Positions 1 through 64,000 of a DNA stretch of 64,000 nucleotides are shown one piece after another (positions within the stretch are counted from its first letter, which is position 1; each line of letters begins with the position of its first letter). The stretch is from Candidatus Aenigmatarchaeota archaeon. GTDB taxonomy: Archaea; Aenigmatarchaeota; Aenigmatarchaeia; PWEA01. The stretch spans positions 35,928 to 99,927 of the forward strand of contig JBKHHE010000002.1 of NCBI GenBank assembly GCA_046539305.1, given 5' to 3'. The notes beneath the pieces are model-generated. The model was not told the origin of the DNA. It did no database searches and was given only the letters and a program-made list of their open reading frames with translations. The position numbers and the translations under genes are program-made.

Positions 1-175
1 TGAGAAGAGGCCTCTTGAAGACCGCAGACACGCCCTTGAAAGGGAGCTGGAACAGGGCAGGACGATAACCAGGTATACAAGAAGGTCGTATCTATCCCCA
101 AAGGAAGCGGAGTGGATATACAAGAAGACCAAAGACGACTACACCAACGACATATTTGAATGCTTCCCGGACGAG

Positions 176-1816
176 GTGGAGGACATAACGGAACCACATA
201 TAAGCAGAAATGCAACTATCGAAAACGTGTCCTACGGAGAGGGAGATGAAGACGTCCTCGACGAAGCTGAGGTCGGGATCTACGACGATGTGCTCGTCAT
301 GCAGAGCACCAAGTTCAGGAGCGATACCACGACCCTCAAGAGTTTGGAGGAGGGTGAGGAGGAGGTCCTCTACAGAAGGCTGATATCCAAGGTTAGGAAC
401 GAGGCCGAAGACAGCGTCCCCGAACTCCTTCTCACGCCCCACGGAGCCGGAGGTTTCGATGTAAAAAGGATAAACACCACGCCCGAATACAAGGAGCTGG
501 GGGGCGAAGAGAGGGACGCACCCGAGGTTTCAACGATAATGCCGCTTCCTACTTTCCAGTCCGTCGACAAACTTCTGGAGTTCAAGGACAAGGGCATAAG
601 GAACTGGAACACCAAGAGGATAGACAAACATATGCACGCGTCCGGAGCCGTGATTCAGACGGTCCTCGAAGATGGTTCCGAAATGACGGAGTATATAGAC
701 CACTCTTCACTGGTGGATATAGCGGAGAAGAAAAAAGAACTGGAGAAATACGAGGAGGGGAGTGAGGAATATGAGGAAGTGAAGGGAGAGATTGAGAAAA
801 TGTGCTCAAAGACCCCGAAAGTGAGAGCAGGGCTCTTCGATGCCCACCTAGGAAGCGCAAACGTCCCCGGAACCCCTTCGAACTACGAGAGAGCCGAAAG
901 GACGAAAAACTACCTGAAGGAGGTCTACGGTGACTTTGTAGACGAGCTGCTGTTTTCCGAGCTGATACATGGCGTACTGGAACACACAGGAACTGAACAA
1001 AGGGTCTATTCCGAGCCGCTCCCCCAGATAAGGAAGAAGAACAAAGAGGATTTGAGAAAGCTCACGGATGAGGAGGCGGAGGAACTTACCCAGGAGGACT
1101 ACGCCGAGGTCATCGAAGATATAGACAGGAGGTACAAGGAGGCCCTGGAACAGATATCCTGGCCCAACAGGAGCAAGCAGTTCGATATAGCGGAACACTA
1201 CGTGAAGGAACTTGTGGAGGGCACCGACCCGGAAAAGGTGATAAACATTTCCGGGAACCACGACCGTTCGGACGAAGGTGTGGACGAGGCAACAACCCTT
1301 GAAAGGATTATCAAGGGATTCGACTGGGAAGGTGAAATAATAAACTCGAGCGCCTTCGGAAGTAAACACGGTGGCTATGGAGGAATAAAGGACGAGAAGG
1401 TGATTATTGATGGAGAGGAAATGAGCACCGGGAAGTCGGTGGGGTTCCACCACAAGATTCCAGGTGGGAGGACCTCAAACACGAGGACGAAGAGGAAGAT
1501 GCTGAGAAGTGGATACATGTTCGACGAGCTGTTTGCGGGCCATGTCCACCAGCCAAGGGTAAGCTTCACATCGGGAACGGCCATCACGATATTTCCGGGG
1601 CAGGAGGGGTTGAGCGAATACGTTGAGCATCTGCCTGTGAACCCCGCGGTCTACGGAACCACAGTCAAGTATTCGAACGCCGCCCCAGAGGACCATCCAG
1701 CAAACGACATAATCTGGCACGGCTGGCACTTCGTCAACGACGAGACACTGGAAAGAGAAGAATACAAGGGCGACGAGTTCGACGAAGAACTTGAGCTCCT
1801 GTTCGAAGAGGAGTAG
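176..1816 (+). CDS. Acidic calcineurin-like metallophosphoesterase (DAH...GDFVD...GNHD...GHVH motifs); reading frame is open upstream to the window edge, so possibly 5'-partial
   Basis: ORF track; motifs LFDAHLGS, YGDFVDE, SGNHD, AGHVHQ visible in translation; no in-frame stop between nt 2 and 176. Confidence 0.5.
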   Translation: MEDITEPHISRNATIENVSYGEGDEDVLDEAEVGIYDDVLVMQSTKFRSDTTTLKSLEEGEEEVLYRRLISKVRNEAEDSVPELLLTPHGAGGFDVKRINTTPEYKELGGEERDAPEVSTIMPLPTFQSVDKLLEFKDKGIRNWNTKRIDKHMHASGAVIQTVLEDGSEMTEYIDHSSLVDIAEKKKELEKYEEGSEEYEEVKGEIEKMCSKTPKVRAGLFDAHLGSANVPGTPSNYERAERTKNYLKEVYGDFVDELLFSELIHGVLEHTGTEQRVYSEPLPQIRKKNKEDLRKLTDEEAEELTQEDYAEVIEDIDRRYKEALEQISWPNRSKQFDIAEHYVKELVEGTDPEKVINISGNHDRSDEGVDEATTLERIIKGFDWEGEIINSSAFGSKHGGYGGIKDEKVIIDGEEMSTGKSVGFHHKIPGGRTSNTRTKRKMLRSGYMFDELFAGHVHQPRVSFTSGTAITIFPGQEGLSEYVEHLPVNPAVYGTTVKYSNAAPEDHPANDIIWHGWHFVNDETLEREEYKGDEFDEELELLFEEE

Positions 1817-1824
1817 CCAACTTT

Positions 1825-2481
1825 CTAAAGCTCGGATTTTATGGCTTCGACTATCTCTCTCGGCTTGGTCACGATGTAATCAGGGTTTTCCGCCTCCAGA
1901 TCTTTCCTCGGTCGAAAGCCCCATGTCACGCCCACGGATTTCACCCCGGCCCTGTGGGCTGCCTGAATATCGGTTGGCTGGTCTCCTACGTACACCGCGT
2001 CTTCGGGGGTGCGGGCCATCCTTTCCACGCAGACCTTTATCATCTTCGGGTCGGGTTTGAGATGCTCGCCGACCTGGCTGTGAGTCACAACGGAAGTGAA
2101 ATACTTTTTCAGGCCGTACTGTTCCAACTTTTCGGAAATCACTTCCTCCCGGTTAGACGAGACGATTCCAAGTATATGTCTCGACGTGTGGAGCTCCTCC
2201 AAAACGTTCTTGATTCCTCCTTTCAGGGGAACATCCTGCTGCCTCATGTAGTCATGGAAAAGCTCGATTATCTTACCCTTGTCCTCCTCCCAGTTGAAGC
2301 CAAAACTTTCGTAGAGTTCTGTGAACGGTTCCCTGAAATTTCTTCTGAGTCCCTCAGGATCTGAAAAGGGATAATCTTTGCCGAACTGCTCGCAGCAGTA
2401 GTTCAGCCAGTCATGCGTAACGCCAAGGCTGTCCACGATAACACCGTCCCAGTCGAAGATAACCGCCTCTGGCATACTCAC
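1825..2481 (-). CDS. HAD-superfamily hydrolase (phosphatase)
   Basis: N-terminal DWDGV motif I, later S/K and GDxxxD motifs typical of HAD phosphatases. Confidence 0.8.
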   Translation of the reverse strand: MSMPEAVIFDWDGVIVDSLGVTHDWLNYCCEQFGKDYPFSDPEGLRRNFREPFTELYESFGFNWEEDKGKIIELFHDYMRQQDVPLKGGIKNVLEELHTSRHILGIVSSNREEVISEKLEQYGLKKYFTSVVTHSQVGEHLKPDPKMIKVCVERMARTPEDAVYVGDQPTDIQAAHRAGVKSVGVTWGFRPRKDLEAENPDYIVTKPREIVEAIKSEL

Positions 2482-2507
2482 CCACTTGGTTCCGAAGAAA
2501 TAAAAAT

Positions 2508-3380
2508 TTGGCTGTGTTTTTTATAACTGCATCCTCAGGGATAAATGGTATGAAGCATCCCAGAAGCGTCATATTCAGGATAGCAGAAAAGATAGGAAAA
2601 CATTCAGGTGAAGGGATAGCAAACTTTTTCAAGCCCATCAACAGAAAGCTCCTGAGGACGTTCTCCGAGCTTACCTTTCCCTTCCAGTCCGACGTCTTCA
2701 CGGCACGAGTCAACGGCACCTCAACGAGCTACTTCGTGAAGGACCCACAGGAACTCACCACGCTCCGGTGGAACTTCATATATGAAAAAAAGGTGCGAGA
2801 TGGCGTGCTCACCTCCCTGAGAGAGGAGGACGTTTTCTACGACGTCGGCGCGAACCTAGGCACCTACTCCCTTCCTGTAGCACAGAAGCTGGGCGAAGGG
2901 GCGATATACGCCTTCGAGCCGTTCAGGAAGAACATGGACAGACTCAAAGAGAACGCAGAGCTGAACGGCCTGGAAATTAACCTCTTTCCTCTTGCGCTCT
3001 CGGACACAAACGGAACCGCGGAGATGGAAGTCTTCAGCGACAGACCAGGCGAGACGAAGAACAGGCTGTCCCGGGGAAGGACCGGAAGGAAGACGGTAAA
3101 AGTCGAAACGAGGAGATGTGACGACCTGATAGAGGAAAGGGGGCTCGACAAGCCGGACGTGGTAAAGATAGATGTGGAAGGAGCTGAACTTGAAGTGCTC
3201 AGAGGTATGGAGGAAAGCCTAGAAAACTGCAGGCTTATATACTGTGAAGTCCACAAGGAGGGGTTGGAGGAGAGGAAAAGTTCAAGGGAGGAACTGTTAA
3301 AACTATTGCATGACTATGGCTTCGACCTGGGGGTCATACACAGAAGGGGAGGAGACCTGGAAATAAAGGGAGAAAAATAA
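2508..3380 (+). CDS. FkbM-family SAM-dependent methyltransferase
   Basis: DVGANLGTYS...YAFEP motif arrangement typical of FkbM methyltransferases. Confidence 0.55.
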   Translation: MAVFFITASSGINGMKHPRSVIFRIAEKIGKHSGEGIANFFKPINRKLLRTFSELTFPFQSDVFTARVNGTSTSYFVKDPQELTTLRWNFIYEKKVRDGVLTSLREEDVFYDVGANLGTYSLPVAQKLGEGAIYAFEPFRKNMDRLKENAELNGLEINLFPLALSDTNGTAEMEVFSDRPGETKNRLSRGRTGRKTVKVETRRCDDLIEERGLDKPDVVKIDVEGAELEVLRGMEESLENCRLIYCEVHKEGLEERKSSREELLKLLHDYGFDLGVIHRRGGDLEIKGEK

Positions 3381-3621
3381 AAGTCAGAAGCCGTTCAGTC
3401 CATTCCTCTTGAGGCGCTCCCTTACGTAGCACTCCGTACAGACGATTCCTTTCCCGTTTTCGAAACGCCTGCCTGTCGGCCTCCACGACTTCCCACACTC
3501 ACTGCAGATCGGCAAGTTCTCACCTGAAACAACAAAGTAAGTCGGCAGACTTATAAATTTTTCTGAGTCCCTCGCACAACATTTAAATATATAAAGGATA
3601 AACTTAAGGAAGTGTTTCGAA

Positions 3622-3786
3622 ATGGAGCTGAAATGCAACTCTTGCGGCGTGAATATGGTGGGCAAGGAAGATTTCGTAAAATTTAAATGTCCAAGTTGTG
3701 GGGAGACTGAAATAATACGCTGCAGGAAGTGCCGGAGGAAGAAAAACAAGTACCGCTGCGAGGAATGTGGTTTCGAGGGACCGTGA
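3622..3786 (+). CDS. Small zinc-ribbon protein, 54 aa, two CxxC pairs
   Basis: Hand translation MELKCNSCGVNMVGKEDFVKFKCPSCGETEIIRCRKCRRKKNKYRCEECGFEGP; TATA-like tttaaatatataaagg about 25 bp upstream; below the 60-aa cutoff of the ORF track. Confidence 0.45.
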   Translation: MELKCNSCGVNMVGKEDFVKFKCPSCGETEIIRCRKCRRKKNKYRCEECGFEGP

Positions 3787-3827
3787 CCTTTAAATCAGTT
3801 CAGCTCTGAAACAAACAAGGTGTCTGT

Positions 3828-4253
3828 ATGCCCGGAATGTTTGCAGCTCGAAAACTTAAGAAGGACAGGAAGAAGTTCCGCTGGAAGGAAAAGGACTACA
3901 AGGACAGGATGACCCAGTTCAAGGAGAAAAGGGAGCCCCTGGAAGGAGCTCCACAGGCCAAAGGAATAGTCCTGGAAAAGCGAGGAGTCGAAGCTATGCA
4001 GCCTAACTCCGCTCTCAGGAAATGTGTGAGGATCCAGCTTTTGAAGAACGGGAAGCGCATCACTGCTTTCTGTCCGGGCGACGGCGCGATAGAGCATATA
4101 GACGAGCACGACGAAGTTCTTATTGAAGGTCTGGGTGGCTCCGGGAAGGGAGCCAAAGGCGATATTCCTGGTGTGAGGTGGAAGGTAATAAAGGTAAACG
4201 GCGTCTCCTTAAAGGAACTGGTAGCAGGAAGGGCCGAGAAACCTACGAGATGA
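3828..4253 (+). CDS. rps12: 30S ribosomal protein S12
   Basis: Conserved S12 sequence ([27 protein letters not shown]...). Confidence 0.92.
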
Positions 4254-4259
4254 TAAACT

Positions 4260-4853
4260 ATGAAACTGTTTGATCGCTGGGACGTCGAGGGAATAGAGCC
4301 GGAGGATCCAGGGCTCAAAGACCACATAAACCTGGAACCTATGCTCGCTCCGAAAAAGTCACACGGCAGGCACGCCGCCGACCGTTTTACTAAAAGTGAA
4401 GTAAATCTCGTGGAGAGGCTTATGAACCACCTGATGGGGCCCGGACACCGAGGGAAAAAACATAAGGTAAGCTCCGGTAACTGTGGAGGGAAATCTCGGA
4501 AGGTCTGGGATATAACCAAGGAGACTTTTTCCATAATAAAGGAAAGGGAGGACGAAAATCCTTTGCGAGTCCTCCTCGGAGCCGTGGAAAATACCGCGCC
4601 CGTCGAGGAAGTATCCTCCTACCAGGTCGGTTCTATAATCAAGAGGAAGGCCGTGATAACCTCTCCGCAGAGACGGATCGACATTTCCCTGAGACACATC
4701 GCACAGGGCGCATACTCCAACTCCGTGGGCTCGGAAAAGGAAATGGCGGAGTGTCTGGCAGAAGAAATACTTGCGGCATACAACAAAGAGAGGGAATCCT
4801 ACGCCTTCAGGCAAAAAGAGCGCCTAGAAAGGGAAGCAGAAGGCGCGAGGTAA
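4260..4853 (+). CDS. rps7: 30S ribosomal protein S7
   Basis: Archaeal S7 homology; follows S12 as in the str operon. Confidence 0.9.
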   Translation: MKLFDRWDVEGIEPEDPGLKDHINLEPMLAPKKSHGRHAADRFTKSEVNLVERLMNHLMGPGHRGKKHKVSSGNCGGKSRKVWDITKETFSIIKEREDENPLRVLLGAVENTAPVEEVSSYQVGSIIKRKAVITSPQRRIDISLRHIAQGAYSNSVGSEKEMAECLAEEILAAYNKERESYAFRQKERLEREAEGAR

Positions 4854-4874
4854 GACACCTCCACTAAATATACT

Positions 4875-7073
4875 GTGATGAATATGGCCAAAGAAAAACT
4901 GGCTGAACGTGTGAAGAAGCTGATGAGCCAGCAGAAGCAAATCCGTAACATCGGTACAGCGGCGCACATAGACCACGGAAAGACGACGCTGACCGACAAC
5001 CTCCTGGCCGGCGCTGGGATGATTTCGGACGAACTTGCAGGAGATCAACTGTTCATGGACTACGACGACCAGGAGCAGGAGAGGGGGATAACCATCTACT
5101 CTGCAAACGTCTCGATGGTTCATGATTTCAAAGGGGACGACTACCTGATAAACCTGATCGATACGCCGGGCCACGTTGATTTCGGAGGGGACGTAACAAG
5201 GGCGATGCGCGCCGTGGACGGCGTGATAATTCTGACCTGTGCGGTGGAGGGAGTGATGCCACAGACAGAGACAGTGATACAGCAGGCGCTCAAGGAAAGG
5301 GTCAAGCCTATTCTCTTCATAAACAAGGTTGACCGTCTCATAAACGAGCTTGAGCTGGACGCCGAGGGAATGCAGGAGAAGTTCATGAAGATTATAAGGG
5401 AGGTAAACAACCTCATAAGGAAGTACGCGGAGGACGAGTACAAGGACAAGTGGACGGTTTCCGTGGACGACGGCTCTGTAATGTTCGGCTCCGCTCTCAA
5501 GAACTGGGCAATTTCAAAGCCTTACATGAAAGAAACCGGGATAACCTTCAAGGATATACAGGAGAAGTGCTCCAAAGAAAAACACAAGGAGCTTTGGAAG
5601 GAGGCACCACTTCACCAAATTGTCCTCAACGGCATAATAAGACACCTTCCAAATCCAAAAAAGGCGCAGAACTACAGGATACCCAAAATCTGGCCCGGTG
5701 ATGAGGAATCCCAGGCGGGGAAAGATATGAAAGGCTGCGACGCCGATGGTGAGCTGGCGGCCATAACAACTAAGGTATATAACGACCCGCACGCAGGCTC
5801 TGTAGCGACGGGAAGAGTATTTTCAGGCGCGCTGACCGAAGGGCAGGAGGTTCATTTGGTAGGACAGCACAAGGACGAAAGAATACAGCAGGTCTGCATC
5901 TACAAGGGCCAGGAAAGGGTGCAGATGGACGAGGTCCAGGCAGGGAATATAATAGGCCTTGTAGGTGTTCCTGATGCTTTTTCGGGGGAGACCATATGCA
6001 ACCCCGACTACAAGATAGATCCGTTTGAGGAGATAAAACACGTCTTCGAGCCCGTGGTGACAAAGGCCGTAGAAGCAAAGAAGACCAAAGACCTTCCCGA
6101 CCTCGTGCAGTTTCTAAGGAAGGCCAGCAGGGAAGACCCTACCCTCTTGGTAGAGATAGACGAAGAAACGGGAGAACATCTCGTTTCGGGACTTGGAGAA
6201 CTACATATCCAGGCAAAAGTGGAGAAAGGTCTACAGGAAGAAGGTATACCTGTGGAAACCTCACCGCCGATAGTTGTCTACAGGGAAACCCTGAAGGGTG
6301 AGAGCAATACCCTAGAAGGCAAAAGCCCAAACAAGCACAATAAGTTCTACTTTGAAGTGGAGCCCCTCGACGACGACGTGTACGAGGCGATAGCAGGAGA
6401 TGAGATACAAGAGGGGGAATACAAGGGCAAGGACAGCGACCTTGCGAACAAACTGAAGGACCTGGGAATGGATGACGACGATGCCGAGGGAGTTGAACTG
6501 ATAAAGGAGAAGAACATATTTACCGATGCAACCAAAGGAATTCAGTACCTGAATGACACTATAGAGCTTGTCAGGGAAGCTGTGAGAGATATAATAGAGG
6601 AAGGTCCTCTCGCAAGAGAGCCGTGCTCCAAGATACTGATAAGGCTCGTGGACGCAAAGCTGCACGAGGACGCCATACATAGAGGGCCGGCACAGGTGAC
6701 TCCTGCAGTCAGGCACGCCGTGAAAAACGCAATCCTTTCGTCAAAGCCCACCCTACTGGAGCCAAAACAGATCCTGAGGGTCGAGGCGCCACAAGAACAT
6801 ATGGGAAACGTGATGACCGAGGTGCAGAACAGGAGGGGTGAAGTTATAAACGTGGACACAGAGCAGGGAACTGCAGTCCTAAAGGTGAAACTACCCGTGG
6901 AGGAGATGTTTGGTTTTGAGGGCGAGCTGAAGTCGGCAACGGAGGGAAAGGGTTTCTACTACCTCAAGGACGTTCTATTCGAGTACATGCCCGACAGTCT
7001 CAAGGACGAGCGTATTAAGGATATCAGAGAGAGAAAGGGCCTGGGCCGGGAAGTTCCGCAGCCCGAGGCATGA
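4875..7073 (+). CDS. fusA: Elongation factor 2 (aEF-2)
   Basis: GTPase motifs AHIDHGKTT, DTPGHVDF, NKVD; full-length EF-2 architecture. Confidence 0.95.
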   Translation: MMNMAKEKLAERVKKLMSQQKQIRNIGTAAHIDHGKTTLTDNLLAGAGMISDELAGDQLFMDYDDQEQERGITIYSANVSMVHDFKGDDYLINLIDTPGHVDFGGDVTRAMRAVDGVIILTCAVEGVMPQTETVIQQALKERVKPILFINKVDRLINELELDAEGMQEKFMKIIREVNNLIRKYAEDEYKDKWTVSVDDGSVMFGSALKNWAISKPYMKETGITFKDIQEKCSKEKHKELWKEAPLHQIVLNGIIRHLPNPKKAQNYRIPKIWPGDEESQAGKDMKGCDADGELAAITTKVYNDPHAGSVATGRVFSGALTEGQEVHLVGQHKDERIQQVCIYKGQERVQMDEVQAGNIIGLVGVPDAFSGETICNPDYKIDPFEEIKHVFEPVVTKAVEAKKTKDLPDLVQFLRKASREDPTLLVEIDEETGEHLVSGLGELHIQAKVEKGLQEEGIPVETSPPIVVYRETLKGESNTLEGKSPNKHNKFYFEVEPLDDDVYEAIAGDEIQEGEYKGKDSDLANKLKDLGMDDDDAEGVELIKEKNIFTDATKGIQYLNDTIELVREAVRDIIEEGPLAREPCSKILIRLVDAKLHEDAIHRGPAQVTPAVRHAVKNAILSSKPTLLEPKQILRVEAPQEHMGNVMTEVQNRRGEVINVDTEQGTAVLKVKLPVEEMFGFEGELKSATEGKGFYYLKDVLFEYMPDSLKDERIKDIRERKGLGREVPQPEA

Positions 7074-7153
7074 AGCTTATAAAGGAGTATTTATAAAGGA
7101 AAAACACACATTACAAGGGGGGTATCTCCCACCATTCAAAAGGAGGTGTGAAT

Positions 7154-8422
7154 ATGGCAGACAAACCACATTTGAACCTGGTCACGATAGGCCACGTAGA
7201 TCACGGTAAGTCCACGTTAGTCGGACACCTGCTCTACGACACAGGAGACCTACCGGACAAGGAATACCAGAAGCTGGAAGAAGCTGCGAAGGAAGCCGGG
7301 AAAGAAACATTTGGCTTTGCCTTCGCGCTGGACAGCCTCAAGGAAGAAAGGGAAAGAGGTGTGACTATCGATGTCGCGCACCAGGAGTTCGAGACCGATA
7401 ACTACCACTTTACAGTTATCGATGCACCGGGACATAGAGACTTCGTGAAGAACATGATCACAGGAGCCTCACAGGCAGACGCAGCTCTGCTCGTGGTTTC
7501 CGCTAAGGACGGCGTACAGGACCAAACGAAGGAGCACAGCTACCTGGCAAAGGTTCTCGGTGTTGACCAGCTCATCGTAGCGATCAACAAGATGGACACC
7601 GTTGACTACTCCGAGGACAAGTTCGAGGAAGTGAAGGAAGAAGTGAAGGACCTCCTCAAGAGTATAGGCTTCGACCCGAGTGACATGCCTTTCGTCCCGA
7701 CCTCGGCGTACTACGGAGACAACGTCGCCGAGCCCAAGGACGAGATGGACTGGTACGGTGGTCCCACGGTTCACGAAGTTCTGGACGACTTGGAAGAACC
7801 AACGAAGCCCGTGGATAAGCCCATGAGGACTCCGATCCAGGACGTCTACACCATTACAGGTGTCGGAACGGTCCCGGTCGGAAGAGTAGAAACAGGAAAG
7901 CTGAGGAAAGGAGACGAAGTTCTGTTCCTGCCCTCTGATGTCACGGGAGAGGTCAAGTCCATCGAGATGCACCACGAGGAAATTGAGGAAGCCGAAGCGG
8001 GAGACAACATCGGTTTCAACACCAGAGGAATTTCCAAGGAAGACGTCAAGAGAGGTGATGTAGCCTGTGATCCGGACAATCCTGTGACCGTAGCAAAGGA
8101 GTTCAAGGCCCAGATAATCGTCATGGAACATCCCAACGTCATCGCAGAGGGATACACGCCTGTGTTCCACTGTAACACCGCACAGACAGCCTCCAAGTTC
8201 ATAGACCTTGAGAAGAAGATAGACTCAAAGACAGGAGAAACTTTGGAAGAGGACCCGGACTACATTAAGACAGGAGATTCCGCAGTGGTCAAGATCAGGC
8301 CTACAGAGCCTATGGCGATTGAGGAACAGAGTGAGTTCCCGGAGCTGAGCAGGTTCGCGATCAGAGACATGGGCAAGACCGTGGCTGCAGGAATATGCAT
8401 AGAAGTGACCGAAGAGGCCTAA
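7154..8422 (+). CDS. tuf: Elongation factor 1-alpha
   Basis: [21 protein letters not shown]...DAPGHRDF...NKMD; GGAGGTG Shine-Dalgarno 7 nt upstream of ATG 7154. Confidence 0.95.
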
Positions 8423-8440
8423 AACCCACCCCAATTTTTT

Positions 8441-8456
8441 ATTTTAACCCATCATT
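8441..8456 (+). terminator. Oligo-T tract after tuf (archaeal-type intrinsic terminator)
   Basis: CCCCAATTTTTTATTTTAACC directly after the tuf stop. Confidence 0.35.
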
Positions 8457-8534
8457 ATTCTCTTTTTCTTTTGAACGACCAAAAGCTATTTAAATTCTTA
8501 CATTCCAAAGTCGTGTGATAGATTCGGTGATAAC

Positions 8535-8858
8535 ATGCCCGGGAAGGCCAGGATAAATCTCGCAGGAAGAAATCATGAGGTCCTCGAAGAGATATGCAGT
8601 AGAATCACGAGCATTGCGGAGAAATATGGCGTAGCCTACTCCGGCCCGATTCCACTCCCGACGAAAGAACTGAAGGTTCCCGTCATGAAGACGCCTTCAG
8701 GCCAGGGCACTGGACACGGCAACGCAACGTGGGACCACTACGAACTCCGCATCCATAAAAGACTCATAGAGATGGAAGCAAACAAGCGCGCGCTCCGTCG
8801 GATAATGGGAACCGACATCCCGGAGGACGTTAACATCGAGATAGAGCTCGAGGAATAG
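8535..8858 (+). CDS. rps10: 30S ribosomal protein S10
   Basis: S10 homology (ARINLAGRNHEVLEEICSRI...). Confidence 0.9.
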   Translation: MPGKARINLAGRNHEVLEEICSRITSIAEKYGVAYSGPIPLPTKELKVPVMKTPSGQGTGHGNATWDHYELRIHKRLIEMEANKRALRRIMGTDIPEDVNIEIELEE

Positions 8859-8899
8859 TCCTTTAAAATATTTAAATTTCTATCTATTTATCTAGTACA

Positions 8900-9448
8900 A
8901 TGCTCAAAGAAATCAAAGAATATGAGGAAGTGAAGTTCAGTTGTGCAGGTTCGGACACTCAAGAAAAAAGGGAAAGCCTGGTGAAGGAAATAGCAGAGAG
9001 ATCCGGTCTTTCGAGGGGAGAGGCAAAGGAATATTACGACTTCATAATAACCGATCGGAACTACAAGCCTCTTTTTAACTCTCCTCCCGAGAAGAACGGT
9101 TGTCTGCTTCTGGGATACGAGGAGGAAGACTTTGAGGAACTTTTCTACGAAGAAGACGGTCTTCTTACGAAATCGATGAAAAAACTGATGCCGCAGCCTC
9201 TCAAAAAGAAATTTGATGAGCTTAGAACCTTTGCTGAAGCAAGAGTAGGCTACGTTCTCACACCCGAGGCAGGGGAGAGAATTATAGAAAAAGACAGTGG
9301 AGGTGGTTGGCCTGTGGGACCTGAAGATGACAGGAAGAAAATTGAAGAATATCTGAGCATAGGGCTCCTTGATGCTGGGATAAACAGGTTCGGTCAGTTC
9401 ACAGTCAAGACAAGCGAAAAGGCTGAAAATCTTCTTCAGAATTCTTAA
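8900..9448 (+). CDS. Hypothetical acidic protein
   Basis: ORF only; no recognisable motifs. Confidence 0.35.
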   Translation: MLKEIKEYEEVKFSCAGSDTQEKRESLVKEIAERSGLSRGEAKEYYDFIITDRNYKPLFNSPPEKNGCLLLGYEEEDFEELFYEEDGLLTKSMKKLMPQPLKKKFDELRTFAEARVGYVLTPEAGERIIEKDSGGGWPVGPEDDRKKIEEYLSIGLLDAGINRFGQFTVKTSEKAENLLQNS

Positions 9449-9530
9449 ATAATTTAAACCTCAAGACCAATTCTTGGAAGGAAGACAACTATGAGGTGGA
9501 CGTGATTTTCAATCACGTCAGTTTTTAGTC

Positions 9531-9669
9531 GCCGGGGTAGCGAAGCCTGGCCCACCGCGCCAGCTTGGAGACCTGAACAGAAAGCTGGTGTGCGTTATAA
9601 GATTGATGTGGTCTCGGACCACATCCTATGGCGAAGCACGCGTGGGTTCAAATCCCACCCCCGGCGCCA
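9531..9669 (+). tRNA. tRNA-Ser (anticodon GGA, class II); about 12-nt insertion after position 37 and an enlarged variable region holding a 9-bp hairpin. CCA is encoded
   Basis: Acceptor GCCGGGG/CCCCGGC; anticodon arm CCAGC-TTGGAGA...GCTGG; T-arm GTGGG-TTCAAAT-CCCAC; G discriminator then CCA. Confidence 0.65.
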
Positions 9670-9771
9670 GTTTATATTTTTCTGTTTAGAGAATGAGACC
9701 TGTTTCAGAAAATCGAAATCTGTCCAAAGTTTCCTGTGAGGTAGGGTTGTACAAAAATCAAACGCTAGGGA

Positions 9772-11028
9772 CTAGAGCTCGTACTCTGTCCCGACCCTCA
9801 GTTCGTTCTTATAGTCGGAGCCCACGTTCTTGTGCAGCTCCTCCATGACCTCCTCGGCTTCTTCGAAATTCTTCTCCCACTCCTTCCGGTACGATTCAAC
9901 GTGACTGTCGGGATCGAATCCCTTGGCCTTCGCTTCCTTTTTCAGCCTCTCTTCTGTGGGCCCGTACATTTTAAGCGGAAAATTCCAGGCTTTTCTGTAA
10001 ACAACATCTCCTAGGTCGTCCGATAGCTCTTCAAGTAGGCGAGGTAGCGTTTCTGGGTTGGGATTGTAGAAAAATGGATAAACGTCTATTCCAGCTTCAG
10101 CGTACTTTTTGAAGGAGCATTTTTGCTCTTCGAAGAATTCCTCATCGTATCTTGTGTTTCTCCGGAAGTTATCAGGGTCCGTTCCTTTAAAGCTTGCGAG
10201 GAGGCTGAAGTTATCGTATTCACCTATTTTTTGAAGGATATCCTCCTCCACTTCGCCCCTTTCCTCAAGCTCGTCGAGAAAGCGTCCGGTCGTAAGGTTC
10301 GTGTCGGACTGTACGTGGACTTCCTTGCCCAGACCGCGGTCCTCTAGATCACGGAGGACCTCGAGCCACTGTTCGGGGACCAGGCTCGGCTCCCCGCCGC
10401 TCGGCCTTATCCTGTTGAGCTCAAACTCCTCTCTTTCGCCTCTCTCGTCCTCAAAGGCGTCAAGGATCCCGTCCACTGAAATGAAGGCAGCACCCTTGTT
10501 CTCGACCGGGGTCTTGTTCGGCTCGTCCACGTAGCAGTAGGGACAGGAGAGGTTACAGGCCTTCAGCTGATAGATGAAGACGTCGTTATAGTTTTTCAGG
10601 TCCTCGTCAAGTCTGGCTTGTCCCTCGATGCTCCTGTAGGCCCAGGATGGCATGTCGAACCTCCCGGCCATCGCGTCCATTATCGCCTCCTCGTCCGACC
10701 AGTCGAAGTCCTCCTCTTTGAACTTGGGGACGTCCTCCTTTATCCTGAAAAAAGGATCTACAAGTAATTTTCTCCTTCTGTTTATATCCTTCTCCTGCCT
10801 CGTTCCTTCAAAGTTTGTGAGGAGGAGTTTCAGGCCCTCGTCCCTCTTCATGGCTCTGTCCCTCAGGCCGCGAAGCTGTTTGAAGTTCATCCAAAGAACG
10901 GTTAACAGGTAAATTTTAAATACCTTTTCTTCCAAACTAAGGTTGTCTCTCAACGTGCCGTTTGGGAAGACCGTCTTCCCACCTGAAAGGTGACTTTCAG
11001 GACCCGTTTGAAAAAAGACCTGATCCAC
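9772..11028 (-). CDS. Radical SAM domain protein with an N-terminal domain of unknown function
   Basis: CNLSCPYC (CxxxCxxC) cluster and GGEPSL motif. Confidence 0.7.
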   Translation of the reverse strand: MDQVFFQTGPESHLSGGKTVFPNGTLRDNLSLEEKVFKIYLLTVLWMNFKQLRGLRDRAMKRDEGLKLLLTNFEGTRQEKDINRRRKLLVDPFFRIKEDVPKFKEEDFDWSDEEAIMDAMAGRFDMPSWAYRSIEGQARLDEDLKNYNDVFIYQLKACNLSCPYCYVDEPNKTPVENKGAAFISVDGILDAFEDERGEREEFELNRIRPSGGEPSLVPEQWLEVLRDLEDRGLGKEVHVQSDTNLTTGRFLDELEERGEVEEDILQKIGEYDNFSLLASFKGTDPDNFRRNTRYDEEFFEEQKCSFKKYAEAGIDVYPFFYNPNPETLPRLLEELSDDLGDVVYRKAWNFPLKMYGPTEERLKKEAKAKGFDPDSHVESYRKEWEKNFEEAEEVMEELHKNVGSDYKNELRVGTEYEL

Positions 11029-11097
11029 TTCTAGCAGGTGCAGCCTCGAAAGTTATATAAACTTCCGGGCACCTGGAAAGGTGTGGTTTTGGACCCA

Positions 11098-11110
11098 CAC
11101 GTTTTTAAAG
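11098..11110 (+). promoter_or_regulatory. TATA-like box (TTTTTAAAGGTTT) for the L3 operon; a second box (AAGTTATATAAAC, about 11052) may serve the divergent radical-SAM gene
   Basis: AT-rich box about 40 bp upstream of the L3 ATG, followed by GGAG. Confidence 0.35.
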
Positions 11111-11144
11111 GTTTACGTGGAAAAAATAGGAGTTAAGTGATACC

Positions 11145-12104
11145 ATGCCGGAACCCAGCAGACCAAAGAAAGGCTCGACAGGAGTTTGGCCCAGGAAGCG
11201 GGCCAGTCGTATCTATCCCTCGCTCCATTCCTGGATCCAGACGGACGACTGCAAGCCTCTCGCGTTTGCGGGATACAAGGCCGGGATGACGCAGGTCATT
11301 ATGAAGGACCTGAGGAAAACATCCCCCACCAAAAACCAGCTCATTTCTGTTCCTGTGACTGTTTTCGACATACCACCTCTCTTTCTTCTTGGCGCGAGAT
11401 CCTACAAAGAAACGAATGAAGGGCTGGAGGTTCTGGAAGATATAGGAGCGGAGGCAGACGAGATTCCAAAGGACCTGCGGGAGAGGATCCATTTCGCCGA
11501 GAAAAGCAAACTGGAGAAAGAAGGCGATGAAATAAGGCTTATAGTATGCACACAACCGCGGAGAAGCGGTCTGGGCAAGAAGAGACCGGAAGTTTTCGAG
11601 GTCCCCCTTGGTGGAAACTTCAAGGAACAGAAGGAGTTCGTGGAGGAAAATGTGGGTGGGGAAATAGAGGTGGAGGACGTTTTTGAAGAAGGCGAGTTCC
11701 TGGACGCTGTGGCCATCACGAAAGGAAAGGGATACGAGGGACCTGTGAAGAGATACGGTGCGAAGATAGACAGAAGCAAGGACGAGTATCCAAGAAGGAT
11801 AGGGAGCATGGGGGCGAGGGGTCAGGGGAGGGTGCTTCACACAGCCCCACAGCCCGGACAGGACGGCTTTCACCGAAGAACTGATGAATGTAAGCACTTC
11901 CTTGGTACCTTCGACGCGGAGGAGGTGAATCCGGAGGACGGTTTCAAAAACTACGGGATCGTGAGGGAAAACTCTATGCTAGTAAAGGGAAGTACTCCGG
12001 GACCGAAAAAAAGGTTGGTCCTTTTCAGAAAAAGCATAAAGAACAGGAAGAAGCTTCCTGTGGAGATAAAAAACATAAAGAAATCAAGTCAGCAGGGTGC
12101 ATGA
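11145..12104 (+). CDS. rpl3: 50S ribosomal protein L3
   Basis: L3 homology; first gene of the conserved L3-L4-L23-L2 block; TTTTTAAAGG box about 40 bp upstream and GGAG RBS. Confidence 0.92.
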   Translation: MPEPSRPKKGSTGVWPRKRASRIYPSLHSWIQTDDCKPLAFAGYKAGMTQVIMKDLRKTSPTKNQLISVPVTVFDIPPLFLLGARSYKETNEGLEVLEDIGAEADEIPKDLRERIHFAEKSKLEKEGDEIRLIVCTQPRRSGLGKKRPEVFEVPLGGNFKEQKEFVEENVGGEIEVEDVFEEGEFLDAVAITKGKGYEGPVKRYGAKIDRSKDEYPRRIGSMGARGQGRVLHTAPQPGQDGFHRRTDECKHFLGTFDAEEVNPEDGFKNYGIVRENSMLVKGSTPGPKKRLVLFRKSIKNRKKLPVEIKNIKKSSQQGA

Positions 12105-12903
12105 TATGGTGAAAATACTGTCTTTGGACGGCGAGGAAACGAGGGAGAGAAAGCTTCCTGAAGTTTTTCAGGAGAACTACAGACCGGACCTGATAAAGAA
12201 GGCGGTAGAATACTACCAGTCCAGAAAGAGGCAGAGTTACGGAGCGGACAGAAAAGCAGGCATGAAGACGTCAGCACACTACGAAGGCTCCAGACACGTC
12301 GCCCCGAGCGCACAGATGATGAACCGGGAGATGTCAAGGATGCCGAGAGAGCACGGCGACACGGCACGTCGCTTCCGCGCCCTGCTTGCCCCACACGCTG
12401 TAGGGGGAATGAAGGCGCATCCCCCGAAGGCCGAGAAAAACTGGGAAAAGGATATGAACAACAAGGAGAGGAAGAAGGCCACGAGAAGCGCGATAGCTTC
12501 AACCGCGAAAAGGAAAGCAGTGGAGGAAAGGAACCACAGGTTCGAAGGAGAGCTCCCGATAGTGGTGGAAGACGGGCTCCAGGAGCTAGAAAAGACATCG
12601 GAGGTGGAGGAGTTTTTGAAAAAAATAGGACTTGGGGAGGATCTGCAGAGAGCCAGGGAAAGGAAGGTCAGAGGTGGAAAAGGCAAGAGGAGGGGAAGGA
12701 AATACAAGACGAAAAAATCCGTGCTGATAGTTGTAGCGGAGGACAAAGGTATAAAAAGATCCGCGAGAAATATACCCGGCGTCGAAGTCGTGGAAGTAGA
12801 AAACTTAAACTCCGAGGTGCTTTCTCCGGGGGCACACGGTACCAGACTGACAGTCTACACGGAGTCCGCGTTGAATGAAATCGATGGGAGGTGGAGTGCG
12901 TGA
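12097..12903 (+). CDS. rpl4: 50S ribosomal protein L4
   Basis: L4 homology and operon position. Confidence 0.9.
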   Translation: MHDMVKILSLDGEETRERKLPEVFQENYRPDLIKKAVEYYQSRKRQSYGADRKAGMKTSAHYEGSRHVAPSAQMMNREMSRMPREHGDTARRFRALLAPHAVGGMKAHPPKAEKNWEKDMNNKERKKATRSAIASTAKRKAVEERNHRFEGELPIVVEDGLQELEKTSEVEEFLKKIGLGEDLQRARERKVRGGKGKRRGRKYKTKKSVLIVVAEDKGIKRSARNIPGVEVVEVENLNSEVLSPGAHGTRLTVYTESALNEIDGRWSA

Positions 12904-13163
12904 AAAGGCCCATGGACGTGATAAAGTATCCCCACCTCACCGAGAAGTCCGTGGATATGGTGGAGAAGGAGAACAAGCTCGTATTTATAGTGGAGGACAA
13001 GACGAATAAAAATCAGATAAGATGGGCGGTGGAGGAGGAATTCGACGTAACCGTTGTAAAGGTAAATACCTTAAACACCATGAAAGGAAACAAAAAGGCC
13101 GTGGTAAAACTTTCAGAAGATGACAATGCGATTGATATAGCCACGCGCCTTGGAATGCTGTGA
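12891..13163 (+). CDS. rpl23: 50S ribosomal protein L23
   Basis: L23 homology and operon position. Confidence 0.88.
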   Translation: MECVKRPMDVIKYPHLTEKSVDMVEKENKLVFIVEDKTNKNQIRWAVEEEFDVTVVKVNTLNTMKGNKKAVVKLSEDDNAIDIATRLGML

Positions 13164-13169
13164 TGATAG

Positions 13170-13862
13170 ATGCCTAAAAGGACGAGATCTCAAAGGATGG
13201 GAAGCAGCAGAAACGTGGGGACCCCCAGCCACAGGTATTCCAGGGAAGTGGAATTTAACGACATCGAGGGCGAAGTGGTGGATATTATACACGACCCCGC
13301 CCGATCGGCGCCCCTAGCCAAAGTCAAGCTGGAGGACGGAAAGGAGAGGTATATAATAGCTCCGGAGGGCCTTGAAACCGGGGACGTTATAAAATGTGGA
13401 ATTTCCGCTCCAATAGAGCCGGGAAACAGGCTGAAGCTTGCGGAAATCCCGGAGGGAGTCCCTGTACACTCCATCGAGACAAATCCCGGTGAGGGCGGTA
13501 AACTGGTCAGGGCTTCGGGAACCTATGCAACGGTAAAAATGCATGACCTAGATAAGACCGTAGTAGAACTTCCCTCCGGTGAATCAAAGGAACTCAACCC
13601 GGCGTGCCAGGCGACTGTCGGAGCGGTAGCCGGAGGGGGGAGAAAGGAGAAACCATACGTAAAGGCGGGAAACAAATACAAGGCCAAGAAGGCCCGCGGA
13701 AAGAAGTATCCCAAGACTTCTGCCGTAGCGATGAACGCTGTAGACCATCCGTTTGGAGGGTCTACTAAACCCGGAAAACCGAAAACAACAAAGTCGACTG
13801 CGCCACCCGGCCAGAAGGCGGGGTCCTTTGGCGCGAAATCTTCCGGTAAAAAAGAGGACTGA
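13170..13862 (+). CDS. rpl2: 50S ribosomal protein L2
   Basis: L2 homology (HPFGG motif near C-terminus). Confidence 0.92.
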   Translation: MPKRTRSQRMGSSRNVGTPSHRYSREVEFNDIEGEVVDIIHDPARSAPLAKVKLEDGKERYIIAPEGLETGDVIKCGISAPIEPGNRLKLAEIPEGVPVHSIETNPGEGGKLVRASGTYATVKMHDLDKTVVELPSGESKELNPACQATVGAVAGGGRKEKPYVKAGNKYKAKKARGKKYPKTSAVAMNAVDHPFGGSTKPGKPKTTKSTAPPGQKAGSFGAKSSGKKED

Positions 13863-13879
13863 AGTAAAAACGTGTTATA

Positions 13880-14260
13880 ATGGCAAAGGACTTTCAGTTC
13901 AGGGGAAAGACAGTTGAAGAGTTGAGAGAGATGGACCTTACCGAGTTCGCGGAGCTGCTAGATGCAAGGAAAAGAAGGAGTCTGGTGAGGGGACTCACGG
14001 ACGCGCAAAAGAAGCTCATGGAGAAAATACGAGAAGGAGAGGACTACGTCAAGACACACGCCAGGGACATGGTAATCCTTCCTGAAATGGTAGGGACAAC
14101 CATAGGCGTACACAACGGCAAGGACTTCGTGGATATTGATATAGAGCCGGATATGATAGGTCACTATCTGGGCGAGTTCGCGGAGACCAGAAAGAAGGTC
14201 GAGCATTCAGCACCTGGACTCGGAGCTACAAGAACGTCCAAACATGTACCCCTGAAGTAA
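13880..14260 (+). CDS. rps19: 30S ribosomal protein S19
   Basis: S19 homology. Confidence 0.9.
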
Positions 14261-14274
14261 AGAGGTAGATTAAT

Positions 14275-14664
14275 ATGGTAGGTTACCCGGTCGAAGTTGA
14301 AGAAAGGGACGTCAAGGCAGCCGGCACAGACCTGAGAATATCCAGGAAGAAGGCGCAGAAAATATGCGAGGTAATAAACAACAAAAAAATGAAGCTGGAA
14401 AGGGCCCAGGAGTTCGTGCAGAACCTAATAGACGGCGAGGAAACTATAGGCAAGAAAACCTATAAAAAAGCAGCTGAGGGCATTCTGGAGGTTCTCAGGA
14501 ATGCGGAGAACAATGCCGAGTTCAAAGGTATCCCGGTAGAAAAACTACGTGTAAAAAGCATAACTACGGAGCCGGGAAGAACGCTGCGTAGGAGGAGGCG
14601 TAGGAGGGACTTTGGAAACAGGCTCAAAAATTCAAACGTAAAGGTCGTGCTGGAGAGAGGATAG
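14275..14664 (+). CDS. rpl22: 50S ribosomal protein L22
   Basis: L22 homology and operon position. Confidence 0.85.
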   Translation: MVGYPVEVEERDVKAAGTDLRISRKKAQKICEVINNKKMKLERAQEFVQNLIDGEETIGKKTYKKAAEGILEVLRNAENNAEFKGIPVEKLRVKSITTEPGRTLRRRRRRRDFGNRLKNSNVKVVLERG

Positions 14665-14665
14665 G

Positions 14666-15475
14666 ATGACGCTTGAAAAACAGTTCATAGATAAAGGGAT
14701 AAAGAAAGGTCAGCTCGAGGAGTTTTTTGAGGAGGAGTATCCAAGGGCTGGATATACGGGATGTGATATAAGAAGGACTCCCACGGGAGTCAAGATAACG
14801 ATACACGCGGACAAGCCCGGCCTCATAATTGGAAGGGGAGGAGGGAGAATAGACGAAGTTACCCAAAAACTGGGGGAAGAGTTTGGGTTTGAAGACCCGC
14901 AGATAGACGTTCAGGAGATAGAGAAGCCGGAACTCGACGCAAAGATAATGGCAAAGGAAATAAAGAACGCCATAGAGAGTGGCGCGAACTACAAGAGGGT
15001 GGCAGGCGGCGTGCTGAGGAGTATAATGGAGAGGGGCGCCGCGGGAGCGGAGATATCTATATCCGGAAAACTGTCGGGGGCAAGGGGCAGGACGGTCAGG
15101 TTCCAAGACGGGTATATGAAAAGCTGCGGTGAGCCCGCGAAGAAGCTTGTCGACAAGGCGGTAGAACATGCCAAAACAAAGCCAGGGACCATAGGAGTCA
15201 AGATGAAGATAATGGAGAGGAAGCCGGATGAAAAGGAGGAAAGGGAAGAGGAAGAAGAGGTCGAGGAGGAGGAATTCGAGCTCACGGAGGAAAAGGTAAA
15301 CGAGATAGTAGATTCATCCATAAACGATGCAAAGGAAAAAATCGAAGAAATAGACGAACACCTGGACATCGAGGACTACAAAACAATACTGGAATATGAA
15401 ATGGACGACAAGAAGAGGAAGGGTATGACGAAGTTCCTGAAAAGAAAGGTGGAAGAAAAGGAGGAGTCTGATTAA
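14666..15475 (+). CDS. rps3: 30S ribosomal protein S3, with a ~60-aa acidic C-terminal extension
   Basis: KH-domain S3 core (IGRGGGRIDEV); poly-E tail. Confidence 0.9.
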   Translation: MTLEKQFIDKGIKKGQLEEFFEEEYPRAGYTGCDIRRTPTGVKITIHADKPGLIIGRGGGRIDEVTQKLGEEFGFEDPQIDVQEIEKPELDAKIMAKEIKNAIESGANYKRVAGGVLRSIMERGAAGAEISISGKLSGARGRTVRFQDGYMKSCGEPAKKLVDKAVEHAKTKPGTIGVKMKIMERKPDEKEEREEEEEVEEEEFELTEEKVNEIVDSSINDAKEKIEEIDEHLDIEDYKTILEYEMDDKKRKGMTKFLKRKVEEKEESD

Positions 15476-15476
15476 A

Positions 15477-15674
15477 ATGGCAATACTGAAGGCGGAAGAA
15501 ATAGAGGAAATGGGAGAGGAGGAGCTGGAGAAGAAACTGGATGAACTGGAGCTGGAGCTGGCAAAGGAGAAGGCGCAAGTAAAGATAGGAGGAGTCCCGG
15601 AAAACGCCGGGAGGATGAACGAAATGAAAAGGACTATAGCAAGGATAAAAACAAAGCTTTCCAAAACGAGGTGA
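15477..15674 (+). CDS. rpl29: 50S ribosomal protein L29
   Basis: L29 homology and operon position. Confidence 0.85.
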   Translation: MAILKAEEIEEMGEEELEKKLDELELELAKEKAQVKIGGVPENAGRMNEMKRTIARIKTKLSKTR

Positions 15675-15680
15675 AAATAG

Positions 15681-15986
15681 ATCGCTAACTGCCCCGACTG
15701 TGGACTGCCGGAAGAGCTCTGCGTCTGTGATACGATAGCGAAGGAAGAGGAAAAAATAGAGGTCAGGAAAACTAGGAGAAGCTACGGAAAGGAACTCACT
15801 GTATTAGAAAACGTTTCGGAGGACATGAATCCCGAAGAACTAGCAAAGAACCTCAAGAAAAAGCTAGCATGTGGAGGAACCTACAAAGAAGGGAGGATCG
15901 AGCTCCAGGGGGACCACCTGAGGAAAATAAAGGATCTCCTGGTCGCAGAGGGGTTTCCGGAAAACAAGATCGAAATAAAGGATTGA
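15681..15986 (+). CDS. Translation initiation factor SUI1 (aSUI1/eIF1); no in-frame ATG, GTG or TTG start (see finding)
   Basis: Hand translation IANCPDCGLPEELCVCDTIAKEEEKIEVRKTRRSYGKELTVLEN...ACGGTYKEGRIELQGDH; conserved position between L29 and Rpp29. Confidence 0.6.
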   Translation: MANCPDCGLPEELCVCDTIAKEEEKIEVRKTRRSYGKELTVLENVSEDMNPEELAKNLKKKLACGGTYKEGRIELQGDHLRKIKDLLVAEGFPENKIEIKD

Positions 15987-15987
15987 G

Positions 15988-16266
15988 ATGAGAGATGCCA
16001 AGAACCTCCCCCGACACGAGCTTATAGGGCTCGAAGTGAGGGTGATGGAAAGTGAAAACGAAGTGGAGGAAGGTATACAGGGGAAGGTAATAGACGAGGG
16101 AAAAGGTGTTTTAAAAGTTGAGCACGAAGATGATGAGAAAACCCTTGCCAAGAAAGGGCGGGTCTTCAACTTCAAGCTTCCCTCCAACGAGGAAGTGAAG
16201 GTGGAAGGCGACGTCCTGGAAGGGAGACCCGAGGAAAGGATAAAGAAAAAATTGAGGAAATGGTGA
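15988..16266 (+). CDS. rnp1: RNase P protein subunit Rpp29 (Pop4)
   Basis: Strong similarity to archaeal Rpp29 (HELIGLEV...KGRVFNFKLP...GRPEERIKKKL); canonical position before S17. Confidence 0.75.
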   Translation: MRDAKNLPRHELIGLEVRVMESENEVEEGIQGKVIDEGKGVLKVEHEDDEKTLAKKGRVFNFKLPSNEEVKVEGDVLEGRPEERIKKKLRKW

Positions 16267-16270
16267 AAAA

Positions 16271-16588
16271 ATGGCTCTAGGCCTCGACGTAAAAGCTCCA
16301 GAAAAGGAGTGTGAAGACGAAAACTGTCCGTTCCATGGACAGGTATCGGTCAGAGGTAGAACTTTCGAAGGCGTGGTCAAGTCGAAGAGCGAAAAGACCG
16401 TGACGGTGCAGTGGCAGTACTACAAATACGTGCCCAAATATGAAAGGTATATGAGGAAAAACACAAAGATTATGAGCCATCTGCCTCCATGCCTCGAGAT
16501 AGAGGAAGGAGATAAAGTCAAGATAGGTGAAACCAGACCACTTTCAAAGGGTAAAAGCTTCGTAGTGCTCGAAAAGGTGGGTGATTAA
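16271..16588 (+). CDS. rps17: 30S ribosomal protein S17
   Basis: S17 homology and operon position. Confidence 0.88.
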   Translation: MALGLDVKAPEKECEDENCPFHGQVSVRGRTFEGVVKSKSEKTVTVQWQYYKYVPKYERYMRKNTKIMSHLPPCLEIEEGDKVKIGETRPLSKGKSFVVLEKVGD

Positions 16589-16987
16589 ATGAAGGCTGTA
16601 GGAAGCAATATCACCAGAGGGATTGGACATGGGGCAAAACTGGAATGTGCAGATAACACAGGAGCAAAGATGTTGAAAGTCACTTCCATAATCAACTACA
16701 AGGGAACCAGAGCCAGGCAACCCAGAGCTGGCGTAGGCAACATCGTCAGGTGCTCGGTAATAAAGGGTTCCCCGGAAATGAAGGAGGAGACGCCGCTCGC
16801 GGTAATTATACGACAAAGAAAGGAGTGGAGGAGGCCCGACGGCAGGAGGATAAAGTTCAATGACAACGCGGCGGTTCTAATAAACGAAAGAAACGAGCCC
16901 CGTGGAAACGAGATAAAGGGTGCCGTTGCAAAGGAAGTGGTCGAAAGGTTCCCCGAAATAGGAAAGGTGGCCAGAACCGTGGTATGA
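16589..16987 (+). CDS. rpl14: 50S ribosomal protein L14
   Basis: L14 homology. Confidence 0.9.
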   Translation: MKAVGSNITRGIGHGAKLECADNTGAKMLKVTSIINYKGTRARQPRAGVGNIVRCSVIKGSPEMKEETPLAVIIRQRKEWRRPDGRRIKFNDNAAVLINERNEPRGNEIKGAVAKEVVERFPEIGKVARTVV

Positions 16988-17511
16988 TGGTTAGAAGCAA
17001 AAAACCAAAGAAACAGAGGAAGGAAGTCTCAAGGACTCCCCTGCACAGGAGACAAAGGAAAGTATCCGCTCTCCTGGAAAGGAGTCTACGAGAGGAGTTC
17101 GACAGAAGAAACCTTCCTCTGAGAAGTGGAGACGAAGTGAGGATTATGAAAGGAGATTTCAAAGGGACGGAGGACGAAGTCCATGAGGTAGATTTGAGAA
17201 AGCAAAAAGTTACCCTGGAAGACCTGAATGTGGAAAAGGTTGACGGCACCGAGGTCAGGCCAAAGATAGATCCGTCCAACCTGATGATACTGGATCCGGA
17301 CCTTTCCGATAAAATGAGGAGCAAGATAGTTGAAAGGGCCGGAGGAGAGGTTTCAGAGGAGTTCACAGAGGCAGAAAGCGAAGAGGAAGAAGAGGAGGAA
17401 GAGGGAAAGAAGGAGGAGGGCTTTAGATGTGAGATATGTGGTGACGTCTTCGACTCAAAGAGGGGACTAAATATCCACAAAGGACAAAAACATCCTGAAT
17501 ACATGAAATGA
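16984..17511 (+). CDS. rpl24: 50S ribosomal protein L24 (KOW) with an acidic linker and a C-terminal C2H2 zinc finger
   Basis: L24 core (GDEVRIMKGDFKG); C-terminal FRCEICGDVFDSKRGLNIHKGQKH after a poly-E stretch. Confidence 0.85.
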   Translation: MMVRSKKPKKQRKEVSRTPLHRRQRKVSALLERSLREEFDRRNLPLRSGDEVRIMKGDFKGTEDEVHEVDLRKQKVTLEDLNVEKVDGTEVRPKIDPSNLMILDPDLSDKMRSKIVERAGGEVSEEFTEAESEEEEEEEEGKKEEGFRCEICGDVFDSKRGLNIHKGQKHPEYMK

Positions 17512-18233
17512 GTGATAAAATGTCAAAACACCAGAAGGCACTGTCTTCGCCGAAATCGTATCCAATAGGCAGAAAAGAAAGGCCCTGGACCTTGAAACCC
17601 AGAGCCGGTCCACACCCAAAGGATGACTCCATACCTCTGGGGATAGTGGTAAGGGACATGCTGGGGTACGTGGACAATGTAAGCGAGGTCAAGGAGGTAC
17701 TCGAAAAGGGCCTGTGCAAGGTAGACGGGAAGGTTGTCAGGGATCACAGACTCCCCCTCGGAACGTTCGACTCCCTGCAGCTGGGGGATGAGTATTTTAG
17801 ACTGATGCCATCTGAGGAGGGATTTGAACTTGTTGGGGTGGATGAAGCCGACTCCGGCAAAAAAGTATGCAGAGTCGAAGACAAGAAAACGGTCAAAGGT
17901 GGAAAGATCCAGCTCAACCTGAACGACGGTAAGAATATCGTGGTCGACAAGAAAAGGCTTAAGAAACTCCCTACCGGCTCATCGCTCGTCTTAAGCCTAC
18001 CCGAACTCGAGATAGAGGAAGTAATTGAATTTGAAGAAGGACAGGAAGCTATGGTAACAGGAGGAAAGAACAGAGGAAAGGTGGCGGAGCTCCAGGAGAC
18101 AAAAGAGCTCAAAGGAAGCAAGGAAAACAGAGTCGTGGTCTCAAGCAACGGCGACGAACTCGACCTCCCCGAAAAACTTGTCTTCCCCGTAAACGAGGAA
18201 ATGATAAAACTTCGGGATAACCATGACGAATGA
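17508..18233 (+). CDS. rps4e: 30S ribosomal protein S4e
   Basis: S4e homology. Confidence 0.9.
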   Translation: MSDKMSKHQKALSSPKSYPIGRKERPWTLKPRAGPHPKDDSIPLGIVVRDMLGYVDNVSEVKEVLEKGLCKVDGKVVRDHRLPLGTFDSLQLGDEYFRLMPSEEGFELVGVDEADSGKKVCRVEDKKTVKGGKIQLNLNDGKNIVVDKKRLKKLPTGSSLVLSLPELEIEEVIEFEEGQEAMVTGGKNRGKVAELQETKELKGSKENRVVVSSNGDELDLPEKLVFPVNEEMIKLRDNHDE

Positions 18234-18738
18234 AAACCCAATGAAGGAAATAAAGTTGGAGAAGGTCGTCCTAAACATAGGGGCAGGAGGTCCCGGTGAG
18301 AAACTTGAGAAGGCGAAAAACCTGCTCGAAAGTCTCACAGGAAGGGGGGCAAAGATCACGAAAGCCAGGGGCAGAAGCGCTTTCGGCGTCTCCAAAGGAA
18401 GGGATATAGGCGCAATGGTCACTCTAAGGGAAAATGAAGCCGAAAGGTTCCTTGAAAGGGTCTTTGAGGCCAAAGAAAATAGGATAAGCAGGGACGTCTT
18501 TGACCAGCAGGGAAACCTTTCCCTGGGCATAAAGGAACATATTGACCTTCCGGGAACCGACTACGACCCCGAGGTTGGTATCTTCGGGATGGACGTGGCC
18601 GTAAAACTTGAAAGGCCTGGCTTCAGAATTAAGAAGAAGAAGGTCTCCAAAGAAATAGGCAAGGACCATAAAATTTCCAAGGACGAGGCGATAAGCTTCA
18701 TCCAAAAAAACTTCGATGTCGAAGTAGTTGGTGATTAA
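18223..18738 (+). CDS. rpl5: 50S ribosomal protein L5
   Basis: L5 homology. Confidence 0.9.
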
Positions 18739-18739
18739 C

Positions 18740-18871
18740 TTGGCTAAAAAGGAAGTTCCAAAATGCAGGCGATGTGGAAACAGGAAGGGAGTGATAAGAA
18801 AATACGGCCTCTACATATGCAGGCAATGTTTTAGAGAGGTCGCCGAGGAGCTGGGTTTCGAAAAATACTAG
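18740..18871 (+). CDS. rps14: 30S ribosomal protein S14 (zinc-binding type), TTG start
   Basis: Hand translation (M)[42 protein letters not shown]; below the ORF-track size cutoff. Confidence 0.7.
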
Positions 18872-18880
18872 GTGACTTAA

Positions 18881-19267
18881 ATGAGGCATTCAATACTTGC
18901 GGACTGTATGTCGGCGCTCAAAAACGCAGAAGATGTGGGCAAGGATAGATGTACCGTTCAGGCATCGGGACTTGTCACGGAGATTTTGAAAACCCTCCAG
19001 GACAAGGGCTATATCGGTGAGTTCGAGTTGATAGAGGACAATAGAGGCGGAAAGCTAAGGATAAAAATGATAGGCAAGATAAACGACTGCAATATAATAA
19101 GGCCACATTTTTCCGTGAAGAAAGATAACTTCGAGGAATGGGAAAAGAGGTTCCTCCCGGCAAAGGGAATGGGCTACCTCCTGGTAAGCACTTCCCAAGG
19201 AATTAAAACCCACGAAGAGGCGAAGGAAGAGGAAATGGGCGGAAAGCTCATGGCCTACGTATACTGA
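18881..19267 (+). CDS. rps8: 30S ribosomal protein S8
   Basis: S8 homology. Confidence 0.9.
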   Translation: MRHSILADCMSALKNAEDVGKDRCTVQASGLVTEILKTLQDKGYIGEFELIEDNRGGKLRIKMIGKINDCNIIRPHFSVKKDNFEEWEKRFLPAKGMGYLLVSTSQGIKTHEEAKEEEMGGKLMAYVY

Positions 19268-19275
19268 GGATAATT

Positions 19276-19809
19276 ATGAAAAGAGAAGTCGAGATCCCCG
19301 AGGATGTTGAAATCAAGTTAGAAGGTAAAAGGGTCAGAATCAAGAGTGGGGATGAAGAGGTAGTAAAGAAGCTTGACCACCCCCTCCTGGATCTGGAGGT
19401 CGAGGACGACAGAATTATTATAAAGTCTTTAAAGGAAAACAAGAAGGTTGACAGCGTGTCCAGAACATTCAAGTCTAAGATAAAGAACGCGATAAAGGGG
19501 GTCCACGAAGGATTCGATTACAGGCTCAAGGTTATATACAGGCATTTCCCGATGGAAGTAAGTGTGAAAGGGGACAGGCTGGTGGTATCCAACTTCCTGG
19601 GTGAGAAGGCGGACAGGGAAGCCGAGATACTAGAGGGTGTGAATGTACAGGTAGAGGACGGAGAAATACTTGTCAGAGGTGCCGACAAGGAAAGGGTGGG
19701 CCAGACTGCCGCCAACATTGAAGGAAGGATGCAGGCACCCTCGGCCAAGGATAGGAGGGTGTTTGAGGACGGTATATATATAGTCGAAAAACCCGAAATG
19801 GAGGGCTAG
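19276..19809 (+). CDS. rpl6: 50S ribosomal protein L6
   Basis: L6 homology. Confidence 0.9.
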   Translation: MKREVEIPEDVEIKLEGKRVRIKSGDEEVVKKLDHPLLDLEVEDDRIIIKSLKENKKVDSVSRTFKSKIKNAIKGVHEGFDYRLKVIYRHFPMEVSVKGDRLVVSNFLGEKADREAEILEGVNVQVEDGEILVRGADKERVGQTAANIEGRMQAPSAKDRRVFEDGIYIVEKPEMEG

Positions 19810-19812
19810 ACC

Positions 19813-20127
19813 ATGTCAAAAGACAAGTTCAAAAGACAGAACTCGACCAGAAAGGTAAAGGACTCCTGGAGAAGACCCAAGGGCCACCATTCGTCCCTTA
19901 GAAAGGGTATAAAGGGGGCCGGAAAGAAACCTTCTCCGGGCTACGGTTCACCTGATAAAGGTATGCACCCTTCGGGATATTACGAGGTGCTCGTGAGGAA
20001 CCCGGATGATCTCGATAAAATAGATCAGGAGAAGGAAGCCGCAAGGATAAGCTCGAGGGTTGGAGAGAAGAAAAAAGAAAAGATAAGAGAAAAAGCAGAG
20101 GAAATGGATATAAAAGTTTTGAACTGA
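19813..20127 (+). CDS. rpl32e: 50S ribosomal protein L32e
   Basis: L32e homology. Confidence 0.85.
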   Translation: MSKDKFKRQNSTRKVKDSWRRPKGHHSSLRKGIKGAGKKPSPGYGSPDKGMHPSGYYEVLVRNPDDLDKIDQEKEAARISSRVGEKKKEKIREKAEEMDIKVLN

Positions 20128-20136
20128 GGTTTAAAG

Positions 20137-20298
20137 ATGTTCCTGAGATTTGACGAAAAGAAATGCCCGATCTGTGGAACCGTGGGCAAGGACTCCAGTA
20201 TAAAGGAGCTAAACCAGTGCCCAAGATGTGGTACAAGGTTCAATCAGTTCGGAATCATAGCCTCTTACAAAAAGGACAGAAAGCTCCAATGGACTTGA
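20137..20298 (+). CDS. Small zinc-ribbon protein, 53 aa, inserted between L32e and L19e
   Basis: Hand translation MFLRFDEKKCPICGTVGKDSSIKELNQCPRCGTRFNQFGIIASYKKDRKLQWT; it fills the gap exactly. Confidence 0.4.
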   Translation: MFLRFDEKKCPICGTVGKDSSIKELNQCPRCGTRFNQFGIIASYKKDRKLQWT

Positions 20299-20299
20299 G

Positions 20300-20764
20300 G
20301 TGGAAATGATGGATCTTTCAACTCAAAAAGAGATGGCAGCCGACGTCCTGAGTTGCGGAAAGAACAAAGTCTGGATAAACCCGGAAAGACAGGATGACGT
20401 AGCCGACGCGATAACAAAGGCAGACGTAAGGAGACTTATACAGAAGGGAGCGATAAAAAAGAAGTCAACGGACGGACAGTCACGAGGAAGGGTAAGAAAC
20501 AAAAAAATACAGGAGGAGAAAGGGAGAAGAAGCGGGCACGGGTCCAAAAAAGGAAATAATCAAACTGAGAAGAAGAAATGGATGTCCAAAGTGAGGGCCC
20601 AGAGAAAGCTGCTCAAGGAACTGCGGGACAAAGGTGATATAGATAGCTCCACTTACAGGGACCTTTATCAAAAGTCCAAGGGTGGAAGGTTTAATTCAAA
20701 AAAGCACCTCATGGAATATATGAAAAAGGGAGGCCTGATTGAAAAAGGTGATGAAATTGAGTAA
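20300..20764 (+). CDS. rpl19e: 50S ribosomal protein L19e
   Basis: L19e homology. Confidence 0.88.
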   Translation: MEMMDLSTQKEMAADVLSCGKNKVWINPERQDDVADAITKADVRRLIQKGAIKKKSTDGQSRGRVRNKKIQEEKGRRSGHGSKKGNNQTEKKKWMSKVRAQRKLLKELRDKGDIDSSTYRDLYQKSKGGRFNSKKHLMEYMKKGGLIEKGDEIE

Positions 20765-21326
20765 GGGAACAGGAAAGAAGAGAAGAAGGGAGAAAAAAAC
20801 TGACTACCGCCAGAGACTGAAGCTTCTGAAAAGCGAGGTGCCCAGGCTTGTAGTGAGGAAGAGCCTCAACAATACTATAGTCCAGCTGGTAAAATGGAAT
20901 GAAGACGGTGATAAGGTAATAGCCCAGGCGGAGGCACAGGAGCTGCCTAACTTGGGGTGGAAGGGCCACACGGGCAATATACCCGCTGCATACCTTGCCG
21001 GGCATCTTCTCGGCGAAAGGGCCGAAGAGAAAGGTGTAAAGGAATGTGTGCTGGACTTGGGCCTCCAGGAAAGCACGCAAGGTAACAGGATATATGCCGC
21101 CGCAAAAGGTGCCAGGGATGCGAATCTTGTGGTTCCGGTGGGTGAAGAGATGCTACCCCCGGAAAGCAGGGTAAGGGGGAAACACATAGAGGAATACGCA
21201 TCGGGGATGTCTTCCGATGAAAAAAAGGAACATTTTTCAAGTCTGATGGAAAGGGGTCTAGACCCGGAAAATCTTTCCGATAACTTTCAAGGAGTAAAGA
21301 AGAAAATAGAAAAGGAAGGTGAATGA
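20739..21326 (+). CDS. rpl18: 50S ribosomal protein L18 (L5e family)
   Basis: L18 homology (RLVVRKSLNNTIVQL). Confidence 0.88.
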   Translation: MKKVMKLSKGTGKKRRREKKTDYRQRLKLLKSEVPRLVVRKSLNNTIVQLVKWNEDGDKVIAQAEAQELPNLGWKGHTGNIPAAYLAGHLLGERAEEKGVKECVLDLGLQESTQGNRIYAAAKGARDANLVVPVGEEMLPPESRVRGKHIEEYASGMSSDEKKEHFSSLMERGLDPENLSDNFQGVKKKIEKEGE

Positions 21327-22035
21327 AATGGCCGAAGAACAGACGAAGGATTGGACACCACATACCGAACTGGGAAAGGAAGTGGTTGACGGTAAGATAA
21401 CGTCAGTAGAGGAGATCTTCGAGCAGGGAAAGAAAATAATGGAACCCGAAATAGTAGATCTCCTCGTTCCCAACCTGGACCATGAGCTGATCCTCATAGG
21501 AGGTTCTCCTGGGAAAGGAGGTGGAATGAGAAGGACGCCGGCGAAGAGAACCGCGAAAATGCACAAAAGCGGGCGGAAATACAAGATGACAGCCTTTGCC
21601 GTCGTAGGCAACAGTAACGGATATGTAGGAGTTGGTGAAGGGCAGGCCACCGGATCTGGCGCTTTCAGAACCGCAATACAGAAGGCAATAAAAAATGCGA
21701 AGCTTAATATCATACCGGTGCGCAGGGGATGTGGTTCGTGGGAGTGCGAGTGCGCCTCCCCCCATTCTCTGCCCACAGAAATAGAGGGCAGCGAGGGTAG
21801 TATTAGGGTAGTTCTAAAACCGGCCCCAAGAGGTGTGGGCCTGGTGGTATCTGATGAAGTCAAGAAATTTATGAAGCTGGCCGGTGTCGAAGACTGCTGG
21901 ATAAAGACATTCGGCGAGACGAGAACAAGAACAAATCTGATAAAGGCCGTTTACAACGCATTCAACAACCTCAACCACCTCAGGATGGAAGAAGATTTCA
22001 AAGAAAAAACAGGAACGGTAATGGGTGAGATCTGA
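21319..22035 (+). CDS. rps5: 30S ribosomal protein S5
   Basis: S5 homology. Confidence 0.9.
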   Translation: MNEMAEEQTKDWTPHTELGKEVVDGKITSVEEIFEQGKKIMEPEIVDLLVPNLDHELILIGGSPGKGGGMRRTPAKRTAKMHKSGRKYKMTAFAVVGNSNGYVGVGEGQATGSGAFRTAIQKAIKNAKLNIIPVRRGCGSWECECASPHSLPTEIEGSEGSIRVVLKPAPRGVGLVVSDEVKKFMKLAGVEDCWIKTFGETRTRTNLIKAVYNAFNNLNHLRMEEDFKEKTGTVMGEI

Positions 22036-22436
22036 TGTATGCTGTAGTTCGTCTACGCGGAAAGGTTGGGGTCCGAGATGAGTTTGAGGACACCCTGAGA
22101 ATGCTCAATCTGAAAGACAAGTTCGCCTGTACTTTCCTTCCCGAGACAAAGGACTATGAAGGGATGCTGAAAAAGGTCAAAAACTTCGTGACTTGGGGAG
22201 AGGTTGACAAAGAGACTGCAGAAGAAATTATAAACAAGAAAGGTGACATGGAAAACGCGGAGGAAGTAATAGAAATTCTGGAAAAGGATAGGAACTTGTC
22301 GGAAATGGAGAGAAGAAGTTTTCCACTCTCTCCGCCTTCGGGTGGATTTAAAAAACCAACAAACAAGCTTCACCCCAATGGAGAAGCCGGATACAGAGGC
22401 GAAGAAATAATCCCGCTTCTCAAAAACATGGTGTGA
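22035..22436 (+). CDS. rpl30: 50S ribosomal protein L30
   Basis: L30 homology. Confidence 0.85.
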   Translation: MYAVVRLRGKVGVRDEFEDTLRMLNLKDKFACTFLPETKDYEGMLKKVKNFVTWGEVDKETAEEIINKKGDMENAEEVIEILEKDRNLSEMERRSFPLSPPSGGFKKPTNKLHPNGEAGYRGEEIIPLLKNMV

Positions 22437-22439
22437 AAA

Positions 22440-22856
22440 ATGACTGATAAGAAAAAATACAGAGGTTCCGGCACCCATGGTGGTGGATCCAAGAAAAAGA
22501 GGCGGGGAGCGGGCTCCCATGGCGGTAGAGGAAGGGATGGTGAGAAGCACAGGAAGTTCAAATACATAAAGGAGGGCGACGAAGAAAGGGGCTTCAAGAG
22601 ACCCGAGAACGTAATTGACAAGAAGAGAACCATAAACCTGTCCAAGCTGGACATGAGGGTGGAAGAGCTTCTCGAAAAAGATGTGGCAGAAGAAACCGAT
22701 GATGGTATTGAAATAGATATCTCCGAAATTGGATACGACAAGCTTCTGGGCTCCGGTAAAGTTACGAGGAAACTCAATGTAAAGGCCAAGGAATTCTCCG
22801 AAAAGGCAAAACAAAAACTAGAGGAAGCAGGGGGAAGCGCAATTGAACTACCGTGA
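22440..22856 (+). CDS. rpl15: 50S ribosomal protein L15
   Basis: L15 homology (glycine/basic N-terminus). Confidence 0.88.
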   Translation: MTDKKKYRGSGTHGGGSKKKRRGAGSHGGRGRDGEKHRKFKYIKEGDEERGFKRPENVIDKKRTINLSKLDMRVEELLEKDVAEETDDGIEIDISEIGYDKLLGSGKVTRKLNVKAKEFSEKAKQKLEEAGGSAIELP

Positions 22857-24216
22857 CCTACTTGGAATCGCCCCGGGAATTGAAGGTCCCAAGAAAAGGC
22901 TCAACTTCAACGACAAGCTCAAGTGGACAGGAATAATAGTCATTATATACTTCGTAATGGGCCAGATCACGGTATGGGGTGTCTCGTCAGCCGGCATGGA
23001 AAGGTTCGAATTCCTTCAAACTGTAGTCGCCTCCGACTTCGGTTCTCTTATCACTCTTGGTATTGTTCCTATAGTCAACGCATCTATCATACTACAGCTT
23101 CTCACGGGAAGTGAAATACTTCAGTGGGATACCAATACTCCGGAGGGCAAAAAGCTGTTCATGGGAACACAGAAGCTTCTGGCTATAGTTTTCTGCGTGG
23201 TCCAGGCCATAGCCTTCGTATCCTTCGGTGCAGTCCCTGCACAGCAGGGAATGACAGCAGTGGTAATAACCCAGATAGCCGCGGGTGGGATACTAATCGT
23301 CCTGATGGACGAAGTTATATCCAAATGGGGCTTCGGCTCCGGTGTTTCACTTTTCATAGCCTCAGGTGTATCCATGCAAATAATTGTAGGGCTTTTCAAT
23401 CCGATAGAAAAGGCAGGAAAGATTCCTGCGCTTATAGATGCACTGCTACTTGGAAGCCTGCCCGAAGCCGGAGGTGCACTGATACCTATAATCTTTACAG
23501 TGCTCGTGTTCTTACTTGTCATCTACCTCAACTCGATGAAGGTGGAAATACCACTAGCCTTCGGCCAGGTCAAGGGCTTCGGTCAGAGGTATCCGCTCAA
23601 CTTCCTGTACACGAGCGTTATCCCGATAATCTTCACCCACGCACTCCTCGCGAATCTAAATATAATGGGTCAGATGCTTGCGGACAAGGGGACGCCGCTA
23701 TTGGGCACCTTCGGTGAGGGAGGAATCCCAGAGTCGGGGCTTTTATACTGGATATATAGCCCACAGGCCGCTGCACCCAGAGACGGTCTCCTCACTGAGA
23801 TGGTAGTTTCAAGGATAACAGAGGCATCACTACCTGAAATAACGATCGCATGGTTCCCATATGCAGCTACAGTGTGCGCTCTCACGATAATCTTCTCTGT
23901 GTTCTGGTCCAAAACCTCCGGACAGGATGCGGGCACAGTGGCGGAGCGAATACATGATATGGGCATGTCCGTCCCAGGCTACAGGCGCGACAAGAGGATA
24001 ATCAAGAGGATACTGGACCGTTACATACCTTACCTCGCAGTTCTATCTGGATTTTTCATAGGCCTGTTGTCCGTTCTGGCGGACTTCGTGGGAGCCGTTG
24101 GTGGGGGTATAGGTATCCTCCTGGCCACGATGATAATATACAGGCTATACGAGGAGCTTGCGCAGCAGCACATGGAGGATATGCATCCTGCACTGCGCCA
24201 GTTCATGGGCAAATAG
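22843..24216 (+). CDS. secY: Preprotein translocase subunit SecY
   Basis: 10-TM SecY homology at the end of the ribosomal operon. Confidence 0.93.
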   Translation: MNYRDLLGIAPGIEGPKKRLNFNDKLKWTGIIVIIYFVMGQITVWGVSSAGMERFEFLQTVVASDFGSLITLGIVPIVNASIILQLLTGSEILQWDTNTPEGKKLFMGTQKLLAIVFCVVQAIAFVSFGAVPAQQGMTAVVITQIAAGGILIVLMDEVISKWGFGSGVSLFIASGVSMQIIVGLFNPIEKAGKIPALIDALLLGSLPEAGGALIPIIFTVLVFLLVIYLNSMKVEIPLAFGQVKGFGQRYPLNFLYTSVIPIIFTHALLANLNIMGQMLADKGTPLLGTFGEGGIPESGLLYWIYSPQAAAPRDGLLTEMVVSRITEASLPEITIAWFPYAATVCALTIIFSVFWSKTSGQDAGTVAERIHDMGMSVPGYRRDKRIIKRILDRYIPYLAVLSGFFIGLLSVLADFVGAVGGGIGILLATMIIYRLYEELAQQHMEDMHPALRQFMGK

Positions 24217-24249
24217 ATTTTTAACGGTCGAGAACAATTTTGTAGAAAG

Positions 24250-24885
24250 GTGAAACAAATGGTGCTGGAAAACGCTCTGTACGGTGTATTCATCATAGCT
24301 GTAGGTGTGAGTTTTCTGACCTCACTGTTTTACAAAATTCTAATGGATCAGAAAGATGTAAAGAAGATAAAGGAGAAGATGAGCGAGCTTCAAGAGAAGT
24401 CGAAGGAAGCAAGGGAGGAAGGTAATGAGGAGAAGGCTATGGAATACCAGCAGGAGGTCATGAGTCACACCACGGAGCAAATGAAGATGCAGTTCAAGCC
24501 CATGATCGCCACCTTTATAGTAATAATACCTATATTTACCTTCCTGTTTCCTAGCCTTTACCCTGCGGCGACGGTCAACCTGGATGAAACGGACACACTA
24601 ACCTATGAGGGAACCAACTGGACCGTATCCTTGAACTCCGAGGATCCCCTGGAAATAAATATTGACGGAGAGACCTACTCTGAGGATGAAATAATTCAAA
24701 TTGATGGGCACGAGTTTAAAGTTGACAGCTACGAGGAAGGAAAGCTCAAAATGTCTAGGGTGGCTGCAAAACTTCCTCTTTCCCTGCCCTACGTAGGCAG
24801 CACGCTGGGATGGCTTGGGTGGTACATACTCGTGACCCTAGGATTTTCTCAGATCCTTAGAAAGTTGATGGGAGCAAGACCATGA
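24250..24885 (+). CDS. DUF106/EMC3-like membrane protein (putative archaeal Oxa1/YidC-like insertase) with an inserted soluble domain
   Basis: TM-coiled coil-TM architecture; conserved position after secY. Confidence 0.5.
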   Translation: MKQMVLENALYGVFIIAVGVSFLTSLFYKILMDQKDVKKIKEKMSELQEKSKEAREEGNEEKAMEYQQEVMSHTTEQMKMQFKPMIATFIVIIPIFTFLFPSLYPAATVNLDETDTLTYEGTNWTVSLNSEDPLEINIDGETYSEDEIIQIDGHEFKVDSYEEGKLKMSRVAAKLPLSLPYVGSTLGWLGWYILVTLGFSQILRKLMGARP

Positions 24886-25841
24886 AGCGTGAGTTTCAGT
24901 TCAAGGAGGCAGTTCTTTCTGACCCGAGCTACGGGAAATACCCCGGAGCACATACCATGGAAGAGGTTACGGAAAGGGGCATCGTGGTTCTCGACAAACC
25001 TGAGGGTCCAACCTCCCATCAAGCCACGGGCTGGGTGAAAGACATACTTGGCCTGAGCAAGGCCGGTCATTCAGGAACTCTGGATCCCAGGGCCACGGGC
25101 GTCCTTCTCATCGCGCTCGGAAAGGCCACGAAGACTATGCCTGTACTGAGTAACCTGGACAAGGAGTACGTTTCCCTGGTGATGCTGCACGGAGAGGTGA
25201 GCGACGGCGAGTTGGAGACGGCTCTTGAACAGTTCAGAGGCAAGATAAAGCAAACTCCTCCGAAGAAGTCAGCCGTGAAGAGGGAAGAGAGGGTCAGGGA
25301 AGTGAAGGAGCTGGAACTTCTGGAGAGAGGGGAGAATAAAATTTTGCTTAGGGTAAAATGTGAGGCAGGGACCTACATAAGGAAGCTCGCGCACGACCTC
25401 GGCGAGGAGCTTGGATGTGGCGCGCATATGAAAGAGCTCAGGAGGACGGCCGTGGGCCCCTTTGACGAGGAGGAAGCGGTGAAACTCCAAACACTGAAGG
25501 ACGACCGTGTTTTCTACGAGGAGGGGGAAAACGAAAATATAAGGGGTGATATTCTACCCCTGGAGATGGTCGCCGACGTTTCAAGCTGTATCGTGGTAAA
25601 GGACACGGCCGTGGAAGCACTCTGCAACGGAGCGGACCTGGGCGTGGGGGGTATCTCGGCTGTGGAGAGGAGCCTGAATAAGGGGGATAAGGTTTCGTTG
25701 CTCACAGGCAAGGGCGAGCTAGTCGCGATAGGCAAGGCAGAGATGGGCCCGAAGGATATCTACGAAAGCAACAGGGGAAAGGCGGTCTCGTTGATAAATG
25801 TGCTAATGGAGAGAGGGACCTATCCGAAGGCGTGGAAATAG
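24882..25841 (+). CDS. cbf5: tRNA/rRNA pseudouridine synthase Cbf5 (TruB family, PUA domain)
   Basis: VLDKPEGPTSH...HSGTLDP catalytic motif; archaeal Cbf5 N-terminal extension. Confidence 0.9.
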   Translation: MKREFQFKEAVLSDPSYGKYPGAHTMEEVTERGIVVLDKPEGPTSHQATGWVKDILGLSKAGHSGTLDPRATGVLLIALGKATKTMPVLSNLDKEYVSLVMLHGEVSDGELETALEQFRGKIKQTPPKKSAVKREERVREVKELELLERGENKILLRVKCEAGTYIRKLAHDLGEELGCGAHMKELRRTAVGPFDEEEAVKLQTLKDDRVFYEEGENENIRGDILPLEMVADVSSCIVVKDTAVEALCNGADLGVGGISAVERSLNKGDKVSLLTGKGELVAIGKAEMGPKDIYESNRGKAVSLINVLMERGTYPKAWK

Positions 25842-25878
25842 TCGAGATATTTAAATCTTAATCAAAATTTCTAAAATA

Positions 25879-26481
25879 ATGAGTTATGCAACAGTCCTGG
25901 AAAGTTACAGGAACCAAGGGTTAGAAGAAGCTGTAGAAAACCTTGACGAACTGCCGGAAACCGAGAAGAAAGCGGCTGCAAATCAACTCTTTGGAGAACT
26001 TGAGGACTACAAAGAAGGTAGAAAACTTCTCGAGAAAGTCAAAGAGGAGGTCGAATACAACCCTTTCACGGAGATCGAAAGGCTTGTTAGAGAAGTGTAC
26101 AGTGAAGTAGCAAAAGGAAAGAACCCGGAGAGGAAAAAGGGTGAAATTGTTGCCCTTGCACAGGGTGCAAAGAAGAAACTAGGAGATGATTTCAAGAGAA
26201 CTGTCGAACATGAGAATCCAGAACCGCTGAAACTTAAATCTAGCACGAAGGAGTTCGGAAAGCTCATAAAAGAATATTTAGAAAATGCAGAACCTTACGA
26301 GGAAAATAAAAGTTTGGAAGGTTTCTTTAGAGATTCCTACCACAACATGAGAAAAGTATTAACAGAAGTCAAAGAATCGAAGATAGACGCCATCTTTGAC
26401 CTGGACATGAAGGACCAGGCAGAACTTCTCAACGCAAGGGAAAGGACTCCTAAACCATCTCTCCGAAGTTCCCAAGAATAA
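25879..26481 (+). CDS. Hypothetical E/K-rich protein
   Basis: ORF only. Confidence 0.35.
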   Translation: MSYATVLESYRNQGLEEAVENLDELPETEKKAAANQLFGELEDYKEGRKLLEKVKEEVEYNPFTEIERLVREVYSEVAKGKNPERKKGEIVALAQGAKKKLGDDFKRTVEHENPEPLKLKSSTKEFGKLIKEYLENAEPYEENKSLEGFFRDSYHNMRKVLTEVKESKIDAIFDLDMKDQAELLNARERTPKPSLRSSQE

Positions 26482-26484
26482 TTT

Positions 26485-26757
26485 TCACACTTTCAGTTTC
26501 TTGAGTTTGGGAATTATCTTCCTGTAGGTGAGGAGAAACAAGTAAGCTATAACCGTCGCTGCTACGGCGACTATAAAGTCGACGACTATCTGCATGCTAG
26601 CACCGAAGAGTAATGCGAAAGAGCCCTGAAGTGCTGTCCTCAGAAACTCGGCCCAGAAGACCGCGACCGTGACTATCACAGCGAACTTGAGGTTCTTGGG
26701 CACGGTCCGGCCCACATCGACTATAGGTTTTTCTTTTCTTTGGCCATAGGTTAACAT
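26485..26757 (-). CDS. Small membrane protein, 2 TM
   Basis: ORF with two hydrophobic helices. Confidence 0.4.
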   Translation of the reverse strand: MLTYGQRKEKPIVDVGRTVPKNLKFAVIVTVAVFWAEFLRTALQGSFALLFGASMQIVVDFIVAVAATVIAYLFLLTYRKIIPKLKKLKV

Positions 26758-26763
26758 TGGGAT

Positions 26764-27012
26764 TTGGGATTAAAAACTGTAAGGCGGCAAAAAATGCCGC
26801 AAAGTTTAAAAAGGTTAGGAGGCATAAGAGTTGTGATGTCTTCCGCGGGAACGGTGCAGGAACTTATGGATGTGCTCGCCTGCCCCAAGTGCAAGGGCGA
26901 GGTTAAACTTAATAAGGACGAAAATAAGATAGTTTGTCACGACTGCCGGCTCAAGTTTTCGGTGGAAGAGGGCATTCCAAACATGCTCCTGGAGGAAGCG
27001 GAGAGGTTTTAA
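26764..27012 (+). CDS. Trm112-like zinc-ribbon protein (methyltransferase activator family)
   Basis: LACPKCKGEV...IVCHDCRLKFSVEEGIPNML matches the Trm112/DUF343 pattern; likely true start at internal Met (MSSAG). Confidence 0.65.
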   Translation: MGLKTVRRQKMPQSLKRLGGIRVVMSSAGTVQELMDVLACPKCKGEVKLNKDENKIVCHDCRLKFSVEEGIPNMLLEEAERF

Positions 27013-27035
27013 ATATAGGCGTGGTCTATACCACG

Positions 27036-27241
27036 GCCGGGGTAGCGAAGCCAGGTTCAACGCGCCGGATTTGAGACCGGATTTGTTGACGTGAGGATGA
27101 CAAAAGGTTTGCAAGAAATCCGGTGGGCCGTGTAGGACCTGCAGCCGCGGAAGCCCGCGTGGGTTCAAAAGAAAACCCTTTCAAAAAGTGTTTTCATTCC
27201 CAAAGGAGAAGGGGTTTCGGGAAGTCCCACCCCCGGCGCCA
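27036..27241 (+). tRNA. tRNA-Ser (anticodon TGA) with about a 42-nt intron at 37/38, an expanded variable arm and about a 56-nt insertion in the T-loop. CCA is encoded
   Basis: Acceptor GCCGGGG/CCCCGGC; anticodon arm CCGGA-TTTGAG[...]A-TCCGG; T-arm GTGGG-TTCAAA[...]T-CCCAC. Confidence 0.65.
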
Positions 27242-27261
27242 AAACCCGTTGGGAGGCAAGG

Positions 27262-27729
27262 TTGGATATGACAGAAAGGAAGAACATACTGAGGTTGTTC
27301 GAAACGGACATTCCCGGAGAGCTGGAGATAATCAACGGTCTCAGACGGATAAAGGGTATAGGTTTTACCGCTAGCAAGGCGGTGCTGGAAGAGACAGAAA
27401 TAGATCCCCACAAACCCGCAGGAGAAATAAGCGACGAAGAAGTCAATTCACTGAAAGATATCATAAAAAATGGCGGTATTCCGGACTATCTTTTGAATAG
27501 AAAAAAAGATCCTGAAACCGGCAAGGACAGTATGCTCGTAGCCAGTAAACTGGAGATAGAGAAGAGACAAGACATAGACAGGATGAAGAAGCTTGGAAGC
27601 TACAGAGGTATAAGACACAGGCACGGTTTGCCTGTCAGAGGACAGAAAACACAGTCCAGCTTTAGAGGCGAATCATCTGTCGGCGTAGCGACGGAAGAAA
27701 TAAAGGAAGAAAGGAGTGAAGGTGAATAA
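27262..27729 (+). CDS. rps13: 30S ribosomal protein S13, TTG start
   Basis: S13 homology (KKLGSYRGIRHRHGLPVRGQKT). Confidence 0.9.
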   Translation: MDMTERKNILRLFETDIPGELEIINGLRRIKGIGFTASKAVLEETEIDPHKPAGEISDEEVNSLKDIIKNGGIPDYLLNRKKDPETGKDSMLVASKLEIEKRQDIDRMKKLGSYRGIRHRHGLPVRGQKTQSSFRGESSVGVATEEIKEERSEGE

Positions 27730-27730
27730 A

Positions 27731-28210
27731 ATGGGCGATCCGAGAAAACAGAAAAAACAATACGAGAGGCCTCTAATTCCATGGGACGAGAGAAGAATAG
27801 AAAAAGAAAAGGAACTGATGGAGGGGTATGGACTCAAGAGAAAGGAAGAAATACTCAAAGCGGAAAGTTTTCTAAGAAAGCTGAGGAGGAGGGCAAGAAA
27901 TATATCTGCAAGAGGTTCAGAGGAGGAAAGGAAAGACCTCCTGGAAAAATGCAGAAAGATAGGGCTTATAGGTGAAGAGGACGAGGTTGGGCAGATACTT
28001 AGAATAGAGTTGAGGGACGTCTTGGACAGAAGGTTCCAGACCTTGGTAACAAGGATAGATGGCGTGGAGGGACCACAGCACGCCAGACAACTCGTGACCC
28101 ATGGACATGTAAAGGTAGGAGATAAAGAAATGAACTCGCCGTCTTTTTTGGTTCCAAAAAAACTGGAAGACAAGTTAAGCGTCGATAAAAAGGCCCTTGC
28201 AAGTGATTGA
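27731..28210 (+). CDS. rps4: 30S ribosomal protein S4
   Basis: S4 homology ([14 protein letters not shown]...). Confidence 0.9.
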
Positions 28211-28596
28211 CCATGCAAAAAAAAGGTATCGTGCACATCCATTCATCGCAGAACAACACAATAGTACACATCACCGACGTTACCGGAGCGGAGACCATGA
28301 GCAGATACACGGGTGGTATGGTGGTAGATCAGGACAGGGACAAGGGCACACCTTTTGCTGCAATGCAGGCGGCGAGAAAAGCGGCCGAAGAGTCCAAGGA
28401 CAAAGGAATTGAAAAGGTTGATATCAAGGTGAGAGCTCCGGGTGGACACAAATCCAAGAGCCCGGGATCTGGCGCACAGCCCGCAATCCGGGCCATAGCC
28501 AGAACGGGTATGCAAATAGGTAAGATAGAAGATATAACTCCCGTACCGCATGACTCGACCAGGAGACCGGGAGGAAAGAGAGGGAAGAGGGTCTGA
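28207..28596 (+). CDS. rps11: 30S ribosomal protein S11
   Basis: S11 homology. Confidence 0.9.
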
Positions 28597-28597
28597 T

Positions 28598-29383
28598 ATG
28601 GAGATAAAGAAGATGGAAGAGAAGAATGAAACCCTGAAGGTGCTGGTCAAAGACACGAATCCGGCTATGATGAACGCCCTTAGAAGGATCTCAATGAAAG
28701 GAATCCCTGTGCTCGCAATAGAAGACGTGGCTATTGTGAAGAACAACTCCCTCCTCTTCGACGAGGTAATAGCCCAGCGTCTGGGTCAAGTTCCCCTCGA
28801 TTTTGATCCGGACAAGTTCGAAATGCATGGGGAATGTGACTGTGAAGAAGGCTGCCCGAACTGCGAGGCAGTGTTCTCGTTAAAGGTGGAGGGACCAGGA
28901 AAGGTTTACTCTGGGGATCTTGTCTGTGAGTCAGGCGAAATCGAGCCGTTTTACGATGAAATACCTCTAACGGAGCTGGACGAAAACCAAGAGATTGAGA
29001 TGGAGGCCACGGCTATCCTGTCCACTGGAGAAGATCACTCCAAGCACCAGGCGGCTATCTCCTCATATCAGTATTATCCTATAATAAACGTGGATCAGGA
29101 TGAACTCACCAAAAAGGAGAAAAAGGAAGTAGCCGAGCTTTGTCCCCGTGGTGTGTTCGAAGTAAAGGATGGGAAGCTTGAGGTTACAGAGGAAGCAAGG
29201 TGTACGCTCTGCAGGGAGTGTGTGGAGGCAGTAGGCCCAGAAGGTATCACAGTCGCAGGAGACGATGAGAAGTTCATATTCAAGGTCGAGTCTATATCAG
29301 CGCTTGAACCTGACTGGATTATAAAAAAGACCGCTGAGATACTGGAGGAGAAGGCCGACAAGGTAATAGACAAGCTGGATTAG
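28598..29383 (+). CDS. rpoD: DNA-directed RNA polymerase subunit D
   Basis: RpoD homology with cysteine cluster (CDCEEGCPNC...CTLCREC); conserved position after S11. Confidence 0.88.
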   Translation: MEIKKMEEKNETLKVLVKDTNPAMMNALRRISMKGIPVLAIEDVAIVKNNSLLFDEVIAQRLGQVPLDFDPDKFEMHGECDCEEGCPNCEAVFSLKVEGPGKVYSGDLVCESGEIEPFYDEIPLTELDENQEIEMEATAILSTGEDHSKHQAAISSYQYYPIINVDQDELTKKEKKEVAELCPRGVFEVKDGKLEVTEEARCTLCRECVEAVGPEGITVAGDDEKFIFKVESISALEPDWIIKKTAEILEEKADKVIDKLD

Positions 29384-29559
29384 CGGGGGTAACCAAGTGG
29401 TCAAAATTGAAATTTTGACTTTCGCCAGCAAGCTGACGAAATGGTCAAAATATGGCCAAAGGTGCAGGACTTAAGGCAACTTAAGTGTTGAGGTATAAAT
29501 CCGATGATAAGAAATCCTGTGGCTTAGTGCCTTCGTCGGTTCAAATCCGGCCCCCCGCA
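29383..29559 (+). tRNA. tRNA-Leu (anticodon TAA) with about a 53-nt insertion in the D-loop and about a 38-nt intron at 37/38. Its first base is the last base of the rpoD stop codon
   Basis: Acceptor GCGGGGG/CCCCCGC; anticodon arm CAGGA-CTTAAG[...]A-TCCTG; T-arm GTCGG-TTCAAAT-CCGGC. Confidence 0.65.
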
Positions 29560-29574
29560 TCAGTTGGTGGAAAA

Positions 29575-29928
29575 ATGAAGAAGACAAACCCCGTATTGAA
29601 GGAGACTATACAGGAGATCGAAGAGAAAGGCAGAAAGGAAAATGTAGACATATGGAAAGACGTGGCTGAAAGGCTGAAAAAGTCCAGGAGAAAGAAGAAT
29701 TCCGTAAACATATCAAAGATAAACAGGCACGCGGAGGGTGGTGACGTGATCTTAGTTCCGGGAAAGGTGACCGGATACGGAAACCTTGACAAAGAGGTTA
29801 CGGTTGCGGCTCTTTCATTTTCGAACGGAGCAAAGAAGAAGGTGGAGGAAAGAGGCGAAGCTATAAAGATATCTGAACTGATCGAGGAACATCCTGAAGG
29901 TCAGGGAGTAAAAATAATGGAGGGTTAA
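29575..29928 (+). CDS. rpl18e: 50S ribosomal protein L18e
   Basis: L18e homology from the internal Met (MKKTNPVLKE...); upstream part of the longer ORF overlaps tRNA-Leu and is discounted. Confidence 0.85.
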   Translation: MKKTNPVLKETIQEIEEKGRKENVDIWKDVAERLKKSRRKKNSVNISKINRHAEGGDVILVPGKVTGYGNLDKEVTVAALSFSNGAKKKVEERGEAIKISELIEEHPEGQGVKIMEG

Positions 29929-29929
29929 G

Positions 29930-30328
29930 ATGATAGTAGATGCAGAAGGACAGGTGATGGGAAGACTTTCGTCGGAGATAGCGCCCAAACTTCTTGACAA
30001 GGAAGAGGTAGAAGTGATCAACTGCGAAAAAGCTATAATCACTGGAGACCCGGAAAAGACCGTGGAAAAATACCTGGAGAAGAAGAGCATAGGCACCCCC
30101 AAGCACGGCCCGCAAACCTCTCTAAAGCCGGAAAAGATACTCAAAGACTCGATAAAGGGCATGCTTCCCATGGACAAGGGCAGAGGAAGGGAAGCGATCA
30201 AAAGGCTGGAGGTTCAGAGAGGTAACCCCGGGGAGAAGGAGGGCAAAAGGGTTTCAAAAAGCGCTTCCGAACTAACGACAAATTATATAACTCTTGAAAA
30301 ACTATCAAGGAAGATAGGTGGAAAATAA
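29930..30328 (+). CDS. rpl13: 50S ribosomal protein L13
   Basis: L13 homology. Confidence 0.88.
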   Translation: MIVDAEGQVMGRLSSEIAPKLLDKEEVEVINCEKAIITGDPEKTVEKYLEKKSIGTPKHGPQTSLKPEKILKDSIKGMLPMDKGRGREAIKRLEVQRGNPGEKEGKRVSKSASELTTNYITLEKLSRKIGGK

Positions 30329-30726
30329 TGGAAACGGCAATAGGTAAAAGAAAGGAAGCCAGTGCACGAGTCACAGTGGAAAAAGGCGACGGAAAGGTAA
30401 GGATAAACTCCCGGCCCCTTGAGAGTTTTAGCGATGAAATGATAAGGCTAATGGTAAAGGAACCTCTGGAACTGGCCGGTGAACTCACAGAAGAAGTGGA
30501 TATAGAGGTTGACGTCTCCGGAGGAGGGAAGGTAGGCCAGGGTGAGGCCGTGAGACAGGCAATAGCCAGAGGTCTGGTGAAATTCTCCGGAAGTGAGGAG
30601 TTATCAGAGAAGTTCGAGGAATACGATAGATACCTTCTCGTCAGAGATGACAGAACGACCGAACCGCATAAGCCTTCTGTATCCACAAAGGGCGCAAGAA
30701 AACACAAGCAAAGGAGCAAGAGGTGA
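30328..30726 (+). CDS. rps9: 30S ribosomal protein S9
   Basis: S9 homology (C-terminal ...KGARKHKQRSKR). Confidence 0.9.
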   Translation: METAIGKRKEASARVTVEKGDGKVRINSRPLESFSDEMIRLMVKEPLELAGELTEEVDIEVDVSGGGKVGQGEAVRQAIARGLVKFSGSEELSEKFEEYDRYLLVRDDRTTEPHKPSVSTKGARKHKQRSKR

Positions 30727-30730
30727 AAAG

Positions 30731-30925
30731 ATGATAATACCTGTGAGATGTATCAGCTGTGGGAAACCTGTAGGACACCTCTGGGAAGAATACAAGGAAA
30801 GGACTCAGGACGGTGAAGAGCCCAAAGAAGTTCTCGACGACTTGGGTCTGGAAAGATACTGCTGCCGAAGCCTCTTCTTGACCCACACCGATCTGACAAG
30901 TAAAGCCGCCAAGTTCAAGAAGTGA
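30731..30925 (+). CDS. rpoN: DNA-directed RNA polymerase subunit N
   Basis: MIIPVRCISCGKPVGHLWEEY... classic RpoN/Rpb10 zinc motif. Confidence 0.88.
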   Translation: MIIPVRCISCGKPVGHLWEEYKERTQDGEEPKEVLDDLGLERYCCRSLFLTHTDLTSKAAKFKK

Positions 30926-30964
30926 GCCGCATAATCTTTATTTATTAGAAAGACAAATCTACTG

Positions 30965-32368
30965 TTGGTGGACAGCTTGAAGAAAGTCCTTCTGATTTTT
31001 TCGGTGCTTTTTGTATTCGCAGCTTTAATCCCCAGCTCTCTAGCCATGGAAGTGAACTATGAAGGGAAGGGATCATGCAAATTTACCCCCTACACCTATG
31101 AAATCAACGTAACCAACGGACAGGAATCCAGGGATATAATCAGGATTGGGGCTCCACGCAACCTGTCCAACTGGGTTTCAATACAGAACCGTATAATGGT
31201 TTTAGAACCCGGTGAATCGGAGACAACGGACGTCAAGGTTGACCCTCCCCAGGATGTCAAGATGGGGGAATACACGGCGGGAATATCCTTCACTTCGGAA
31301 GAATATCCTGAACTGAGCCGGACCGAGGAGATCTGTTTCATTGTCCTAAGAGAATACCGTATGGTTGCGGAGGAGTTGCAGGTAAAAAAGGAAAAATATA
31401 AGCCGGGTGATACGGTGGAATATTCGATCGCCGTTGAAAACGACGGGACCAAAGACTTCGAAGACGGTGAACTGAAGGTTGAGGTAATGAAGGGAAACAA
31501 CGATGTGAAGTCCGTGGTCACGGACTTCGACCTCGTGGCAGACAGGAAGAAAACGGTCAAAGATTCCTTCTCACTGGACAAGTATGAGAGCCCGGGGGAA
31601 TATGAACTTGCCTACGAAGTAATCGGAGCAGGAAGAGTCTGGACCGATGGCAAAGAATCCTTCGAAGTTGACCCGGTAGCAGAAACGGAAAGGAGTAAGA
31701 CGGTTAACAGGGGGTATCTGGGCTCCACAAAAACTATAGAGGTAAAAAACAAGGGTAACTCGGCGCAAAAGGAAAAGATTATAGAAGAAATTGGTCTGCC
31801 TGCAGCACTACTTGTTACCGCTGAGGAAGCAGAAGTGGAAAGAAGTGGACTATCAAGGATTTATACCTGGGAACTGGAGCTTAAGCCCGATGAGACTGGA
31901 CAGGTAAGTTATAAAATCCATTATTGGCCTGTATACCTTCTTCTGATACTTGTAGGGATTATAGCCTTCAGGAGCTACCTTTACCTGAAAGCTCCCGTAG
32001 TGGAAAAAAACGTCACGAAGAGCGAGATATCTGGAGATAAAAGAATTTTGACTGTGTCCCTGGAGATAAAAAACCGCCTCTTTGGAAGGGCGAAGAACGT
32101 GGTCTTGGAGGATTCGGCACCTTCTGTTACAAGGGTAATAGAAGATTTTGACACTGTGGAACCTAACGTAGAGAGGGGCGAGGAAGATACCGTACTGAGA
32201 TGGAAGATTGGAAAAATCAATCCAGGTGAAAGCAGGATTATACACTACAAGGTTAAGGTGCTCCTGGAGTCCGTCGACTATCTGAAGTTCTCGAAGGCAA
32301 AAATAAGAGGAGGTGTCGACGGGAGAACGTTTGAGAGGTCTTCCTCATCCGTAAAAATAGAGGTTTGA
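30965..32368 (+). CDS. Secreted/surface protein with signal peptide, CARDB-like (VxNxG) repeat domains and a TM helix near residue 310
   Basis: N-terminal hydrophobic signal; IAVENDGTKDFEDGELKVEV-type motifs; hydrophobic segment WPVYLLLILVGIIAF. Confidence 0.45.
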   Translation: MVDSLKKVLLIFSVLFVFAALIPSSLAMEVNYEGKGSCKFTPYTYEINVTNGQESRDIIRIGAPRNLSNWVSIQNRIMVLEPGESETTDVKVDPPQDVKMGEYTAGISFTSEEYPELSRTEEICFIVLREYRMVAEELQVKKEKYKPGDTVEYSIAVENDGTKDFEDGELKVEVMKGNNDVKSVVTDFDLVADRKKTVKDSFSLDKYESPGEYELAYEVIGAGRVWTDGKESFEVDPVAETERSKTVNRGYLGSTKTIEVKNKGNSAQKEKIIEEIGLPAALLVTAEEAEVERSGLSRIYTWELELKPDETGQVSYKIHYWPVYLLLILVGIIAFRSYLYLKAPVVEKNVTKSEISGDKRILTVSLEIKNRLFGRAKNVVLEDSAPSVTRVIEDFDTVEPNVERGEEDTVLRWKIGKINPGESRIIHYKVKVLLESVDYLKFSKAKIRGGVDGRTFERSSSSVKIEV

Positions 32369-32732
32369 ACTTTCTCAGGGGGAAAGATTTATAAAAATAA
32401 ACTAAGAAGTAAGAGAGGTTTTTGGTGAGGTCCTTTAGAGTACAGTGTTGTGGTATATTAGGGTCATCCGCCAGAAATTAAGTGTGGAATCATCCCCTAT
32501 TTACTGGTGGTATAGTCCACACTTAATGGTCCTTGTTGGGGAGACAAAGGCCAGACTGGGCATTACCTTCCAAGAAATGGTATTCAGGTAGTCTTGCCCA
32601 GTCATATTGGTTTATTGTTGGTCCTTTGTCTATTTTAAAGTTTGGTATAACGATCGTCGAAATAAATCTTTTTGAAGTAATCAAAATGGGAAACCAAGGT
32701 AAATTTTAAAAGTCTTGTCTTCAATTATTAGG

Positions 32733-32852
32733 AAGGCTGGCGGCCAAAGCGGAGGGGCAACTCCCGTACCCATCCGAACACGGAAGAAAAGTCCTCCAGC
32801 GATTTGGTCAGTATCCTCAATCCGAGGAGAACTCCAGGACGCTGCCAGCCGC
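32733..32852 (+). rRNA. rrf: 5S ribosomal RNA
   Basis: GGCUGGCGGCCAAAGCGGAGGGGCAACUCCCGUACCCAUCCGAACACGGAAG...GCUGCCAGCC closes a terminal helix; matches the archaeal 5S consensus (CCGAAC, GGAAGUUAAG-like, AGCG). Confidence 0.75.
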
Positions 32853-32914
32853 TATTTATTCTCCGGGCTAAGCATAAATACTTAAAAGGTTTGTCACAAG
32901 AATGTTATGTCGTT

Positions 32915-33012
32915 GCCGCGATGGTGTAGCGGCTCAACTCTCGAAGAGAGGGGGCCAAGCATAGAGCCCTGTCGAGGCTCTGACCCGGGTTCAAATCCCG
33001 GTCGCGGCGCCA
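32915..33012 (+). tRNA. tRNA-Asp (anticodon GTC) with about a 22-nt insertion in the D-loop region. CCA is encoded
   Basis: Acceptor GCCGCGA/TCGCGGC; anticodon arm GAGCC-CTGTCGA-GGCTC; T-arm CCGGG-TTCAAAT-CCCGG. Confidence 0.65.
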
Positions 33013-33050
33013 ACTAACAAATGACGTGGTCCTTGACCACGTCCTCTGCC

Positions 33051-33191
33051 GGGCCCGTAGCTCAGTCTGGGAGAGCACTGGGCTTTTAAGAACACTTTGG
33101 AAAAACGTTCATGGAAAAATATTTTGATGGACCTTTTTCGAAAAGGTTCTAAGACACCCAGGAGTCGCGGGTTCAAATCCCGTCGGGCCCA
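33051..33191 (+). tRNA. tRNA-Lys (anticodon TTT) with about a 67-nt intron at 37/38
   Basis: GGGCCCG-TA-GCTC-AGTCTGGGA-GAGC-A-CTGGG-CTTTTA[intron]A-CCCAG-GAGTC-GCGGG-TTCAAAT-CCCGT-CGGGCCC-A. Confidence 0.75.
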
Positions 33192-33338
33192 TTTAAGACT
33201 TTGTGTTTGTAAACATTCATATGGTAAAATCGACGAAAGATTTGGATGAAACCTTTGGGAAGAAGAATCTTCCCAATACTTGGAACTCGGTTCCAATATT
33301 TTCTAAAGGTTTCTTCCTGGATCCCGTCGGGCCCATAA
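33192..33338 (+). repeat. 147-bp element directly 3' of tRNA-Lys(TTT), ending in a 16-bp direct repeat of the tRNA 3' end (ATCCCGTCGGGCCCAT); identical to copy 2 at 41209-41355
   Basis: Exact sequence identity of the two copies; internal 9-bp hairpin TTGGGAAGA-AGA-ATCTTCCCAA and palindrome GGAACTCGGTTCC. Confidence 0.8.
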
Positions 33339-33460
33339 GAACCTCAAAGCCATTAGACACCGAAACACTTATAAACGTTAACATATAATAGACAACACCA
33401 GTCTTGGAAACTTTCTTGAAAGCAGAGGGTATGTAGTTTTGTTTAAAAGTTGGGGAGAAA

Positions 33461-33706
33461 ATGGCCGAAGAGTATGACGTAACGGACCACATCCAGGTTC
33501 CGAAGCATGAGGTTCTTTCATCCGAAGAGAAGGAGGAGCTGCTCGAGGAGCTAGAGATAAAGAAAGAACAGCTCCCAAAAATCTACGACAGCGATCCTGT
33601 CGTAAAGGAAATCGGAGCCTCAATCGGTGATGTGGTCAAAATTACAAGAGATAGCCCCACTGCTGGGAAGGCAGTTTATTACAGGCTCGTCGTAGAGGAA
33701 AAATAG
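33461..33706 (+). CDS. rpoH: DNA-directed RNA polymerase subunit H
   Basis: RpoH/Rpb5 homology; directly precedes rpoB. Confidence 0.88.
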
Positions 33707-33707
33707 A

Positions 33708-35207
33708 TTGTGGTTTGCCATGAGAAAGGGAAAATTTCAGTCCCTGTTGAAAGCGTTCAAATCTGAAAAGGGCTTCGCGCAGTACCAGATAGATGCCTTC
33801 AACCGTTTCGTTGACAAAAGGTTGCAGGCAATAATAGATGAGATAGGAACCATAGAGCCCGAATCAGAGAAGCTTGGAGAGTTCCTCATAGAGCTTGGAG
33901 AAGTGAGAGTGGGAAAACCATCAGTAAAGGAAGCTGACGGGAGCCTGAGACAGATACTGCCACAGGAGGCCAGGCTCCGTGACATAACTTACGCAGCTCC
34001 CATCTTTCTTGAAATGACTACAAAAGCCGACGGTGAGATACATGAAGAAAGGGAAGTTAAAATAGGTGAGCTCCCGATTATGGTTAGGTCCAAGAAGTGT
34101 CCTCTCTCAGATATGAGCGACGAGGAACTTATTGAGGCAGGGGAGGATCCGGAAGGCCTTGGAGGCTACTTCATTATAAATGGGACGGAAAGGGTATTGA
34201 TGCTTCTGGAGGAAGTCGCACCCAACAGAATAATAGTGGAGAAGAAGGACAAAAAGAAGGTTGAATACGCCGCCAGAGTAAATTCGGAAAGGAGGGGATG
34301 GGGACAGAGGCATACAATAAATAAAAGAAGGGACGGTCTTCTGACAATTTCTTTTGCAAACGTTCGAAAGGTTCCGTTGGTGGTAGTGATGAGGGCCCTG
34401 GGTCTAGAAACCGACAAAGATATCGTCGAATCTATAACGGAGGAGGAAGAATACCAGGAAGAGATATATGCTAACCTCTACGAAACCGAGGTTTCGGACA
34501 CGGAGGAGGCCCTGGACTACATAGGGAAAACCATGAACGTCTCGGAAAAGGATTATAGGAAGGAGAGGGCACAGGAAGTCATAGACAAATACCTCCTTCC
34601 TCATATAAGCCAGGACGAAGAAGACAGGCTTGATAAAGCAAAATACCTTGGAAGGACCGCGAAAAAGATACTGTACATCTCAAATGAAGATATGGAGCCG
34701 GACGATATAGATCACTACAGAAACAAGCGGCTGAGGACCAGCTCGGACCTGCTCGAAATACTTATTAGAAGTAAGCTTCTTGGAAGGGTGGGCCTGATAT
34801 CAAGGATAAAATATAACTACAAGAAGATAGCAAGAAGGGGGAAGGTGCCAACGATAAATACAGTGGTTGAATCGGACATGCTCACTGGCCAGATTCAATC
34901 CGCCTTCGCCACGGGACTCTGGGTTGGAGGCAGAACGGGGGTCTCCCAGAGGCTTGAAAGGACCAACTATGTGAAAACCCTCTCCCACCTGAGGAACGTG
35001 ACATCTCCCCTATCCACACAGCAGGAGCATTTCGACGCCAGACAGCTCCATGCCACCCACTGGGGACGTCTTGGAGCGACGCAGACGCCTGAAGGACCTA
35101 CCATCGGTCTGAGAAAATACCTCGCGATCATGGCATCCATATCTACTGGTCTTGATCAGGAGGAGGCAGAAGACGTCCTGAAGGGCCTGAAAACTGAAAT
35201 TTCATGA
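33708..35207 (+). CDS. rpoB2: DNA-directed RNA polymerase subunit B'' (N-terminal part of split B)
   Basis: RpoB N-terminal homology; separate ORF ends 4 nt before rpoB1. Confidence 0.93.
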   Translation: MWFAMRKGKFQSLLKAFKSEKGFAQYQIDAFNRFVDKRLQAIIDEIGTIEPESEKLGEFLIELGEVRVGKPSVKEADGSLRQILPQEARLRDITYAAPIFLEMTTKADGEIHEEREVKIGELPIMVRSKKCPLSDMSDEELIEAGEDPEGLGGYFIINGTERVLMLLEEVAPNRIIVEKKDKKKVEYAARVNSERRGWGQRHTINKRRDGLLTISFANVRKVPLVVVMRALGLETDKDIVESITEEEEYQEEIYANLYETEVSDTEEALDYIGKTMNVSEKDYRKERAQEVIDKYLLPHISQDEEDRLDKAKYLGRTAKKILYISNEDMEPDDIDHYRNKRLRTSSDLLEILIRSKLLGRVGLISRIKYNYKKIARRGKVPTINTVVESDMLTGQIQSAFATGLWVGGRTGVSQRLERTNYVKTLSHLRNVTSPLSTQQEHFDARQLHATHWGRLGATQTPEGPTIGLRKYLAIMASISTGLDQEEAEDVLKGLKTEIS

Positions 35208-35211
35208 TAAA

Positions 35212-37008
35212 ATGTCTGATGTATTTTTGAACGGACGGTTTGTAGGAGAAACGGAAGAGCCAAAGGAACTGGTCAGAGAAATTCGTGAGAAAAGAAGAGA
35301 TGACACAGTTCCTAAAGAGTTTAATATAAATTACAACAAGGAGGAAGGGAGTATACGGATAAACACCGATTCCGGTCGCGTCAGAAGACCACTGATAAGG
35401 GTGGAAGATGGAGAACCTTTGCTATCAGAAGAACACATGAAAAAACTGGAAGATGGAGAACTGGGATGGAAGGATCTGGTTGAGGAGGGTATAATCGAAT
35501 GGGTGGACGCGGAAGAGGAAGAGCTTCTGCTCATAGCTGCGGAAAAGGAAGAGCTTACCGAAGAGCACACACACCTTGAAATACACCCTGCAAACATACT
35601 TGGAATAAACGCTTCGCTCATACCGTTTCCCGAATACAACAGGGGAGACCGTATAAGTTACGGCGCGAAGATGATAGGGCAGACCCTGGGATTTTATAGC
35701 GCCAACTATCCCCTGAGGGCTGATACAAAAAGCAACCTTCTCACCTATCCACAGACTCCTCTTGTGACTACGCAGTCCGAAGCCGCGGTAGATCTAGAGA
35801 ACCACCCCGCAGGACAGAACGTAGTCGTGGCGCTTCTTTCCTACAAGGGTTTCAATATAGAAGACGCAGTTATAGTTAACAGGAGCAGCGTGGAAAGGGG
35901 ACTGGGAAGAAGCTACTTCTTCAGAACCTACGATGCCGAGAAACAGAGGTACTCGGGCGGCCAGGAGGACGAAATAAAGATTCCTGACAAGGATGTAAGA
36001 GGTTACAGATCCGAAGAAGCATACTCACGGCTTGCTGAAGACGGTGTAATCCCACCTGAGATGGAGGTGGGAAGTGGAGATGTACTCGTTGGGAAAACTT
36101 CCCCTCTGAGATTTATGGGGAGCGGAGACTTTGTCACAGGTATACAGAACAGAAGGGAAACCTCCGTAACCGTCAGACATGGCGAAGGTGGCGTAGCGGA
36201 CAAGGTTCTCCTTTCCGAAACGGAGGAGGGAAACAAACTTGTCAAGGTCACTTTAAGGGAGAAGAGAGTACCGGAGCTTGGAGATAAGTTCGCGACCAGA
36301 CATGGACAAAAGGGTGTGATAGGTCTCCTGGAGCCCGAAGAAAACCTTCCCTTCACCAAGGATGGTATAACCCCGGACATAATCCTAAATCCCCATGGAA
36401 TACCTTCCAGACAAACCGTAGGGCAGCTATTGGAGGTTTTAGCGGGCAAGACGGGCGCTCTTGGAGGAAAAAAGGTAGATGGAACTGCGTTCAGTGGTAG
36501 AGAAGAAAACGATTTAAGGGAAGAGCTGAGGGAACTGGGTTTCAGGTCCGATGGAAAGGAGGTACTATACAACGGGATGACGGGTGAAAGAATGGAAGCT
36601 GAAATCTTCCAGGGTGTCGTATACTACGAGAAACTTGAACACATGGTGTCCAACAAGATACATGCCAGGTCCCGTGGACCTGTTACTCTACTCACAAAGC
36701 AGCCCACTGAAGGAAGGGCGAAAGAAGGTGGGCTCCGGCTTGGAGAGATGGAAAAGGACTGTTTCGTCGGTCATGGCGCCTCAATGACCCTTAAAGAAAG
36801 GTTCTCCTCGGACGAGGTCAAACTACCGGTATGCAAAAAGTGTGGTATGATAGCAATGGAAAATGAAACGGAAGGAGAGGTCGTATGCCCGATGTGTAAG
36901 GGAAGTGAAACGGAAGAAGTGGAGATGAGCTATGCCTTCAAACTTCTCTTAGACGAGCTGAAATCAATGGTTATATACCCAAAACTGGATGTAGAGGAGA
37001 TGGTATAA
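35212..37008 (+). CDS. rpoB1: DNA-directed RNA polymerase subunit B' (C-terminal part of split B)
   Basis: RpoB C-terminal homology incl. zinc motif CKKCGMIAMEN...CPMC. Confidence 0.93.
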   Translation: MSDVFLNGRFVGETEEPKELVREIREKRRDDTVPKEFNINYNKEEGSIRINTDSGRVRRPLIRVEDGEPLLSEEHMKKLEDGELGWKDLVEEGIIEWVDAEEEELLLIAAEKEELTEEHTHLEIHPANILGINASLIPFPEYNRGDRISYGAKMIGQTLGFYSANYPLRADTKSNLLTYPQTPLVTTQSEAAVDLENHPAGQNVVVALLSYKGFNIEDAVIVNRSSVERGLGRSYFFRTYDAEKQRYSGGQEDEIKIPDKDVRGYRSEEAYSRLAEDGVIPPEMEVGSGDVLVGKTSPLRFMGSGDFVTGIQNRRETSVTVRHGEGGVADKVLLSETEEGNKLVKVTLREKRVPELGDKFATRHGQKGVIGLLEPEENLPFTKDGITPDIILNPHGIPSRQTVGQLLEVLAGKTGALGGKKVDGTAFSGREENDLREELRELGFRSDGKEVLYNGMTGERMEAEIFQGVVYYEKLEHMVSNKIHARSRGPVTLLTKQPTEGRAKEGGLRLGEMEKDCFVGHGASMTLKERFSSDEVKLPVCKKCGMIAMENETEGEVVCPMCKGSETEEVEMSYAFKLLLDELKSMVIYPKLDVEEMV

Positions 37009-39483
37009 ATGCCCTCAAAAATCGACAAAGTAGAGTTTGGAATCCTGTCGCCACAGCAGATAAAGGAGCTCGCAGTCGCAGAGATAAATAAGCCGGAGCT
37101 TTACGACAAAAGCGGTTACCCGGCGGAAGGCGGCGTTATGGATCCGAGAATGGGAGTAATAGATCCGGGTATGAAATGCAGGACATGTGGAGGAAGCATA
37201 GGAACATGCCAGGGACATTTCGGATACATCGATCTCTCAAGACCCGTGATACACGTCCGCTACGTTAAAACTATTTACAAGCTTCTGAGGGCCACCTGTC
37301 AGGAATGTCACGAACCACTTGCAGAGAAGGAAGAGCTGGAGGAAATGAACGATCCCCTCTACGAGCTGTACCTGAAGAAAAGAAGTAAATGCCCGCACTG
37401 CGACGCGGAACAGGACAAGGTGAAGAGGCAGAGGCCACACAACTTCACCCTGGGCGGCAAGCAGATGAACCCCAGAGAGATAAGGGAATGGTTTGAAGAC
37501 ATATCTGATGAAACCGTCGAAGAATTCGAACTGGAAGGTGGAAGGCCTGAATGGCTTATTCTGACCCTGCTACCCGTGCCCCCCGTCACTATGAGGCCCT
37601 CGATAACGCTTGAATCTAGCCAGAGGTCGGAGGACGACCTGACCCACAAACTAGTCGACCTTATAAGGATAAACCAGAGGCTTGCAGACAATATTGAGAT
37701 AGGAGCACCCGACTTCATAATAGATGACCTTTGGGAACTTCTACAGTATCATGTCTCCACCTTTTTCGACAACAACCTTTCAAGCGTCCCACAGGCCAGG
37801 CACAGAAGCGGTAGGGCGCTCAAGACTTTGGCGCAGAGACTCAAAAGCAAGGAAGGAAGGTTCCGTGGAAACCTTGCGGGGAAGCGTGTTGACTTCTCTT
37901 CGAGAACTGTAATTTCTCCCGACCCAGACATATCTATAAACGAGGTCGGGATTCCTGAAGAAATCGCAAAGGAAATAACCATACCCGAGAAAGTAAGAGA
38001 AGATAACTTTGATGAGCTCAAAAGGTTTGTCGAAAACGGACCCGAAGAGCATCCCGGCGCTAACTATCTTATAAGGCCTGACGGCGGAAAGAAAAAAATA
38101 ACTCCGGATAACTCCAGACAGATAGCCGAGGAACTGGAGACAGGGTTCACCGTGGAAAGGCATCTACAGGACGGGGATGTTACCCTCTTCAACAGGCAGC
38201 CTTCGCTCCATAGGATGAGTCTTATGGCTCACCGGGCAAGGATAATGCCCTGGAAAACGTTCAGAATCAATCTATGCGTGTGTGTTCCTTACAACGCCGA
38301 CTTTGATGGGGACGAGATGAATCTCCATGTCCCGCAGACGGCCGAGGCAAGAGCCGAAGCAGAAGAACTTATGCTTGTGCAGGAGAACCTTAGAAGCCCG
38401 AGGTTCGGCGGTCCTATAATAGGATGCACGCAGGACCATATCTCTGGTCTTTATATCTTGACGGATGACGGCGTAGAGTTTTCAAGGAAGGAGGCACAGG
38501 AACTGATAACTCAGGCCGGCAAGGAAGATGTCAGACTTGAAAGTGAAACCCTCACCGGTAAGGAGATTTTCTCCAGATTTTTACCTGACATCACTTTGGC
38601 CTTTGAATCAGAATCGGGGGAGGAGAAAGTTATTATAGAGGATGGTGAACTAAAAAAAGGCAGAATAGATGAAGCAGCGGTGGGTTCGTTCGCGGGCAAG
38701 ATAACGGAGAAAATAGAAAGGGGCTATGGAAGTGAAAGGGCCAAGGACTTCCTGAATCAGGTCAGCCGGCTTTCGCTCGAATACCTCAACAGAAGAGGAT
38801 TCAGCATAGGAGTTTCCGACGTCGACATTTCGGATAGCTCTCTCAAGGATATAGAAGATATAATTACGGACGCCGAGGATGAGGTTAAAGACCTTATAAA
38901 ATCCTTCGAAGAAGGCGAAACTGACCAGCTTCCTGGCCAGACCATGAAAGAATCCCTGGAGTCACATATAAACAGGAGACTTGGACAGGTCCAGAATACT
39001 GCAAACGAAGTTGTCACAGAAGACCTGCAGAGAGATAGTTCAGCAGTTGTAATGGCAAAGTCCGGCGCAAGGGGCGGTATGATACAGCTATCTCAGATAG
39101 CCGGGGTAGTAGGCCAGCAAACCTTGGAGGGTGAAAGGATACACCGGGGCTACAAGGACAGGACTCTGTCGTTGTTCGAAAGGGAAGAACTGTCGCCAGA
39201 AGCCCACGGATTCGTCCGCTCGTCTTTCAAGAAGGGGTTGTCGCCAGAAGAGTTCTACTTCCTTGTGATGAATGGAAGGGAAGGGTTAATGGATACCAGC
39301 CTGAGGACGAGGAAGAGTGGGTACATGGAGAGGAGACTTGTAAATGCTCTTCAGGACCTGAAGGTAGAAGTAGACGGAACCGTGAGAGATAATAGAAAGG
39401 TTATAATACAGTTCACCCCTGGCGAGGACGGTGTGGACCCCGCAAAAAGCAAGGAAGGTGAGGTCCCGGTTGAATTAAAGTGA
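37009..39483 (+). CDS. rpoA1: DNA-directed RNA polymerase subunit A'
   Basis: RpoA' homology (zinc motif CRTCGGSIGTCQGHFG; NADFDGDEMN catalytic motif). Confidence 0.95.
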   Translation: MPSKIDKVEFGILSPQQIKELAVAEINKPELYDKSGYPAEGGVMDPRMGVIDPGMKCRTCGGSIGTCQGHFGYIDLSRPVIHVRYVKTIYKLLRATCQECHEPLAEKEELEEMNDPLYELYLKKRSKCPHCDAEQDKVKRQRPHNFTLGGKQMNPREIREWFEDISDETVEEFELEGGRPEWLILTLLPVPPVTMRPSITLESSQRSEDDLTHKLVDLIRINQRLADNIEIGAPDFIIDDLWELLQYHVSTFFDNNLSSVPQARHRSGRALKTLAQRLKSKEGRFRGNLAGKRVDFSSRTVISPDPDISINEVGIPEEIAKEITIPEKVREDNFDELKRFVENGPEEHPGANYLIRPDGGKKKITPDNSRQIAEELETGFTVERHLQDGDVTLFNRQPSLHRMSLMAHRARIMPWKTFRINLCVCVPYNADFDGDEMNLHVPQTAEARAEAEELMLVQENLRSPRFGGPIIGCTQDHISGLYILTDDGVEFSRKEAQELITQAGKEDVRLESETLTGKEIFSRFLPDITLAFESESGEEKVIIEDGELKKGRIDEAAVGSFAGKITEKIERGYGSERAKDFLNQVSRLSLEYLNRRGFSIGVSDVDISDSSLKDIEDIITDAEDEVKDLIKSFEEGETDQLPGQTMKESLESHINRRLGQVQNTANEVVTEDLQRDSSAVVMAKSGARGGMIQLSQIAGVVGQQTLEGERIHRGYKDRTLSLFEREELSPEAHGFVRSSFKKGLSPEEFYFLVMNGREGLMDTSLRTRKSGYMERRLVNALQDLKVEVDGTVRDNRKVIIQFTPGEDGVDPAKSKEGEVPVELK

Positions 39484-39487
39484 TAAG

Positions 39488-40639
39488 ATGGACTACGAGG
39501 AAAAGGTAAAGGAACTGGAAGGTGAACTCCCGAAGACTGTGAGGAGTAAACTCCTGGAAAAGATGGAAGAAGAGGAACTGAACAAGACAGAAGTCGAGGA
39601 GCTTATAGAAAGAACCAAAAAATCTTACAGGGAAATGAGATACGATCCCGGGGAACCGATAGGCGTAGTCGCCGCGCAGTCCATATCGGAGCCGGCCACC
39701 CAGATGACTATGCGTACCTACCATGTTGCAGGAGCTGCAGGAGGCGTAGAAATCACCCAGGGCCTGCCGCGCCTAATCGAAGTTGTGGACGCGAGGAAGA
39801 CCATAAAGACGCCATCGATGGATATATATCTGGAGGAAGACTATCAGACGGAGGAAGGAGCCAGGGAAGTTGCAGGGAGAGTCAGAGAAACGAAACTCAA
39901 GGACCTCATCAGTGAAGACAGAATAGACCTTCTCAACCTTGTAATTGAGGTGGAGGTGAATAAAGGATCTTTGGAAGATATTGGCATGGAAACGGAGGAA
40001 ATCGTCAATAAGCTTAACAAGGGAAGAGGCAAATACGAGGTGGAGGCCGAAGACAATCTTCTAAAAGTGGTACCGAAGGACGATGATATATCTGTAAGAG
40101 ATCTCCAGAAGATGAAAAACAAAATCCTGGACAAGCACCTGAAGGGTATAAAGAAAATCCCTCAGGCGGTAGTCAGTGAAGAGGAAGGTGAATGGAAAAT
40201 ACAGACGCTTGGAACCAACCTGAAAAAGGTCTTAAAGGTCGAAGGTGTAGATCCAACTAGAACAGTTTCCGCAGATCCCAGGGAAATGGAAAAGGTGTTT
40301 GGAATAGAGGCCTCCAGAAAAACTATACTTAAGGAGGCTCACAAAACTATTCAGGAACAGGGTCTGGATGTGGACATAAGACATATAATGCTGGTGGCGG
40401 ACACCATGACCGTGGACGGAGAGATAAAAGCGATAGGAAGGTACGGTGTGGCTGGAGAGAAGGGCTCCGTTCTGGCCAGGGCTAGCTTCGAAGTGACTGT
40501 GAGACACTTGACCGAGGCCTCTATCAAAGGCGAGGTGGACGAACTCAATTCTACCGTGGAAAACGTGATAATAAATCAGACAGTACCCGTAGGCACCGGA
40601 ATGTACGACGTGGTCTACGAGCCGCCAACAGGGGAATAA
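39488..40639 (+). CDS. rpoA2: DNA-directed RNA polymerase subunit A''
   Basis: RpoA'' homology. Confidence 0.93.
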   Translation: MDYEEKVKELEGELPKTVRSKLLEKMEEEELNKTEVEELIERTKKSYREMRYDPGEPIGVVAAQSISEPATQMTMRTYHVAGAAGGVEITQGLPRLIEVVDARKTIKTPSMDIYLEEDYQTEEGAREVAGRVRETKLKDLISEDRIDLLNLVIEVEVNKGSLEDIGMETEEIVNKLNKGRGKYEVEAEDNLLKVVPKDDDISVRDLQKMKNKILDKHLKGIKKIPQAVVSEEEGEWKIQTLGTNLKKVLKVEGVDPTRTVSADPREMEKVFGIEASRKTILKEAHKTIQEQGLDVDIRHIMLVADTMTVDGEIKAIGRYGVAGEKGSVLARASFEVTVRHLTEASIKGEVDELNSTVENVIINQTVPVGTGMYDVVYEPPTGE

Positions 40640-40640
40640 G

Positions 40641-41045
40641 ATGAAGAAAAAGTTCGACAAGGAGGCGATCCAAGCAATAAATCTCTTTGAAGAAGAAACC
40701 GGTGTGGAGGTCAAGGACTTTATCCAGGACGAGGAATCGGCCTACTTCCTTGTAGAGAAGGGAAAGGCAGGGCTCGCAATAGGCAAGAACGGCAAGAATA
40801 TAAAGAAAATCGGTAAGATGCTTGGGAAACGCATAAAGGTATTTGAATACGAGGGCGATGAAAAGAAACTAATAGAAAATATGGTAATGGAATCAAACTC
40901 GGTCAAAATAGATGGTCAAACAGCCCTCGTAGACGTGGACAGCGGCGATCGGGGAAAGGTCATAGGCAGCAACGGAAGCAACATCGAAAAGGTTCGAACC
41001 CTTCTCAGAAGGAACAGTAATCTTGAAGAACTCAGGTTGAAGTAA
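40641..41045 (+). CDS. nusA: NusA-like KH-domain transcription termination/antitermination protein
   Basis: Two KH motifs (IGKNGKNIKKIG, IGSNGSNIEKV); canonical position after rpoA''. Confidence 0.85.
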   Translation: MKKKFDKEAIQAINLFEEETGVEVKDFIQDEESAYFLVEKGKAGLAIGKNGKNIKKIGKMLGKRIKVFEYEGDEKKLIENMVMESNSVKIDGQTALVDVDSGDRGKVIGSNGSNIEKVRTLLRRNSNLEELRLK

Positions 41046-41086
41046 TGGAAAGTTTTATATTTTTCTATAGACCAAAACCCTTCCGT

Positions 41087-41208
41087 GGGCCTGTAGCTCA
41101 GTCTGGGAGAGCGCTAGGCTCTTAACTTTTAAGAGCGCGTAATGGGACCGGTCGGTCCTTATGACGAAAGAAACCTAGAAGTCGCGGGTTCAAATCCCGT
41201 CGGGCCCA
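41087..41208 (+). tRNA. tRNA-Lys (anticodon CTT) with about a 48-nt intron at 37/38
   Basis: GGGCCTG-TA-GCTC-AGTCTGGGA-GAGC-G-CTAGG-CTCTTA[intron]A-CCTAG-AAGTC-GCGGG-TTCAAAT-CCCGT-CGGGCCC-A. Confidence 0.75.
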
Positions 41209-41355
41209 TTTAAGACTTTGTGTTTGTAAACATTCATATGGTAAAATCGACGAAAGATTTGGATGAAACCTTTGGGAAGAAGAATCTTCCCAATACTTGG
41301 AACTCGGTTCCAATATTTTCTAAAGGTTTCTTCCTGGATCCCGTCGGGCCCATAA
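41209..41355 (+). repeat. Second identical copy of the 147-bp tRNA-Lys-associated element with the 16-bp terminal direct repeat
   Basis: Identical to 33192-33338 over its full length; flanking sequence diverges immediately after ...GGGCCCATAA. Confidence 0.8.
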
Positions 41356-41364
41356 ATTTAGTTT

Positions 41365-41619
41365 TTAAAGAAGTGAAACGTTTTCCACGGTAACGGAGGT
41401 AACTCCCTTCATATCGGATATATAGTTTTCTATATCGTCCGTACCACCCTCATCCTCGTCCCGAACTATGAGAAGTTTGAGTGCAGTCAGCCCAAAGCCT
41501 ATCTCCTCGGTGTCGGAGTCCTCAACGGGGAACTCCCCTGCTATCTTCTCTGTGAGGTTTTCCAGATCCACGTCCGTTCCGTCCGGGGTTACTTTAAGTG
41601 ATATTGCTACGTCGCCCAT
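41365..41619 (-). CDS. Elongation factor 1-beta (aEF-1beta)
   Basis: MGDVAISLKVTPDGTDVDLE...FGLTALKLLIVRDEDEGGTD pattern typical of archaeal EF-1beta. Confidence 0.8.
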   Translation of the reverse strand: MGDVAISLKVTPDGTDVDLENLTEKIAGEFPVEDSDTEEIGFGLTALKLLIVRDEDEGGTDDIENYISDMKGVTSVTVENVSLL

Positions 41620-41623
41620 CCTA

Positions 41624-41809
41624 TCAGTCCTTTCTTTTCCCCGTCACTTTCTTGTTTTTCCAGCTCTCGTTCTTTATCTTCTTTGTCTTTCCGAAACCGC
41701 AGGCAGTGCAATACCCCTTGGATCGGTTGAAAGACTTTTTGCCGCATCTTCTACAGATTCCATGGGTCTGCTTCTTCTTTTTTCCTGCGGATGGTGTACC
41801 CTTTGTCAT
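41624..41809 (-). CDS. rpl37e: 50S ribosomal protein L37e (C4 zinc)
   Basis: [27 protein letters not shown]...CTACG; adjacent to LSm as conserved in archaea. Confidence 0.85.
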
Positions 41810-41836
41810 TCCAAAACACCTCACGAAGCAACGGTC

Positions 41837-42067
41837 CTAGGCTGGAGAGGCAAAGATGACGTTGTCTCCTCGGACTACGATGGTTCCAAGCTTGGTCTTG
41901 CTCCCATCTTCTTCGACTCTTTCTGCGTTCTCCAGCCAGAGATTGAGATGCAGGTCAAAAGCCACGAGCTTCCCTGCGACCTTTTCACCGTTCTTGAGGT
42001 TCGCTATTATTCTCTCATCTCTGGCGTTTTCCAGCGCATCTAGCGGCCTTTTACCATTTTCCCCCAT
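41837..42067 (-). CDS. Sm-like protein (archaeal LSm/SmAP)
   Basis: Sm1/Sm2 motifs (...GKLVAFDLHLNLWLENA...IVVRGDNVIF). Confidence 0.85.
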   Translation of the reverse strand: MGENGKRPLDALENARDERIIANLKNGEKVAGKLVAFDLHLNLWLENAERVEEDGSKTKLGTIVVRGDNVIFASPA

Positions 42068-42195
42068 GCTACCACGTTGTTTTTTATTGAAATACTATTT
42101 AAAGGTATGGGTCAAAACTTGAAAGGGAACCTTTTCAAACCTAAAGTCTTTCAACTTTTAAGATATTTAAATGATGAGGCTAAATCTGTGAGGAT

Positions 42196-42576
42196 ATGTG
42201 GCAAGGAAAATCCAGAAGAAACATCTCCGGTGGAAGGAGAAAGACGAAAAGGAAGAGAAGGAAATACGAGCTTGGAAGAGAAACATTGTTCTGCAAAGTT
42301 TCGGACTCGGACACCCAGAAAAAGATAGATGTAAGAGGGAAGACGGATAAGATTAGAGCCAAAAAGGCTTCAAAGGTCAATGTCACTGATCCAGAGACGG
42401 GAAAGACTTCAACCGAGAAAATAGAGGACGTTCTGAAGACCCCCGCCAATCCCCATTTTGTAAGGAGAAATGTTGTAACGAAGGGTACAGTAGTAAAAAC
42501 GAGCGGGGGAAAAGCAAAAATCACATCAAGGCCAGGTCAGGACGGCCAAATAAACGCTATAAAGGTAGAGGACTAA
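42196..42576 (+). CDS. rps8e: 30S ribosomal protein S8e
   Basis: MWQGKSRRNISGGRRK... S8e N-terminus. Confidence 0.85.
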   Translation: MWQGKSRRNISGGRRKTKRKRRKYELGRETLFCKVSDSDTQKKIDVRGKTDKIRAKKASKVNVTDPETGKTSTEKIEDVLKTPANPHFVRRNVVTKGTVVKTSGGKAKITSRPGQDGQINAIKVED

Positions 42577-43172
42577 CTTCTCTCGAACCTATAGAGCGTA
42601 ACCTTGATAGTTCTGAGGTCCTCATCGTGCCAAGGCATGGTCCTGCTCAGAGGGAATTTCAACCTTTCCTTGAAGGCAATCCTCCCGCCCAGATCTTTCA
42701 CGTATTCTTTGACAAACTCCTCCGTCTCGCTCATGTGGAATGAATAGACGGTGGGAGCTATTTCCAGAGATTTTCGGATGAAGGGTCGGTCGTTTCCTTT
42801 TTTCTGGGAACCGAATGGGGGGTTCTGTACCACCAGATCGGCTTCGGCCCTGAATTCACCGATTTCGGAGGCTTCAAATTCGACGGTTACATCAAGCCTC
42901 TCGGCGTTTTTCCTCGCCGTTTCAATAGCGCCTTCATCCACGTCCACTCCAACCACCTCCGAGGCGCCCAGGAGCTTTGCCCCTATGGCCAGGGTCCCGG
43001 TCCCGCATCCCAGATCACATACCTTCTTTCCTTTGATTTCGCCGCTCATATAGGCCTTCCACAGGAGTGTCGAAGCTATCCTTGCAGGAGTCCGATACTG
43101 CTCTAAAACAGCCTTTGGCTCAGAAAACCCTTCCAGCTTCTGCAGCTTCATCTCAAGCTCCTTCCTGTCCAT
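42573..43172 (-). CDS. Class I SAM-dependent methyltransferase, METTL5-like (NPPFG motif; probable rRNA/N6-adenine methyltransferase)
   Basis: VCDLGCGTGTLAIGA (motif I) and VVQNPPFGSQ (motif IV). Confidence 0.75.
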   Translation of the reverse strand: MDRKELEMKLQKLEGFSEPKAVLEQYRTPARIASTLLWKAYMSGEIKGKKVCDLGCGTGTLAIGAKLLGASEVVGVDVDEGAIETARKNAERLDVTVEFEASEIGEFRAEADLVVQNPPFGSQKKGNDRPFIRKSLEIAPTVYSFHMSETEEFVKEYVKDLGGRIAFKERLKFPLSRTMPWHDEDLRTIKVTLYRFERS

Positions 43173-43377
43173 ACCACCAACTATTAAATGCTTATTTTTA
43201 AATAATGGAAAACAGTTTTCGTTATAAGGTCTCGTATGTCCGCGAGAATACTTGGGGGTATAGATATACTGGGGGGTTTCCTACTAGTTCTGTCCAGAGT
43301 CCAGTATCCGAGGTTTGGTATCATTTTCCTGGGCCTGATTCTGATTGGAAGGGGTATATTCTCCTTACTGTGATACA

Positions 43378-43935
43378 ATGCTCCCTAGAAAATTTTATTT
43401 GAGGGACTCCTCGGAGGTTGCAAAGGACCTCCTGGGCAAGGTTCTTACGAGGGATGGGATAAAGGGAAGGATAGTGGAGACCGAAGCATACTACGGAGAG
43501 GGGGATCCCGCATCACACGCCTGCAACGGAAGGACAGAAAGAAATGAACCGATGTTCGGAGAAGCAGGAAGGACCTATATTTATCTTTGCTACGGTATCT
43601 ACTACCTTCTAAACGTGACCACCGAGGAAGAGGGAAGCCCCGGAGCGGTCCTCATAAGGGCTCTGGAACCAAGGGAGGGTGTGGGAAAAATGAGAGAAAA
43701 TCGAGGCGTGGAAGAGAAAGAGGAGCTTACAAACGGTCCTGGAAAGCTGACCCAGGCGCTAAACATAACCAAAGAATACAACGACCAGGACGTTACCAAG
43801 AGTAGCTCTGATATAAGGATCTGTGAAGGAGAAGAAGTAGAAGAGATGGGGTCCAGCAAGAGGACTGGCGTAAGTGAACACCACAACAAAGAGCTTCGTT
43901 TCTTTGATAAAAACTCGGAATATATCAGCGGATAA
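43378..43935 (+). CDS. DNA-3-methyladenine glycosylase (Mpg/AAG family)
   Basis: GRIVETEAYYGEGDPASHACNGRTERNEPMFGEAG motif cluster typical of MPG; start taken at the internal ATG 43378. Confidence 0.75.
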   Translation: MLPRKFYLRDSSEVAKDLLGKVLTRDGIKGRIVETEAYYGEGDPASHACNGRTERNEPMFGEAGRTYIYLCYGIYYLLNVTTEEEGSPGAVLIRALEPREGVGKMRENRGVEEKEELTNGPGKLTQALNITKEYNDQDVTKSSSDIRICEGEEVEEMGSSKRTGVSEHHNKELRFFDKNSEYISG

Positions 43936-43965
43936 ATTTTTAAATCATAGCTGTTTATTTATAGT

Positions 43966-45576
43966 ATGCAGGGGACAAAGTGGGTTTTCATTTCTGGAGG
44001 CGTGCTTTCCGGCCTGGGTAAAGGGCTGGTATCCGCTTCCATCGGAAAGTTCCTTCAGACAAGGGGTCACAAAGTTGTTCCTATAAAATGCGACGGCTAC
44101 CTCAACGTTGACCCCGGAACGATGAACCCTATAGAACATGGTGAGGTTTTCGTGCTGGAAGATGGTGGTGAGGTGGATATGGACTTCGGACACTACGAAA
44201 GGTTCCTTGGTATAAATGGGAAATTTACCTGGAACCTGACCTCGGGTAAGATCTTTCAGTCTGTGATAAAGAAGGAACGTGCAGGAGAATACTTAGGTAA
44301 TACCGTCCAGATGATACCACATGTCACGGACGAGATAAAGGAGAGGTTGGAAAGGGTTGGGGAGAAGGAGAAAGCAGAGGTCGTACTGGTCGAGGTAGGG
44401 GGCACGGTCGGTGACATGGAGAACATGATCTTTCTGGAAGCGATAAGGCAGATGAGGAGTGAACTTCCGGGGGAACAGACCTGTCTCATACATGTGACAC
44501 TCGTACCGTGGCTTGAAACGGTCGGAGAACAGAAAACGAAGCCTACACAGCACTCGGTCAAAGAACTACAGAGGCTAGGACTTGAAGCGGATATAATAGT
44601 TGGAAGGGCGGAGAAGAGGTTAGAAGAAAAAGTCAAAGAGAAGATAGCTCTCTTTTGTGACGTGCCGAAAGACCATGTAATATCAAATCCCGATGTGGAG
44701 GATGTCTACAGAATACCCCTGAGCCTTATGGAGGATGGAGCGGACGAAGTAGTATCAGAGGAGCTTGGTCTGGAAAACAAGGAAAGTGATATGGAAGACT
44801 GGAAACAACTGGTGGAAAGGATGGAAGATCCTGAGGAAGAAATTAATGTGGTTATATGTGGCAAATACACCAAACTGGAAGATTCCTATATCTCCATAAT
44901 GGAAGCCCTCAAACACTGCTCCGCCCACCTGAGCTGTGGAGTGAACTACAGGTTCCTGGAGACGACTAAAATCGAGAAAGGTGAAAAAGACGTGGAGGAA
45001 GTATTAAAAAATACAGAAGGAGTGATAATACCTGGGGGGTTTGGAAAACGGGGCACAGAGGGAAAGATAAAGGTAGCGGAGTTCTGTCGGGAAAATAAAA
45101 TATCCATACTCGGTCTCTGTTATGGGCTTCAGCTTATGGTGGCGGAGTTCGCTAGAAACAAATGTGGGCTGGAAGGGGCCAATTCTACGGAGATCGACGA
45201 AGACACACCACATCCGATTATAGACCTTATCCCCGAACAGAAGAGTGTAGAGGCGAAAGGCGGGACCATGAGACTGGGAGGTCAAGTGACGAAAATAAAG
45301 GAAAACTCGATGGCACACGAAATATACGGACAAGAGGAGATAAAAGAAAGGTTCAGACACAGATACGAGATAAACCCCGAATATCACTCTCGCCTAGAAG
45401 AAAACGGATTGAAGCTTACCGGAGTGGCGAAGAAGGAAAAACATATAGTTCAGACAGTCGAGCTGGAAGACCATCCATTCTACTTTGGTACGCAGTTCCA
45501 TCCCGAATTCACTTCAAAGTTCGAAAGGCCGAACCCTGTTTTCATGGAGTTCGTCAAATCCTGCAGAGAGAGGTAA
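43966..45576 (+). CDS. pyrG: CTP synthase
   Basis: Full-length PyrG: N-terminal synthetase (KWVFISGGVLSGLGKG) and C-terminal glutamine amidotransferase (GLCYGLQ, HPEF). Confidence 0.95.
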   Translation: MQGTKWVFISGGVLSGLGKGLVSASIGKFLQTRGHKVVPIKCDGYLNVDPGTMNPIEHGEVFVLEDGGEVDMDFGHYERFLGINGKFTWNLTSGKIFQSVIKKERAGEYLGNTVQMIPHVTDEIKERLERVGEKEKAEVVLVEVGGTVGDMENMIFLEAIRQMRSELPGEQTCLIHVTLVPWLETVGEQKTKPTQHSVKELQRLGLEADIIVGRAEKRLEEKVKEKIALFCDVPKDHVISNPDVEDVYRIPLSLMEDGADEVVSEELGLENKESDMEDWKQLVERMEDPEEEINVVICGKYTKLEDSYISIMEALKHCSAHLSCGVNYRFLETTKIEKGEKDVEEVLKNTEGVIIPGGFGKRGTEGKIKVAEFCRENKISILGLCYGLQLMVAEFARNKCGLEGANSTEIDEDTPHPIIDLIPEQKSVEAKGGTMRLGGQVTKIKENSMAHEIYGQEEIKERFRHRYEINPEYHSRLEENGLKLTGVAKKEKHIVQTVELEDHPFYFGTQFHPEFTSKFERPNPVFMEFVKSCRER

Positions 45577-45582
45577 TCCTCA

Positions 45583-46715
45583 TGGAAGCGGACTGGATAT
45601 TGATACGTTACGGTGAAATAGGCCTGAAAAGCGATCACGTTAGAAGAAGCTTTGAGGACAGACTTATCCATAACATTCACGAGGGCCTGAAATCCAAGGA
45701 AATCAAGGAAAACATAAAAAGGGGGTATGGAAGAATATTTGTAAACACCAAAGAAGTCGAACGGGCCTCTGAGGTCCTGAAAAGGACCTTTGGAATAGTT
45801 AGCTTCTCCCCCTGCGAAAAAATGGATGCAAGCTTTGAAAAAATAACGGAGAGGCTGGCTGAAGTCGGGGAGGAAAATATAGAAAGTGGGGAAAGCTTCG
45901 CTGTCAGGGTAAGGAGGACGGGCAGCCATGACTTTAGCTCCAAAGACGTAGAAGAAGTTGCTGGAGCTAAAATACTAAAAAGGGTAGAAGCAGAGGTAGA
46001 CCTCGACGAACCCGATAAAAAGATCATGGCGGAGGTCAGACAAGGGCAGTGTTATATCTTCACAGATAAGATAGAAGGGCCTGGGGGGCTACCGCTCGGC
46101 ACACAGGGAAAGGTGGTTTCCCTTCTAAAGGGAGGGTATAAATCGTTTCTGGCAACCTGGCTTATGATGAAGAGGGGGTGTTCAGTCGTGGCTTTACATG
46201 GGAACCTCGGGCCTTATGCCCAAGGAGGGGGAAGTGGAGAAGTTGTGAAGGAGCTCAGAAAATGGAGCCATGGGTCGCCTGTGGAAGCGCTAGAATTTGA
46301 CCATAGCGATAATATTTTCACATTTTCCGAGGAGGGAAAAAGGGGGATGACCTGCGTGCTTTGTAAAAGGTTTCTGTACAGGCTCGCGTCCAAAGTTGCA
46401 GATAAAAGGAACGCCAAGGCCGTAATATCCGGTGAGTCTATTGGAAACAACCTAAAGAGAATGAGTGCAACTGATTCAGTCAGTGACCTCCCCATTATAA
46501 GACCTCTTGTAGGTCTTGGAAGAGAAAAAATAAAGAAAAAATGCAGGGAAATTACGGGAAGACAGTTTACCAAACCGGGCTGCGAGGCCGAGGACAGTGG
46601 TATTTCGGAGTTCACGGAGGAAGAGCTGAAAGAAGTTGAGAGTGAAACTGACGTTGAAAATATGATAGAAGAAAAGTCGGATGAGGTGCTTGAGGTTGAA
46701 GATACCCAATCCTGA
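45583..46715 (+). CDS. thiI: tRNA 4-thiouridine synthase ThiI-like (THUMP + PP-loop domain; PP-loop looks degenerate: KGGYKS)
   Basis: MEADWILIRYGEIGLKS N-terminus; THUMP; C-terminal GESIGNNLKRMSATDS motif; start taken at ATG 45583 after the pyrG stop. Confidence 0.75.
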
Positions 46716-47082
46716 GCTGGTGAAGAGGATAATAAGACAGAAACTGAAGGAGAGAGGCGTTGTAAGAAGTCAGGAAGAACTTGGTAAATTAGTGGATGAG
46801 GAGCTTCAGAGGATAGACGATTCTTTCCAGATATCCCCTGAAAGGACAAGAAGGATAGCGCTGGAACTTTCAAACGTGGAGGTAACGGTAAAAACGAGAA
46901 AGTCTCGAGAAAAGAGGCCAGAGGAATGTCCTGCCTGTGGTGGAGAGTTAAGGGGCCTCTACGCAAAAAATCTGGAAGGGGAAAGGACTGAGGTCGGTTT
47001 TAGATGTGAAAACTGTGGTTATCACGGCGATGTAGAGGCATTTATACCCATGAGATACGAGTTCAGGTTGACCAAGGATTAA
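46681..47082 (+). CDS. Hypothetical protein with a C-terminal C4 zinc ribbon
   Basis: CPACGG...CENCGYHGD; start uncertain because the 5' end overlaps thiI. Confidence 0.4.
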   Translation: MRCLRLKIPNPELVKRIIRQKLKERGVVRSQEELGKLVDEELQRIDDSFQISPERTRRIALELSNVEVTVKTRKSREKRPEECPACGGELRGLYAKNLEGERTEVGFRCENCGYHGDVEAFIPMRYEFRLTKD

Positions 47083-47116
47083 ACTCTTATAGTTTGAGGC
47101 CTTTCATATAAACTGC

Positions 47117-47330
47117 GCCGGCGTGGCCGAGTCAGGCTCAAGGCGGTGGATTCGAGTCCGGATATGTTGAGCAAACGCGATGAAAGAGAAACATCCACTG
47201 GGCGTTAAGGACAGAGCGCGTAGGTCTCACCTACGCCGGTCGACTAGGCCCGCGCAGGTTCAAAGGAACCTTTTTCGAAAAAAGGTTCATCAAAAAGGAG
47301 AAGGTTCGGGAAATCCTGCCGCCGGCGCCA
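47117..47330 (+). tRNA. tRNA-Ser (anticodon CGA) with three insertions: about 36 nt at 37/38, about 44 nt in the variable arm (8-bp hairpin) and about 48 nt in the T-loop. CCA is encoded
   Basis: Acceptor GCCGGCG/CGCCGGC; D-arm GCC...GGC; anticodon arm GTGGA-TTCGAG[...]A-TCCAC; variable stem GGGC/GCCC; T-arm GCAGG-TTCAAA[...]T-CCTGC; followed by an oligo-T tract. Confidence 0.65.
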
Positions 47331-47365
47331 TTTCTTTTTTTAATCATGAGATACACAGTCTCGAC

Positions 47366-48031
47366 ATGGTAGAAGAGTTCAAAGGTATAGTTTTCGACAT
47401 GGACGGCGTGCTGGTAAACTCAATGCAGTACCACGCGGTTTCATTTGAGAAAACTCTGAAAAAAATAGGCGTGGATGTGGACAGGAAAGACGTTTACATG
47501 CTGGAAGGAGAAGGGTCGGAGCTCGTCATAAGAGATATTCTCGGGAAGAAGGGAGTTGAGACTGGGGATGAAATTGTAAGGGATCTAGTCGAGAAGAAGA
47601 GGGAGATGTTCGACGAGATAGAGAACACAGAACCCTTTCCAGGAATAAGGAACTTCCTGGAAAGGCTCAAGAACAAGTTCAAGCTTGGACTGGTGACAGG
47701 AACCAACCGAGACACTGCACAAGGTTACATAGAAGAATATTTCGGGGGTGTTTTTGACGAGATAATAACCGAGGACGATACGGAGAACAAAAAACCCGAG
47801 CCTGAGCCCTACAGTAAATGTTTCGAAAGGCTGGGACTTTCGTCCGAAGAAGTTCTGGTCGTGGAAAACGCGCCCCTGGGCGTGAAGGCCGCGAAGAGGG
47901 CCGGTGCAACCTGCTGGGCAATAGCGACCTACGTGGACAGCGAGGCTCTGAAAGGAGCCGATGCTGACAGTGTGTTTGAAAACCACGAGGAGTTCATAGA
48001 GCATGCCGGGGAAGCGTTGTTACCAGGATAG
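47366..48031 (+). CDS. HAD-superfamily hydrolase (beta-phosphoglucomutase-like)
   Basis: IVFDMDGVLVNS motif I; K...GDxxxD motifs; the upstream 62 codons of the ORF overlap tRNA-Ser and are discounted. Confidence 0.8.
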   Translation: MVEEFKGIVFDMDGVLVNSMQYHAVSFEKTLKKIGVDVDRKDVYMLEGEGSELVIRDILGKKGVETGDEIVRDLVEKKREMFDEIENTEPFPGIRNFLERLKNKFKLGLVTGTNRDTAQGYIEEYFGGVFDEIITEDDTENKKPEPEPYSKCFERLGLSSEEVLVVENAPLGVKAAKRAGATCWAIATYVDSEALKGADADSVFENHEEFIEHAGEALLPG

Positions 48032-48077
48032 CGTTCGGGAAAGCTTTATATTGATTAACGGACAACTGAAATACCGT

Positions 48078-48152
48078 GCGGTCGTGGTCTAGTGGCTAGG
48101 ACACGACCCTGCCACGGTCGTAGCCCGGGTTCAAATCCCGGCGACCGCACCA
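48078..48152 (+). tRNA. tRNA-Gly (anticodon GCC), intron-less. CCA is encoded
   Basis: GCGGTCG-TG-GTCT-AGTGGCTAGGAC-ACGACC-CTGCCAC-GGTCGT-AGC-CCGGG-TTCAAAT-CCCGG-CGACCGC-A-CCA. Confidence 0.9.
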
Positions 48153-48182
48153 GTTTTATTTCTTGAAATATAGATATAAGGT

Positions 48183-48848
48183 ATGTCCTGGAGAGATGTG
48201 ATTCAGGAGAAAAGCGACGAGGTGCCCTTCCTTGTTTTCGTATCCTTTCTCATCTCGTTTTTGGCCGCGCGAATATATGTGTACTTCCTGGGAAATGTAG
48301 GGACCGCTGCAGACATCTTTCCCTTTGAGAAATACATCCTACATCACTTATACTACGGCGTGGGTCTCCTTATAATCGCAGGATGGATATCAATAATATA
48401 CAAAGATAAAAACCTTAACAGAATCTCCGCGGTTATCTACGGTGCTGGCCTGGGAATATTCTTCGACGAAGTGGGCCTTCTTCTGACTGAATTCGCGGAC
48501 TATTGGGCAGGTATAACCTACACTGTAGTAGTTGTTATATCTCTTTTGCTTCTGAATATAGTATTCTTCTCGGATTTCTGGGAGGAAGTAAGGTCTGGGG
48601 TAACGGCATTTGCAGAAAGACACAGGCTTGACCGCGGTCCCTGGAACCTGATGGGTATGGTCGATATACTTGAGGAGGTTGAAGATAAAATGTCTCAAAC
48701 CAGGAAAATAACCACTGTCTTCGTCGGGATAATCCTGATAGTGACGGGGATACTGGTAATAAGGTACCCCTCTCTGATAAAATACTGGGTGGGCGGGGCC
48801 TTCGTCCTGAGTGGCATAGCCCATCTAATAGAAGTTGCCAAGAAATAA
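48183..48848 (+). CDS. Hypothetical integral membrane protein (about 6 TM)
   Basis: ORF with multiple hydrophobic helices. Confidence 0.5.
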   Translation: MSWRDVIQEKSDEVPFLVFVSFLISFLAARIYVYFLGNVGTAADIFPFEKYILHHLYYGVGLLIIAGWISIIYKDKNLNRISAVIYGAGLGIFFDEVGLLLTEFADYWAGITYTVVVVISLLLLNIVFFSDFWEEVRSGVTAFAERHRLDRGPWNLMGMVDILEEVEDKMSQTRKITTVFVGIILIVTGILVIRYPSLIKYWVGGAFVLSGIAHLIEVAKK

Positions 48849-48883
48849 CAAGAAATTTAAAGCTCGACGACGCAGGTAGAACC

Positions 48884-49420
48884 ATGTCTGAAGGTTTCAG
48901 CAGCAGGATATATTCAGACTGGATGAAGTCTACCCAAGAGAAGAAGTACACAGAGATACTACTGGACTTTATCCTGCCCCTGAAGAATAAGTTAAATATA
49001 GAAAACTGCCGAGTTCTTGACGTCGGTGTGGGTAAAGGATGGTTTGAGAAAAAGCTGATTGAAAGAGGTATGGACGCCGAGATTGTTGGCCTGGATATTG
49101 AAAAAACCGACTTAGCCACGGAAGGCGTTAGATTAATGCTTGGATCGGGTGACAGAATACCTCTGAAAGAGGAGAGTTTTGATTTCGTGGTTTCCTTCGA
49201 TACTGTTCACCTCCTCAAGAGTCCGGAGGAGATAGAGAGGGTTCTCAGTAAAGGAGGCTACGCACTAATCACCAGCCACTGCAATGAAAGAAACTTTAAA
49301 AAGAAGAAACAAAAAATTAACTCACTGTTCGAGATGGATGTGCTGAAGGAGGGGCTAGTGGGAGACCCTCAGGAGGAAATGAGCTACGCCGTTTTGTTAA
49401 AGAAAGGGTCCGTGGTCTAG
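48884..49420 (+). CDS. Class I SAM-dependent methyltransferase. Its last 15 nt overlap tRNA-Val
   Basis: VLDVGVGKGWF (motif I) and FDFVVSF (motif II). Confidence 0.7.
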   Translation: MSEGFSSRIYSDWMKSTQEKKYTEILLDFILPLKNKLNIENCRVLDVGVGKGWFEKKLIERGMDAEIVGLDIEKTDLATEGVRLMLGSGDRIPLKEESFDFVVSFDTVHLLKSPEEIERVLSKGGYALITSHCNERNFKKKKQKINSLFEMDVLKEGLVGDPQEEMSYAVLLKKGSVV

Positions 49421-49521
49421 CGGCTGGGAATCTTTTGTAAAGGTTGGTTATAAGATTCCACGTAAATGACGTCGCCTTGACATGGCGAAGGTCCCCCGTT
49501 CAAATCGGGGCGGACCCACCA
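49406..49521 (+). tRNA. tRNA-Val (anticodon GAC) with about a 39-nt insertion in the D-loop. CCA is encoded
   Basis: GGGTCCG-TG-GTCT-AGCGGCT[insertion GGGAATCTTTTGTAAAGGTTGGTTATAAGATTCC...]TGAC-G-TCGCC-TTGACAT-GGCGA-AGGTC-CCCCG-TTCAAAT-CGGGG-CGGACCC-A-CCA; oligo-T follows. Confidence 0.7.
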
Positions 49522-49547
49522 CTCTTTTTTTATCTCAGAAATTTTCT

Positions 49548-50456
49548 TCAAACTTCCGGCTGAGTAGTAACAGTAACGTCGTCCTCTACGAAGTATCCGT
49601 AACGAAGTCTGATTTTTACGGGTATCGCCATCTCGGGCTCAACATCGTCTTCATCAATATCTATTCTGCATCCTTTCCTGAAGTCGTGATCCCAGAAACT
49701 TACCTCTCCAAATTCTCCTCCGTAAGCATCGGCACAGTCGCCTACAAGTTCTCCAGGGTCTCCGACATCTATCTTCATTTCTATAGTATTCCTATCCAGG
49801 TCGTCCAGGACGCTACCCTCCAGGTATGCGGTGCCAGGCCCGGTATTCTGGCCAATAATAGTCAGCCTGAAGTCATCACCACCTTCCTCTATAGAAGGTG
49901 CCCTGCCTGGCTCCGGCAGGCTCACGGAAAACGGTCCTGCGGAGGTCACCGGTGCTTCAACTGCAGGTATTTCTTCGTCCTCCCTTGCCCTTGCCCTGTG
50001 CTCGTTTCTGTTCAGGGCAGGAACGTTCACCTCGGCAACGGTTTCGTATTCGTAATATACCCTCACCTTCGGGTTGTCTGTCCGCTCGACTGACTCCACC
50101 TCTGGAGCTTCAAGGCTCCAGTCCTCCGTCCTCGACTCTCCCTGATATTCATCTGTGGCCTTCTCCAAGGTATCGATGTCTTTCGGATTATCTTCATTTT
50201 CCTTCAAACTCAGTTTTCCTCGGTTGAAGATTTGAGCTTTGATGTTTTCCGCATTTACTGTTCCCATATTTTTGACATCCAGTATGATTTCCAAATCCTC
50301 GTTACTATAGACGGCCTCTGGATAGGCCTCAAGTCTATCAATTATTACACCGTCTTGTTGCGGTTCTGACTCCTCCTCGCCGAAGTCTAAACAACCGGAA
50401 ACCGCAACTACAAGCAAAGATGTGATAAGTAAAGCACCGATCTTCTTAGCTCTCAT
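49548..50456 (-). CDS. Secreted CARDB-like lipoprotein, paralog 1 (signal peptide + VSGC lipobox-like cysteine)
   Basis: MRAKKIGALLITSLLVVAVSGC...; GGDDFRLTIIGQNTGPG motif; about 300 aa, acidic. Confidence 0.6.
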   Translation of the reverse strand: MRAKKIGALLITSLLVVAVSGCLDFGEEESEPQQDGVIIDRLEAYPEAVYSNEDLEIILDVKNMGTVNAENIKAQIFNRGKLSLKENEDNPKDIDTLEKATDEYQGESRTEDWSLEAPEVESVERTDNPKVRVYYEYETVAEVNVPALNRNEHRARAREDEEIPAVEAPVTSAGPFSVSLPEPGRAPSIEEGGDDFRLTIIGQNTGPGTAYLEGSVLDDLDRNTIEMKIDVGDPGELVGDCADAYGGEFGEVSFWDHDFRKGCRIDIDEDDVEPEMAIPVKIRLRYGYFVEDDVTVTTQPEV

Positions 50457-50505
50457 CTATCCACCTAATTGTATTTTGGAATATTTACTTTATAAGGCTT
50501 TGCCT

Positions 50506-51408
50506 TTAAGGTGCGACTGTCACGGAAACCATACCATCAATAATGTATCTGTAGTCAGCATATACTTCAAACGACTCCTCTTCAAGTATGTCCACCTTGT
50601 CAGGAGCAACAAAACGACAGGATATCGTGGAAGTTTCATCCTCATGGAAGTAAAGGTCATCGGCCAAAGTGAGGTTGCCATTCTCTTCAACCATCTTTCC
50701 CTGGCATCCACCTTTCTGGTTCAGCGAATCCTCGGGCCAGTCCAAGACCACGCTCCCCTCTTCAAGGACCTGATCCTTTACACTTCCCTCGCCGACGTTC
50801 CTGAACTTTATCTCAAGTATGAAATCATCTCCTCCCAGTACTGGCTGTTCGTCGGGTGTGGAGATGTTTATGTCAAGGGGCGAATCCCTCTTGAAATACC
50901 CCAGCTCCAAAGGCTCCTCAACGCCCTCATCCTTCCTCCTTAGAAACTCGTCCTCGGACATGATGGCGACGCCGTAGCTTGCATACCCTTCTGAATCGTA
51001 CCCAACCCTGTAACGGAAATTAGAAGTCCTGGCCATGGGGACATCTCCCGCCACAAACCCCCATTCCAGGTTTTTGATCTCTCCTGGTTTGAGATCGCCA
51101 ACCTCCTTCTCCTTGTACGCGTCCTCCTCCACCGACTCAAAATGGCCGAGGTCCGTCATCTTCAGCAAAACGTCGCCAACAGTGGCATTTCCTTCGTTCT
51201 CAATTTCGAACTGAAGCCTTGTCTTCCTGCCCACTTCAACTTCATCCCGCAGAGACTCCGCCGAAACCGAAACCTTTTCCGTGACTATATACTCCGGCTC
51301 ACCAACCCCCAGAATCCCTGCCAGGTCAACGTCCGTAGCGAAGCCCATACATCCCGATACACCTACTACAAGAAGTAAGGCCAGGAGAACAGCTGCCGTC
51401 TTATTCAT
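50506..51408 (-). CDS. Secreted CARDB-like lipoprotein, paralog 2
   Basis: MNKTAAVLLALLLVVGVSGC...; GGDDFILEIKFRNVGEG motif. Confidence 0.6.
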   Translation of the reverse strand: MNKTAAVLLALLLVVGVSGCMGFATDVDLAGILGVGEPEYIVTEKVSVSAESLRDEVEVGRKTRLQFEIENEGNATVGDVLLKMTDLGHFESVEEDAYKEKEVGDLKPGEIKNLEWGFVAGDVPMARTSNFRYRVGYDSEGYASYGVAIMSEDEFLRRKDEGVEEPLELGYFKRDSPLDINISTPDEQPVLGGDDFILEIKFRNVGEGSVKDQVLEEGSVVLDWPEDSLNQKGGCQGKMVEENGNLTLADDLYFHEDETSTISCRFVAPDKVDILEEESFEVYADYRYIIDGMVSVTVAP

Positions 51409-51430
51409 GTCTGATCAAGGGATTTGGAAT

Positions 51431-52354
51431 CTACGGCTCTACCTCTACACTATGCTCGTGCAAAAGCTCGTACTCGTAGTCGTTTATTTCGACCTGGACT
51501 GTCTGCTCCTCTACCGGGCCCGGTCCTTCTATTGTCGCGTCTTCAATGACGCAGGATATTCTCGGTGTGGAGCCCTCGCTGAAGTAAAGGGTTTTATCGG
51601 TATTCCTCATAGGCCATATACAGTATTTACCTCCATTATCCTGCTCTTCCGTGTAGAAGTCTTTTATTTCCTCGCCGTTGTGCTTTATCGTTATATCCTC
51701 GGTACCCAGCTCGGTTCCCATCTTTCCTTCGCCTGTGTTCTCCATGTAGATATCGAAACCAACATCAGTTTCCTCGATAAGGGGCTGGTCTCCCCAGAAG
51801 TCTATGTAGGCCTTGATAGGTCCGTCTGCGTAGCTCGCCGTCGGACTGACCCCTATGCTCTCACCTCTCCGGTCCATCTCCCTGACATGGTCCTGGGTCA
51901 CGAGGTATAGGTCGTGTGTGGACCGGGCGTCGAAGGTATAGCTCACTCTAAATCTAAGTGAACAGTCTCTTGGCATGTGTCCCATATCCTCGGAATCGGG
52001 CGTCTCAAAATTCCACCGAACCTCCCTCTCCCCTCCCCTGTATATGTCGTCATCTCTGATATCACTGCCTTCCGTTCGGTTACACATACCCCAATCGTAA
52101 AGTTCCACGTCAACACCTTCGGTGTCCTCATTCTCGTACAGATTCTTTACCAGGAAAGAAAACTCAAAGCCCGAATCCGAAGCTATGGGCGGATTGGGTA
52201 TTACATTTTTATCGGCAACCTCAAGAACGTCGCTGGGAGCTTCCTCTTCCTCCGTGCCGACGCCCATGATCCCGGCAAGGCCTCCTCCTTCCACACATCC
52301 AGAGGTAAATAAGACTAATCCCAGGGCCAGGATCAGAACCACAAACCTTTTCAT
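51431..52354 (-). CDS. Secreted CARDB-like lipoprotein, paralog 3
   Basis: MKRFVVLILALGLVLFTSGC...; similar size and motif layout. Confidence 0.6.
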   Translation of the reverse strand: MKRFVVLILALGLVLFTSGCVEGGGLAGIMGVGTEEEEAPSDVLEVADKNVIPNPPIASDSGFEFSFLVKNLYENEDTEGVDVELYDWGMCNRTEGSDIRDDDIYRGGEREVRWNFETPDSEDMGHMPRDCSLRFRVSYTFDARSTHDLYLVTQDHVREMDRRGESIGVSPTASYADGPIKAYIDFWGDQPLIEETDVGFDIYMENTGEGKMGTELGTEDITIKHNGEEIKDFYTEEQDNGGKYCIWPMRNTDKTLYFSEGSTPRISCVIEDATIEGPGPVEEQTVQVEINDYEYELLHEHSVEVEP

Positions 52355-52417
52355 AAAACCACTATATCTTGTTTTTGCTCCCCAGTAAATATAAATCTTT
52401 CCATTTACTCACCATCC

Positions 52418-55336
52418 TCATCCTCCTCCACCCCCACCATCGTCCTCATCTCCATCCTCTGGAACACATCTATAGACGTCTCCATCGCACTTGTAATCCT
52501 CCTCGAAGCTATCTTTACACCGACTATCGCCGTATTCATCGTGGCCAGGAATACATTCGTACCTCACCTCGACCGTGCTGGTCCTGCTGAACTGATACCT
52601 GTACTCTACCTCCGTCATCAGGTTTTTGGTCTGGTCAGGAGCACCATCTATGTCCAAGTGTTGTTCACCGTCGACGACACACCTCGCATCGATTGTCTCG
52701 TCCGGCTCCAGACCCAGCTTCTCACCTGTCTCATGCTCGTGTGCCTGCAGGCTCTCTATAGTTTCTAGCCTGTTGTTGATGTCCTTCTCTATAACCTTGC
52801 CGCATTCCTTTCCATCATTGCTTTCTACGGGTTCTCCGTCTATCGTTATATTTTTGATCGTTATATCTCTCAGATAGCCCTCGCCCCGGTTGGTCACGGG
52901 GAAGAAAAGGGTCCTGGTCTCACCGTCTTTCACGGGCTGCTGCGTGCCCACGCCGAGGCCGACAGCAAGGGGACCCCATTCGAACCTTGACGTGGGTTCA
53001 TAGAAATCTGTGTCACGGAGCTGGTCGTACCTGTCCTCGCTGTAAATTTCCACCTCCAGATCTGCGTAGGTGTGGACATCGTAGGCCGCGTCGATGCCGT
53101 AAGTCATGTACTCTCCAGGCTTCGCGTTTTCTTCGAAAGCAGTGTGTGTGACCGTGAAAGTGTGGGACTGTCCGGGTCTGAGGTCGACTTTACAGGGTTG
53201 TGAATCCCAATAAGCCCTATATGATTCTTCGTCATCATCGGATTCTGTGTGTCCACTCGCATCTTCACAAGGCGGACCAAACTCCCAACTGCTCCCTATA
53301 GTATTAAGAACGGGGCCGTCGGGCGACCATGTTTTCTCGGAGGTGTCGTAAATAGTCCTGGGAGCCAACTTGACATCCTCTACGGTAGGTGGTTCGTCGA
53401 CGTCTTCACGGGTCAGGGTATTCTTCAGGTCAAAGGTGTAAGTAAATATACCCTCTTCGTCAAAACCTTGGTCAGTTTTTATTGGTTCCTCAATCCTGTT
53501 CCCTGGAAGGCCTACCGGCTCCGGATTGGTTACCTCAACTGCCGTGTAGGACTTCTCAGCCTCGGTATCCGGCCGCCATATCTCCATACACGCCTGCGGT
53601 GACTGGAGACAGGTCCAGCCCTGGCCCATAGTCATCTGAATATCCTGGAAACCTGTAAGCATAGGAGAAGCTGCCGACTCAATTACCTGTATCCTGTTGT
53701 GCACGGTCGGCCACCAATCCCCAAATACAGCCTCCCCCATAACCTGTGGATAGGCCGTGGTTGCGGCCATAATTGCTATAGGTAAAACTATCATCCCCAT
53801 TACAGGCCTGGCCTCTGGAATAGGAACGGCTGTGGAGAGTCCCATCAAGACGATACCGATGTAAAGGACGGCCGCGACCGTGGTTCCCATGAGGGCGTAT
53901 CCACCCAAAACCAGGCCAATTAAGCCAGTAATTCCGGAAAACGCGGTACCGGCTTGTCCAGAACCAAAGGCCTTATACAAAAAAATTATCCCAATAAAAC
54001 CAGCAACCACTGGAAGTATCCAACGGGGGGAAATAATAATTGCCAGAATAACACCTATGATAATAAAAAAGATTAAAGATGTTTTTAAAATTCCCGGCGG
54101 TCCCTTGTTAACCGCTTCTATAAAGCCATCTGCCGCCTCCTTGAAACCTTTTGCTATTTCACCAGGCTTGCCTTCTCCGTAATCTCTAAATTTAGGAATT
54201 ACGATAAAGAAGGCTAATGAGAGAGAGAGTAGGGAAAGACCAAGTTTCCAATTTGTACTCCATATTCCGGAACCCCATACAAATGTCCAGTTGAATAGAG
54301 GTATCAGAACAAAAGCACCGTAAATAAACCTCATAATCATCATTATTCTTTCCAGCTGCCTCTCCTCTTCCCGGTCTGCAGAAGGCTTGCTGGGAAAGGT
54401 GAAGATTCCTATGGCCGCGACGATCATGGGGATCATCCTAAACACTGCCCGATCACCGACGAAAGCCAAAAGGCCGCCCGTAAGGAATATGAATCCGAAT
54501 ACCCTGAAACCGGGCTTCGCGTAGCCCCACGGAAGCGTCTTAGGAAAAATACGGTCGAAGACTAAACCAATTATTCCAAGCATGGTCAAGGCGTAGGCCA
54601 TTCCTCCGAAGCCTATCATCGGGAGGACTATGGCTATAATTAAAACCGCTATGAACATGAAAGCTATGCTTGCGACCCTCGAGCGCAGCGCCTCGCCAAA
54701 CTCGCTCGATGCCCTTTCCTTTTCCTCTTCCTTTTTATTCGCCTTTGCCGTTAATTCCTCCAGCCTTTCTGTGCTTCTAGCAAATTCTCCACATTTATTA
54801 CATTCCCACACTTCTTTATCCGGGTCGTAAGTCCAATCATCGTGGATTTCCTCGCAGTTGTCACAGTACCAGTTCCATTTGGATTCATCTTCCTCCGTTT
54901 CTTCGCCTTTTCCTTCTCCACTGTCTTTATCAGAAGGTGGAAGTCTCTCTTCAGCCTGCTTTTCTTGAATCATTTTATATAGCTCCTGTTCCTCATCTCC
55001 TGTCAAATTCCTGCCGCCTTGAAGTCCCCATTTCCTGACCTTCTGCTGAGCTTCCTGTAATTCTTCCCACGTCTCGGCTTTCTCTATCTTCTCTTTGATT
55101 TTTTCCTTATGCTCTTCTTTGGCTGCCTCCATCTCCGGCTCCCTTCTTTCTGTTTTTGGCTTCGGTTTTCCCTTCTCTTCCTTCCCGTAAACCCTGTCGG
55201 CGAGCTTTTCGATATAGTCGCGGCTCACGTTCTCGAAGACATCAGAAGTCCTGCGGACGGCCTCGTCTCTGGGAACTTCCATCTTCCTGTGGTTAATCAA
55301 AGCCTGCCTGGCTCTTTCACGGGGATCTTTGGGCAA
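52418..55336 (-). CDS. Large polytopic membrane protein (972 aa): charged coiled-coil N-terminus with a C4 zinc ribbon, at least 10 TM helices and a large cysteine-containing C-terminal ectodomain ending in poly-Gly
   Basis: WNWYCDNCEEIHDD...WECNKCGEF; long hydrophobic block at residues ~230-540; C-terminal ...CVPEDGDEDDGGGGGG. Confidence 0.6.
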   Translation of the reverse strand: MPKDPRERARQALINHRKMEVPRDEAVRRTSDVFENVSRDYIEKLADRVYGKEEKGKPKPKTERREPEMEAAKEEHKEKIKEKIEKAETWEELQEAQQKVRKWGLQGGRNLTGDEEQELYKMIQEKQAEERLPPSDKDSGEGKGEETEEDESKWNWYCDNCEEIHDDWTYDPDKEVWECNKCGEFARSTERLEELTAKANKKEEEKERASSEFGEALRSRVASIAFMFIAVLIIAIVLPMIGFGGMAYALTMLGIIGLVFDRIFPKTLPWGYAKPGFRVFGFIFLTGGLLAFVGDRAVFRMIPMIVAAIGIFTFPSKPSADREEERQLERIMMIMRFIYGAFVLIPLFNWTFVWGSGIWSTNWKLGLSLLSLSLAFFIVIPKFRDYGEGKPGEIAKGFKEAADGFIEAVNKGPPGILKTSLIFFIIIGVILAIIISPRWILPVVAGFIGIIFLYKAFGSGQAGTAFSGITGLIGLVLGGYALMGTTVAAVLYIGIVLMGLSTAVPIPEARPVMGMIVLPIAIMAATTAYPQVMGEAVFGDWWPTVHNRIQVIESAASPMLTGFQDIQMTMGQGWTCLQSPQACMEIWRPDTEAEKSYTAVEVTNPEPVGLPGNRIEEPIKTDQGFDEEGIFTYTFDLKNTLTREDVDEPPTVEDVKLAPRTIYDTSEKTWSPDGPVLNTIGSSWEFGPPCEDASGHTESDDDEESYRAYWDSQPCKVDLRPGQSHTFTVTHTAFEENAKPGEYMTYGIDAAYDVHTYADLEVEIYSEDRYDQLRDTDFYEPTSRFEWGPLAVGLGVGTQQPVKDGETRTLFFPVTNRGEGYLRDITIKNITIDGEPVESNDGKECGKVIEKDINNRLETIESLQAHEHETGEKLGLEPDETIDARCVVDGEQHLDIDGAPDQTKNLMTEVEYRYQFSRTSTVEVRYECIPGHDEYGDSRCKDSFEEDYKCDGDVYRCVPEDGDEDDGGGGGG

Positions 55337-55369
55337 CCTTCCACCTGTTTTACTTTAAAATCTTCACTT

Positions 55370-56569
55370 TTAATAGGTTACTTCGAAGTCGGAGAGGTAG
55401 AAGCCTCCCTCTCCCCCTACTTCAAACTGGAGGGTATTTTCTCCCACCGCCAAATCATCCTTCGTTATCTCTATTGAAATAGTTTCTCCCTCTTTTAGGG
55501 GTTTACCGGCCAGGATATCCTTTTCCTCACCTTCTGCAGTTTCTATCTTCAGGGTGAGGAACCTGGGGTTTCCCTCTATACGGTCTATTTGGAAAGTTAT
55601 GTTGCCAGGGAGCTGGTTATAGTTTCCGGAACTTACATCGAGCACTTTCCTGGAGGCCTCGGAATAGCCGGCGTTCCAGAAATAAACCATTTTCGCTGAG
55701 TCGAAGCTGTAAGAGGAATCCACCTCGGTGAAAAGGGTTAGCTCGTTTTGTCCTTCCTCCACCTCAGCTTCCTCAAAGTCTATCCACATCGACCTTTCCG
55801 CCCGATACTCCGGTATGTCCCTGTAAACGTCCTTTCCGTTGACCTGAACCACGAGGGGACTCTCATCCACAAACTCGTCGGGCATAAAAACCAACCTCCC
55901 CATCCTGAAGTTGTCGGCCTGATCTTCCGTGAGGGAGAACTCGAAACTCCTTTCATTCCTCCCAAGTATATCAGCCTTCATCGTGAAGTTTTCCAGTATG
56001 TAAACGGTCGGAGCCCAGAACCTCCAGCCGGAGGATTTGGGGGATATCTCCAGTTCGTTTGTCTTATCGAGCAGAGTCCTGTTCACATCTACGGTATAAG
56101 ACCTCTCGGGGGCGGGGTAACCGGAGTATACCTCCCCACCGTTGAGGAATAGCTCCAGTTCATTCATCCGGTTCGTGTCCTTCACCCAGAAGTCCAGACC
56201 AAAGGAAACTATATTATCAAGTTCGCTCTGAGTAAGGTTGAAGGCAACCGAGCGGGTTTCGCTGGTGCCTATGCCCCTCCTGACATCCACATCTTCCAGT
56301 TTTCCAAGGGTCCTCTCCTCCTCGTGGAACGAAACCTTAAAGGGTTCGTTCGAGAGAGTCACGTGCTTGAAGGCCGTGTCTTCTATCCTTCCCACGTAGA
56401 AAGCCTCCCCGGGCTCCTCCTCACCTTCCTCCTCATCACCGTCGCTGGGACCAGGAATCAGAGGGCCTTCTTCCTCACCGTCTTCTATGAAATCCATCTC
56501 CCCTCCAAATAGGACTAGGAGAACTCCAAAGAGAACTATAGCAACCAGCAGAACCCTTGCAAAATCCAT
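55370..56569 (-). CDS. Secreted acidic protein with an N-terminal signal/anchor (399 aa)
   Basis: MDFARVLLVAIVLFGVLLVLFGG then a poly-E/D linker. Confidence 0.55.
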   Translation of the reverse strand: MDFARVLLVAIVLFGVLLVLFGGEMDFIEDGEEEGPLIPGPSDGDEEEGEEEPGEAFYVGRIEDTAFKHVTLSNEPFKVSFHEEERTLGKLEDVDVRRGIGTSETRSVAFNLTQSELDNIVSFGLDFWVKDTNRMNELELFLNGGEVYSGYPAPERSYTVDVNRTLLDKTNELEISPKSSGWRFWAPTVYILENFTMKADILGRNERSFEFSLTEDQADNFRMGRLVFMPDEFVDESPLVVQVNGKDVYRDIPEYRAERSMWIDFEEAEVEEGQNELTLFTEVDSSYSFDSAKMVYFWNAGYSEASRKVLDVSSGNYNQLPGNITFQIDRIEGNPRFLTLKIETAEGEEKDILAGKPLKEGETISIEITKDDLAVGENTLQFEVGGEGGFYLSDFEVTY

Positions 56570-56621
56570 CTTACCACTTATATTAATTCATGTAACTAAT
56601 AAATATTTGTCGGGTGGTATC

Positions 56622-57653
56622 GTGAAAATCCTGGAAAGAAACGAAAAACAAGGTCTTGTGAAGCTGAAGGTGGAGAATCCCAACGACGTGTGGGAGTTGG
56701 AGCACGTTATTGAAGAGGGCGACCTGGTGGGCGGAAGGACCTTACGCAGAAAGATGATTGAAAGGAAGGATGGCGAAGAGAAGGGGGAGAAGAGACCTGT
56801 TTACCTGACCATCCAGGCGGAAAAAATCAAAATACACGAACACACAGGTAACCTTAGAATCACCGGAAAGATACAGGAAGGGCCCGAGGACGTGGAAATG
56901 GACAGCTACCACACGATAGTCGCGGAGCCCGGGAAAGTTCTTACGGTAGTGAAGAAAGGTGGATGGAAGGACTGGCAGCTCAAGACCCTCAAGAGAGCCT
57001 ACAGAAAGCCACCGAAGGTCTTGGTCTGCGTCCTTGACCGGGATAAAGCTACTCTGGCCAAAGTCACGAACGAAGTAGATATCCTGACCGAGGTTGAGTC
57101 CAGGGAGCCGGGAAAGCAGTACGATTCAGAGAAAAGTGGGGAGTATTTCGGCGAGGTGATCTCGATTCTGGAAAGAAAGTACAAAGATTTCGACAAAGTA
57201 GTTGTGGCGGGTCCTGGTTTCGCCAAAGACGGACTCTACGAAAAAATAAAGGACAGGAACAAAGAAATGGCGGAGAAGGTAACCAAGGCTTCCACGAGCC
57301 AGACGGAGAGGACGGGCGTCCAGGAGGTTATAAACAGGGGTATTATAGAGGACATCGTGAGGGAATCGAGGATTTCGGAGGAGAGCAAGGAGGTGGAGAG
57401 GGTTTTTGAAGAGATTTCCAAGGATACGGGAAAGGTCACGTACGGAGAGGAAGAAGTAAAAAAGGCCGTGGAAATGGGGGCCGTGGAGAGAATCCTGGTC
57501 TCGGAGAAGAAACTGAAGGAGCACAGGGAACTGGTTGCCGAGGCCGAGGACAAAGGGGCGGGGGTTTTAATAGTCTCGGAGAGGCACGAATCAGGCGAGA
57601 AATTAAACAATATGGGGGGCATCGCAGCTTTTCTGAGATATAGGATCGAATGA
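56622..57653 (+). CDS. Pelota/Dom34 mRNA surveillance protein (GTG start)
   Basis: VKILERNEKQGLVKLKVENPNDVWELEHVIEEGDLV... matches the aPelota N-terminus; eRF1-like central and C-terminal domains; ATAAATATT box upstream. Confidence 0.85.
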   Translation: MKILERNEKQGLVKLKVENPNDVWELEHVIEEGDLVGGRTLRRKMIERKDGEEKGEKRPVYLTIQAEKIKIHEHTGNLRITGKIQEGPEDVEMDSYHTIVAEPGKVLTVVKKGGWKDWQLKTLKRAYRKPPKVLVCVLDRDKATLAKVTNEVDILTEVESREPGKQYDSEKSGEYFGEVISILERKYKDFDKVVVAGPGFAKDGLYEKIKDRNKEMAEKVTKASTSQTERTGVQEVINRGIIEDIVRESRISEESKEVERVFEEISKDTGKVTYGEEEVKKAVEMGAVERILVSEKKLKEHRELVAEAEDKGAGVLIVSERHESGEKLNNMGGIAAFLRYRIE

Positions 57654-57692
57654 TTCGAGGTATTTAAATTTTAGATATCCCTTCTATCTTCT

Positions 57693-58205
57693 ATGAAGGA
57701 AGACGCAACCGGTCTGATTATGGTCCACGCACATCCGTACTACGACGGTAGACACACAGAGGATAAAGTTATTGAGGTTCTACAGAAGTTCGGTGGAACA
57801 GCCTACGAGCTGCCTGCGGGTGATAGAACGTCCTACGGGAGAGATCAGGGGCTTTACGATCAAGCGCTTGAGGAAAAGGCACACGGGAAGCTAAGGCCGA
57901 GGGATTCCAAGGATCTAGTCCGGGGACACGAAAAGGTTCTCCTTGGTGGTGGATTTGCAGGGGGATGTATGAGGAATACTTACGACTCTCTAAAGGACGA
58001 AAGGGATTTACTTAGTATAGATACTGAGATAAGGGTGGTTCCGGAAGTATCTTACGGGGGAAACTACAGATTCAATAAATGGAAGGGAAGGTTCGATTTT
58101 GGTGAAATATTTACCCTGGAAGAAATCAAGGACTGGGATCTGGAAGACCTTCCTGCAAGGATTTCTGAATACCTGGAAAATGAAAATATTGAAAGTATTC
58201 TCTAG
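57693..58205 (+). CDS. Hypothetical protein (possible isochorismatase-like cysteine hydrolase fold; weak)
   Basis: VLLGGGFAGGCMRNT resembles a nucleophile-cysteine motif; otherwise no clear match. Confidence 0.3.
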   Translation: MKEDATGLIMVHAHPYYDGRHTEDKVIEVLQKFGGTAYELPAGDRTSYGRDQGLYDQALEEKAHGKLRPRDSKDLVRGHEKVLLGGGFAGGCMRNTYDSLKDERDLLSIDTEIRVVPEVSYGGNYRFNKWKGRFDFGEIFTLEEIKDWDLEDLPARISEYLENENIESIL

Positions 58206-58232
58206 GAGAAAGCTTGTAAACTCAGAAAAGTG

Positions 58233-58346
58233 ATGGACCCGGCGGGATTTGAACCCGCGGTCTCCACCATGCCAAGGTGGCGTCTTTTCGTTGGAACCTT
58301 TTGATGAATCTTTTTGGAAAAGATTCCTTCCACTAGACTACGGGCC
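58233..58346 (-). tRNA. tRNA-Ala (anticodon GGC) with about a 38-nt insertion in the D-loop
   Basis: Reverse complement gives GGGCCCG-TA-GTCT-AGTGG[insertion]AGAC-G-CCACC-TTGGCAT-GGTGG-AGACC-GCGGG-TTCAAAT-CCCGC-CGGGTCC-A. Confidence 0.7.
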
Positions 58347-58438
58347 CTGGTAAATGCTTGGAAAACAGTTTAATAAAGATTTGGGGCCGCGCAAGGGCAA
58401 GTTTTATATAGTAGCTAGCATATTATGGCATCTGTAAG

Positions 58439-59008
58439 ATGCCTCTCCAAAAAAGGATAAAGGCCACGAATTCAGGCGTGAAGAAGAGGGGCGATATGGA
58501 AGAGATAGCCGATTTCTCAGAAAGAGTCAGAGAAATTATAGAGGGAGAGGAGGGGAACTCTTCTGCGAAAAAATTTGAAAGGTGGAGGCCCAGATCTTCT
58601 GATCACGAGAAGGATATAAAGAAGAAGACCGTGTTGGACGCGGTGACGGAAAAGACAAAAGCAGAAAAGAAGGGAGAGGGGATTAAGAGGGACCTCTCCA
58701 GGGCTATGGTAAAAACTAAGGAAGCAGAGGAGAGGGTCAAGTGCAGGAAAGTTCCAAAAAACGAGGCCAAGGAAGCTCTGAAAAACCTCTTCCGCCCCCT
58801 AGTCGCCAAGCTAATGAATCTGCTCAGGACCGTGGAAGGGTCCATCTATTCCAAACTCATGCTGAAATTTAATCCGTATTTCTTCGAGTGTCGCGACTTC
58901 TCCGTGGACCTGAGGAAGATTGAAGACGATGAATACGAAATGGAGGTAAACACACCTCAGGAAGAAAACAGTAGGAAGCTTAAGGGAAAATTCGGCTTAG
59001 AAGAGTGA
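58439..59008 (+). CDS. Hypothetical basic K/E-rich protein
   Basis: ORF only. Confidence 0.35.
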   Translation: MPLQKRIKATNSGVKKRGDMEEIADFSERVREIIEGEEGNSSAKKFERWRPRSSDHEKDIKKKTVLDAVTEKTKAEKKGEGIKRDLSRAMVKTKEAEERVKCRKVPKNEAKEALKNLFRPLVAKLMNLLRTVEGSIYSKLMLKFNPYFFECRDFSVDLRKIEDDEYEMEVNTPQEENSRKLKGKFGLEE

Positions 59009-59017
59009 AGAGAGAAA

Positions 59018-59950
59018 ATGGAAGCTTTCCTTTTCATAGTGGCAATATCCGCATCCGTATTCATGGGGATTTCTATAGGATCTTCCAGCGTAGCCCCGGC
59101 TTTCGCGCCCGTGAACATATCTAACTCCTCAAATATACTGAAACTGGCCCTTTTTGCGGGCATCTCGGCACTGATAGGCTCGATCCTGCAGGGAGAGAGG
59201 GTGGCGGAGAGCGTTGGTGCCGAAATACTCACAGGAGAGATAGTTATCCTTCAAGCTGCGATTATACTGATTATAGGAGCATCGCTTGTCCTCCTCAGCG
59301 TAATAACCGACTATCCTATGCCCACCGCCTTTACCATAGTCGGTGCTGTTGTGGGGAGCGGCCTCGCCTTCGGAAACAATATAATGTGGGGTTCCCTACA
59401 AAAGATCGTGCTGTTCTGGATCCTAACCCCCCTCGCAGCTTCGATGATGGGATACATTGTGTCGAAAGTTATTCGGAAATACCTGCACAAGGAAGAAAAC
59501 AGAGATATGATACGATACTTTTTACTGATAGCGGGGTGTTACGTTGCCTATACAGCCGGGGCGGCCTCCGTCGGCCTGGCCGTAGGACCCCTCCAAGGAC
59601 TGGGATACAGCACCACAAGCCTTCTCGTATTCGGAGGTTTCACCATACTTTTGGGGGCCTGGATGTATTCTCCCAGAATAATAAAGGCAGTGTCCTACGA
59701 CTACTCAACAGTGGGGCCCAGGAGGTCGCTCGCAGCTTTGATAAGCTCTGGTATACTTGCTCAGGTGGGTGTTTTTCTGGGGGTTCCGGTATCGTTTAGC
59801 CTGGCAATCCTTCCTGCAATCATAGGGAGTGGGATATCAGGAGAAAAGTCGGAGAGGAGCAAGAAAAAGATAACCTTCACTGGGTTGAGGTGGATTTCTT
59901 CCTTCTTCCTTGCAATGGGACTCGCCTATATCCCCGCATTTTTCCTCTGA
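59018..59950 (+). CDS. Inorganic phosphate transporter, PiT family
   Basis: Duplicated motif GISIGSSSVAPAFAPV / AGAASVGLAVGPL resembling the GANDVANA signature; about 10 TM. Confidence 0.65.
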   Translation: MEAFLFIVAISASVFMGISIGSSSVAPAFAPVNISNSSNILKLALFAGISALIGSILQGERVAESVGAEILTGEIVILQAAIILIIGASLVLLSVITDYPMPTAFTIVGAVVGSGLAFGNNIMWGSLQKIVLFWILTPLAASMMGYIVSKVIRKYLHKEENRDMIRYFLLIAGCYVAYTAGAASVGLAVGPLQGLGYSTTSLLVFGGFTILLGAWMYSPRIIKAVSYDYSTVGPRRSLAALISSGILAQVGVFLGVPVSFSLAILPAIIGSGISGEKSERSKKKITFTGLRWISSFFLAMGLAYIPAFFL

Positions 59951-60000
59951 GAAAAAATCTAAATAAGAAAAAAGGGTTTTGGTCCATACTGACTTCAAAA

Positions 60001-60339
60001 TCAACTATGGACCACTTCGTGGCCGGAGACCATCTCCGCAGTCCTCCAAAGGAAGTAAAGGTTCAGTAGCGGAATCAGTCCAAAGATAATCCACTTGATA
60101 GTGGACTCCTTCCTGTCCATGTGGTCAACTCTCTCAAACTCGCCGAACTTCTTCTCATGGCCGGACACAAACTGGGCAATCCTGTACAAGAGGTACAGAC
60201 CTATGATGAAAGCGGCCACGTAGCCAATCATGAGGCCCGCTGCACCTCCTGCGACACCTGCCTCAGTTCCTATCAGGGCTCCCCCGAAAAGCCCTCCGAC
60301 AGCTATTACCATGATTGTCACAGGTATCAGAAAAACCAC
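60001..60339 (-). CDS. Small membrane protein with an internal repeat (STxKW...LIP..NLYFLW...AE.VSGHEV); a start-less extra repeat copy lies upstream in frame
   Basis: ORF track; the repeat is seen three times including the in-frame region 60340-60540. Confidence 0.4.
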   Translation of the reverse strand: MVFLIPVTIMVIAVGGLFGGALIGTEAGVAGGAAGLMIGYVAAFIIGLYLLYRIAQFVSGHEKKFGEFERVDHMDRKESTIKWIIFGLIPLLNLYFLWRTAEMVSGHEVVHS

Positions 60340-60590
60340 GAACCATTTTCCCGTGGAGTCCTTCCTGTCTCTGTGTCTTACTGCCTCGTACTCCCCAGAA
60401 ACTCCTACTTCATGACCAGAAACGCTCTCAGCAAGCTTCCAGAGGAAGTACAGATTAATTATCGGGATAAAAAAGAAGATGAACCACTTGATGGTCGAAT
60501 CCTTTTTTCCAGGATGTTGAAGTTTTGGAATCTTACCACCTAAAGAGGATTTGTTTTGAGTTTATAAAAAGCTATTTAAGGATAGAACTA

Positions 60591-60706
60591 TGGGCCTGCG
60601 CGGATTTGAACCGCGGATCTCCACCTCTTTTCTACGAAGTAGGAAAGTTCGAAATCCCCGATTTCGTATCGTGAAGGTGGCGTCATAGCCGCTAGACCAC
60701 AGGCCC
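60591..60706 (-). tRNA. tRNA-Val (anticodon CAC) with about a 42-nt intron at 37/38
   Basis: Reverse complement gives GGGCCTG-TG-GTCT-AGCGGCTA-TGAC-G-CCACC-TTCACG[intron]A-GGTGG-AGATC-CGCGG-TTCAAAT-CCGCG-CAGGCCC-A. Confidence 0.7.
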
Positions 60707-60749
60707 AGCCAAGGCAACTACTTTTATACATACACTGTTATTTATATTT

Positions 60750-61241
60750 ATGAATCTTGAGGCTGCCGTGGAGAAAGCCGAAGATCTGGATGAAATCAAG
60801 GATATTCTGGACGAGGAGGGATTCCTCTGCTCCGCGTACCTCATGCTTGAGGAGGGAGAGGGGCCAGAGGTCTGGAACCTCGCATTCTACTCCGAAGGGA
60901 AAAACGAAATAACTGCAGTGGAAGTAACTTCAGAGGACGCGACGTTGGGAGTGACGGACGCACCGCTGCGGGAGGATACAGGGAAAATAAGTCTTGAGGA
61001 GGTTAAAGTAGGCGCGAAAGAAGGCCTGGAGAAGGTAAAGAAAGTTCTTGAGGAGGAGTTCGGAGGCTCCTATAAAAAGCTCTTATTCTCATTGAAATCG
61101 GAAGGTGGAAGACAGGAATGGCGGGCCGTCTTCGTGGGAAAGAGCCTCTCCATCATAGTTATCTCCCTGGACGCAGAGACGGGAGAGGTACTTGAAAAGG
61201 AGAAAAAAAGTATGAACAGGAATGGATTGTTCGGAAGCTGA
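60750..61241 (+). CDS. Hypothetical acidic protein with two related halves
   Basis: ORF only. Confidence 0.35.
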   Translation: MNLEAAVEKAEDLDEIKDILDEEGFLCSAYLMLEEGEGPEVWNLAFYSEGKNEITAVEVTSEDATLGVTDAPLREDTGKISLEEVKVGAKEGLEKVKKVLEEEFGGSYKKLLFSLKSEGGRQEWRAVFVGKSLSIIVISLDAETGEVLEKEKKSMNRNGLFGS

Positions 61242-61330
61242 GGAACGGGACCGCCGGGATTGACGGAGGAAGCTTTCCAAAACCTTCAATTCAAATATTC
61301 TTTTTCATGAATGTTTAAAAAAGATTCTGA

Positions 61331-61545
61331 TGGGACCGCCGGGATTCGAACCCGAGATCTCCGGCTTCCATGCCGCGCACGACGGAATTTACCGAAAGCG
61401 AAGCTTTCGTAAAACACGAAAACCCGCGTTTTCGGCGATTTACGCGCGGTGGCCTTATAAGACCGGCGCTTTGGTCAAGTCTTTCCCTTTTTGATGAACC
61501 TTTTTTCGAAAAAGGTTCTTTCTAACCAAGCTAAGCCACGGTCCC
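61331..61545 (-). tRNA. tRNA with two large insertions (about 50 nt in the D-loop, about 89 nt at 37/38); the anticodon reads TAT, so a candidate tRNA-Ile(UAU)
   Basis: Reverse complement gives GGGACCG-TG-GCTT-AGCTTGGTT[insertion]-AAGC-G-CCGGT-CTTATA[intron]A-GCCGG-AGATC-TCGGG-TTCGAAT-CCCGG-CGGTCCC-A. Confidence 0.5.
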
Positions 61546-61606
61546 ATCTAATAGGGACAGTTAAACTGCAAGACTTTTATTAGTTTTCTGTCTTAAAAAT
61601 ATAACC

Positions 61607-62509
61607 ATGAAGGTTGACCTGATACGGGACCTGAAAAGGTTTCTGGAGGAAAGAGGTTACGATACTTTTGAATACTTCCGGGGCTGTTTCGACCTGGCCG
61701 CGAAGCGGGAGAAACTGCTTCTGATAAAGGTTCTCGGGAACGTTGACTCCTTCAAAGAGGGCCAAGCAAGGGACCTCAAGGTTCTCACGGAGTCCCTGTC
61801 CGCTTCCGCTATAATTACGGGTGAAAGAACTAGGAAGGAAAAACTCAAAGAAGGCATCATATATGAAAGGTTTGGGATACCTGTTCTACACCCCGAAACT
61901 CTGAAAAACACGGTGAAAGGAAACCATCCTACGAAATTCAGGTCGAGAGGTGGAACCTTCGGGAAGATAGACCCTGAAAGGTTGAAGGATTTTCGGAAGA
62001 GAAAAAACCTTACACAGGAGGAACTTGCCGAAAAGCTGGGGGTTTCACAGAAAAATATATCGGAACACGAGCGATATTCAGAAAAAGCTCAATACTCCAT
62101 GATAAGACTAGGTGAAAAGGTTCTCGGAGAAGAGATAAAGGAGCGGATAAATCCTCTGGACCAGGAAGTAAACGGACTGGTCGAAGAGAAGGGAAAGCCA
62201 GAATTCAAGGAGGTTGGGAGGTGTATGCAAAGGACAGGCTTCAAAATAAGGTACACTGAAAGGGCGCCTCCTCAGATACTTGCAGAAAAAGAAGTCACAG
62301 TACTTTCACGGTTTGATAGCGATAAGAAAAGGCTGAAAAGAAAGTCGGAAGAGCTTAAGAAGTTCTCGAGTATAAGCGGGTCGCCCGCCTTCATGGTAGC
62401 CAAGGAAAAGGTCGAAAGCAAGGTCCCTGTCTTACTGAAAAATGAGCTGAACAGAATAAAAAGTTCCGAAGAACTGCTGAAGATAATTGAGGAAAAGAAA
62501 GGGGTCTAA
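61607..62509 (+). CDS. HTH (XRE/Cro-C1 type) DNA-binding protein with an N-terminal domain of unknown function
   Basis: LTQEELAEKLGVSQKNISEHER helix-turn-helix. Confidence 0.55.
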   Translation: MKVDLIRDLKRFLEERGYDTFEYFRGCFDLAAKREKLLLIKVLGNVDSFKEGQARDLKVLTESLSASAIITGERTRKEKLKEGIIYERFGIPVLHPETLKNTVKGNHPTKFRSRGGTFGKIDPERLKDFRKRKNLTQEELAEKLGVSQKNISEHERYSEKAQYSMIRLGEKVLGEEIKERINPLDQEVNGLVEEKGKPEFKEVGRCMQRTGFKIRYTERAPPQILAEKEVTVLSRFDSDKKRLKRKSEELKKFSSISGSPAFMVAKEKVESKVPVLLKNELNRIKSSEELLKIIEEKKGV

Positions 62510-63346
62510 CTACTTCCTCAAACTCTTGCACTTCTCTATATTCCACTTGAAGCCCTTGTTATCCACAGGTGTTTCCAGGACCATTGGAAGGTCTCTGAGC
62601 TTCTCGTGGTTTATGAGGATTTCAAAGGCTTTCTCGCCTATTTCACCCTCGCCTATATGATCGTGCTCGTCTTTCTCCGAGCCCTCTGGATACTTTGAAT
62701 CGTTCAGGTGGAGGAAATGAAGGTTGTCAAGACCTATAACTTCGTCAACCCTGTCAACCAATTCGTCTATTTTCTCTCTTTCGGTGAAATCGTGGCCCGC
62801 GGCGTACATGTGACAGGTGTCCAGACATACCCCAAGGTCCGAGTAGGTGTAGTCCGAAAGCTGGACCATCCTGTCCAGCTGTGAAAAGTCTTTGCCCAAC
62901 GTGGTTCCCTTGCCCGCAGTATTCTCAAGTAGAAGTTTTACGCCGTCGGGTATTTCCACCTTCGAGAGCCTTTCGGCTATGTTATTTATTCCCTGTTCCT
63001 CGCCGGCGCCCGTATGGGCCCCGGGATGGAACACGTAGTAAGGTATCCCTAGCTCCTTGGTCACATCCAGCTCCTGTTGAACTGCCTCGATGGATTTCTT
63101 CCCGAGGTCTTTCTTAGGGGTGGCAAAGTTTATCAGGTAGGTCCCGTGGACTATCCAAGGTCCGATGTTTCTCTCCTCCGACCTTTCCTTGAATCCATTG
63201 GCTTCATTTTTTCCGGGTTGGGATACCTTCCAGCCGCGGGGTGAGCCAACAAAGATCTGGCCGCAGTTACCGCCCAGTTTCTCTTCCCTCTCCACGGCCT
63301 TATGTATACCTCCGCCCACGGAGACGTGTGCTCCTATCCGGAACAT
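62510..63346 (-). CDS. nfo: Endonuclease IV (AP endonuclease family 2)
   Basis: Nfo TIM-barrel metal-binding motifs (HGTYLINF, HPGAHTG, CLDTCH, HLNDS). Confidence 0.88.
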   Translation of the reverse strand: MFRIGAHVSVGGGIHKAVEREEKLGGNCGQIFVGSPRGWKVSQPGKNEANGFKERSEERNIGPWIVHGTYLINFATPKKDLGKKSIEAVQQELDVTKELGIPYYVFHPGAHTGAGEEQGINNIAERLSKVEIPDGVKLLLENTAGKGTTLGKDFSQLDRMVQLSDYTYSDLGVCLDTCHMYAAGHDFTEREKIDELVDRVDEVIGLDNLHFLHLNDSKYPEGSEKDEHDHIGEGEIGEKAFEILINHEKLRDLPMVLETPVDNKGFKWNIEKCKSLRK

Positions 63347-63493
63347 ATCCTAGACTCCTCAGGCAGAGTTAAATTTCTTGCCCAACAAAATCCGTAACTT
63401 TTAAATATGTGCATGGAGGTATATTGGGTCTGGGGCGAAAGCCATTATTCCAACTCTTAAACCCGATTAGTTGATAATTTCAAACACAAGGAG

Positions 63494-64000
63494 GTGATAA
63501 CCATTCCACAAGGAACACAAGGTGTTGGTCAGCCCATCTTCATTCTAGGCGAAGACGCCGAGAGGCAGAGCGGCAAGGGCGCGCAGAAAAACAACATCGC
63601 CGCAGGAAAAGCAGTAGGCGAGACAGTAAGAACGACGCTCGGTCCGAAAGGCATGGACAAGATGCTAGTTGATTCAGTGGGCGACATTGTAGTAACAAAC
63701 GACGGCGTGACCATCCTCGACGAGATGGAAATCGAGCATCCAGCCGCGAAGATGATGGTCGAAGTAGCGAAGACTCAGGAAGAACAGGTCGGTGACGGGA
63801 CAACGACGGCCGTAGTCATTGGTTCGGAGCTGTTAAAACAAGCGGAAGATCTCCTGGACCAGGACATCCACCCGACCGTGATAACCCGAGGTTTCAACCT
63901 TGCCTCAACAAAGGCACTGGAGAGCCTCGAGGACATCAGCGAGAAAGTTGACTTCCAGGAAAACGAAGACCTTCTCAAGAGGATAGCTATGACCGCGATA
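63494..64000 (+). CDS. ths: Thermosome/group II chaperonin subunit (3'-truncated by the window edge), GTG start
   Basis: Hand translation ...[49 protein letters not shown]...GDGTTTAVV; runs to the window end. Confidence 0.8.

What the first reader, a model, noticed from the sequence alone, without database searches (positions are those of the whole stretch)
52418..55336. 972-aa membrane protein with a cytoplasmic coiled coil and C4 zinc ribbon, at least 10 TM helices and a cysteine-rich ectodomain ending in GGGGGG
The domain combination is unusual:
- a charged coiled-coil N-terminus with WNWYCDNC...WECNKCGEF (a zinc ribbon as in nucleic-acid or partner-binding modules);
- a long polytopic core;
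- a C-terminal extracellular domain of about 430 aa with paired cysteines (CIPGHDEYGDSRCKD...YKCDGDVYRC) and a poly-Gly tail.

It could act as a membrane platform or translocase for the adjacent lipoproteins.
Basis: seen in the sequence. Interest (0 to 1): 0.6.

Follow-up and report, generated by a model that had tools for sequence, protein, structure and literature searches.

The report
Orphan archaeal envelope-complex membrane subunit
This is a real, conserved but completely uncharacterised membrane protein of an uncultured DPANN archaeon (Aenigmatarchaeota) whose outer domain is a sister copy of the three lipoproteins encoded next to it, so the five-gene cluster most likely builds a lineage-specific cell-surface complex tied to the cytoplasm through a zinc-ribbon tail.

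Summary
It starts at a TTG preceded by a GGTGGA ribosome-binding site.

- **Anatomy.** A 3-helix N-domain, a charged helical linker, a C4 zinc ribbon, 11 TM helices (N-in, C-out), an invariant FGxWWP junction, two Ig-like beta-sandwiches, a Cys-rich knot and a non-conserved G6 tail.
- **Not a fusion artefact.** NCBI MAGs carry the identical 972-aa protein, annotated as hypothetical. Relatives are either fused or naturally split.
- **An undescribed family.** It has 98 representatives, and every taxonomically labelled locus is Aenigmatarchaeota. Pfam, NCBIfam and PDB give no significant match by sequence or fold.
- **Ectodomain paralogy.** The ectodomain is paralogous to the three downstream lipobox lipoproteins (hhalign 99.5%).
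- **Conserved gene order.** Pelota | 399-aa bitopic protein, this gene, then three or four ~300-aa genes, shown by homology to be lipoprotein paralogues in most loci.
- **No catalytic or transport signature.** There are no conserved polar TM residues, no ATPase partner and no internal repeat.

Best reading (about 0.45): this is the polytopic base subunit of a lineage-specific hetero-oligomeric envelope complex. "Platform for the lipoproteins" is plausible; "translocase" is unsupported. Interest is moderate.

The parts
52418..55336 (-). 972-aa ORF (big972), TTG start, TGA stop; NCBI MFP4115907.1 'hypothetical protein', Candidatus Aenigmatarchaeota archaeon
55337..55345 (-). Shine-Dalgarno-like GGTGGAAGG immediately upstream of the TTG start
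   Evidence: sequence read directly
55181..55336 (-). aa 1-52: cytoplasmic three-helix domain (consensus xALxNH(R/K)xMGxSxxEAVxxTSxxF...YIEKxADxVY). It is the most confident part of the AF2 model (pLDDT about 93). It recurs in soluble neighbour proteins of relatives.
54782..54874 (-). aa 155-185: C4 zinc ribbon, CDNC-x17-CNKC, modelled as four short beta strands
   Evidence: family-wide recurrence
53747..54682 (-). aa 219-530: 11 TM helices plus one amphipathic cytoplasmic helix (aa 391-410). Relatives are split after TM2 or after TM6.
53579..53752 (-). aa 529-586: the most conserved segment of the family. YPxVMGEAVFGxWWP sits at the outer end of TM11, followed by a long helix and the CLxSPxxC pair (C576/C583).
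52562..53554 (-). aa 595-925: two Ig-like beta-sandwich domains (remotely CARDB/E-set-like) with conserved Cys pairs C690/C715 and C845/C886. Paralogous to the full mature part of the three downstream lipoproteins.
52421..52561 (-). aa 926-972: Cys-rich C-terminal knot (C928, C940, C950, C957; present in close relatives) followed by an acidic stretch and a G6 tail that is not conserved
55370..56569 (-). up399: first gene of the cluster. N-terminal TM anchor, acidic linker and a beta-rich ectodomain. It is its own orphan family, unrelated to the lipoproteins, and is conserved upstream in relatives.
51431..52354 (-). lp307: lipobox (SGC) lipoprotein, paralogue 1
50506..51408 (-). lp300: lipobox lipoprotein, paralogue 2. 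It is the closest to the big972 ectodomain by BLASTP (about 27% identity over 244 aa).
49548..50456 (-). lp302: lipobox lipoprotein, paralogue 3, with a sub-threshold CARDB match
56487..57653 (+). Pelota (aRF1-like) gene, divergent from the cluster. The listed ORF start is too far upstream. This adjacency is conserved in relatives and serves as a synteny marker; it is not claimed as a functional part.

Best explanation
big972 is the polytopic membrane 'base' subunit of a five-protein cell-envelope complex specific to Aenigmatarchaeota: up399, big972, lp307, lp300 and lp302.

**Shown**
- The gene is real and conserved.
- Its topology is N-in/C-out.
- Its two-beta-sandwich ectodomain is a paralogue of the three lipid-anchored proteins encoded directly downstream.
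- The gene order is conserved across the phylum.

**Inferred**
- The four paralogous ectodomains, one held by 11 TM helices and three by lipid anchors, co-assemble on the outer face of the membrane. The result would be a pseudo-symmetric hetero-oligomeric stalk or scaffold, probably together with the bitopic up399.
- The invariant R-P-x-x-G ... G-x-A-x-F-G-x-W-W-P helix (TM11) is the rigid connection through the membrane.
- The cytoplasmic three-helix domain plus zinc ribbon docks the complex to soluble partners. In relatives the same module is found on neighbouring soluble proteins.
- The complex is a structural, adhesive or anchoring element of the envelope, not an enzyme or an energised transporter.
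For: **Gene reality**
- Uninterrupted ORF with an SD-like site upstream of the start.
- Identical 972-aa protein in two NCBI MAG records, with fragments in a third.
- 98 family representatives.

**Taxonomy**
- 7 of 10 GTDB loci are labelled Aenigmatarchaeota; the other three are unclassified archaea. NCBI names agree.

**Conserved cluster**
- The cluster and its order are conserved.
- Intergenic gaps are short: 33, 63, 22 and 49 nt.

**Paralogy**
- BLASTP big972 aa 695-924 versus lp300, E 4e-8.
- Profile-profile 99.5%, E 7.7e-23 over 249 columns, covering the whole mature lipoprotein.
- The three lipoproteins are mutually 23-25% identical, with an invariant Cys and a near-invariant S-G before it.

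**Structural rather than catalytic**
- In 105 members the positions at or above 75% identity are almost all G, P, F, W, Y, L or A. The exceptions are R336, R510 and several ectodomain positions (E601, S783, Q800, N816, T903). No acidic, His or other polar TM residue is conserved.
- No internal repeat in the TM domain.
- No ATPase in the cluster.

**Surface protein behaviour**
- The cluster evolves about twice as fast as housekeeping neighbours. big972 is 29-34% identical and the lipoproteins 32-38%, against Pelota at 61-66% and CTP synthase at 74-77%.

**Modularity typical of multi-subunit assemblies**
- Natural splits after TM2 (L004, L008) and after TM6 (L003, L007).

**Cytoplasmic module**
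- It is shared with soluble neighbours: L011 8773-10056 and L011 5944-8616(-).

**Ectodomain fold**
- Tandem Ig-like sandwiches; the best PDB resemblances are integrin alpha legs, RbmA and WxLIP.
- Sub-threshold CARDB, DUF11 and NPCBM_assoc matches.
Against: - No experiment, no expression data and no multimer model exist. Co-assembly of the paralogues is inferred from paralogy and operon structure only.
- Eleven TM helices, often split over two polypeptides, are far more than an anchor needs. This suggests the membrane part does something beyond anchoring.
- The AF2 models are only moderately confident (mean pLDDT 66-67, built from 12-13 sequences). The absence of a fold match is therefore weak evidence.
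- Distant family members (P0044, P0083) do not have ~300-aa genes of that kind directly downstream, going by gene size and strand; their homology was not tested. The lipoprotein partnership may therefore not be universal.
Confidence: 0.45

Rival explanations
1. Trans-envelope conduit or uptake channel. The two TM modules (TM1-6 and TM7-11) form a passive pore or a lipid/metabolite conduit. The beta-sandwich ectodomain and lipoproteins form a cap or ligand-binding antechamber, serving a symbiont that must import building blocks.
For: - 11 TM helices with a strongly conserved core, frequently split into two co-encoded polypeptides.
- An invariant aromatic motif at the outer-leaflet interface.
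- From general knowledge, DPANN archaea are metabolically reduced; this was not tested here.
Against: - No conserved charged or polar residues inside the TM helices.
- No internal structural repeat.
- No hit to any transporter family by Pfam, NCBIfam or PDB sequence search.
- No fold match; the best Foldseek E-value is 0.8.
- No energising partner in the cluster.
Confidence: 0.2
2. Transmembrane receptor or signal transducer. The Ig-like ectodomain, with its lipoprotein co-receptors, senses an external ligand or surface. The cytoplasmic three-helix domain plus zinc ribbon relays the signal, for example by binding nucleic acid or a regulator.
For: - Cytoplasmic zinc ribbons recur in the family and vary in number from one to three.
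- The well-folded three-helix N-domain is shared with soluble neighbour proteins.
- Zinc ribbons can mediate specific protein contacts in archaea; the CdpC-FtsZ1 case is described in bioRxiv 10.64898/2026.07.16.738847.
Against: - No recognisable signalling output domain (kinase, HAMP, HTH) in Pfam.
- About half of the members that reach TM1 lack an upstream zinc ribbon.
- Receptors rarely need 11 TM helices or three paralogous lipoproteins.
Confidence: 0.12
3. Dedicated lipoprotein translocase or maturation platform for the adjacent lipoproteins.
For: - Strict co-occurrence with lipobox proteins in the main clade.
- Two distant members sit one gene away from an AliA_AliB gene.
Against: - The ectodomain is a paralogue of the supposed substrates, which points to co-assembly rather than an enzyme-substrate relation.
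- The lipoproteins have standard signal peptides with a lipobox.
- Archaeal lipidation is attributed to AliA/AliB (PMC12462473), whose Pfam family PF01889 does not hit big972.
- No ATPase partner and no conserved catalytic residues.
Confidence: 0.05
4. GT-C-type glycosyltransferase or oligosaccharyltransferase-like enzyme: a polytopic N-terminal part with a C-terminal external domain and a WW motif after the last TM helix, as in AglB/STT3.
For: Gross architecture, and a 'WWP' immediately after the last TM helix that superficially recalls the WWDxG motif of STT3 (resemblance recalled from memory).
Against: - No STT3 or other GT-C Pfam or NCBIfam hit.
- The motif is FGxWWP, not WWDxG.
- No conserved acidic residue in any external loop.
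- The TM model does not match PglB/AglB; the only GT-C-like protein among the listed matches, the O-antigen ligase WaaL, scores E 2.1, TM-score 0.13.
Confidence: 0.03
5. Assembly or annotation artefact: a frameshift fusion of two genes, or a pseudogene.
For: In some relatives (L003, L007, L004, L008) the same region is encoded by two adjacent genes.
Against: - The ORF is uninterrupted.
- The identical 972-aa product is present in two NCBI protein records on two contigs.
- Fused homologues of 855-1113 aa align end to end.
- The splits in relatives are clean gene boundaries, each with its own SD-like site and ATG.
Confidence: 0.01

Closest known systems
CARDB / E-set Ig-like beta-sandwich surface domains (Pfam PF07705 and clan relatives DUF11, NPCBM_assoc)
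   Same: The first beta-sandwich of the lipoproteins and ectodomain carries the N-x-G-x-G-type strand motif. It gives sub-threshold CARDB hits: lp302 scores 20.3 bits against a cut-off of 22.7, and 6 of 26 lipoprotein homologues match at E<0.01. One ectodomain hits DUF11.
   Different: No member reaches the gathering score. The two-domain unit with its conserved Cys pairs, the YxY terminal strand and the GP...QP loop is a distinct family.
Integrin alpha-chain leg (thigh/calf) domains and other tandem Ig-like stalks (RbmA, WxLIP)
   Same: These are the best Foldseek resemblances to the ectodomain: 3k71_A at E 1.7e-3, RbmA and WxLIP at about 1e-2. A profile-versus-PDB sequence search gives weak hits to integrin alpha-V residues 555-657 (E 0.26). 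All suggest a rigid extracellular 'leg' of tandem sandwiches.
   Different: None of these matches is significant and TM-scores are about 0.1. The resemblance is to a generic fold only, and there is no beta-propeller or I-domain.
Archaeal S-layer / anchor systems (e.g. SlaA-SlaB; S_layer_N/C families; PACE-CTERM putative S-layer proteins)
   Same: Membrane-anchored extracellular beta-rich proteins that form the archaeal envelope. lp302 gives a very weak hit to NF033506 (E 0.013).
   Different: - No S-layer family is matched; the lp302 hit scores 14 bits against a cut-off of 110.
- Anchoring here is by 11 TM helices plus lipoboxes.
- A relative's contig (L013) encodes a separate S_layer_C protein, so this cluster is probably not the S-layer itself.
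Archaeal lipobox lipoproteins and the AliA/AliB lipidation pathway (PMC12462473)
   Same: The three downstream proteins have a signal peptide and an invariant lipobox Cys. Lipoproteins are reported as prevalent in DPANN.
   Different: big972 itself is not a lipoprotein and does not match AliA_AliB (PF01889).
Zinc-ribbon membrane tethers such as CdpC, the FtsZ1 anchor of Haloferax (bioRxiv 10.64898/2026.07.16.738847)
   Same: A cytoplasmic C4 zinc ribbon attached to the membrane. That paper reports multi-zinc-ribbon relatives in DPANN, including Aenigmatarchaeota.
   Different: No homology was tested or shown. CdpC binds the membrane by an amphipathic helix and has no TM domain or ectodomain.

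Membership tests
C4 zinc ribbon | Two CxxC knuckles separated by a short beta hairpin, giving four Cys ligands | tested here: met
   - C158/C161 and C179/C182.
- AF2 models four short strands at aa 156-179.
- The window protein matches Pfam only below threshold: GATA, DUF5816, Zn_ribbon_3 and others.
- Homologue P0002 scores 27.3 bits on Zn_Ribbon_TF against a cut-off of 29. Other members hit DZR at E 1.6e-10 and Zn_Ribbon_1 at E 9e-11.
- Metal binding itself cannot be tested here.
CARDB (PF07705) / E-set beta-sandwich | Profile score at or above the Pfam gathering threshold (22.7 bits) | tested here: inconclusive
   - lp302 scores 20.3 bits, E 6.4e-4; lp300 scores 14.8 bits.
- 6 of 26 lipoprotein homologues match at E<0.01 and none is reported above threshold.
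- Ectodomains: one DUF11 hit only.
- The fold is an Ig-like sandwich in the AF2 model.
Archaeal lipobox lipoprotein (applies to lp307, lp300 and lp302, not to big972) | N-terminal signal peptide ending in a lipobox with an invariant Cys at +1 | tested here: met
   - The signal peptides end in FTSGC, GVSGC and AVSGC.
- In 26 homologues the Cys is invariant and the preceding S and G are at least 90% conserved.
- Actual lipidation cannot be tested here.
Known transporter / translocase families (MFS, ABC permease, RND, MacB/FtsX, SecY/YidC, FliP-type export gate) | Significant sequence-profile or fold match to the family | tested here: not met
   - Pfam and NCBIfam give no hit.
- The best PDB profile hits are FliP at E 0.039 and NADH dehydrogenase chain 3 at E 0.42, neither significant.
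- Foldseek of the TM-only model has a best E of 0.8 and TM-scores of 0.23 or less.
- No internal repeat.
AliA/AliB lipoprotein lipidation enzymes (PF01889) | Match to PF01889 | tested here: not met
   PF01889 is in the library used: it is recorded on neighbour genes of L014 and L016. It does not hit big972 even at E 0.1.
STT3/AglB oligosaccharyltransferase (GT-C) | STT3 profile match, acidic residues in the first external loop, and a WWDxG motif | tested here: not met
   - No STT3 hit.
- The motif is FGxWWP.
- No conserved acidic residue in the TM region.
- No PglB or AglB fold match.
Archaeal S-layer protein families (S_layer_N/C, PACE-CTERM-PROT NF033506) | Profile match above the curated cut-off | tested here: not met
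   Only lp302 hits NF033506, at 14.1 bits against a cut-off of 110. There are no Pfam S-layer hits.
The new family itself (Aenigmatarchaeota polytopic envelope protein) | Conserved TM core with R-P-x-x-G, then G-x-A-x-F-G-x-W-W-P at the end of the last TM helix, then the two-sandwich ectodomain with G-P...Q-P, N-x-G-x-G and Y-x-Y motifs | tested here: met
   The window protein carries every invariant position: R510, P511, G514, G534, F538, G539, W541, W542, P543, P580, G788, P789, P801, N816, G820, Y912 and Y914.

The most novel reading that the evidence does not exclude
The cluster encodes the base of a cell-cell contact apparatus specific to Aenigmatarchaeota.

- The Ig-like 'legs' (the ectodomain, three lipoprotein paralogues and up399) would reach the partner cell's envelope.
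- The two-module 11-TM core would form the membrane conduit or fusion site.
- The zinc-ribbon/three-helix tail would recruit cytoplasmic factors.

This would be a previously undescribed kind of trans-envelope machine used by a DPANN symbiont to attach to, or exchange material with, its host.

Hints, none decisive:
- One distant member (P0083) ends in an extracellular SLT lytic-transglycosylase domain.
- The family's labelled loci are all from a symbiont-type phylum.
- The proteins diverge fast, as surface proteins do.
- The membrane core is larger than an anchor needs.
Probability: 0.15. Interest if true: 0.8.

Novelty: new variant of a known kind. Interest (0 to 1): 0.45.

Why it matters
Aenigmatarchaeota are uncultured DPANN archaea. 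Their envelope, and the way they contact other cells, are unknown.

This work turns one odd ORF into a defined five-gene surface module that recurs, syntenic, in the Aenigmatarchaeota-type loci examined. It has a clear anatomy:
- a polytopic base;
- three lipid-anchored paralogues;
- one bitopic partner;
- a cytoplasmic zinc-ribbon tail.

That gives concrete targets for cryo-electron tomography, metaproteomics, antibody labelling and multimer modelling. It also defines at least three protein families missing from Pfam and NCBIfam: the polytopic core, the two-sandwich lipoprotein and up399.

If the complex proves to be the host-contact structure, it would be a new type of archaeal trans-envelope machine. 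If it is merely an envelope scaffold, it remains a lineage marker of modest general interest.

Tried and rejected
**Searches that failed or gave little**
A TM-containing alignment did little better, with 2 hits. Only the exhaustive HMMER search and an ectodomain-only profile worked.
- Pfam and NCBIfam on all five cluster proteins gave nothing above threshold.
- PDB sequence-profile searches of the TM+ectodomain, N-domain, up399, lipoprotein and ectodomain profiles gave nothing significant.

**Fold searches**
- Foldseek against PDB with the full-length model returned only generic Ig-like tandem hits.
- Foldseek with the TM-only model returned no match.

**Specific ideas tested and rejected**
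- up399 as a further paralogue of the lipoproteins: rejected (hhalign probability 7%).
- Internal duplication in the TM domain: none found.
- The in-frame stop in L003 and L007 as recoding or read-through: rejected. The stop codons differ (TAG and TAA), and each is followed by one codon and an ATG with a GGTGAT SD-like site, so these are ordinary gene boundaries.
- UBA-like or HTH identity for the three-helix N-domain: no support from Pfam or PDB sequence searches.
- GT-C/AglB, AliA/AliB and S-layer membership: rejected (see the membership tests).

**Other checks**
- Literature searches found no description of this cluster.
- There are no further paralogues elsewhere in the window.


Full report
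**1. The observation**

The interval 52418-55336 contains a single 972-codon ORF. It is on the minus strand; the plus-strand translation is riddled with stops. It starts with TTG at 55336, directly preceded by GGTGGAAGG, a good archaeal Shine-Dalgarno sequence. The previous gene ends 33 nt upstream.

Three things support this start:
- The N-terminus aligns residue for residue with homologues, for example P0002 MPEDLEKRVREAIRNHRRMG.
- NCBI's own annotation of the same organism lists an identical 972-aa 'hypothetical protein ACLFTQ_01755' (MFP4115907.1, MFP4150550.1) from Candidatus Aenigmatarchaeota archaeon.
- That protein lies on two contigs, with partial copies at contig ends in a third assembly.

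- A K/E-rich N-terminus.
- Cys158/161/179/182.
- A hydrophobic core.
- An acidic C-terminal part with ten cysteines and a terminal GGGGGG.

I count 11 TM helices, by Kyte-Doolittle hydropathy and in two AlphaFold2 models. I counted loop charges from the translation using the TM boundaries. They obey the positive-inside rule for an N-in/C-out topology. This places the zinc ribbon in the cytoplasm and the Cys-rich domain outside.

**2. The organism and the family**

The window is archaeal:
- It contains intron-bearing tRNAs.
- RpoB and RpoA are split, and aEF-2, aEF-1alpha and Pelota are present.

The exhaustive HMMER search of 1.84 billion representatives found 98 relatives at E<=1e-3, 16 of them at E<=1e-30.

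A scan of GTDB species genomes returned 10 loci. Seven are labelled Candidatus Aenigmatarchaeota and three are unclassified archaeal MAGs, one of them a closed 0.83-Mb chromosome. Every named homologue is a 'hypothetical protein'.

Two blocks are conserved across the whole family:
- The last TM helices, with R510-P511-x-x-G514 on the inner side and G534-x-A-x-F538-G539-x-W541-W542-P543 at the outer end of TM11. A helix and a C576...C583 pair follow.
- An ectodomain block with G788-P789, Q800-P801, N816-x-G-x-G820 and Y912-x-Y914.

**3. Anatomy from the models**

*Full-length model* (13-sequence alignment, mean pLDDT 66, pTM 0.40):
- A confident three-helix bundle at aa 1-50 (pLDDT about 93).
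- Long charged helices.
- A four-stranded zinc knuckle at aa 156-182.
- 11 TM helices, with an amphipathic cytoplasmic helix between TM6 and TM7.
- A roughly 50-residue juxtamembrane helix.
- Two beta-sandwich domains (pLDDT 75-87) with an inserted helix.
- A low-confidence Cys-rich end.

*Fold searches:*
- Foldseek against the PDB found only generic tandem Ig-like stalks: integrin alpha-X legs at E 1.7e-3, plus RbmA, WxLIP and chaperone-usher sandwiches.
- A separate model of the TM part (pLDDT 67, pTM 0.58) matched no solved membrane protein. The best E was 0.8 and TM-scores were 0.23 or less.

*Sequence searches:*
- Pfam, NCBIfam and PDB profile searches gave nothing significant for the core.
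- The lipoprotein and ectodomain sandwiches give sub-threshold CARDB, DUF11 and NPCBM_assoc hits.

**4. The surroundings are the key**

big972 is the second gene of a tightly spaced minus-strand cluster:
- up399 (55370-56569): N-terminal TM anchor plus a beta-rich domain.
- big972.
- Three roughly 300-aa proteins: lp307, lp300 and lp302. Each has a signal peptide ending in SGC.

The three lipoproteins are mutual paralogues at 23-25% identity. The big972 ectodomain (aa 695-924) hits lp300 at E 4e-8.

At profile level, the ectodomain family aligns to the lipoprotein family with 99.5% probability. The E-value is 7.7e-23 over 249 columns, which is the whole mature lipoprotein. up399 is unrelated to them.

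The order up399, big, lp307-type, lp300-type, lp302-type, divergent from Pelota, recurs in:
- the GTDB loci;
- metagenome contigs of close relatives (L011);
- distant relatives, where Pelota, the big gene and a run of ~300-aa downstream genes recur by gene size (L013, P0031, L017). Homology to the window lipoproteins was confirmed for L013.

L011 even shares the window's flanking housekeeping genes: methyltransferase, 221-aa membrane protein, HAD hydrolase, ThiI and CTP synthase.

The cluster proteins diverge about twice as fast as those neighbours, as exposed surface proteins typically do. They are 29-38% identical, against 61-77% for the neighbours.

**5. Fusion or fission**

- Fused versions of 855-1113 aa align end to end, and the identical ORF occurs in independent assemblies.
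- The family is naturally modular. In L003 and L007 it is two genes, cut after TM6. Each boundary is stop, one codon, ATG, with a GGTGAT ribosome-binding site. The stop codons differ, so this is not recoding.
- In L004 and L008 the cytoplasmic part, the zinc ribbons and TM1-2 form a separate upstream gene.
- About 20 of 105 members start only at TM7-8, consistent with the C-terminal half of split genes or truncated gene calls.

**6. The zinc ribbon and N-domain**

- 36 of 76 members that include TM1 have at least two CxxC motifs upstream, and some have up to three ribbons.
- Pfam DZR, Zn_Ribbon_1 and related families hit many members, with a best E of 9e-11.
- The three-helix N-domain is present in the closest relatives.
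- In L011 the N-domain also occurs on a soluble 427-aa protein encoded just upstream. It occurs again inside an 890-aa soluble protein, next to a double zinc ribbon.

The module is therefore a shared cytoplasmic adaptor, not a one-off. It matches no known domain.

**7. What argues against enzyme or transporter**

- In an alignment of 105 members, positions at or above 75% identity are mostly G, P, F, W, Y, L or A. The exceptions are R336 and R510, both at cytoplasmic helix ends, and ectodomain positions such as E601.
- No acidic, histidine or polar TM residue is conserved.
- No internal repeat links the TM modules.
- No ATPase is encoded in the cluster.
- AliA_AliB (PF01889), the family of the archaeal lipoprotein lipidation enzymes (PMC12462473), does not hit big972.
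- The superficial resemblance to AglB/STT3 (polytopic, external domain, 'WW' after the last helix) fails on the profile, the motif and the acidic loop residues.

**8. Interpretation**

*Shown:* a real, conserved family found so far only in Aenigmatarchaeota and unclassified archaeal MAGs. Its C-out ectodomain is a paralogue of three co-operonic lipoproteins, and zinc-ribbon modules recur on its cytoplasmic side.

*Inferred (confidence about 0.45):* the four paralogous ectodomains and up399 assemble into a hetero-oligomeric stalk or scaffold on the outer membrane face. The polytopic protein is the base. TM11 is the conserved link through the membrane. The N-terminal module tethers the complex to cytoplasmic partners.

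*Main reservation:* 11 TM helices, often split between two polypeptides, exceed what an anchor needs. A conduit (0.2) or a receptor (0.12) therefore remain live alternatives. 'Translocase for the lipoproteins' is unlikely (0.05).

*Most novel admissible reading (about 0.15):* a host-contact or trans-envelope apparatus of this DPANN lineage. One distant member (P0083, 1612 aa) ends in an extracellular SLT lytic-transglycosylase domain. This shows that at least some family ectodomains are built to act on another cell's wall.

**9. Novelty and score**

No component of the membrane core or of up399 belongs to any described family. The sandwiches are remote E-set relatives.

I rate it a new variant of a known kind: a membrane-anchored archaeal surface complex built from Ig-like subunits and lipoproteins. 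It has an unprecedented polytopic, zinc-ribbon-bearing base. It could be reclassified as categorically new if the membrane core proves to be a machine.

Interest is 0.45. The finding is well defined and testable and would be useful for DPANN cell biology. But orphan surface families are common in such genomes, and no function has been demonstrated.

Noticed in passing
window 9531-9666, 33051-33191, 41087-41208 (+) and 60591-60706 (-): Four Rfam tRNA matches of 116-141 nt that ARAGORN does not report. These are presumably intron-containing archaeal tRNAs. ARAGORN finds only tRNA-Asp (32938-33012) and tRNA-Gly (48078-48152).
   Followed up: no
window 32736-32850: A stand-alone 5S rRNA gene just upstream of tRNA-Asp and a second (intron-bearing) tRNA, with no 16S or 23S gene in the window.
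   Followed up: no
L007 10805-10813 and L003 1450-1458: In two soda-lake Aenigmatarchaeota MAGs the orthologue is cut after TM6 into two genes. The boundary is a stop (TAG or TAA), one codon and an ATG in the same frame, with GGTGAT just upstream. It looks like a genuine gene fission rather than recoding or a sequencing error.
   Followed up: partly
L004 7476-9980 and L008 8467-9843: In two other relatives the cytoplasmic part, the zinc ribbons and TM1-2 form a separate upstream gene. This is a second, independent fission point in the family.
   Followed up: partly
L011 8773-10056 (+) and L011 5944-8616 (-): The three-helix N-domain of big972 (NH(R/K)KMGHS...) also occurs on a soluble 427-aa protein. 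It occurs again at aa 661-710 of a soluble 890-aa protein, directly before a double zinc ribbon. This points to a shared cytoplasmic adaptor module of unknown fold family. L007 5597-7582 (-) encodes a homologue of the 890-aa protein.
   Followed up: partly
P0083 aa 1462-1497 (L014 10001-14839): A distant family member of 1612 aa carries a C-terminal, predicted extracellular SLT lytic-transglycosylase domain (41 bits against a cut-off of 21.3). This is odd for an archaeon and may be aimed at a bacterial partner's wall.
   Followed up: partly
L014 15855-20412 and L016 12306-16871: The distant members P0083 and P0044 lie one gene away (convergent) from a block of AliA_AliB (lipoprotein lipidation enzyme), two T2SSF genes and T2SSE (a type IV pilus-like assembly system). 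Whether this is functional linkage or lineage synteny is unknown.
   Followed up: no
window 56487-57653 (+) and equivalents in L004, L006, L007, L008, L009, L011, L013, L017: Pelota is the divergent neighbour of the cluster in every locus that extends far enough, even in distant relatives. The window's listed Pelota ORF start overlaps up399 by 83 nt and is probably about 130 nt too far upstream.
   Followed up: partly
L011 1-3532, L008 2-6139, L004 2544-5159, L007 107-2617: On the far side of Pelota, relatives encode very large proteins (836 to 4291 aa) with weak or faint Big_3_3, CarboxypepD_reg and prealbumin-like matches, suggesting surface proteins. The window has no such gene there; it has small ORFs, DUF5828 and a PHO4 phosphate transporter instead.
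   Followed up: no
window-wide (e.g. 4875-7073, 7148-8422, 33708-39483): Housekeeping proteins are markedly acidic: D+E is 17-20% against K+R at 10-15%. The closest relatives come from soda-lake sediment MAGs (B1Sed10, T1Sed10). This suggests a halophilic Aenigmatarchaeota lineage.
   Followed up: no
window 176-1816 (+): A 546-aa ORF at the left edge of the window has no Pfam match at E<=1e-5.
   Followed up: no
window 52375-52395 (-): An AAAGATTTATATT element about 40 nt upstream of the lp307 start looks like an archaeal BRE/TATA box. The lipoprotein genes may therefore also have their own promoter inside the cluster.
   Followed up: no

What the first reader, a model, noticed from the sequence alone, without database searches (positions are those of the whole stretch)
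61331..61545. Candidate tRNA-Ile with a genomic UAU anticodon
The best cloverleaf for this 215-nt gene places CTTATAA in the anticodon loop (anticodon TAT) between stem CCGGT/GCCGG, with a good D-stem (GCTT/AAGC) and T-arm. Most archaea decode AUA with a CAU tRNA modified to agmatidine by TiaS. A genomic UAU isoleucine tRNA is reported from very few archaeal lineages and bears on lineage identity and decoding strategy. Two large insertions make the call uncertain.
Basis: inference. Interest (0 to 1): 0.55.

Follow-up and report, generated by a model that had tools for sequence, protein, structure and literature searches.

The report
Two-intron isoleucine tRNA with UAU anticodon
This is a real, conserved transfer-RNA gene, interrupted by two introns, that reads the isoleucine codon AUA directly with a UAU anticodon; the strategy is already known from a few tiny (DPANN) archaea and is here extended to the Aenigmatarchaeota.

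Summary
On the minus strand, 61545→61331 encodes a pre-tRNA with two insertions. Removing 51 nt from the D-arm (between positions 22 and 23) and 89 nt from the anticodon loop (38/39) leaves a textbook 75-nt cloverleaf with loop CUUAUAA, A37 and A73, which ARAGORN calls tRNA-Ile(UAU).

Both insertions sit in relaxed bulge-helix-bulge splice motifs. Fourteen orthologues, from Aenigmatarchaeota/Nanobdellati MAGs and from metagenome contigs, keep the same gene neighbours. Their exons are identical apart from R57. Their introns vary in length and sequence but keep the splice helices paired (4/4 in 15/15 genes, with compensatory changes). Rfam's tRNA model scores a short-intron orthologue at 46 bits.

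Single-intron alternative folds are not reproducible across orthologues. AUA makes up 60% of Ile codons in the window, so the gene is needed. None of the window's 11 tRNAs has a CAU anticodon, and its 20 largest ORFs include no TiaS. Genome-wide absence could not be tested.

tRNA-Ile(UAU) without TiaS is published for Nanoarchaeum, Korarchaeum and ARMAN, so this is a new member of a known kind. Standard tRNA finders miss the gene.

The parts
61331..61545 (-). Complete pre-tRNA-Ile(UAU) gene, 215 nt (G1 at 61545, A73 at 61331). No CCA is encoded.
   Evidence: The orthologue L005 scores 46.4 bits with Rfam RF00005.
61522..61545 (-). Exon 1 (positions 1-22): acceptor 5' strand GGGACCG, U8 G9, D-stem GCUU, D-loop AGCUUGGUUA, G22.
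   Evidence: Invariant in 15 orthologues. The boundary comes from the BHB register and from relatives without intron 1.
61471..61521 (-). Intron 1, 51 nt, at position 22/23 in the D-arm. It is a relaxed BHB (HBh'): central helix GGUU/GACC, bulges AG|A and AA|A, inner helix AAG/CUU.
   Evidence: The central helix is 4/4 paired in 15/15 genes. The inner helix covaries: AAG/CTT, AAGA/TCTT, CCC/GGG, CCTG/CAGG, AGGAA../..TTCCT. Length is 18-51 nt among orthologues.
61486..61518 (-). 33-nt hairpin module inside intron 1 (GAACCTTTTTCGAAAAAAGGTTCATCAAAAAGG), shared with introns of other tRNA genes in the window.
   Evidence: An identical copy lies in a T-loop insertion at 47267-47299. Diverged copies lie at 58296-58328 (Ala D-loop) and 33130-33149 (Lys intron, inverted).
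61455..61470 (-). Exon 2 (positions 23-38): AGC, G26, anticodon-stem 5' strand CCGGU, loop CUUAUAA. The anticodon U34 A35 U36 is at 61459-61457.
   Evidence: Invariant in 15 orthologues.
61366..61454 (-). Intron 2, 89 nt, at 38/39 (37/38 would give the same mature sequence). Central helix U33-U36 (UUAU) paired with AUGG, bulges AA|G and AA|G, inner helix GCC/GGC.
   Evidence: The central helix is 4/4 paired in 15/15 genes with four different 3' strands (ATGG, GTAA, ATAG, ATGA). The canonical 37/38 register gives only 1-2/4. Orthologues have 38-39 nt; the window carries about 50 extra nt at 61382-61436.
61331..61365 (-). Exon 3 (positions 39-73): GCCGG, variable loop AGAUC, T-arm UCGGG-UUCGAAU-CCCGG, acceptor 3' strand CGGUCCC, A73.
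   Evidence: Only R57 (G/A) varies among the 15 orthologues.
61574..61582 (-). Candidate TATA box TAATAAAAG, ending 28 nt upstream of G1. This implies a short 5' leader.
   Evidence: Read from the sequence. A similar A/T-rich box is conserved upstream in orthologues. Its role is inferred, not tested.
61317..61322 (-). T6 run 8 nt after A73, a likely archaeal transcription stop.
   Evidence: Read from the sequence. Inference.

Best explanation
This is a functional gene for tRNA-Ile with a genomically encoded UAU anticodon, in an Aenigmatarchaeota (DPANN) genome, interrupted by two archaeal-type introns. The 215-nt precursor is transcribed from an upstream A/T-rich box. The 5' leader is trimmed (RNase P) and the splicing endonuclease cuts at two relaxed bulge-helix-bulge motifs. 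One motif is in the D-arm (22/23, helix GGUU/GACC). The other is in the anticodon loop (38/39), where U33-U36, including the anticodon, pair with the 3' end of the intron. The exons are then ligated (RtcB-type ligase) and CCA is added. The mature 75-nt tRNA reads AUA, the most used isoleucine codon in this genome, by direct U34-A pairing rather than by the usual archaeal route of tRNA-Ile2(CAU) modified to agmatidine by TiaS. Shown here: gene anatomy, splice-motif geometry, conservation and covariation, synteny and codon usage. Inferred: the enzymes, the actual splicing, charging with isoleucine, any U34 modification, and absence of TiaS.
For: In-silico splicing gives a 75-nt cloverleaf that ARAGORN calls tRNA-Ile(tat). 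It carries U8, A14, G15-C48, G18G19, A21, G26, U33, A37, G53-C61, UUCR A58 and A73. Both introns fit the BHB register that yields this cloverleaf better than any of 48 shifted registers. Across 15 orthologues the exons are invariant except R57. Nine intron-1 and eight intron-2 sequences exist, and every one keeps the 4-bp central helix 4/4 paired and the inner helix paired through compensatory changes. Synteny (orf60750 - tRNA - PDDEXK/HTH gene - endonuclease IV) is conserved while those proteins are 43-70% identical over full-length alignments. Rfam's tRNA model scores orthologue L005 at 46.4 bits against a threshold of 29, with CUUAUA in the anticodon loop. Relatives lacking intron 1 or intron 2 read exactly across the predicted junctions. 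AUA accounts for 579 of 967 Ile codons, 37 per 1000 codons. No CAU tRNA is among the 11 tRNA genes of the window. No TiaS domain is among its 20 largest ORFs. Precedent: ARMAN-2/4/5 have tRNA-Ile(UAU) and lack TiaS and tRNA-Ile(CAU), and ARMAN-2 pre-tRNA-Ile(UAU) is spliced in vitro (PMC3239211).
Against: There is no RNA-level evidence of transcription or splicing. Both BHB motifs lack a proper outer helix: one pair for intron 1, and an out-of-register anticodon stem for intron 2. Cleavage therefore needs a broad-specificity endonuclease, and none was identified in the window. The window's own gene scores below threshold with Rfam and default ARAGORN. Its intron 2 is about 50 nt longer than in any orthologue. 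Only 64 kb of the genome was seen, so a TiaS/tRNA-Ile2(CAU) system elsewhere is not excluded.
Confidence: 0.9

Rival explanations
1. The locus is a decaying tRNA pseudogene whose two insertions have disabled it, and AUA is read by another tRNA.
For: Standard finders do not call it. The insertions are large, and intron 2 is unusually long in the window.
Against: The exons are 100% identical (apart from R57) in 15 loci whose neighbouring proteins have diverged to 43-70% identity. The insertions always preserve the splice helices through compensatory change. AUA is the major Ile codon, and no other AUA decoder is visible among 11 tRNAs.
Confidence: 0.03
2. The gene is a tRNA with a different anticodon, produced by a different fold or splice. 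One candidate is ARAGORN's single-135-nt-intron tRNA-Ser(CGA). Another would use the CAT near the 3' end of intron 2.
For: ARAGORN with introns enabled returns Ser(cga) for the window. A CAT triplet lies 5 nt upstream of the 3' splice site (separated from GCCGG by GGAA).
Against: The Ser fold has only 2 good D-stem pairs and a weak anticodon stem. Its CGA lies in the loop of a hairpin that short-intron orthologues lack altogether. Across orthologues ARAGORN's single-intron calls are Gly(tcc), 'Stop'(tta), Pro(ggg) or nothing, so they are not reproducible. The CAT is CGT in L006, L015 and L084 and would leave a 9-nt loop. It is instead part of the helix that pairs with UUAU.
Confidence: 0.02
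3. The tRNA-Ile(UAU) is functional, but the genome also keeps TiaS and tRNA-Ile2(CAU), so the decoding strategy is redundant rather than a replacement.
For: Only about 64 kb of the genome was examined. Absence of TiaS and of a CAU tRNA in this window says little about the rest.
Against: The published archaeal lineages with tRNA-Ile(UAU) that were examined for it (ARMAN-2/4/5) lack both TiaS and tRNA-Ile(CAU) (PMC3239211). From recalled literature, not re-read here, Nanoarchaeum and Korarchaeum also lack TiaS. Small DPANN genomes rarely keep redundant systems (general knowledge).
Confidence: 0.12

Closest known systems
tRNA-Ile(UAU) of ARMAN-2/4/5 (Micrarchaeota/Parvarchaeota, DPANN), Fujishima et al. 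2011, PMC3239211
   Same: It is in a DPANN archaeon. The UAU anticodon is genomically encoded. A BHB intron interrupts the anticodon loop. Other tRNA genes of the genome are heavily disrupted. It is the proposed replacement for the TiaS route.
   Different: ARMAN-2's gene is described with a single 25-nt intron at 37/38 in a strict hBHBh' motif. Here there are two introns (22/23 and 38/39), both in relaxed motifs, and the phylum differs (Aenigmatarchaeota). Loss of TiaS and tRNA-Ile(CAU) was shown for ARMAN but not here.
tRNA-Ile(UAU) of Nanoarchaeum equitans and Korarchaeum cryptofilum (PMC6000648)
   Same: They are archaeal tRNA-Ile genes with a UAU anticodon. The Korarchaeum gene also carries an intron.
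   Different: The lineages differ. Those were the only 2 of 167 genomes in that survey.
Canonical archaeal AUA decoding: tRNA-Ile2(CAU) with agmatidine made by TiaS
   Same: It has the same job, reading AUA as isoleucine without reading AUG.
   Different: The mechanism is different. Here A is read by U34, and no C34 modification is needed. No CAU tRNA or TiaS was seen in the window.
Multi-intron and non-canonical-position tRNA genes of Thermoproteales and DPANN, cleaved by broad-specificity EndA (PMC5829648, PMC4090602)
   Same: Introns lie outside 37/38, the motifs are relaxed HBh' type, there are several introns per gene, and related intron sequences occur at different tRNA positions.
   Different: This is a specific case in Aenigmatarchaeota. 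The EndA type of this genome is unknown.
Eukaryotic tRNA-Ile(UAU), including the three-intron gene of Cyanidioschyzon merolae (PMC9602550)
   Same: It has a UAU anticodon and an intron that pairs with the anticodon. The C. merolae gene also has a D-arm intron as well as the anticodon-loop intron.
   Different: It is eukaryotic, and in yeast Psi34/Psi36 formation depends on the intron. Nothing is known about U34 modification here.
Mycoplasma mobile tRNA-Ile(UAU) (PMC3575796)
   Same: It decodes AUA without a modifying enzyme for C34.
   Different: It is bacterial, has no intron, and is an independent origin.

Membership tests
tRNA (Rfam RF00005) | Cloverleaf with a 7-bp acceptor stem, D-arm, 5-bp anticodon stem with a 7-nt loop and U33, and a T-arm with a UUCRA loop | tested here: met
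   The spliced 75-nt product folds as a perfect cloverleaf (ARAGORN). Orthologue L005 scores 46.4 bits against a gathering score of 29 over model positions 1-71. The unspliced window gene itself is below threshold.
tRNA (Rfam RF00005) | Conserved tertiary-interaction nucleotides (U8, A14, R15-Y48, G18G19, A21, G53-C61, U54U55C56, A58) | tested here: met
   All are present in the spliced sequence, read directly.
tRNA-Ile(UAU) isoacceptor | Anticodon UAU at positions 34-36 of the mature tRNA | tested here: met
   The loop is C32 U33 U34 A35 U36 A37 A38 in 15/15 orthologues after BHB-guided splicing. The Rfam alignment agrees.
tRNA-Ile(UAU) isoacceptor | Features expected of an ANN-reading Ile tRNA: A37 (t6A site) and discriminator A73 | tested here: met
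   Both are present. Their role as identity elements in this lineage rests on general knowledge.
tRNA-Ile(UAU) isoacceptor | Aminoacylation with isoleucine by IleRS | not testable with these tools
   This needs biochemistry. No IleRS was found in the window.
Archaeal BHB (bulge-helix-bulge) tRNA intron | Central 4-bp helix flanked by two 3-nt bulges on opposite strands, with cleavage after the second bulge nucleotide | tested here: met
   Intron 1 has GGUU/GACC with bulges AG|R and AA|A. Intron 2 has UUAU/RURR with bulges AA|G and AA|G. The central helix is 4/4 paired in 15/15 genes, and the register is the best of 49.
Archaeal BHB (bulge-helix-bulge) tRNA intron | Inner helix (h') next to the bulge, maintained by covariation | tested here: met
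   There are six distinct H/h' states for intron 1 and five for intron 2, all paired. L010/L080 have one mismatch after the first pair.
Archaeal BHB (bulge-helix-bulge) tRNA intron | Outer helix (h) of the strict hBHBh' form | tested here: not met
   The outer helix is 1 bp for intron 1 and 0 bp in strict register for intron 2. The motifs are therefore the relaxed HBh' type, which is known to need broad-specificity EndA (PMC5829648).
Archaeal BHB (bulge-helix-bulge) tRNA intron | Actual excision by the splicing endonuclease and ligation | not testable with these tools
   There are no RNA data. Indirect support comes from intron-less relatives that read across both predicted junctions.
TiaS-independent AUA decoding (Nanoarchaeum / Korarchaeum / ARMAN type) | Genome encodes tRNA-Ile(UAU) | tested here: met
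TiaS-independent AUA decoding (Nanoarchaeum / Korarchaeum / ARMAN type) | Genome lacks tiaS | tested here: inconclusive
   No TiaS-like domain is among the 20 largest ORFs of the 64-kb window. The rest of the genome was not available.
TiaS-independent AUA decoding (Nanoarchaeum / Korarchaeum / ARMAN type) | Genome lacks tRNA-Ile2(CAU) | tested here: inconclusive
   None of the 11 tRNA genes found in the window has a CAU anticodon. This covers the window only.

The most novel reading that the evidence does not exclude
The anticodon-loop intron may be more than a passenger. Its 3' end pairs with U33-U36 in every Aenigmatarchaeota orthologue and in 24 distinct intron variants from other archaeal-type metagenome tRNAs; 9 further variants pair with C32-A35. 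The intron might therefore be retained because maturation of this particular tRNA needs it, for example for intron-dependent modification of U34/U36 as in eukaryotic tRNA-Ile(PsiAPsi), to stop U34 from reading AUG. If so, a large part of DPANN would share a eukaryote-like, TiaS-free AUA decoding system inherited from a common ancestor.
Probability: 0.1. Interest if true: 0.7.

Novelty: new member of a known kind. Interest (0 to 1): 0.35.

Why it matters
AUA is the commonest isoleucine codon in this genome, so this hard-to-detect gene is probably essential. Annotation pipelines that miss it would report a genome unable to read 60% of its isoleucine codons, or would wrongly infer a missing tRNA. 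It extends the TiaS-independent, UAU-based AUA decoding known from Nanoarchaeum, Korarchaeum and ARMAN to Aenigmatarchaeota. The metagenome data suggest the same anticodon arm and intron are widespread among uncultivated small archaea. This bears on whether loss of agmatidine decoding is ancestral in DPANN. The locus also offers natural covariation data for relaxed splice motifs at positions 22/23 and 38/39.

Tried and rejected
- Default ARAGORN and Rfam (both gathering and permissive thresholds) on the window found nothing at the locus.
- ARAGORN with one intron allowed gave an artefactual Ser(CGA).
- A naive BHB scan of the precursor alone was too noisy to be useful.
- I rejected the canonical 37/38 register for intron 2. 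Its central helix pairs only 1-2/4, against 4/4 for 38/39.
- I rejected the idea that CAT near the intron's 3' end is an anticodon, because it is not conserved.
- I considered that TGATGA on the opposite strand of intron 1 might be a C/D-box sRNA. I dropped this because it is on the wrong strand and is simply the complement of the shared TTCATCA module.
- The look-up of encoding contigs on the neighbouring endonuclease IV gave only two short Logan contigs and no taxonomy.
- Literature searches for TiaS+DPANN and for 'AUA codon'+DPANN+tRNA found nothing relevant.
- I could not search for TiaS in related genomes.

Full report
**What is in the sequence.** The plus strand of 61331-61545 is the reverse complement of a tRNA. 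On the minus strand the parts read:
- acceptor GGGACCG, then UG;
- D-stem GCUU and D-loop AGCUUGGUUAG, followed by a first insertion;
- AGC, G, anticodon-stem strand CCGGU and loop CUUAUAA, followed by a second insertion;
- GCCGG, variable loop AGAUC, T-arm UCGGG-UUCGAAU-CCCGG, acceptor CGGUCCC and discriminator A.

ARAGORN in default mode and Rfam's tRNA model (gathering, and permissive on the 500-nt region) report nothing here. ARAGORN allows one intron only. With introns enabled it forces a 135-nt intron and calls a weak tRNA-Ser(CGA) with 2 good D-stem pairs.

**Orthologues.** I searched a collection with one genome per species using only the T-arm and 3' acceptor, so the pattern was independent of introns and anticodon. 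Six hits were clear orthologues:
- five MAGs titled Candidatus Aenigmatarchaeota archaeon (L005, L006, L010, L011, L015);
- one titled Nanobdellati archaeon (L013).

The other hits were unrelated tRNAs (mostly tRNA-Pro(GGG)) that share the acceptor and T arm. A metagenome scan with exon 2 plus the next base added eight more loci with identical exons (L046, L064, L066, L080, L083, L084, L088, L108).

All of these keep the gene order orf60750 - tRNA - PDDEXK/HTH gene - endonuclease IV. Identity of their proteins to the window's is:
- PDDEXK/HTH gene: 43-46% (higher only over two short partial matches, 80% over 93 aa in L064 and 60% over 60 aa in L083);
- orf60750: 55-65%;
- endonuclease IV: 66-70%.

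Aenigmatarchaeota is a phylum of the kingdom Nanobdellati, the DPANN archaea. The window is core chromosome of such an archaeon. It carries EF-2, EF-1alpha, ribosomal protein L3, SecY, Cbf5, RNA polymerase B and A subunits, CTP synthase and a phosphate transporter.

**Exons and introns.** Across the 15 genes the three exon segments (24, 16 and 35 nt) are invariant except for R57 in the T-loop (G in 6, A in 9). Intron lengths and variants are:

| Insertion | Length among orthologues | Distinct sequences | Window |
|---|---|---|---|
| First (D-arm) | 18-51 nt | 9 | 51 nt |
| Second (anticodon loop) | 38-39 nt | 8 | 89 nt |

Joining the exons gives a 75-nt sequence that ARAGORN calls tRNA-Ile(tat) in all the genes tested. 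It has a 7-bp acceptor, D-stem GCUU/GAGC, anticodon stem CCGGU/GCCGG and loop CUUAUAA. It carries U8, A14, G15-C48, G18G19, A21, G26, U33, A37, G53-C61, U54U55C56, A58 and A73.

Rfam's tRNA covariance model provides an independent check. It recognises the short-intron orthologue L005 over the full model at 46.4 bits (gathering score 29, E = 8e-9). It places CUUAUA in the anticodon loop, with insertions in the D-loop and after position 37.

**Splice motifs.** Archaeal introns are cut at a bulge-helix-bulge motif: a 4-bp helix between two 3-nt bulges, with cleavage after the second bulge nucleotide (established knowledge; PMC3239211, PMC5829648).
- **Intron 1.** The central helix is GGUU (positions 18-20a) paired with GACC (GAUC in L064). 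The bulges are AG|R and AA|A. The inner helix changes while staying paired: AAG/CUU, AAGA/UCUU, CCC/GGG, CCUG/CAGG, AGGAA../..UUCCU. This puts the intron at 22/23 and builds the D-stem 3' strand GAGC from G22 of exon 1 plus AGC of exon 2. Relatives without a D-arm intron read GGTTAG|AGCGCC across exactly this junction.
- **Intron 2.** The central helix is U33 U34 A35 U36 paired with AUGG, GUAA, AUAG or AUGA. The bulges are A37A38|G and AA|G39. The inner helix is GCC/GGC, 2-5 bp.
- **Register.** In both cases the central helix is 4/4 paired in 15/15 genes, and the chosen register scores best among 49 tested. The canonical 37/38 register pairs only 1-2 of 4 for intron 2, so the intron is at 38/39. 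Either register gives the same mature loop.
- **Outer helix.** It is essentially absent in strict register, so both motifs are the relaxed HBh' type.

**Rival folds.** ARAGORN's single-intron calls on the 15 precursors are Gly(tcc), 'Stop'(tta), Pro(ggg) or nothing, and Ser(cga) for the window with its flanks. They are not reproducible across orthologues. The CGA of the Ser fold lies in a hairpin loop that short-intron orthologues lack. The CAT near the 3' end of intron 2 is CGT in three orthologues and belongs to the helix that pairs with UUAU.

**Need for the gene.** In 50 long ORFs of the window (15,506 codons), AUA is used 579 times, AUC 220 and AUU 168. AUA is therefore 60% of Ile codons and 37 per 1000 codons, more than AUG. 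I found 11 tRNA genes in the window, several only by hand:
- Ser(GGA), Leu(UAA), Asp(GUC), Lys(UUU), Lys(CUU), Ser(CGA);
- Gly(GCC), Val(GAC), Ala(GGC), Val(CAC), Ile(UAU).

None has a CAU anticodon. The 20 largest ORFs include no TiaS, IleRS, EndA or RtcB. This says nothing about the rest of the genome.

**Wider distribution.** I analysed 112 loci: 105 from metagenomes, 6 from genomes, and the window.
- 62 carry the same anticodon arm followed by an intron. These comprise 38 distinct variants on many different acceptor stems, some with D-arm and T-loop introns as well.
- 37 are intron-less tRNAs reading CCGGU-CUUAUAA-GCCG. By their T-loops, encoded CCA and neighbouring tRNAs, many look bacterial (inference).
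- 13 are chance or truncated matches.
- Among the intron variants, 24 have a perfect central helix in the 38/39 register and 9 in the canonical 37/38 register.

**Comparison with the literature.**
- A 2018 survey found tRNA-UAU in only 2 of 167 archaeal genomes, Korarchaeum cryptofilum and Nanoarchaeum equitans (PMC6000648).
- Fujishima et al. 2011 reported that ARMAN-2, -4 and -5 (DPANN) carry tRNA-Ile(UAU) and lack both tRNA-Ile(CAU) and TiaS. They also showed that ARMAN-2 pre-tRNA-Ile(UAU), with a 25-nt intron at 37/38, is cut by its epsilon2 endonuclease in vitro (PMC3239211).
- DPANN lineages are known for disrupted tRNA genes that predictors miss (PMC5829648).
- I found no paper in the searchable library that reports this for Aenigmatarchaeota. 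That is not proof that none exists.

**Verdict.** It is a new member of a known kind. The added value is threefold: precise anatomy (introns at 22/23 and 38/39, relaxed motifs with covariation); strong evidence of function (15 syntenic orthologues, AUA as the majority Ile codon); and the indication that this gene type is common in uncultivated small archaea. Splicing itself, charging, any U34 modification, and genome-wide absence of TiaS and tRNA-Ile2(CAU) remain unshown.

Noticed in passing
window 29383-29559 (+), 47117-47330 (+), 49406-49521 (+), 58234-58347 (-), 32915-33012 (+): Several further tRNA genes are disrupted by insertions and are missed or mis-bounded by ARAGORN and Rfam. Leu(UAA) has D-loop and anticodon-loop insertions. 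Ser(CGA) has anticodon-loop and T-loop insertions and possibly one in the variable arm. Val(GAC) and Ala(GGC) have D-loop insertions. For Asp(GUC), the acceptor strand GCCGCGA starts at 32915, 23 nt before ARAGORN's start. With the others this makes 11 tRNA genes in 64 kb, and 10 of them carry introns.
   Followed up: partly
window 61486-61518 (-), 47267-47299 (+), 58296-58328 (-), 33130-33149 (+, inverted); L006, L015, L084 intron 1: A roughly 33-nt module (hairpin GAACCTTTTT-CGA-AAAAAGGTTC followed by ATCAAAAAGG) recurs inside introns at different tRNA positions: Ile D-arm, Ser T-loop (identical copy), Ala D-loop and Lys anticodon loop (opposite orientation). Related CTTTT-loop-AAAAG hairpins occur in T-loop introns of metagenome relatives. 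It looks like a shared or mobile intron module, as described for Thermoproteales intron transposition.
   Followed up: partly
window 61382-61436 (-): The window's intron 2 carries about 50 nt that all 14 orthologues lack. The extra stretch sits in the apical loop of the intron hairpin, is flanked by GTAAAT repeats, and contains a GC-UUCG-GC tetraloop hairpin (AAGCTTCGCTT). A similar hairpin occurs in a T-loop intron of metagenome locus L107. It may be a nested insertion.
   Followed up: no
window-wide (50 ORFs): There is strong codon bias towards AUA: 60% of Ile codons and more frequent than AUG, at 48.5% G+C. The proteins are rich in Glu and Lys.
   Followed up: partly
window 49548-56566 (-): Five consecutive large ORFs (301, 299, 306, 953 and 398 aa) have no Pfam match at E<=1e-5. 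They may be lineage-specific surface or secreted proteins.
   Followed up: no
metagenome loci L020, L028, L031, L040, L050, L053, L065, L068, L016, L019, L057, L107 and others: Other archaeal-type tRNA-Ile(UAU) genes with different acceptor stems carry the same exon 2 and an intron beginning GGCC and ending GGCGTARAA. They often also carry a T-arm intron that splits the T-stem or T-loop, making up to three introns in one gene. This parallels the three-intron tRNA-Ile(UAU) of the red alga Cyanidioschyzon merolae.
   Followed up: partly
window 24882-25838 (+): A Cbf5-type pseudouridine synthase (TruB_N, TruB_C_2 and PUA domains) is encoded in the window. It is ordinary for archaea, but relevant if U34/U36 or U55 of this tRNA are pseudouridylated.
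   Followed up: no
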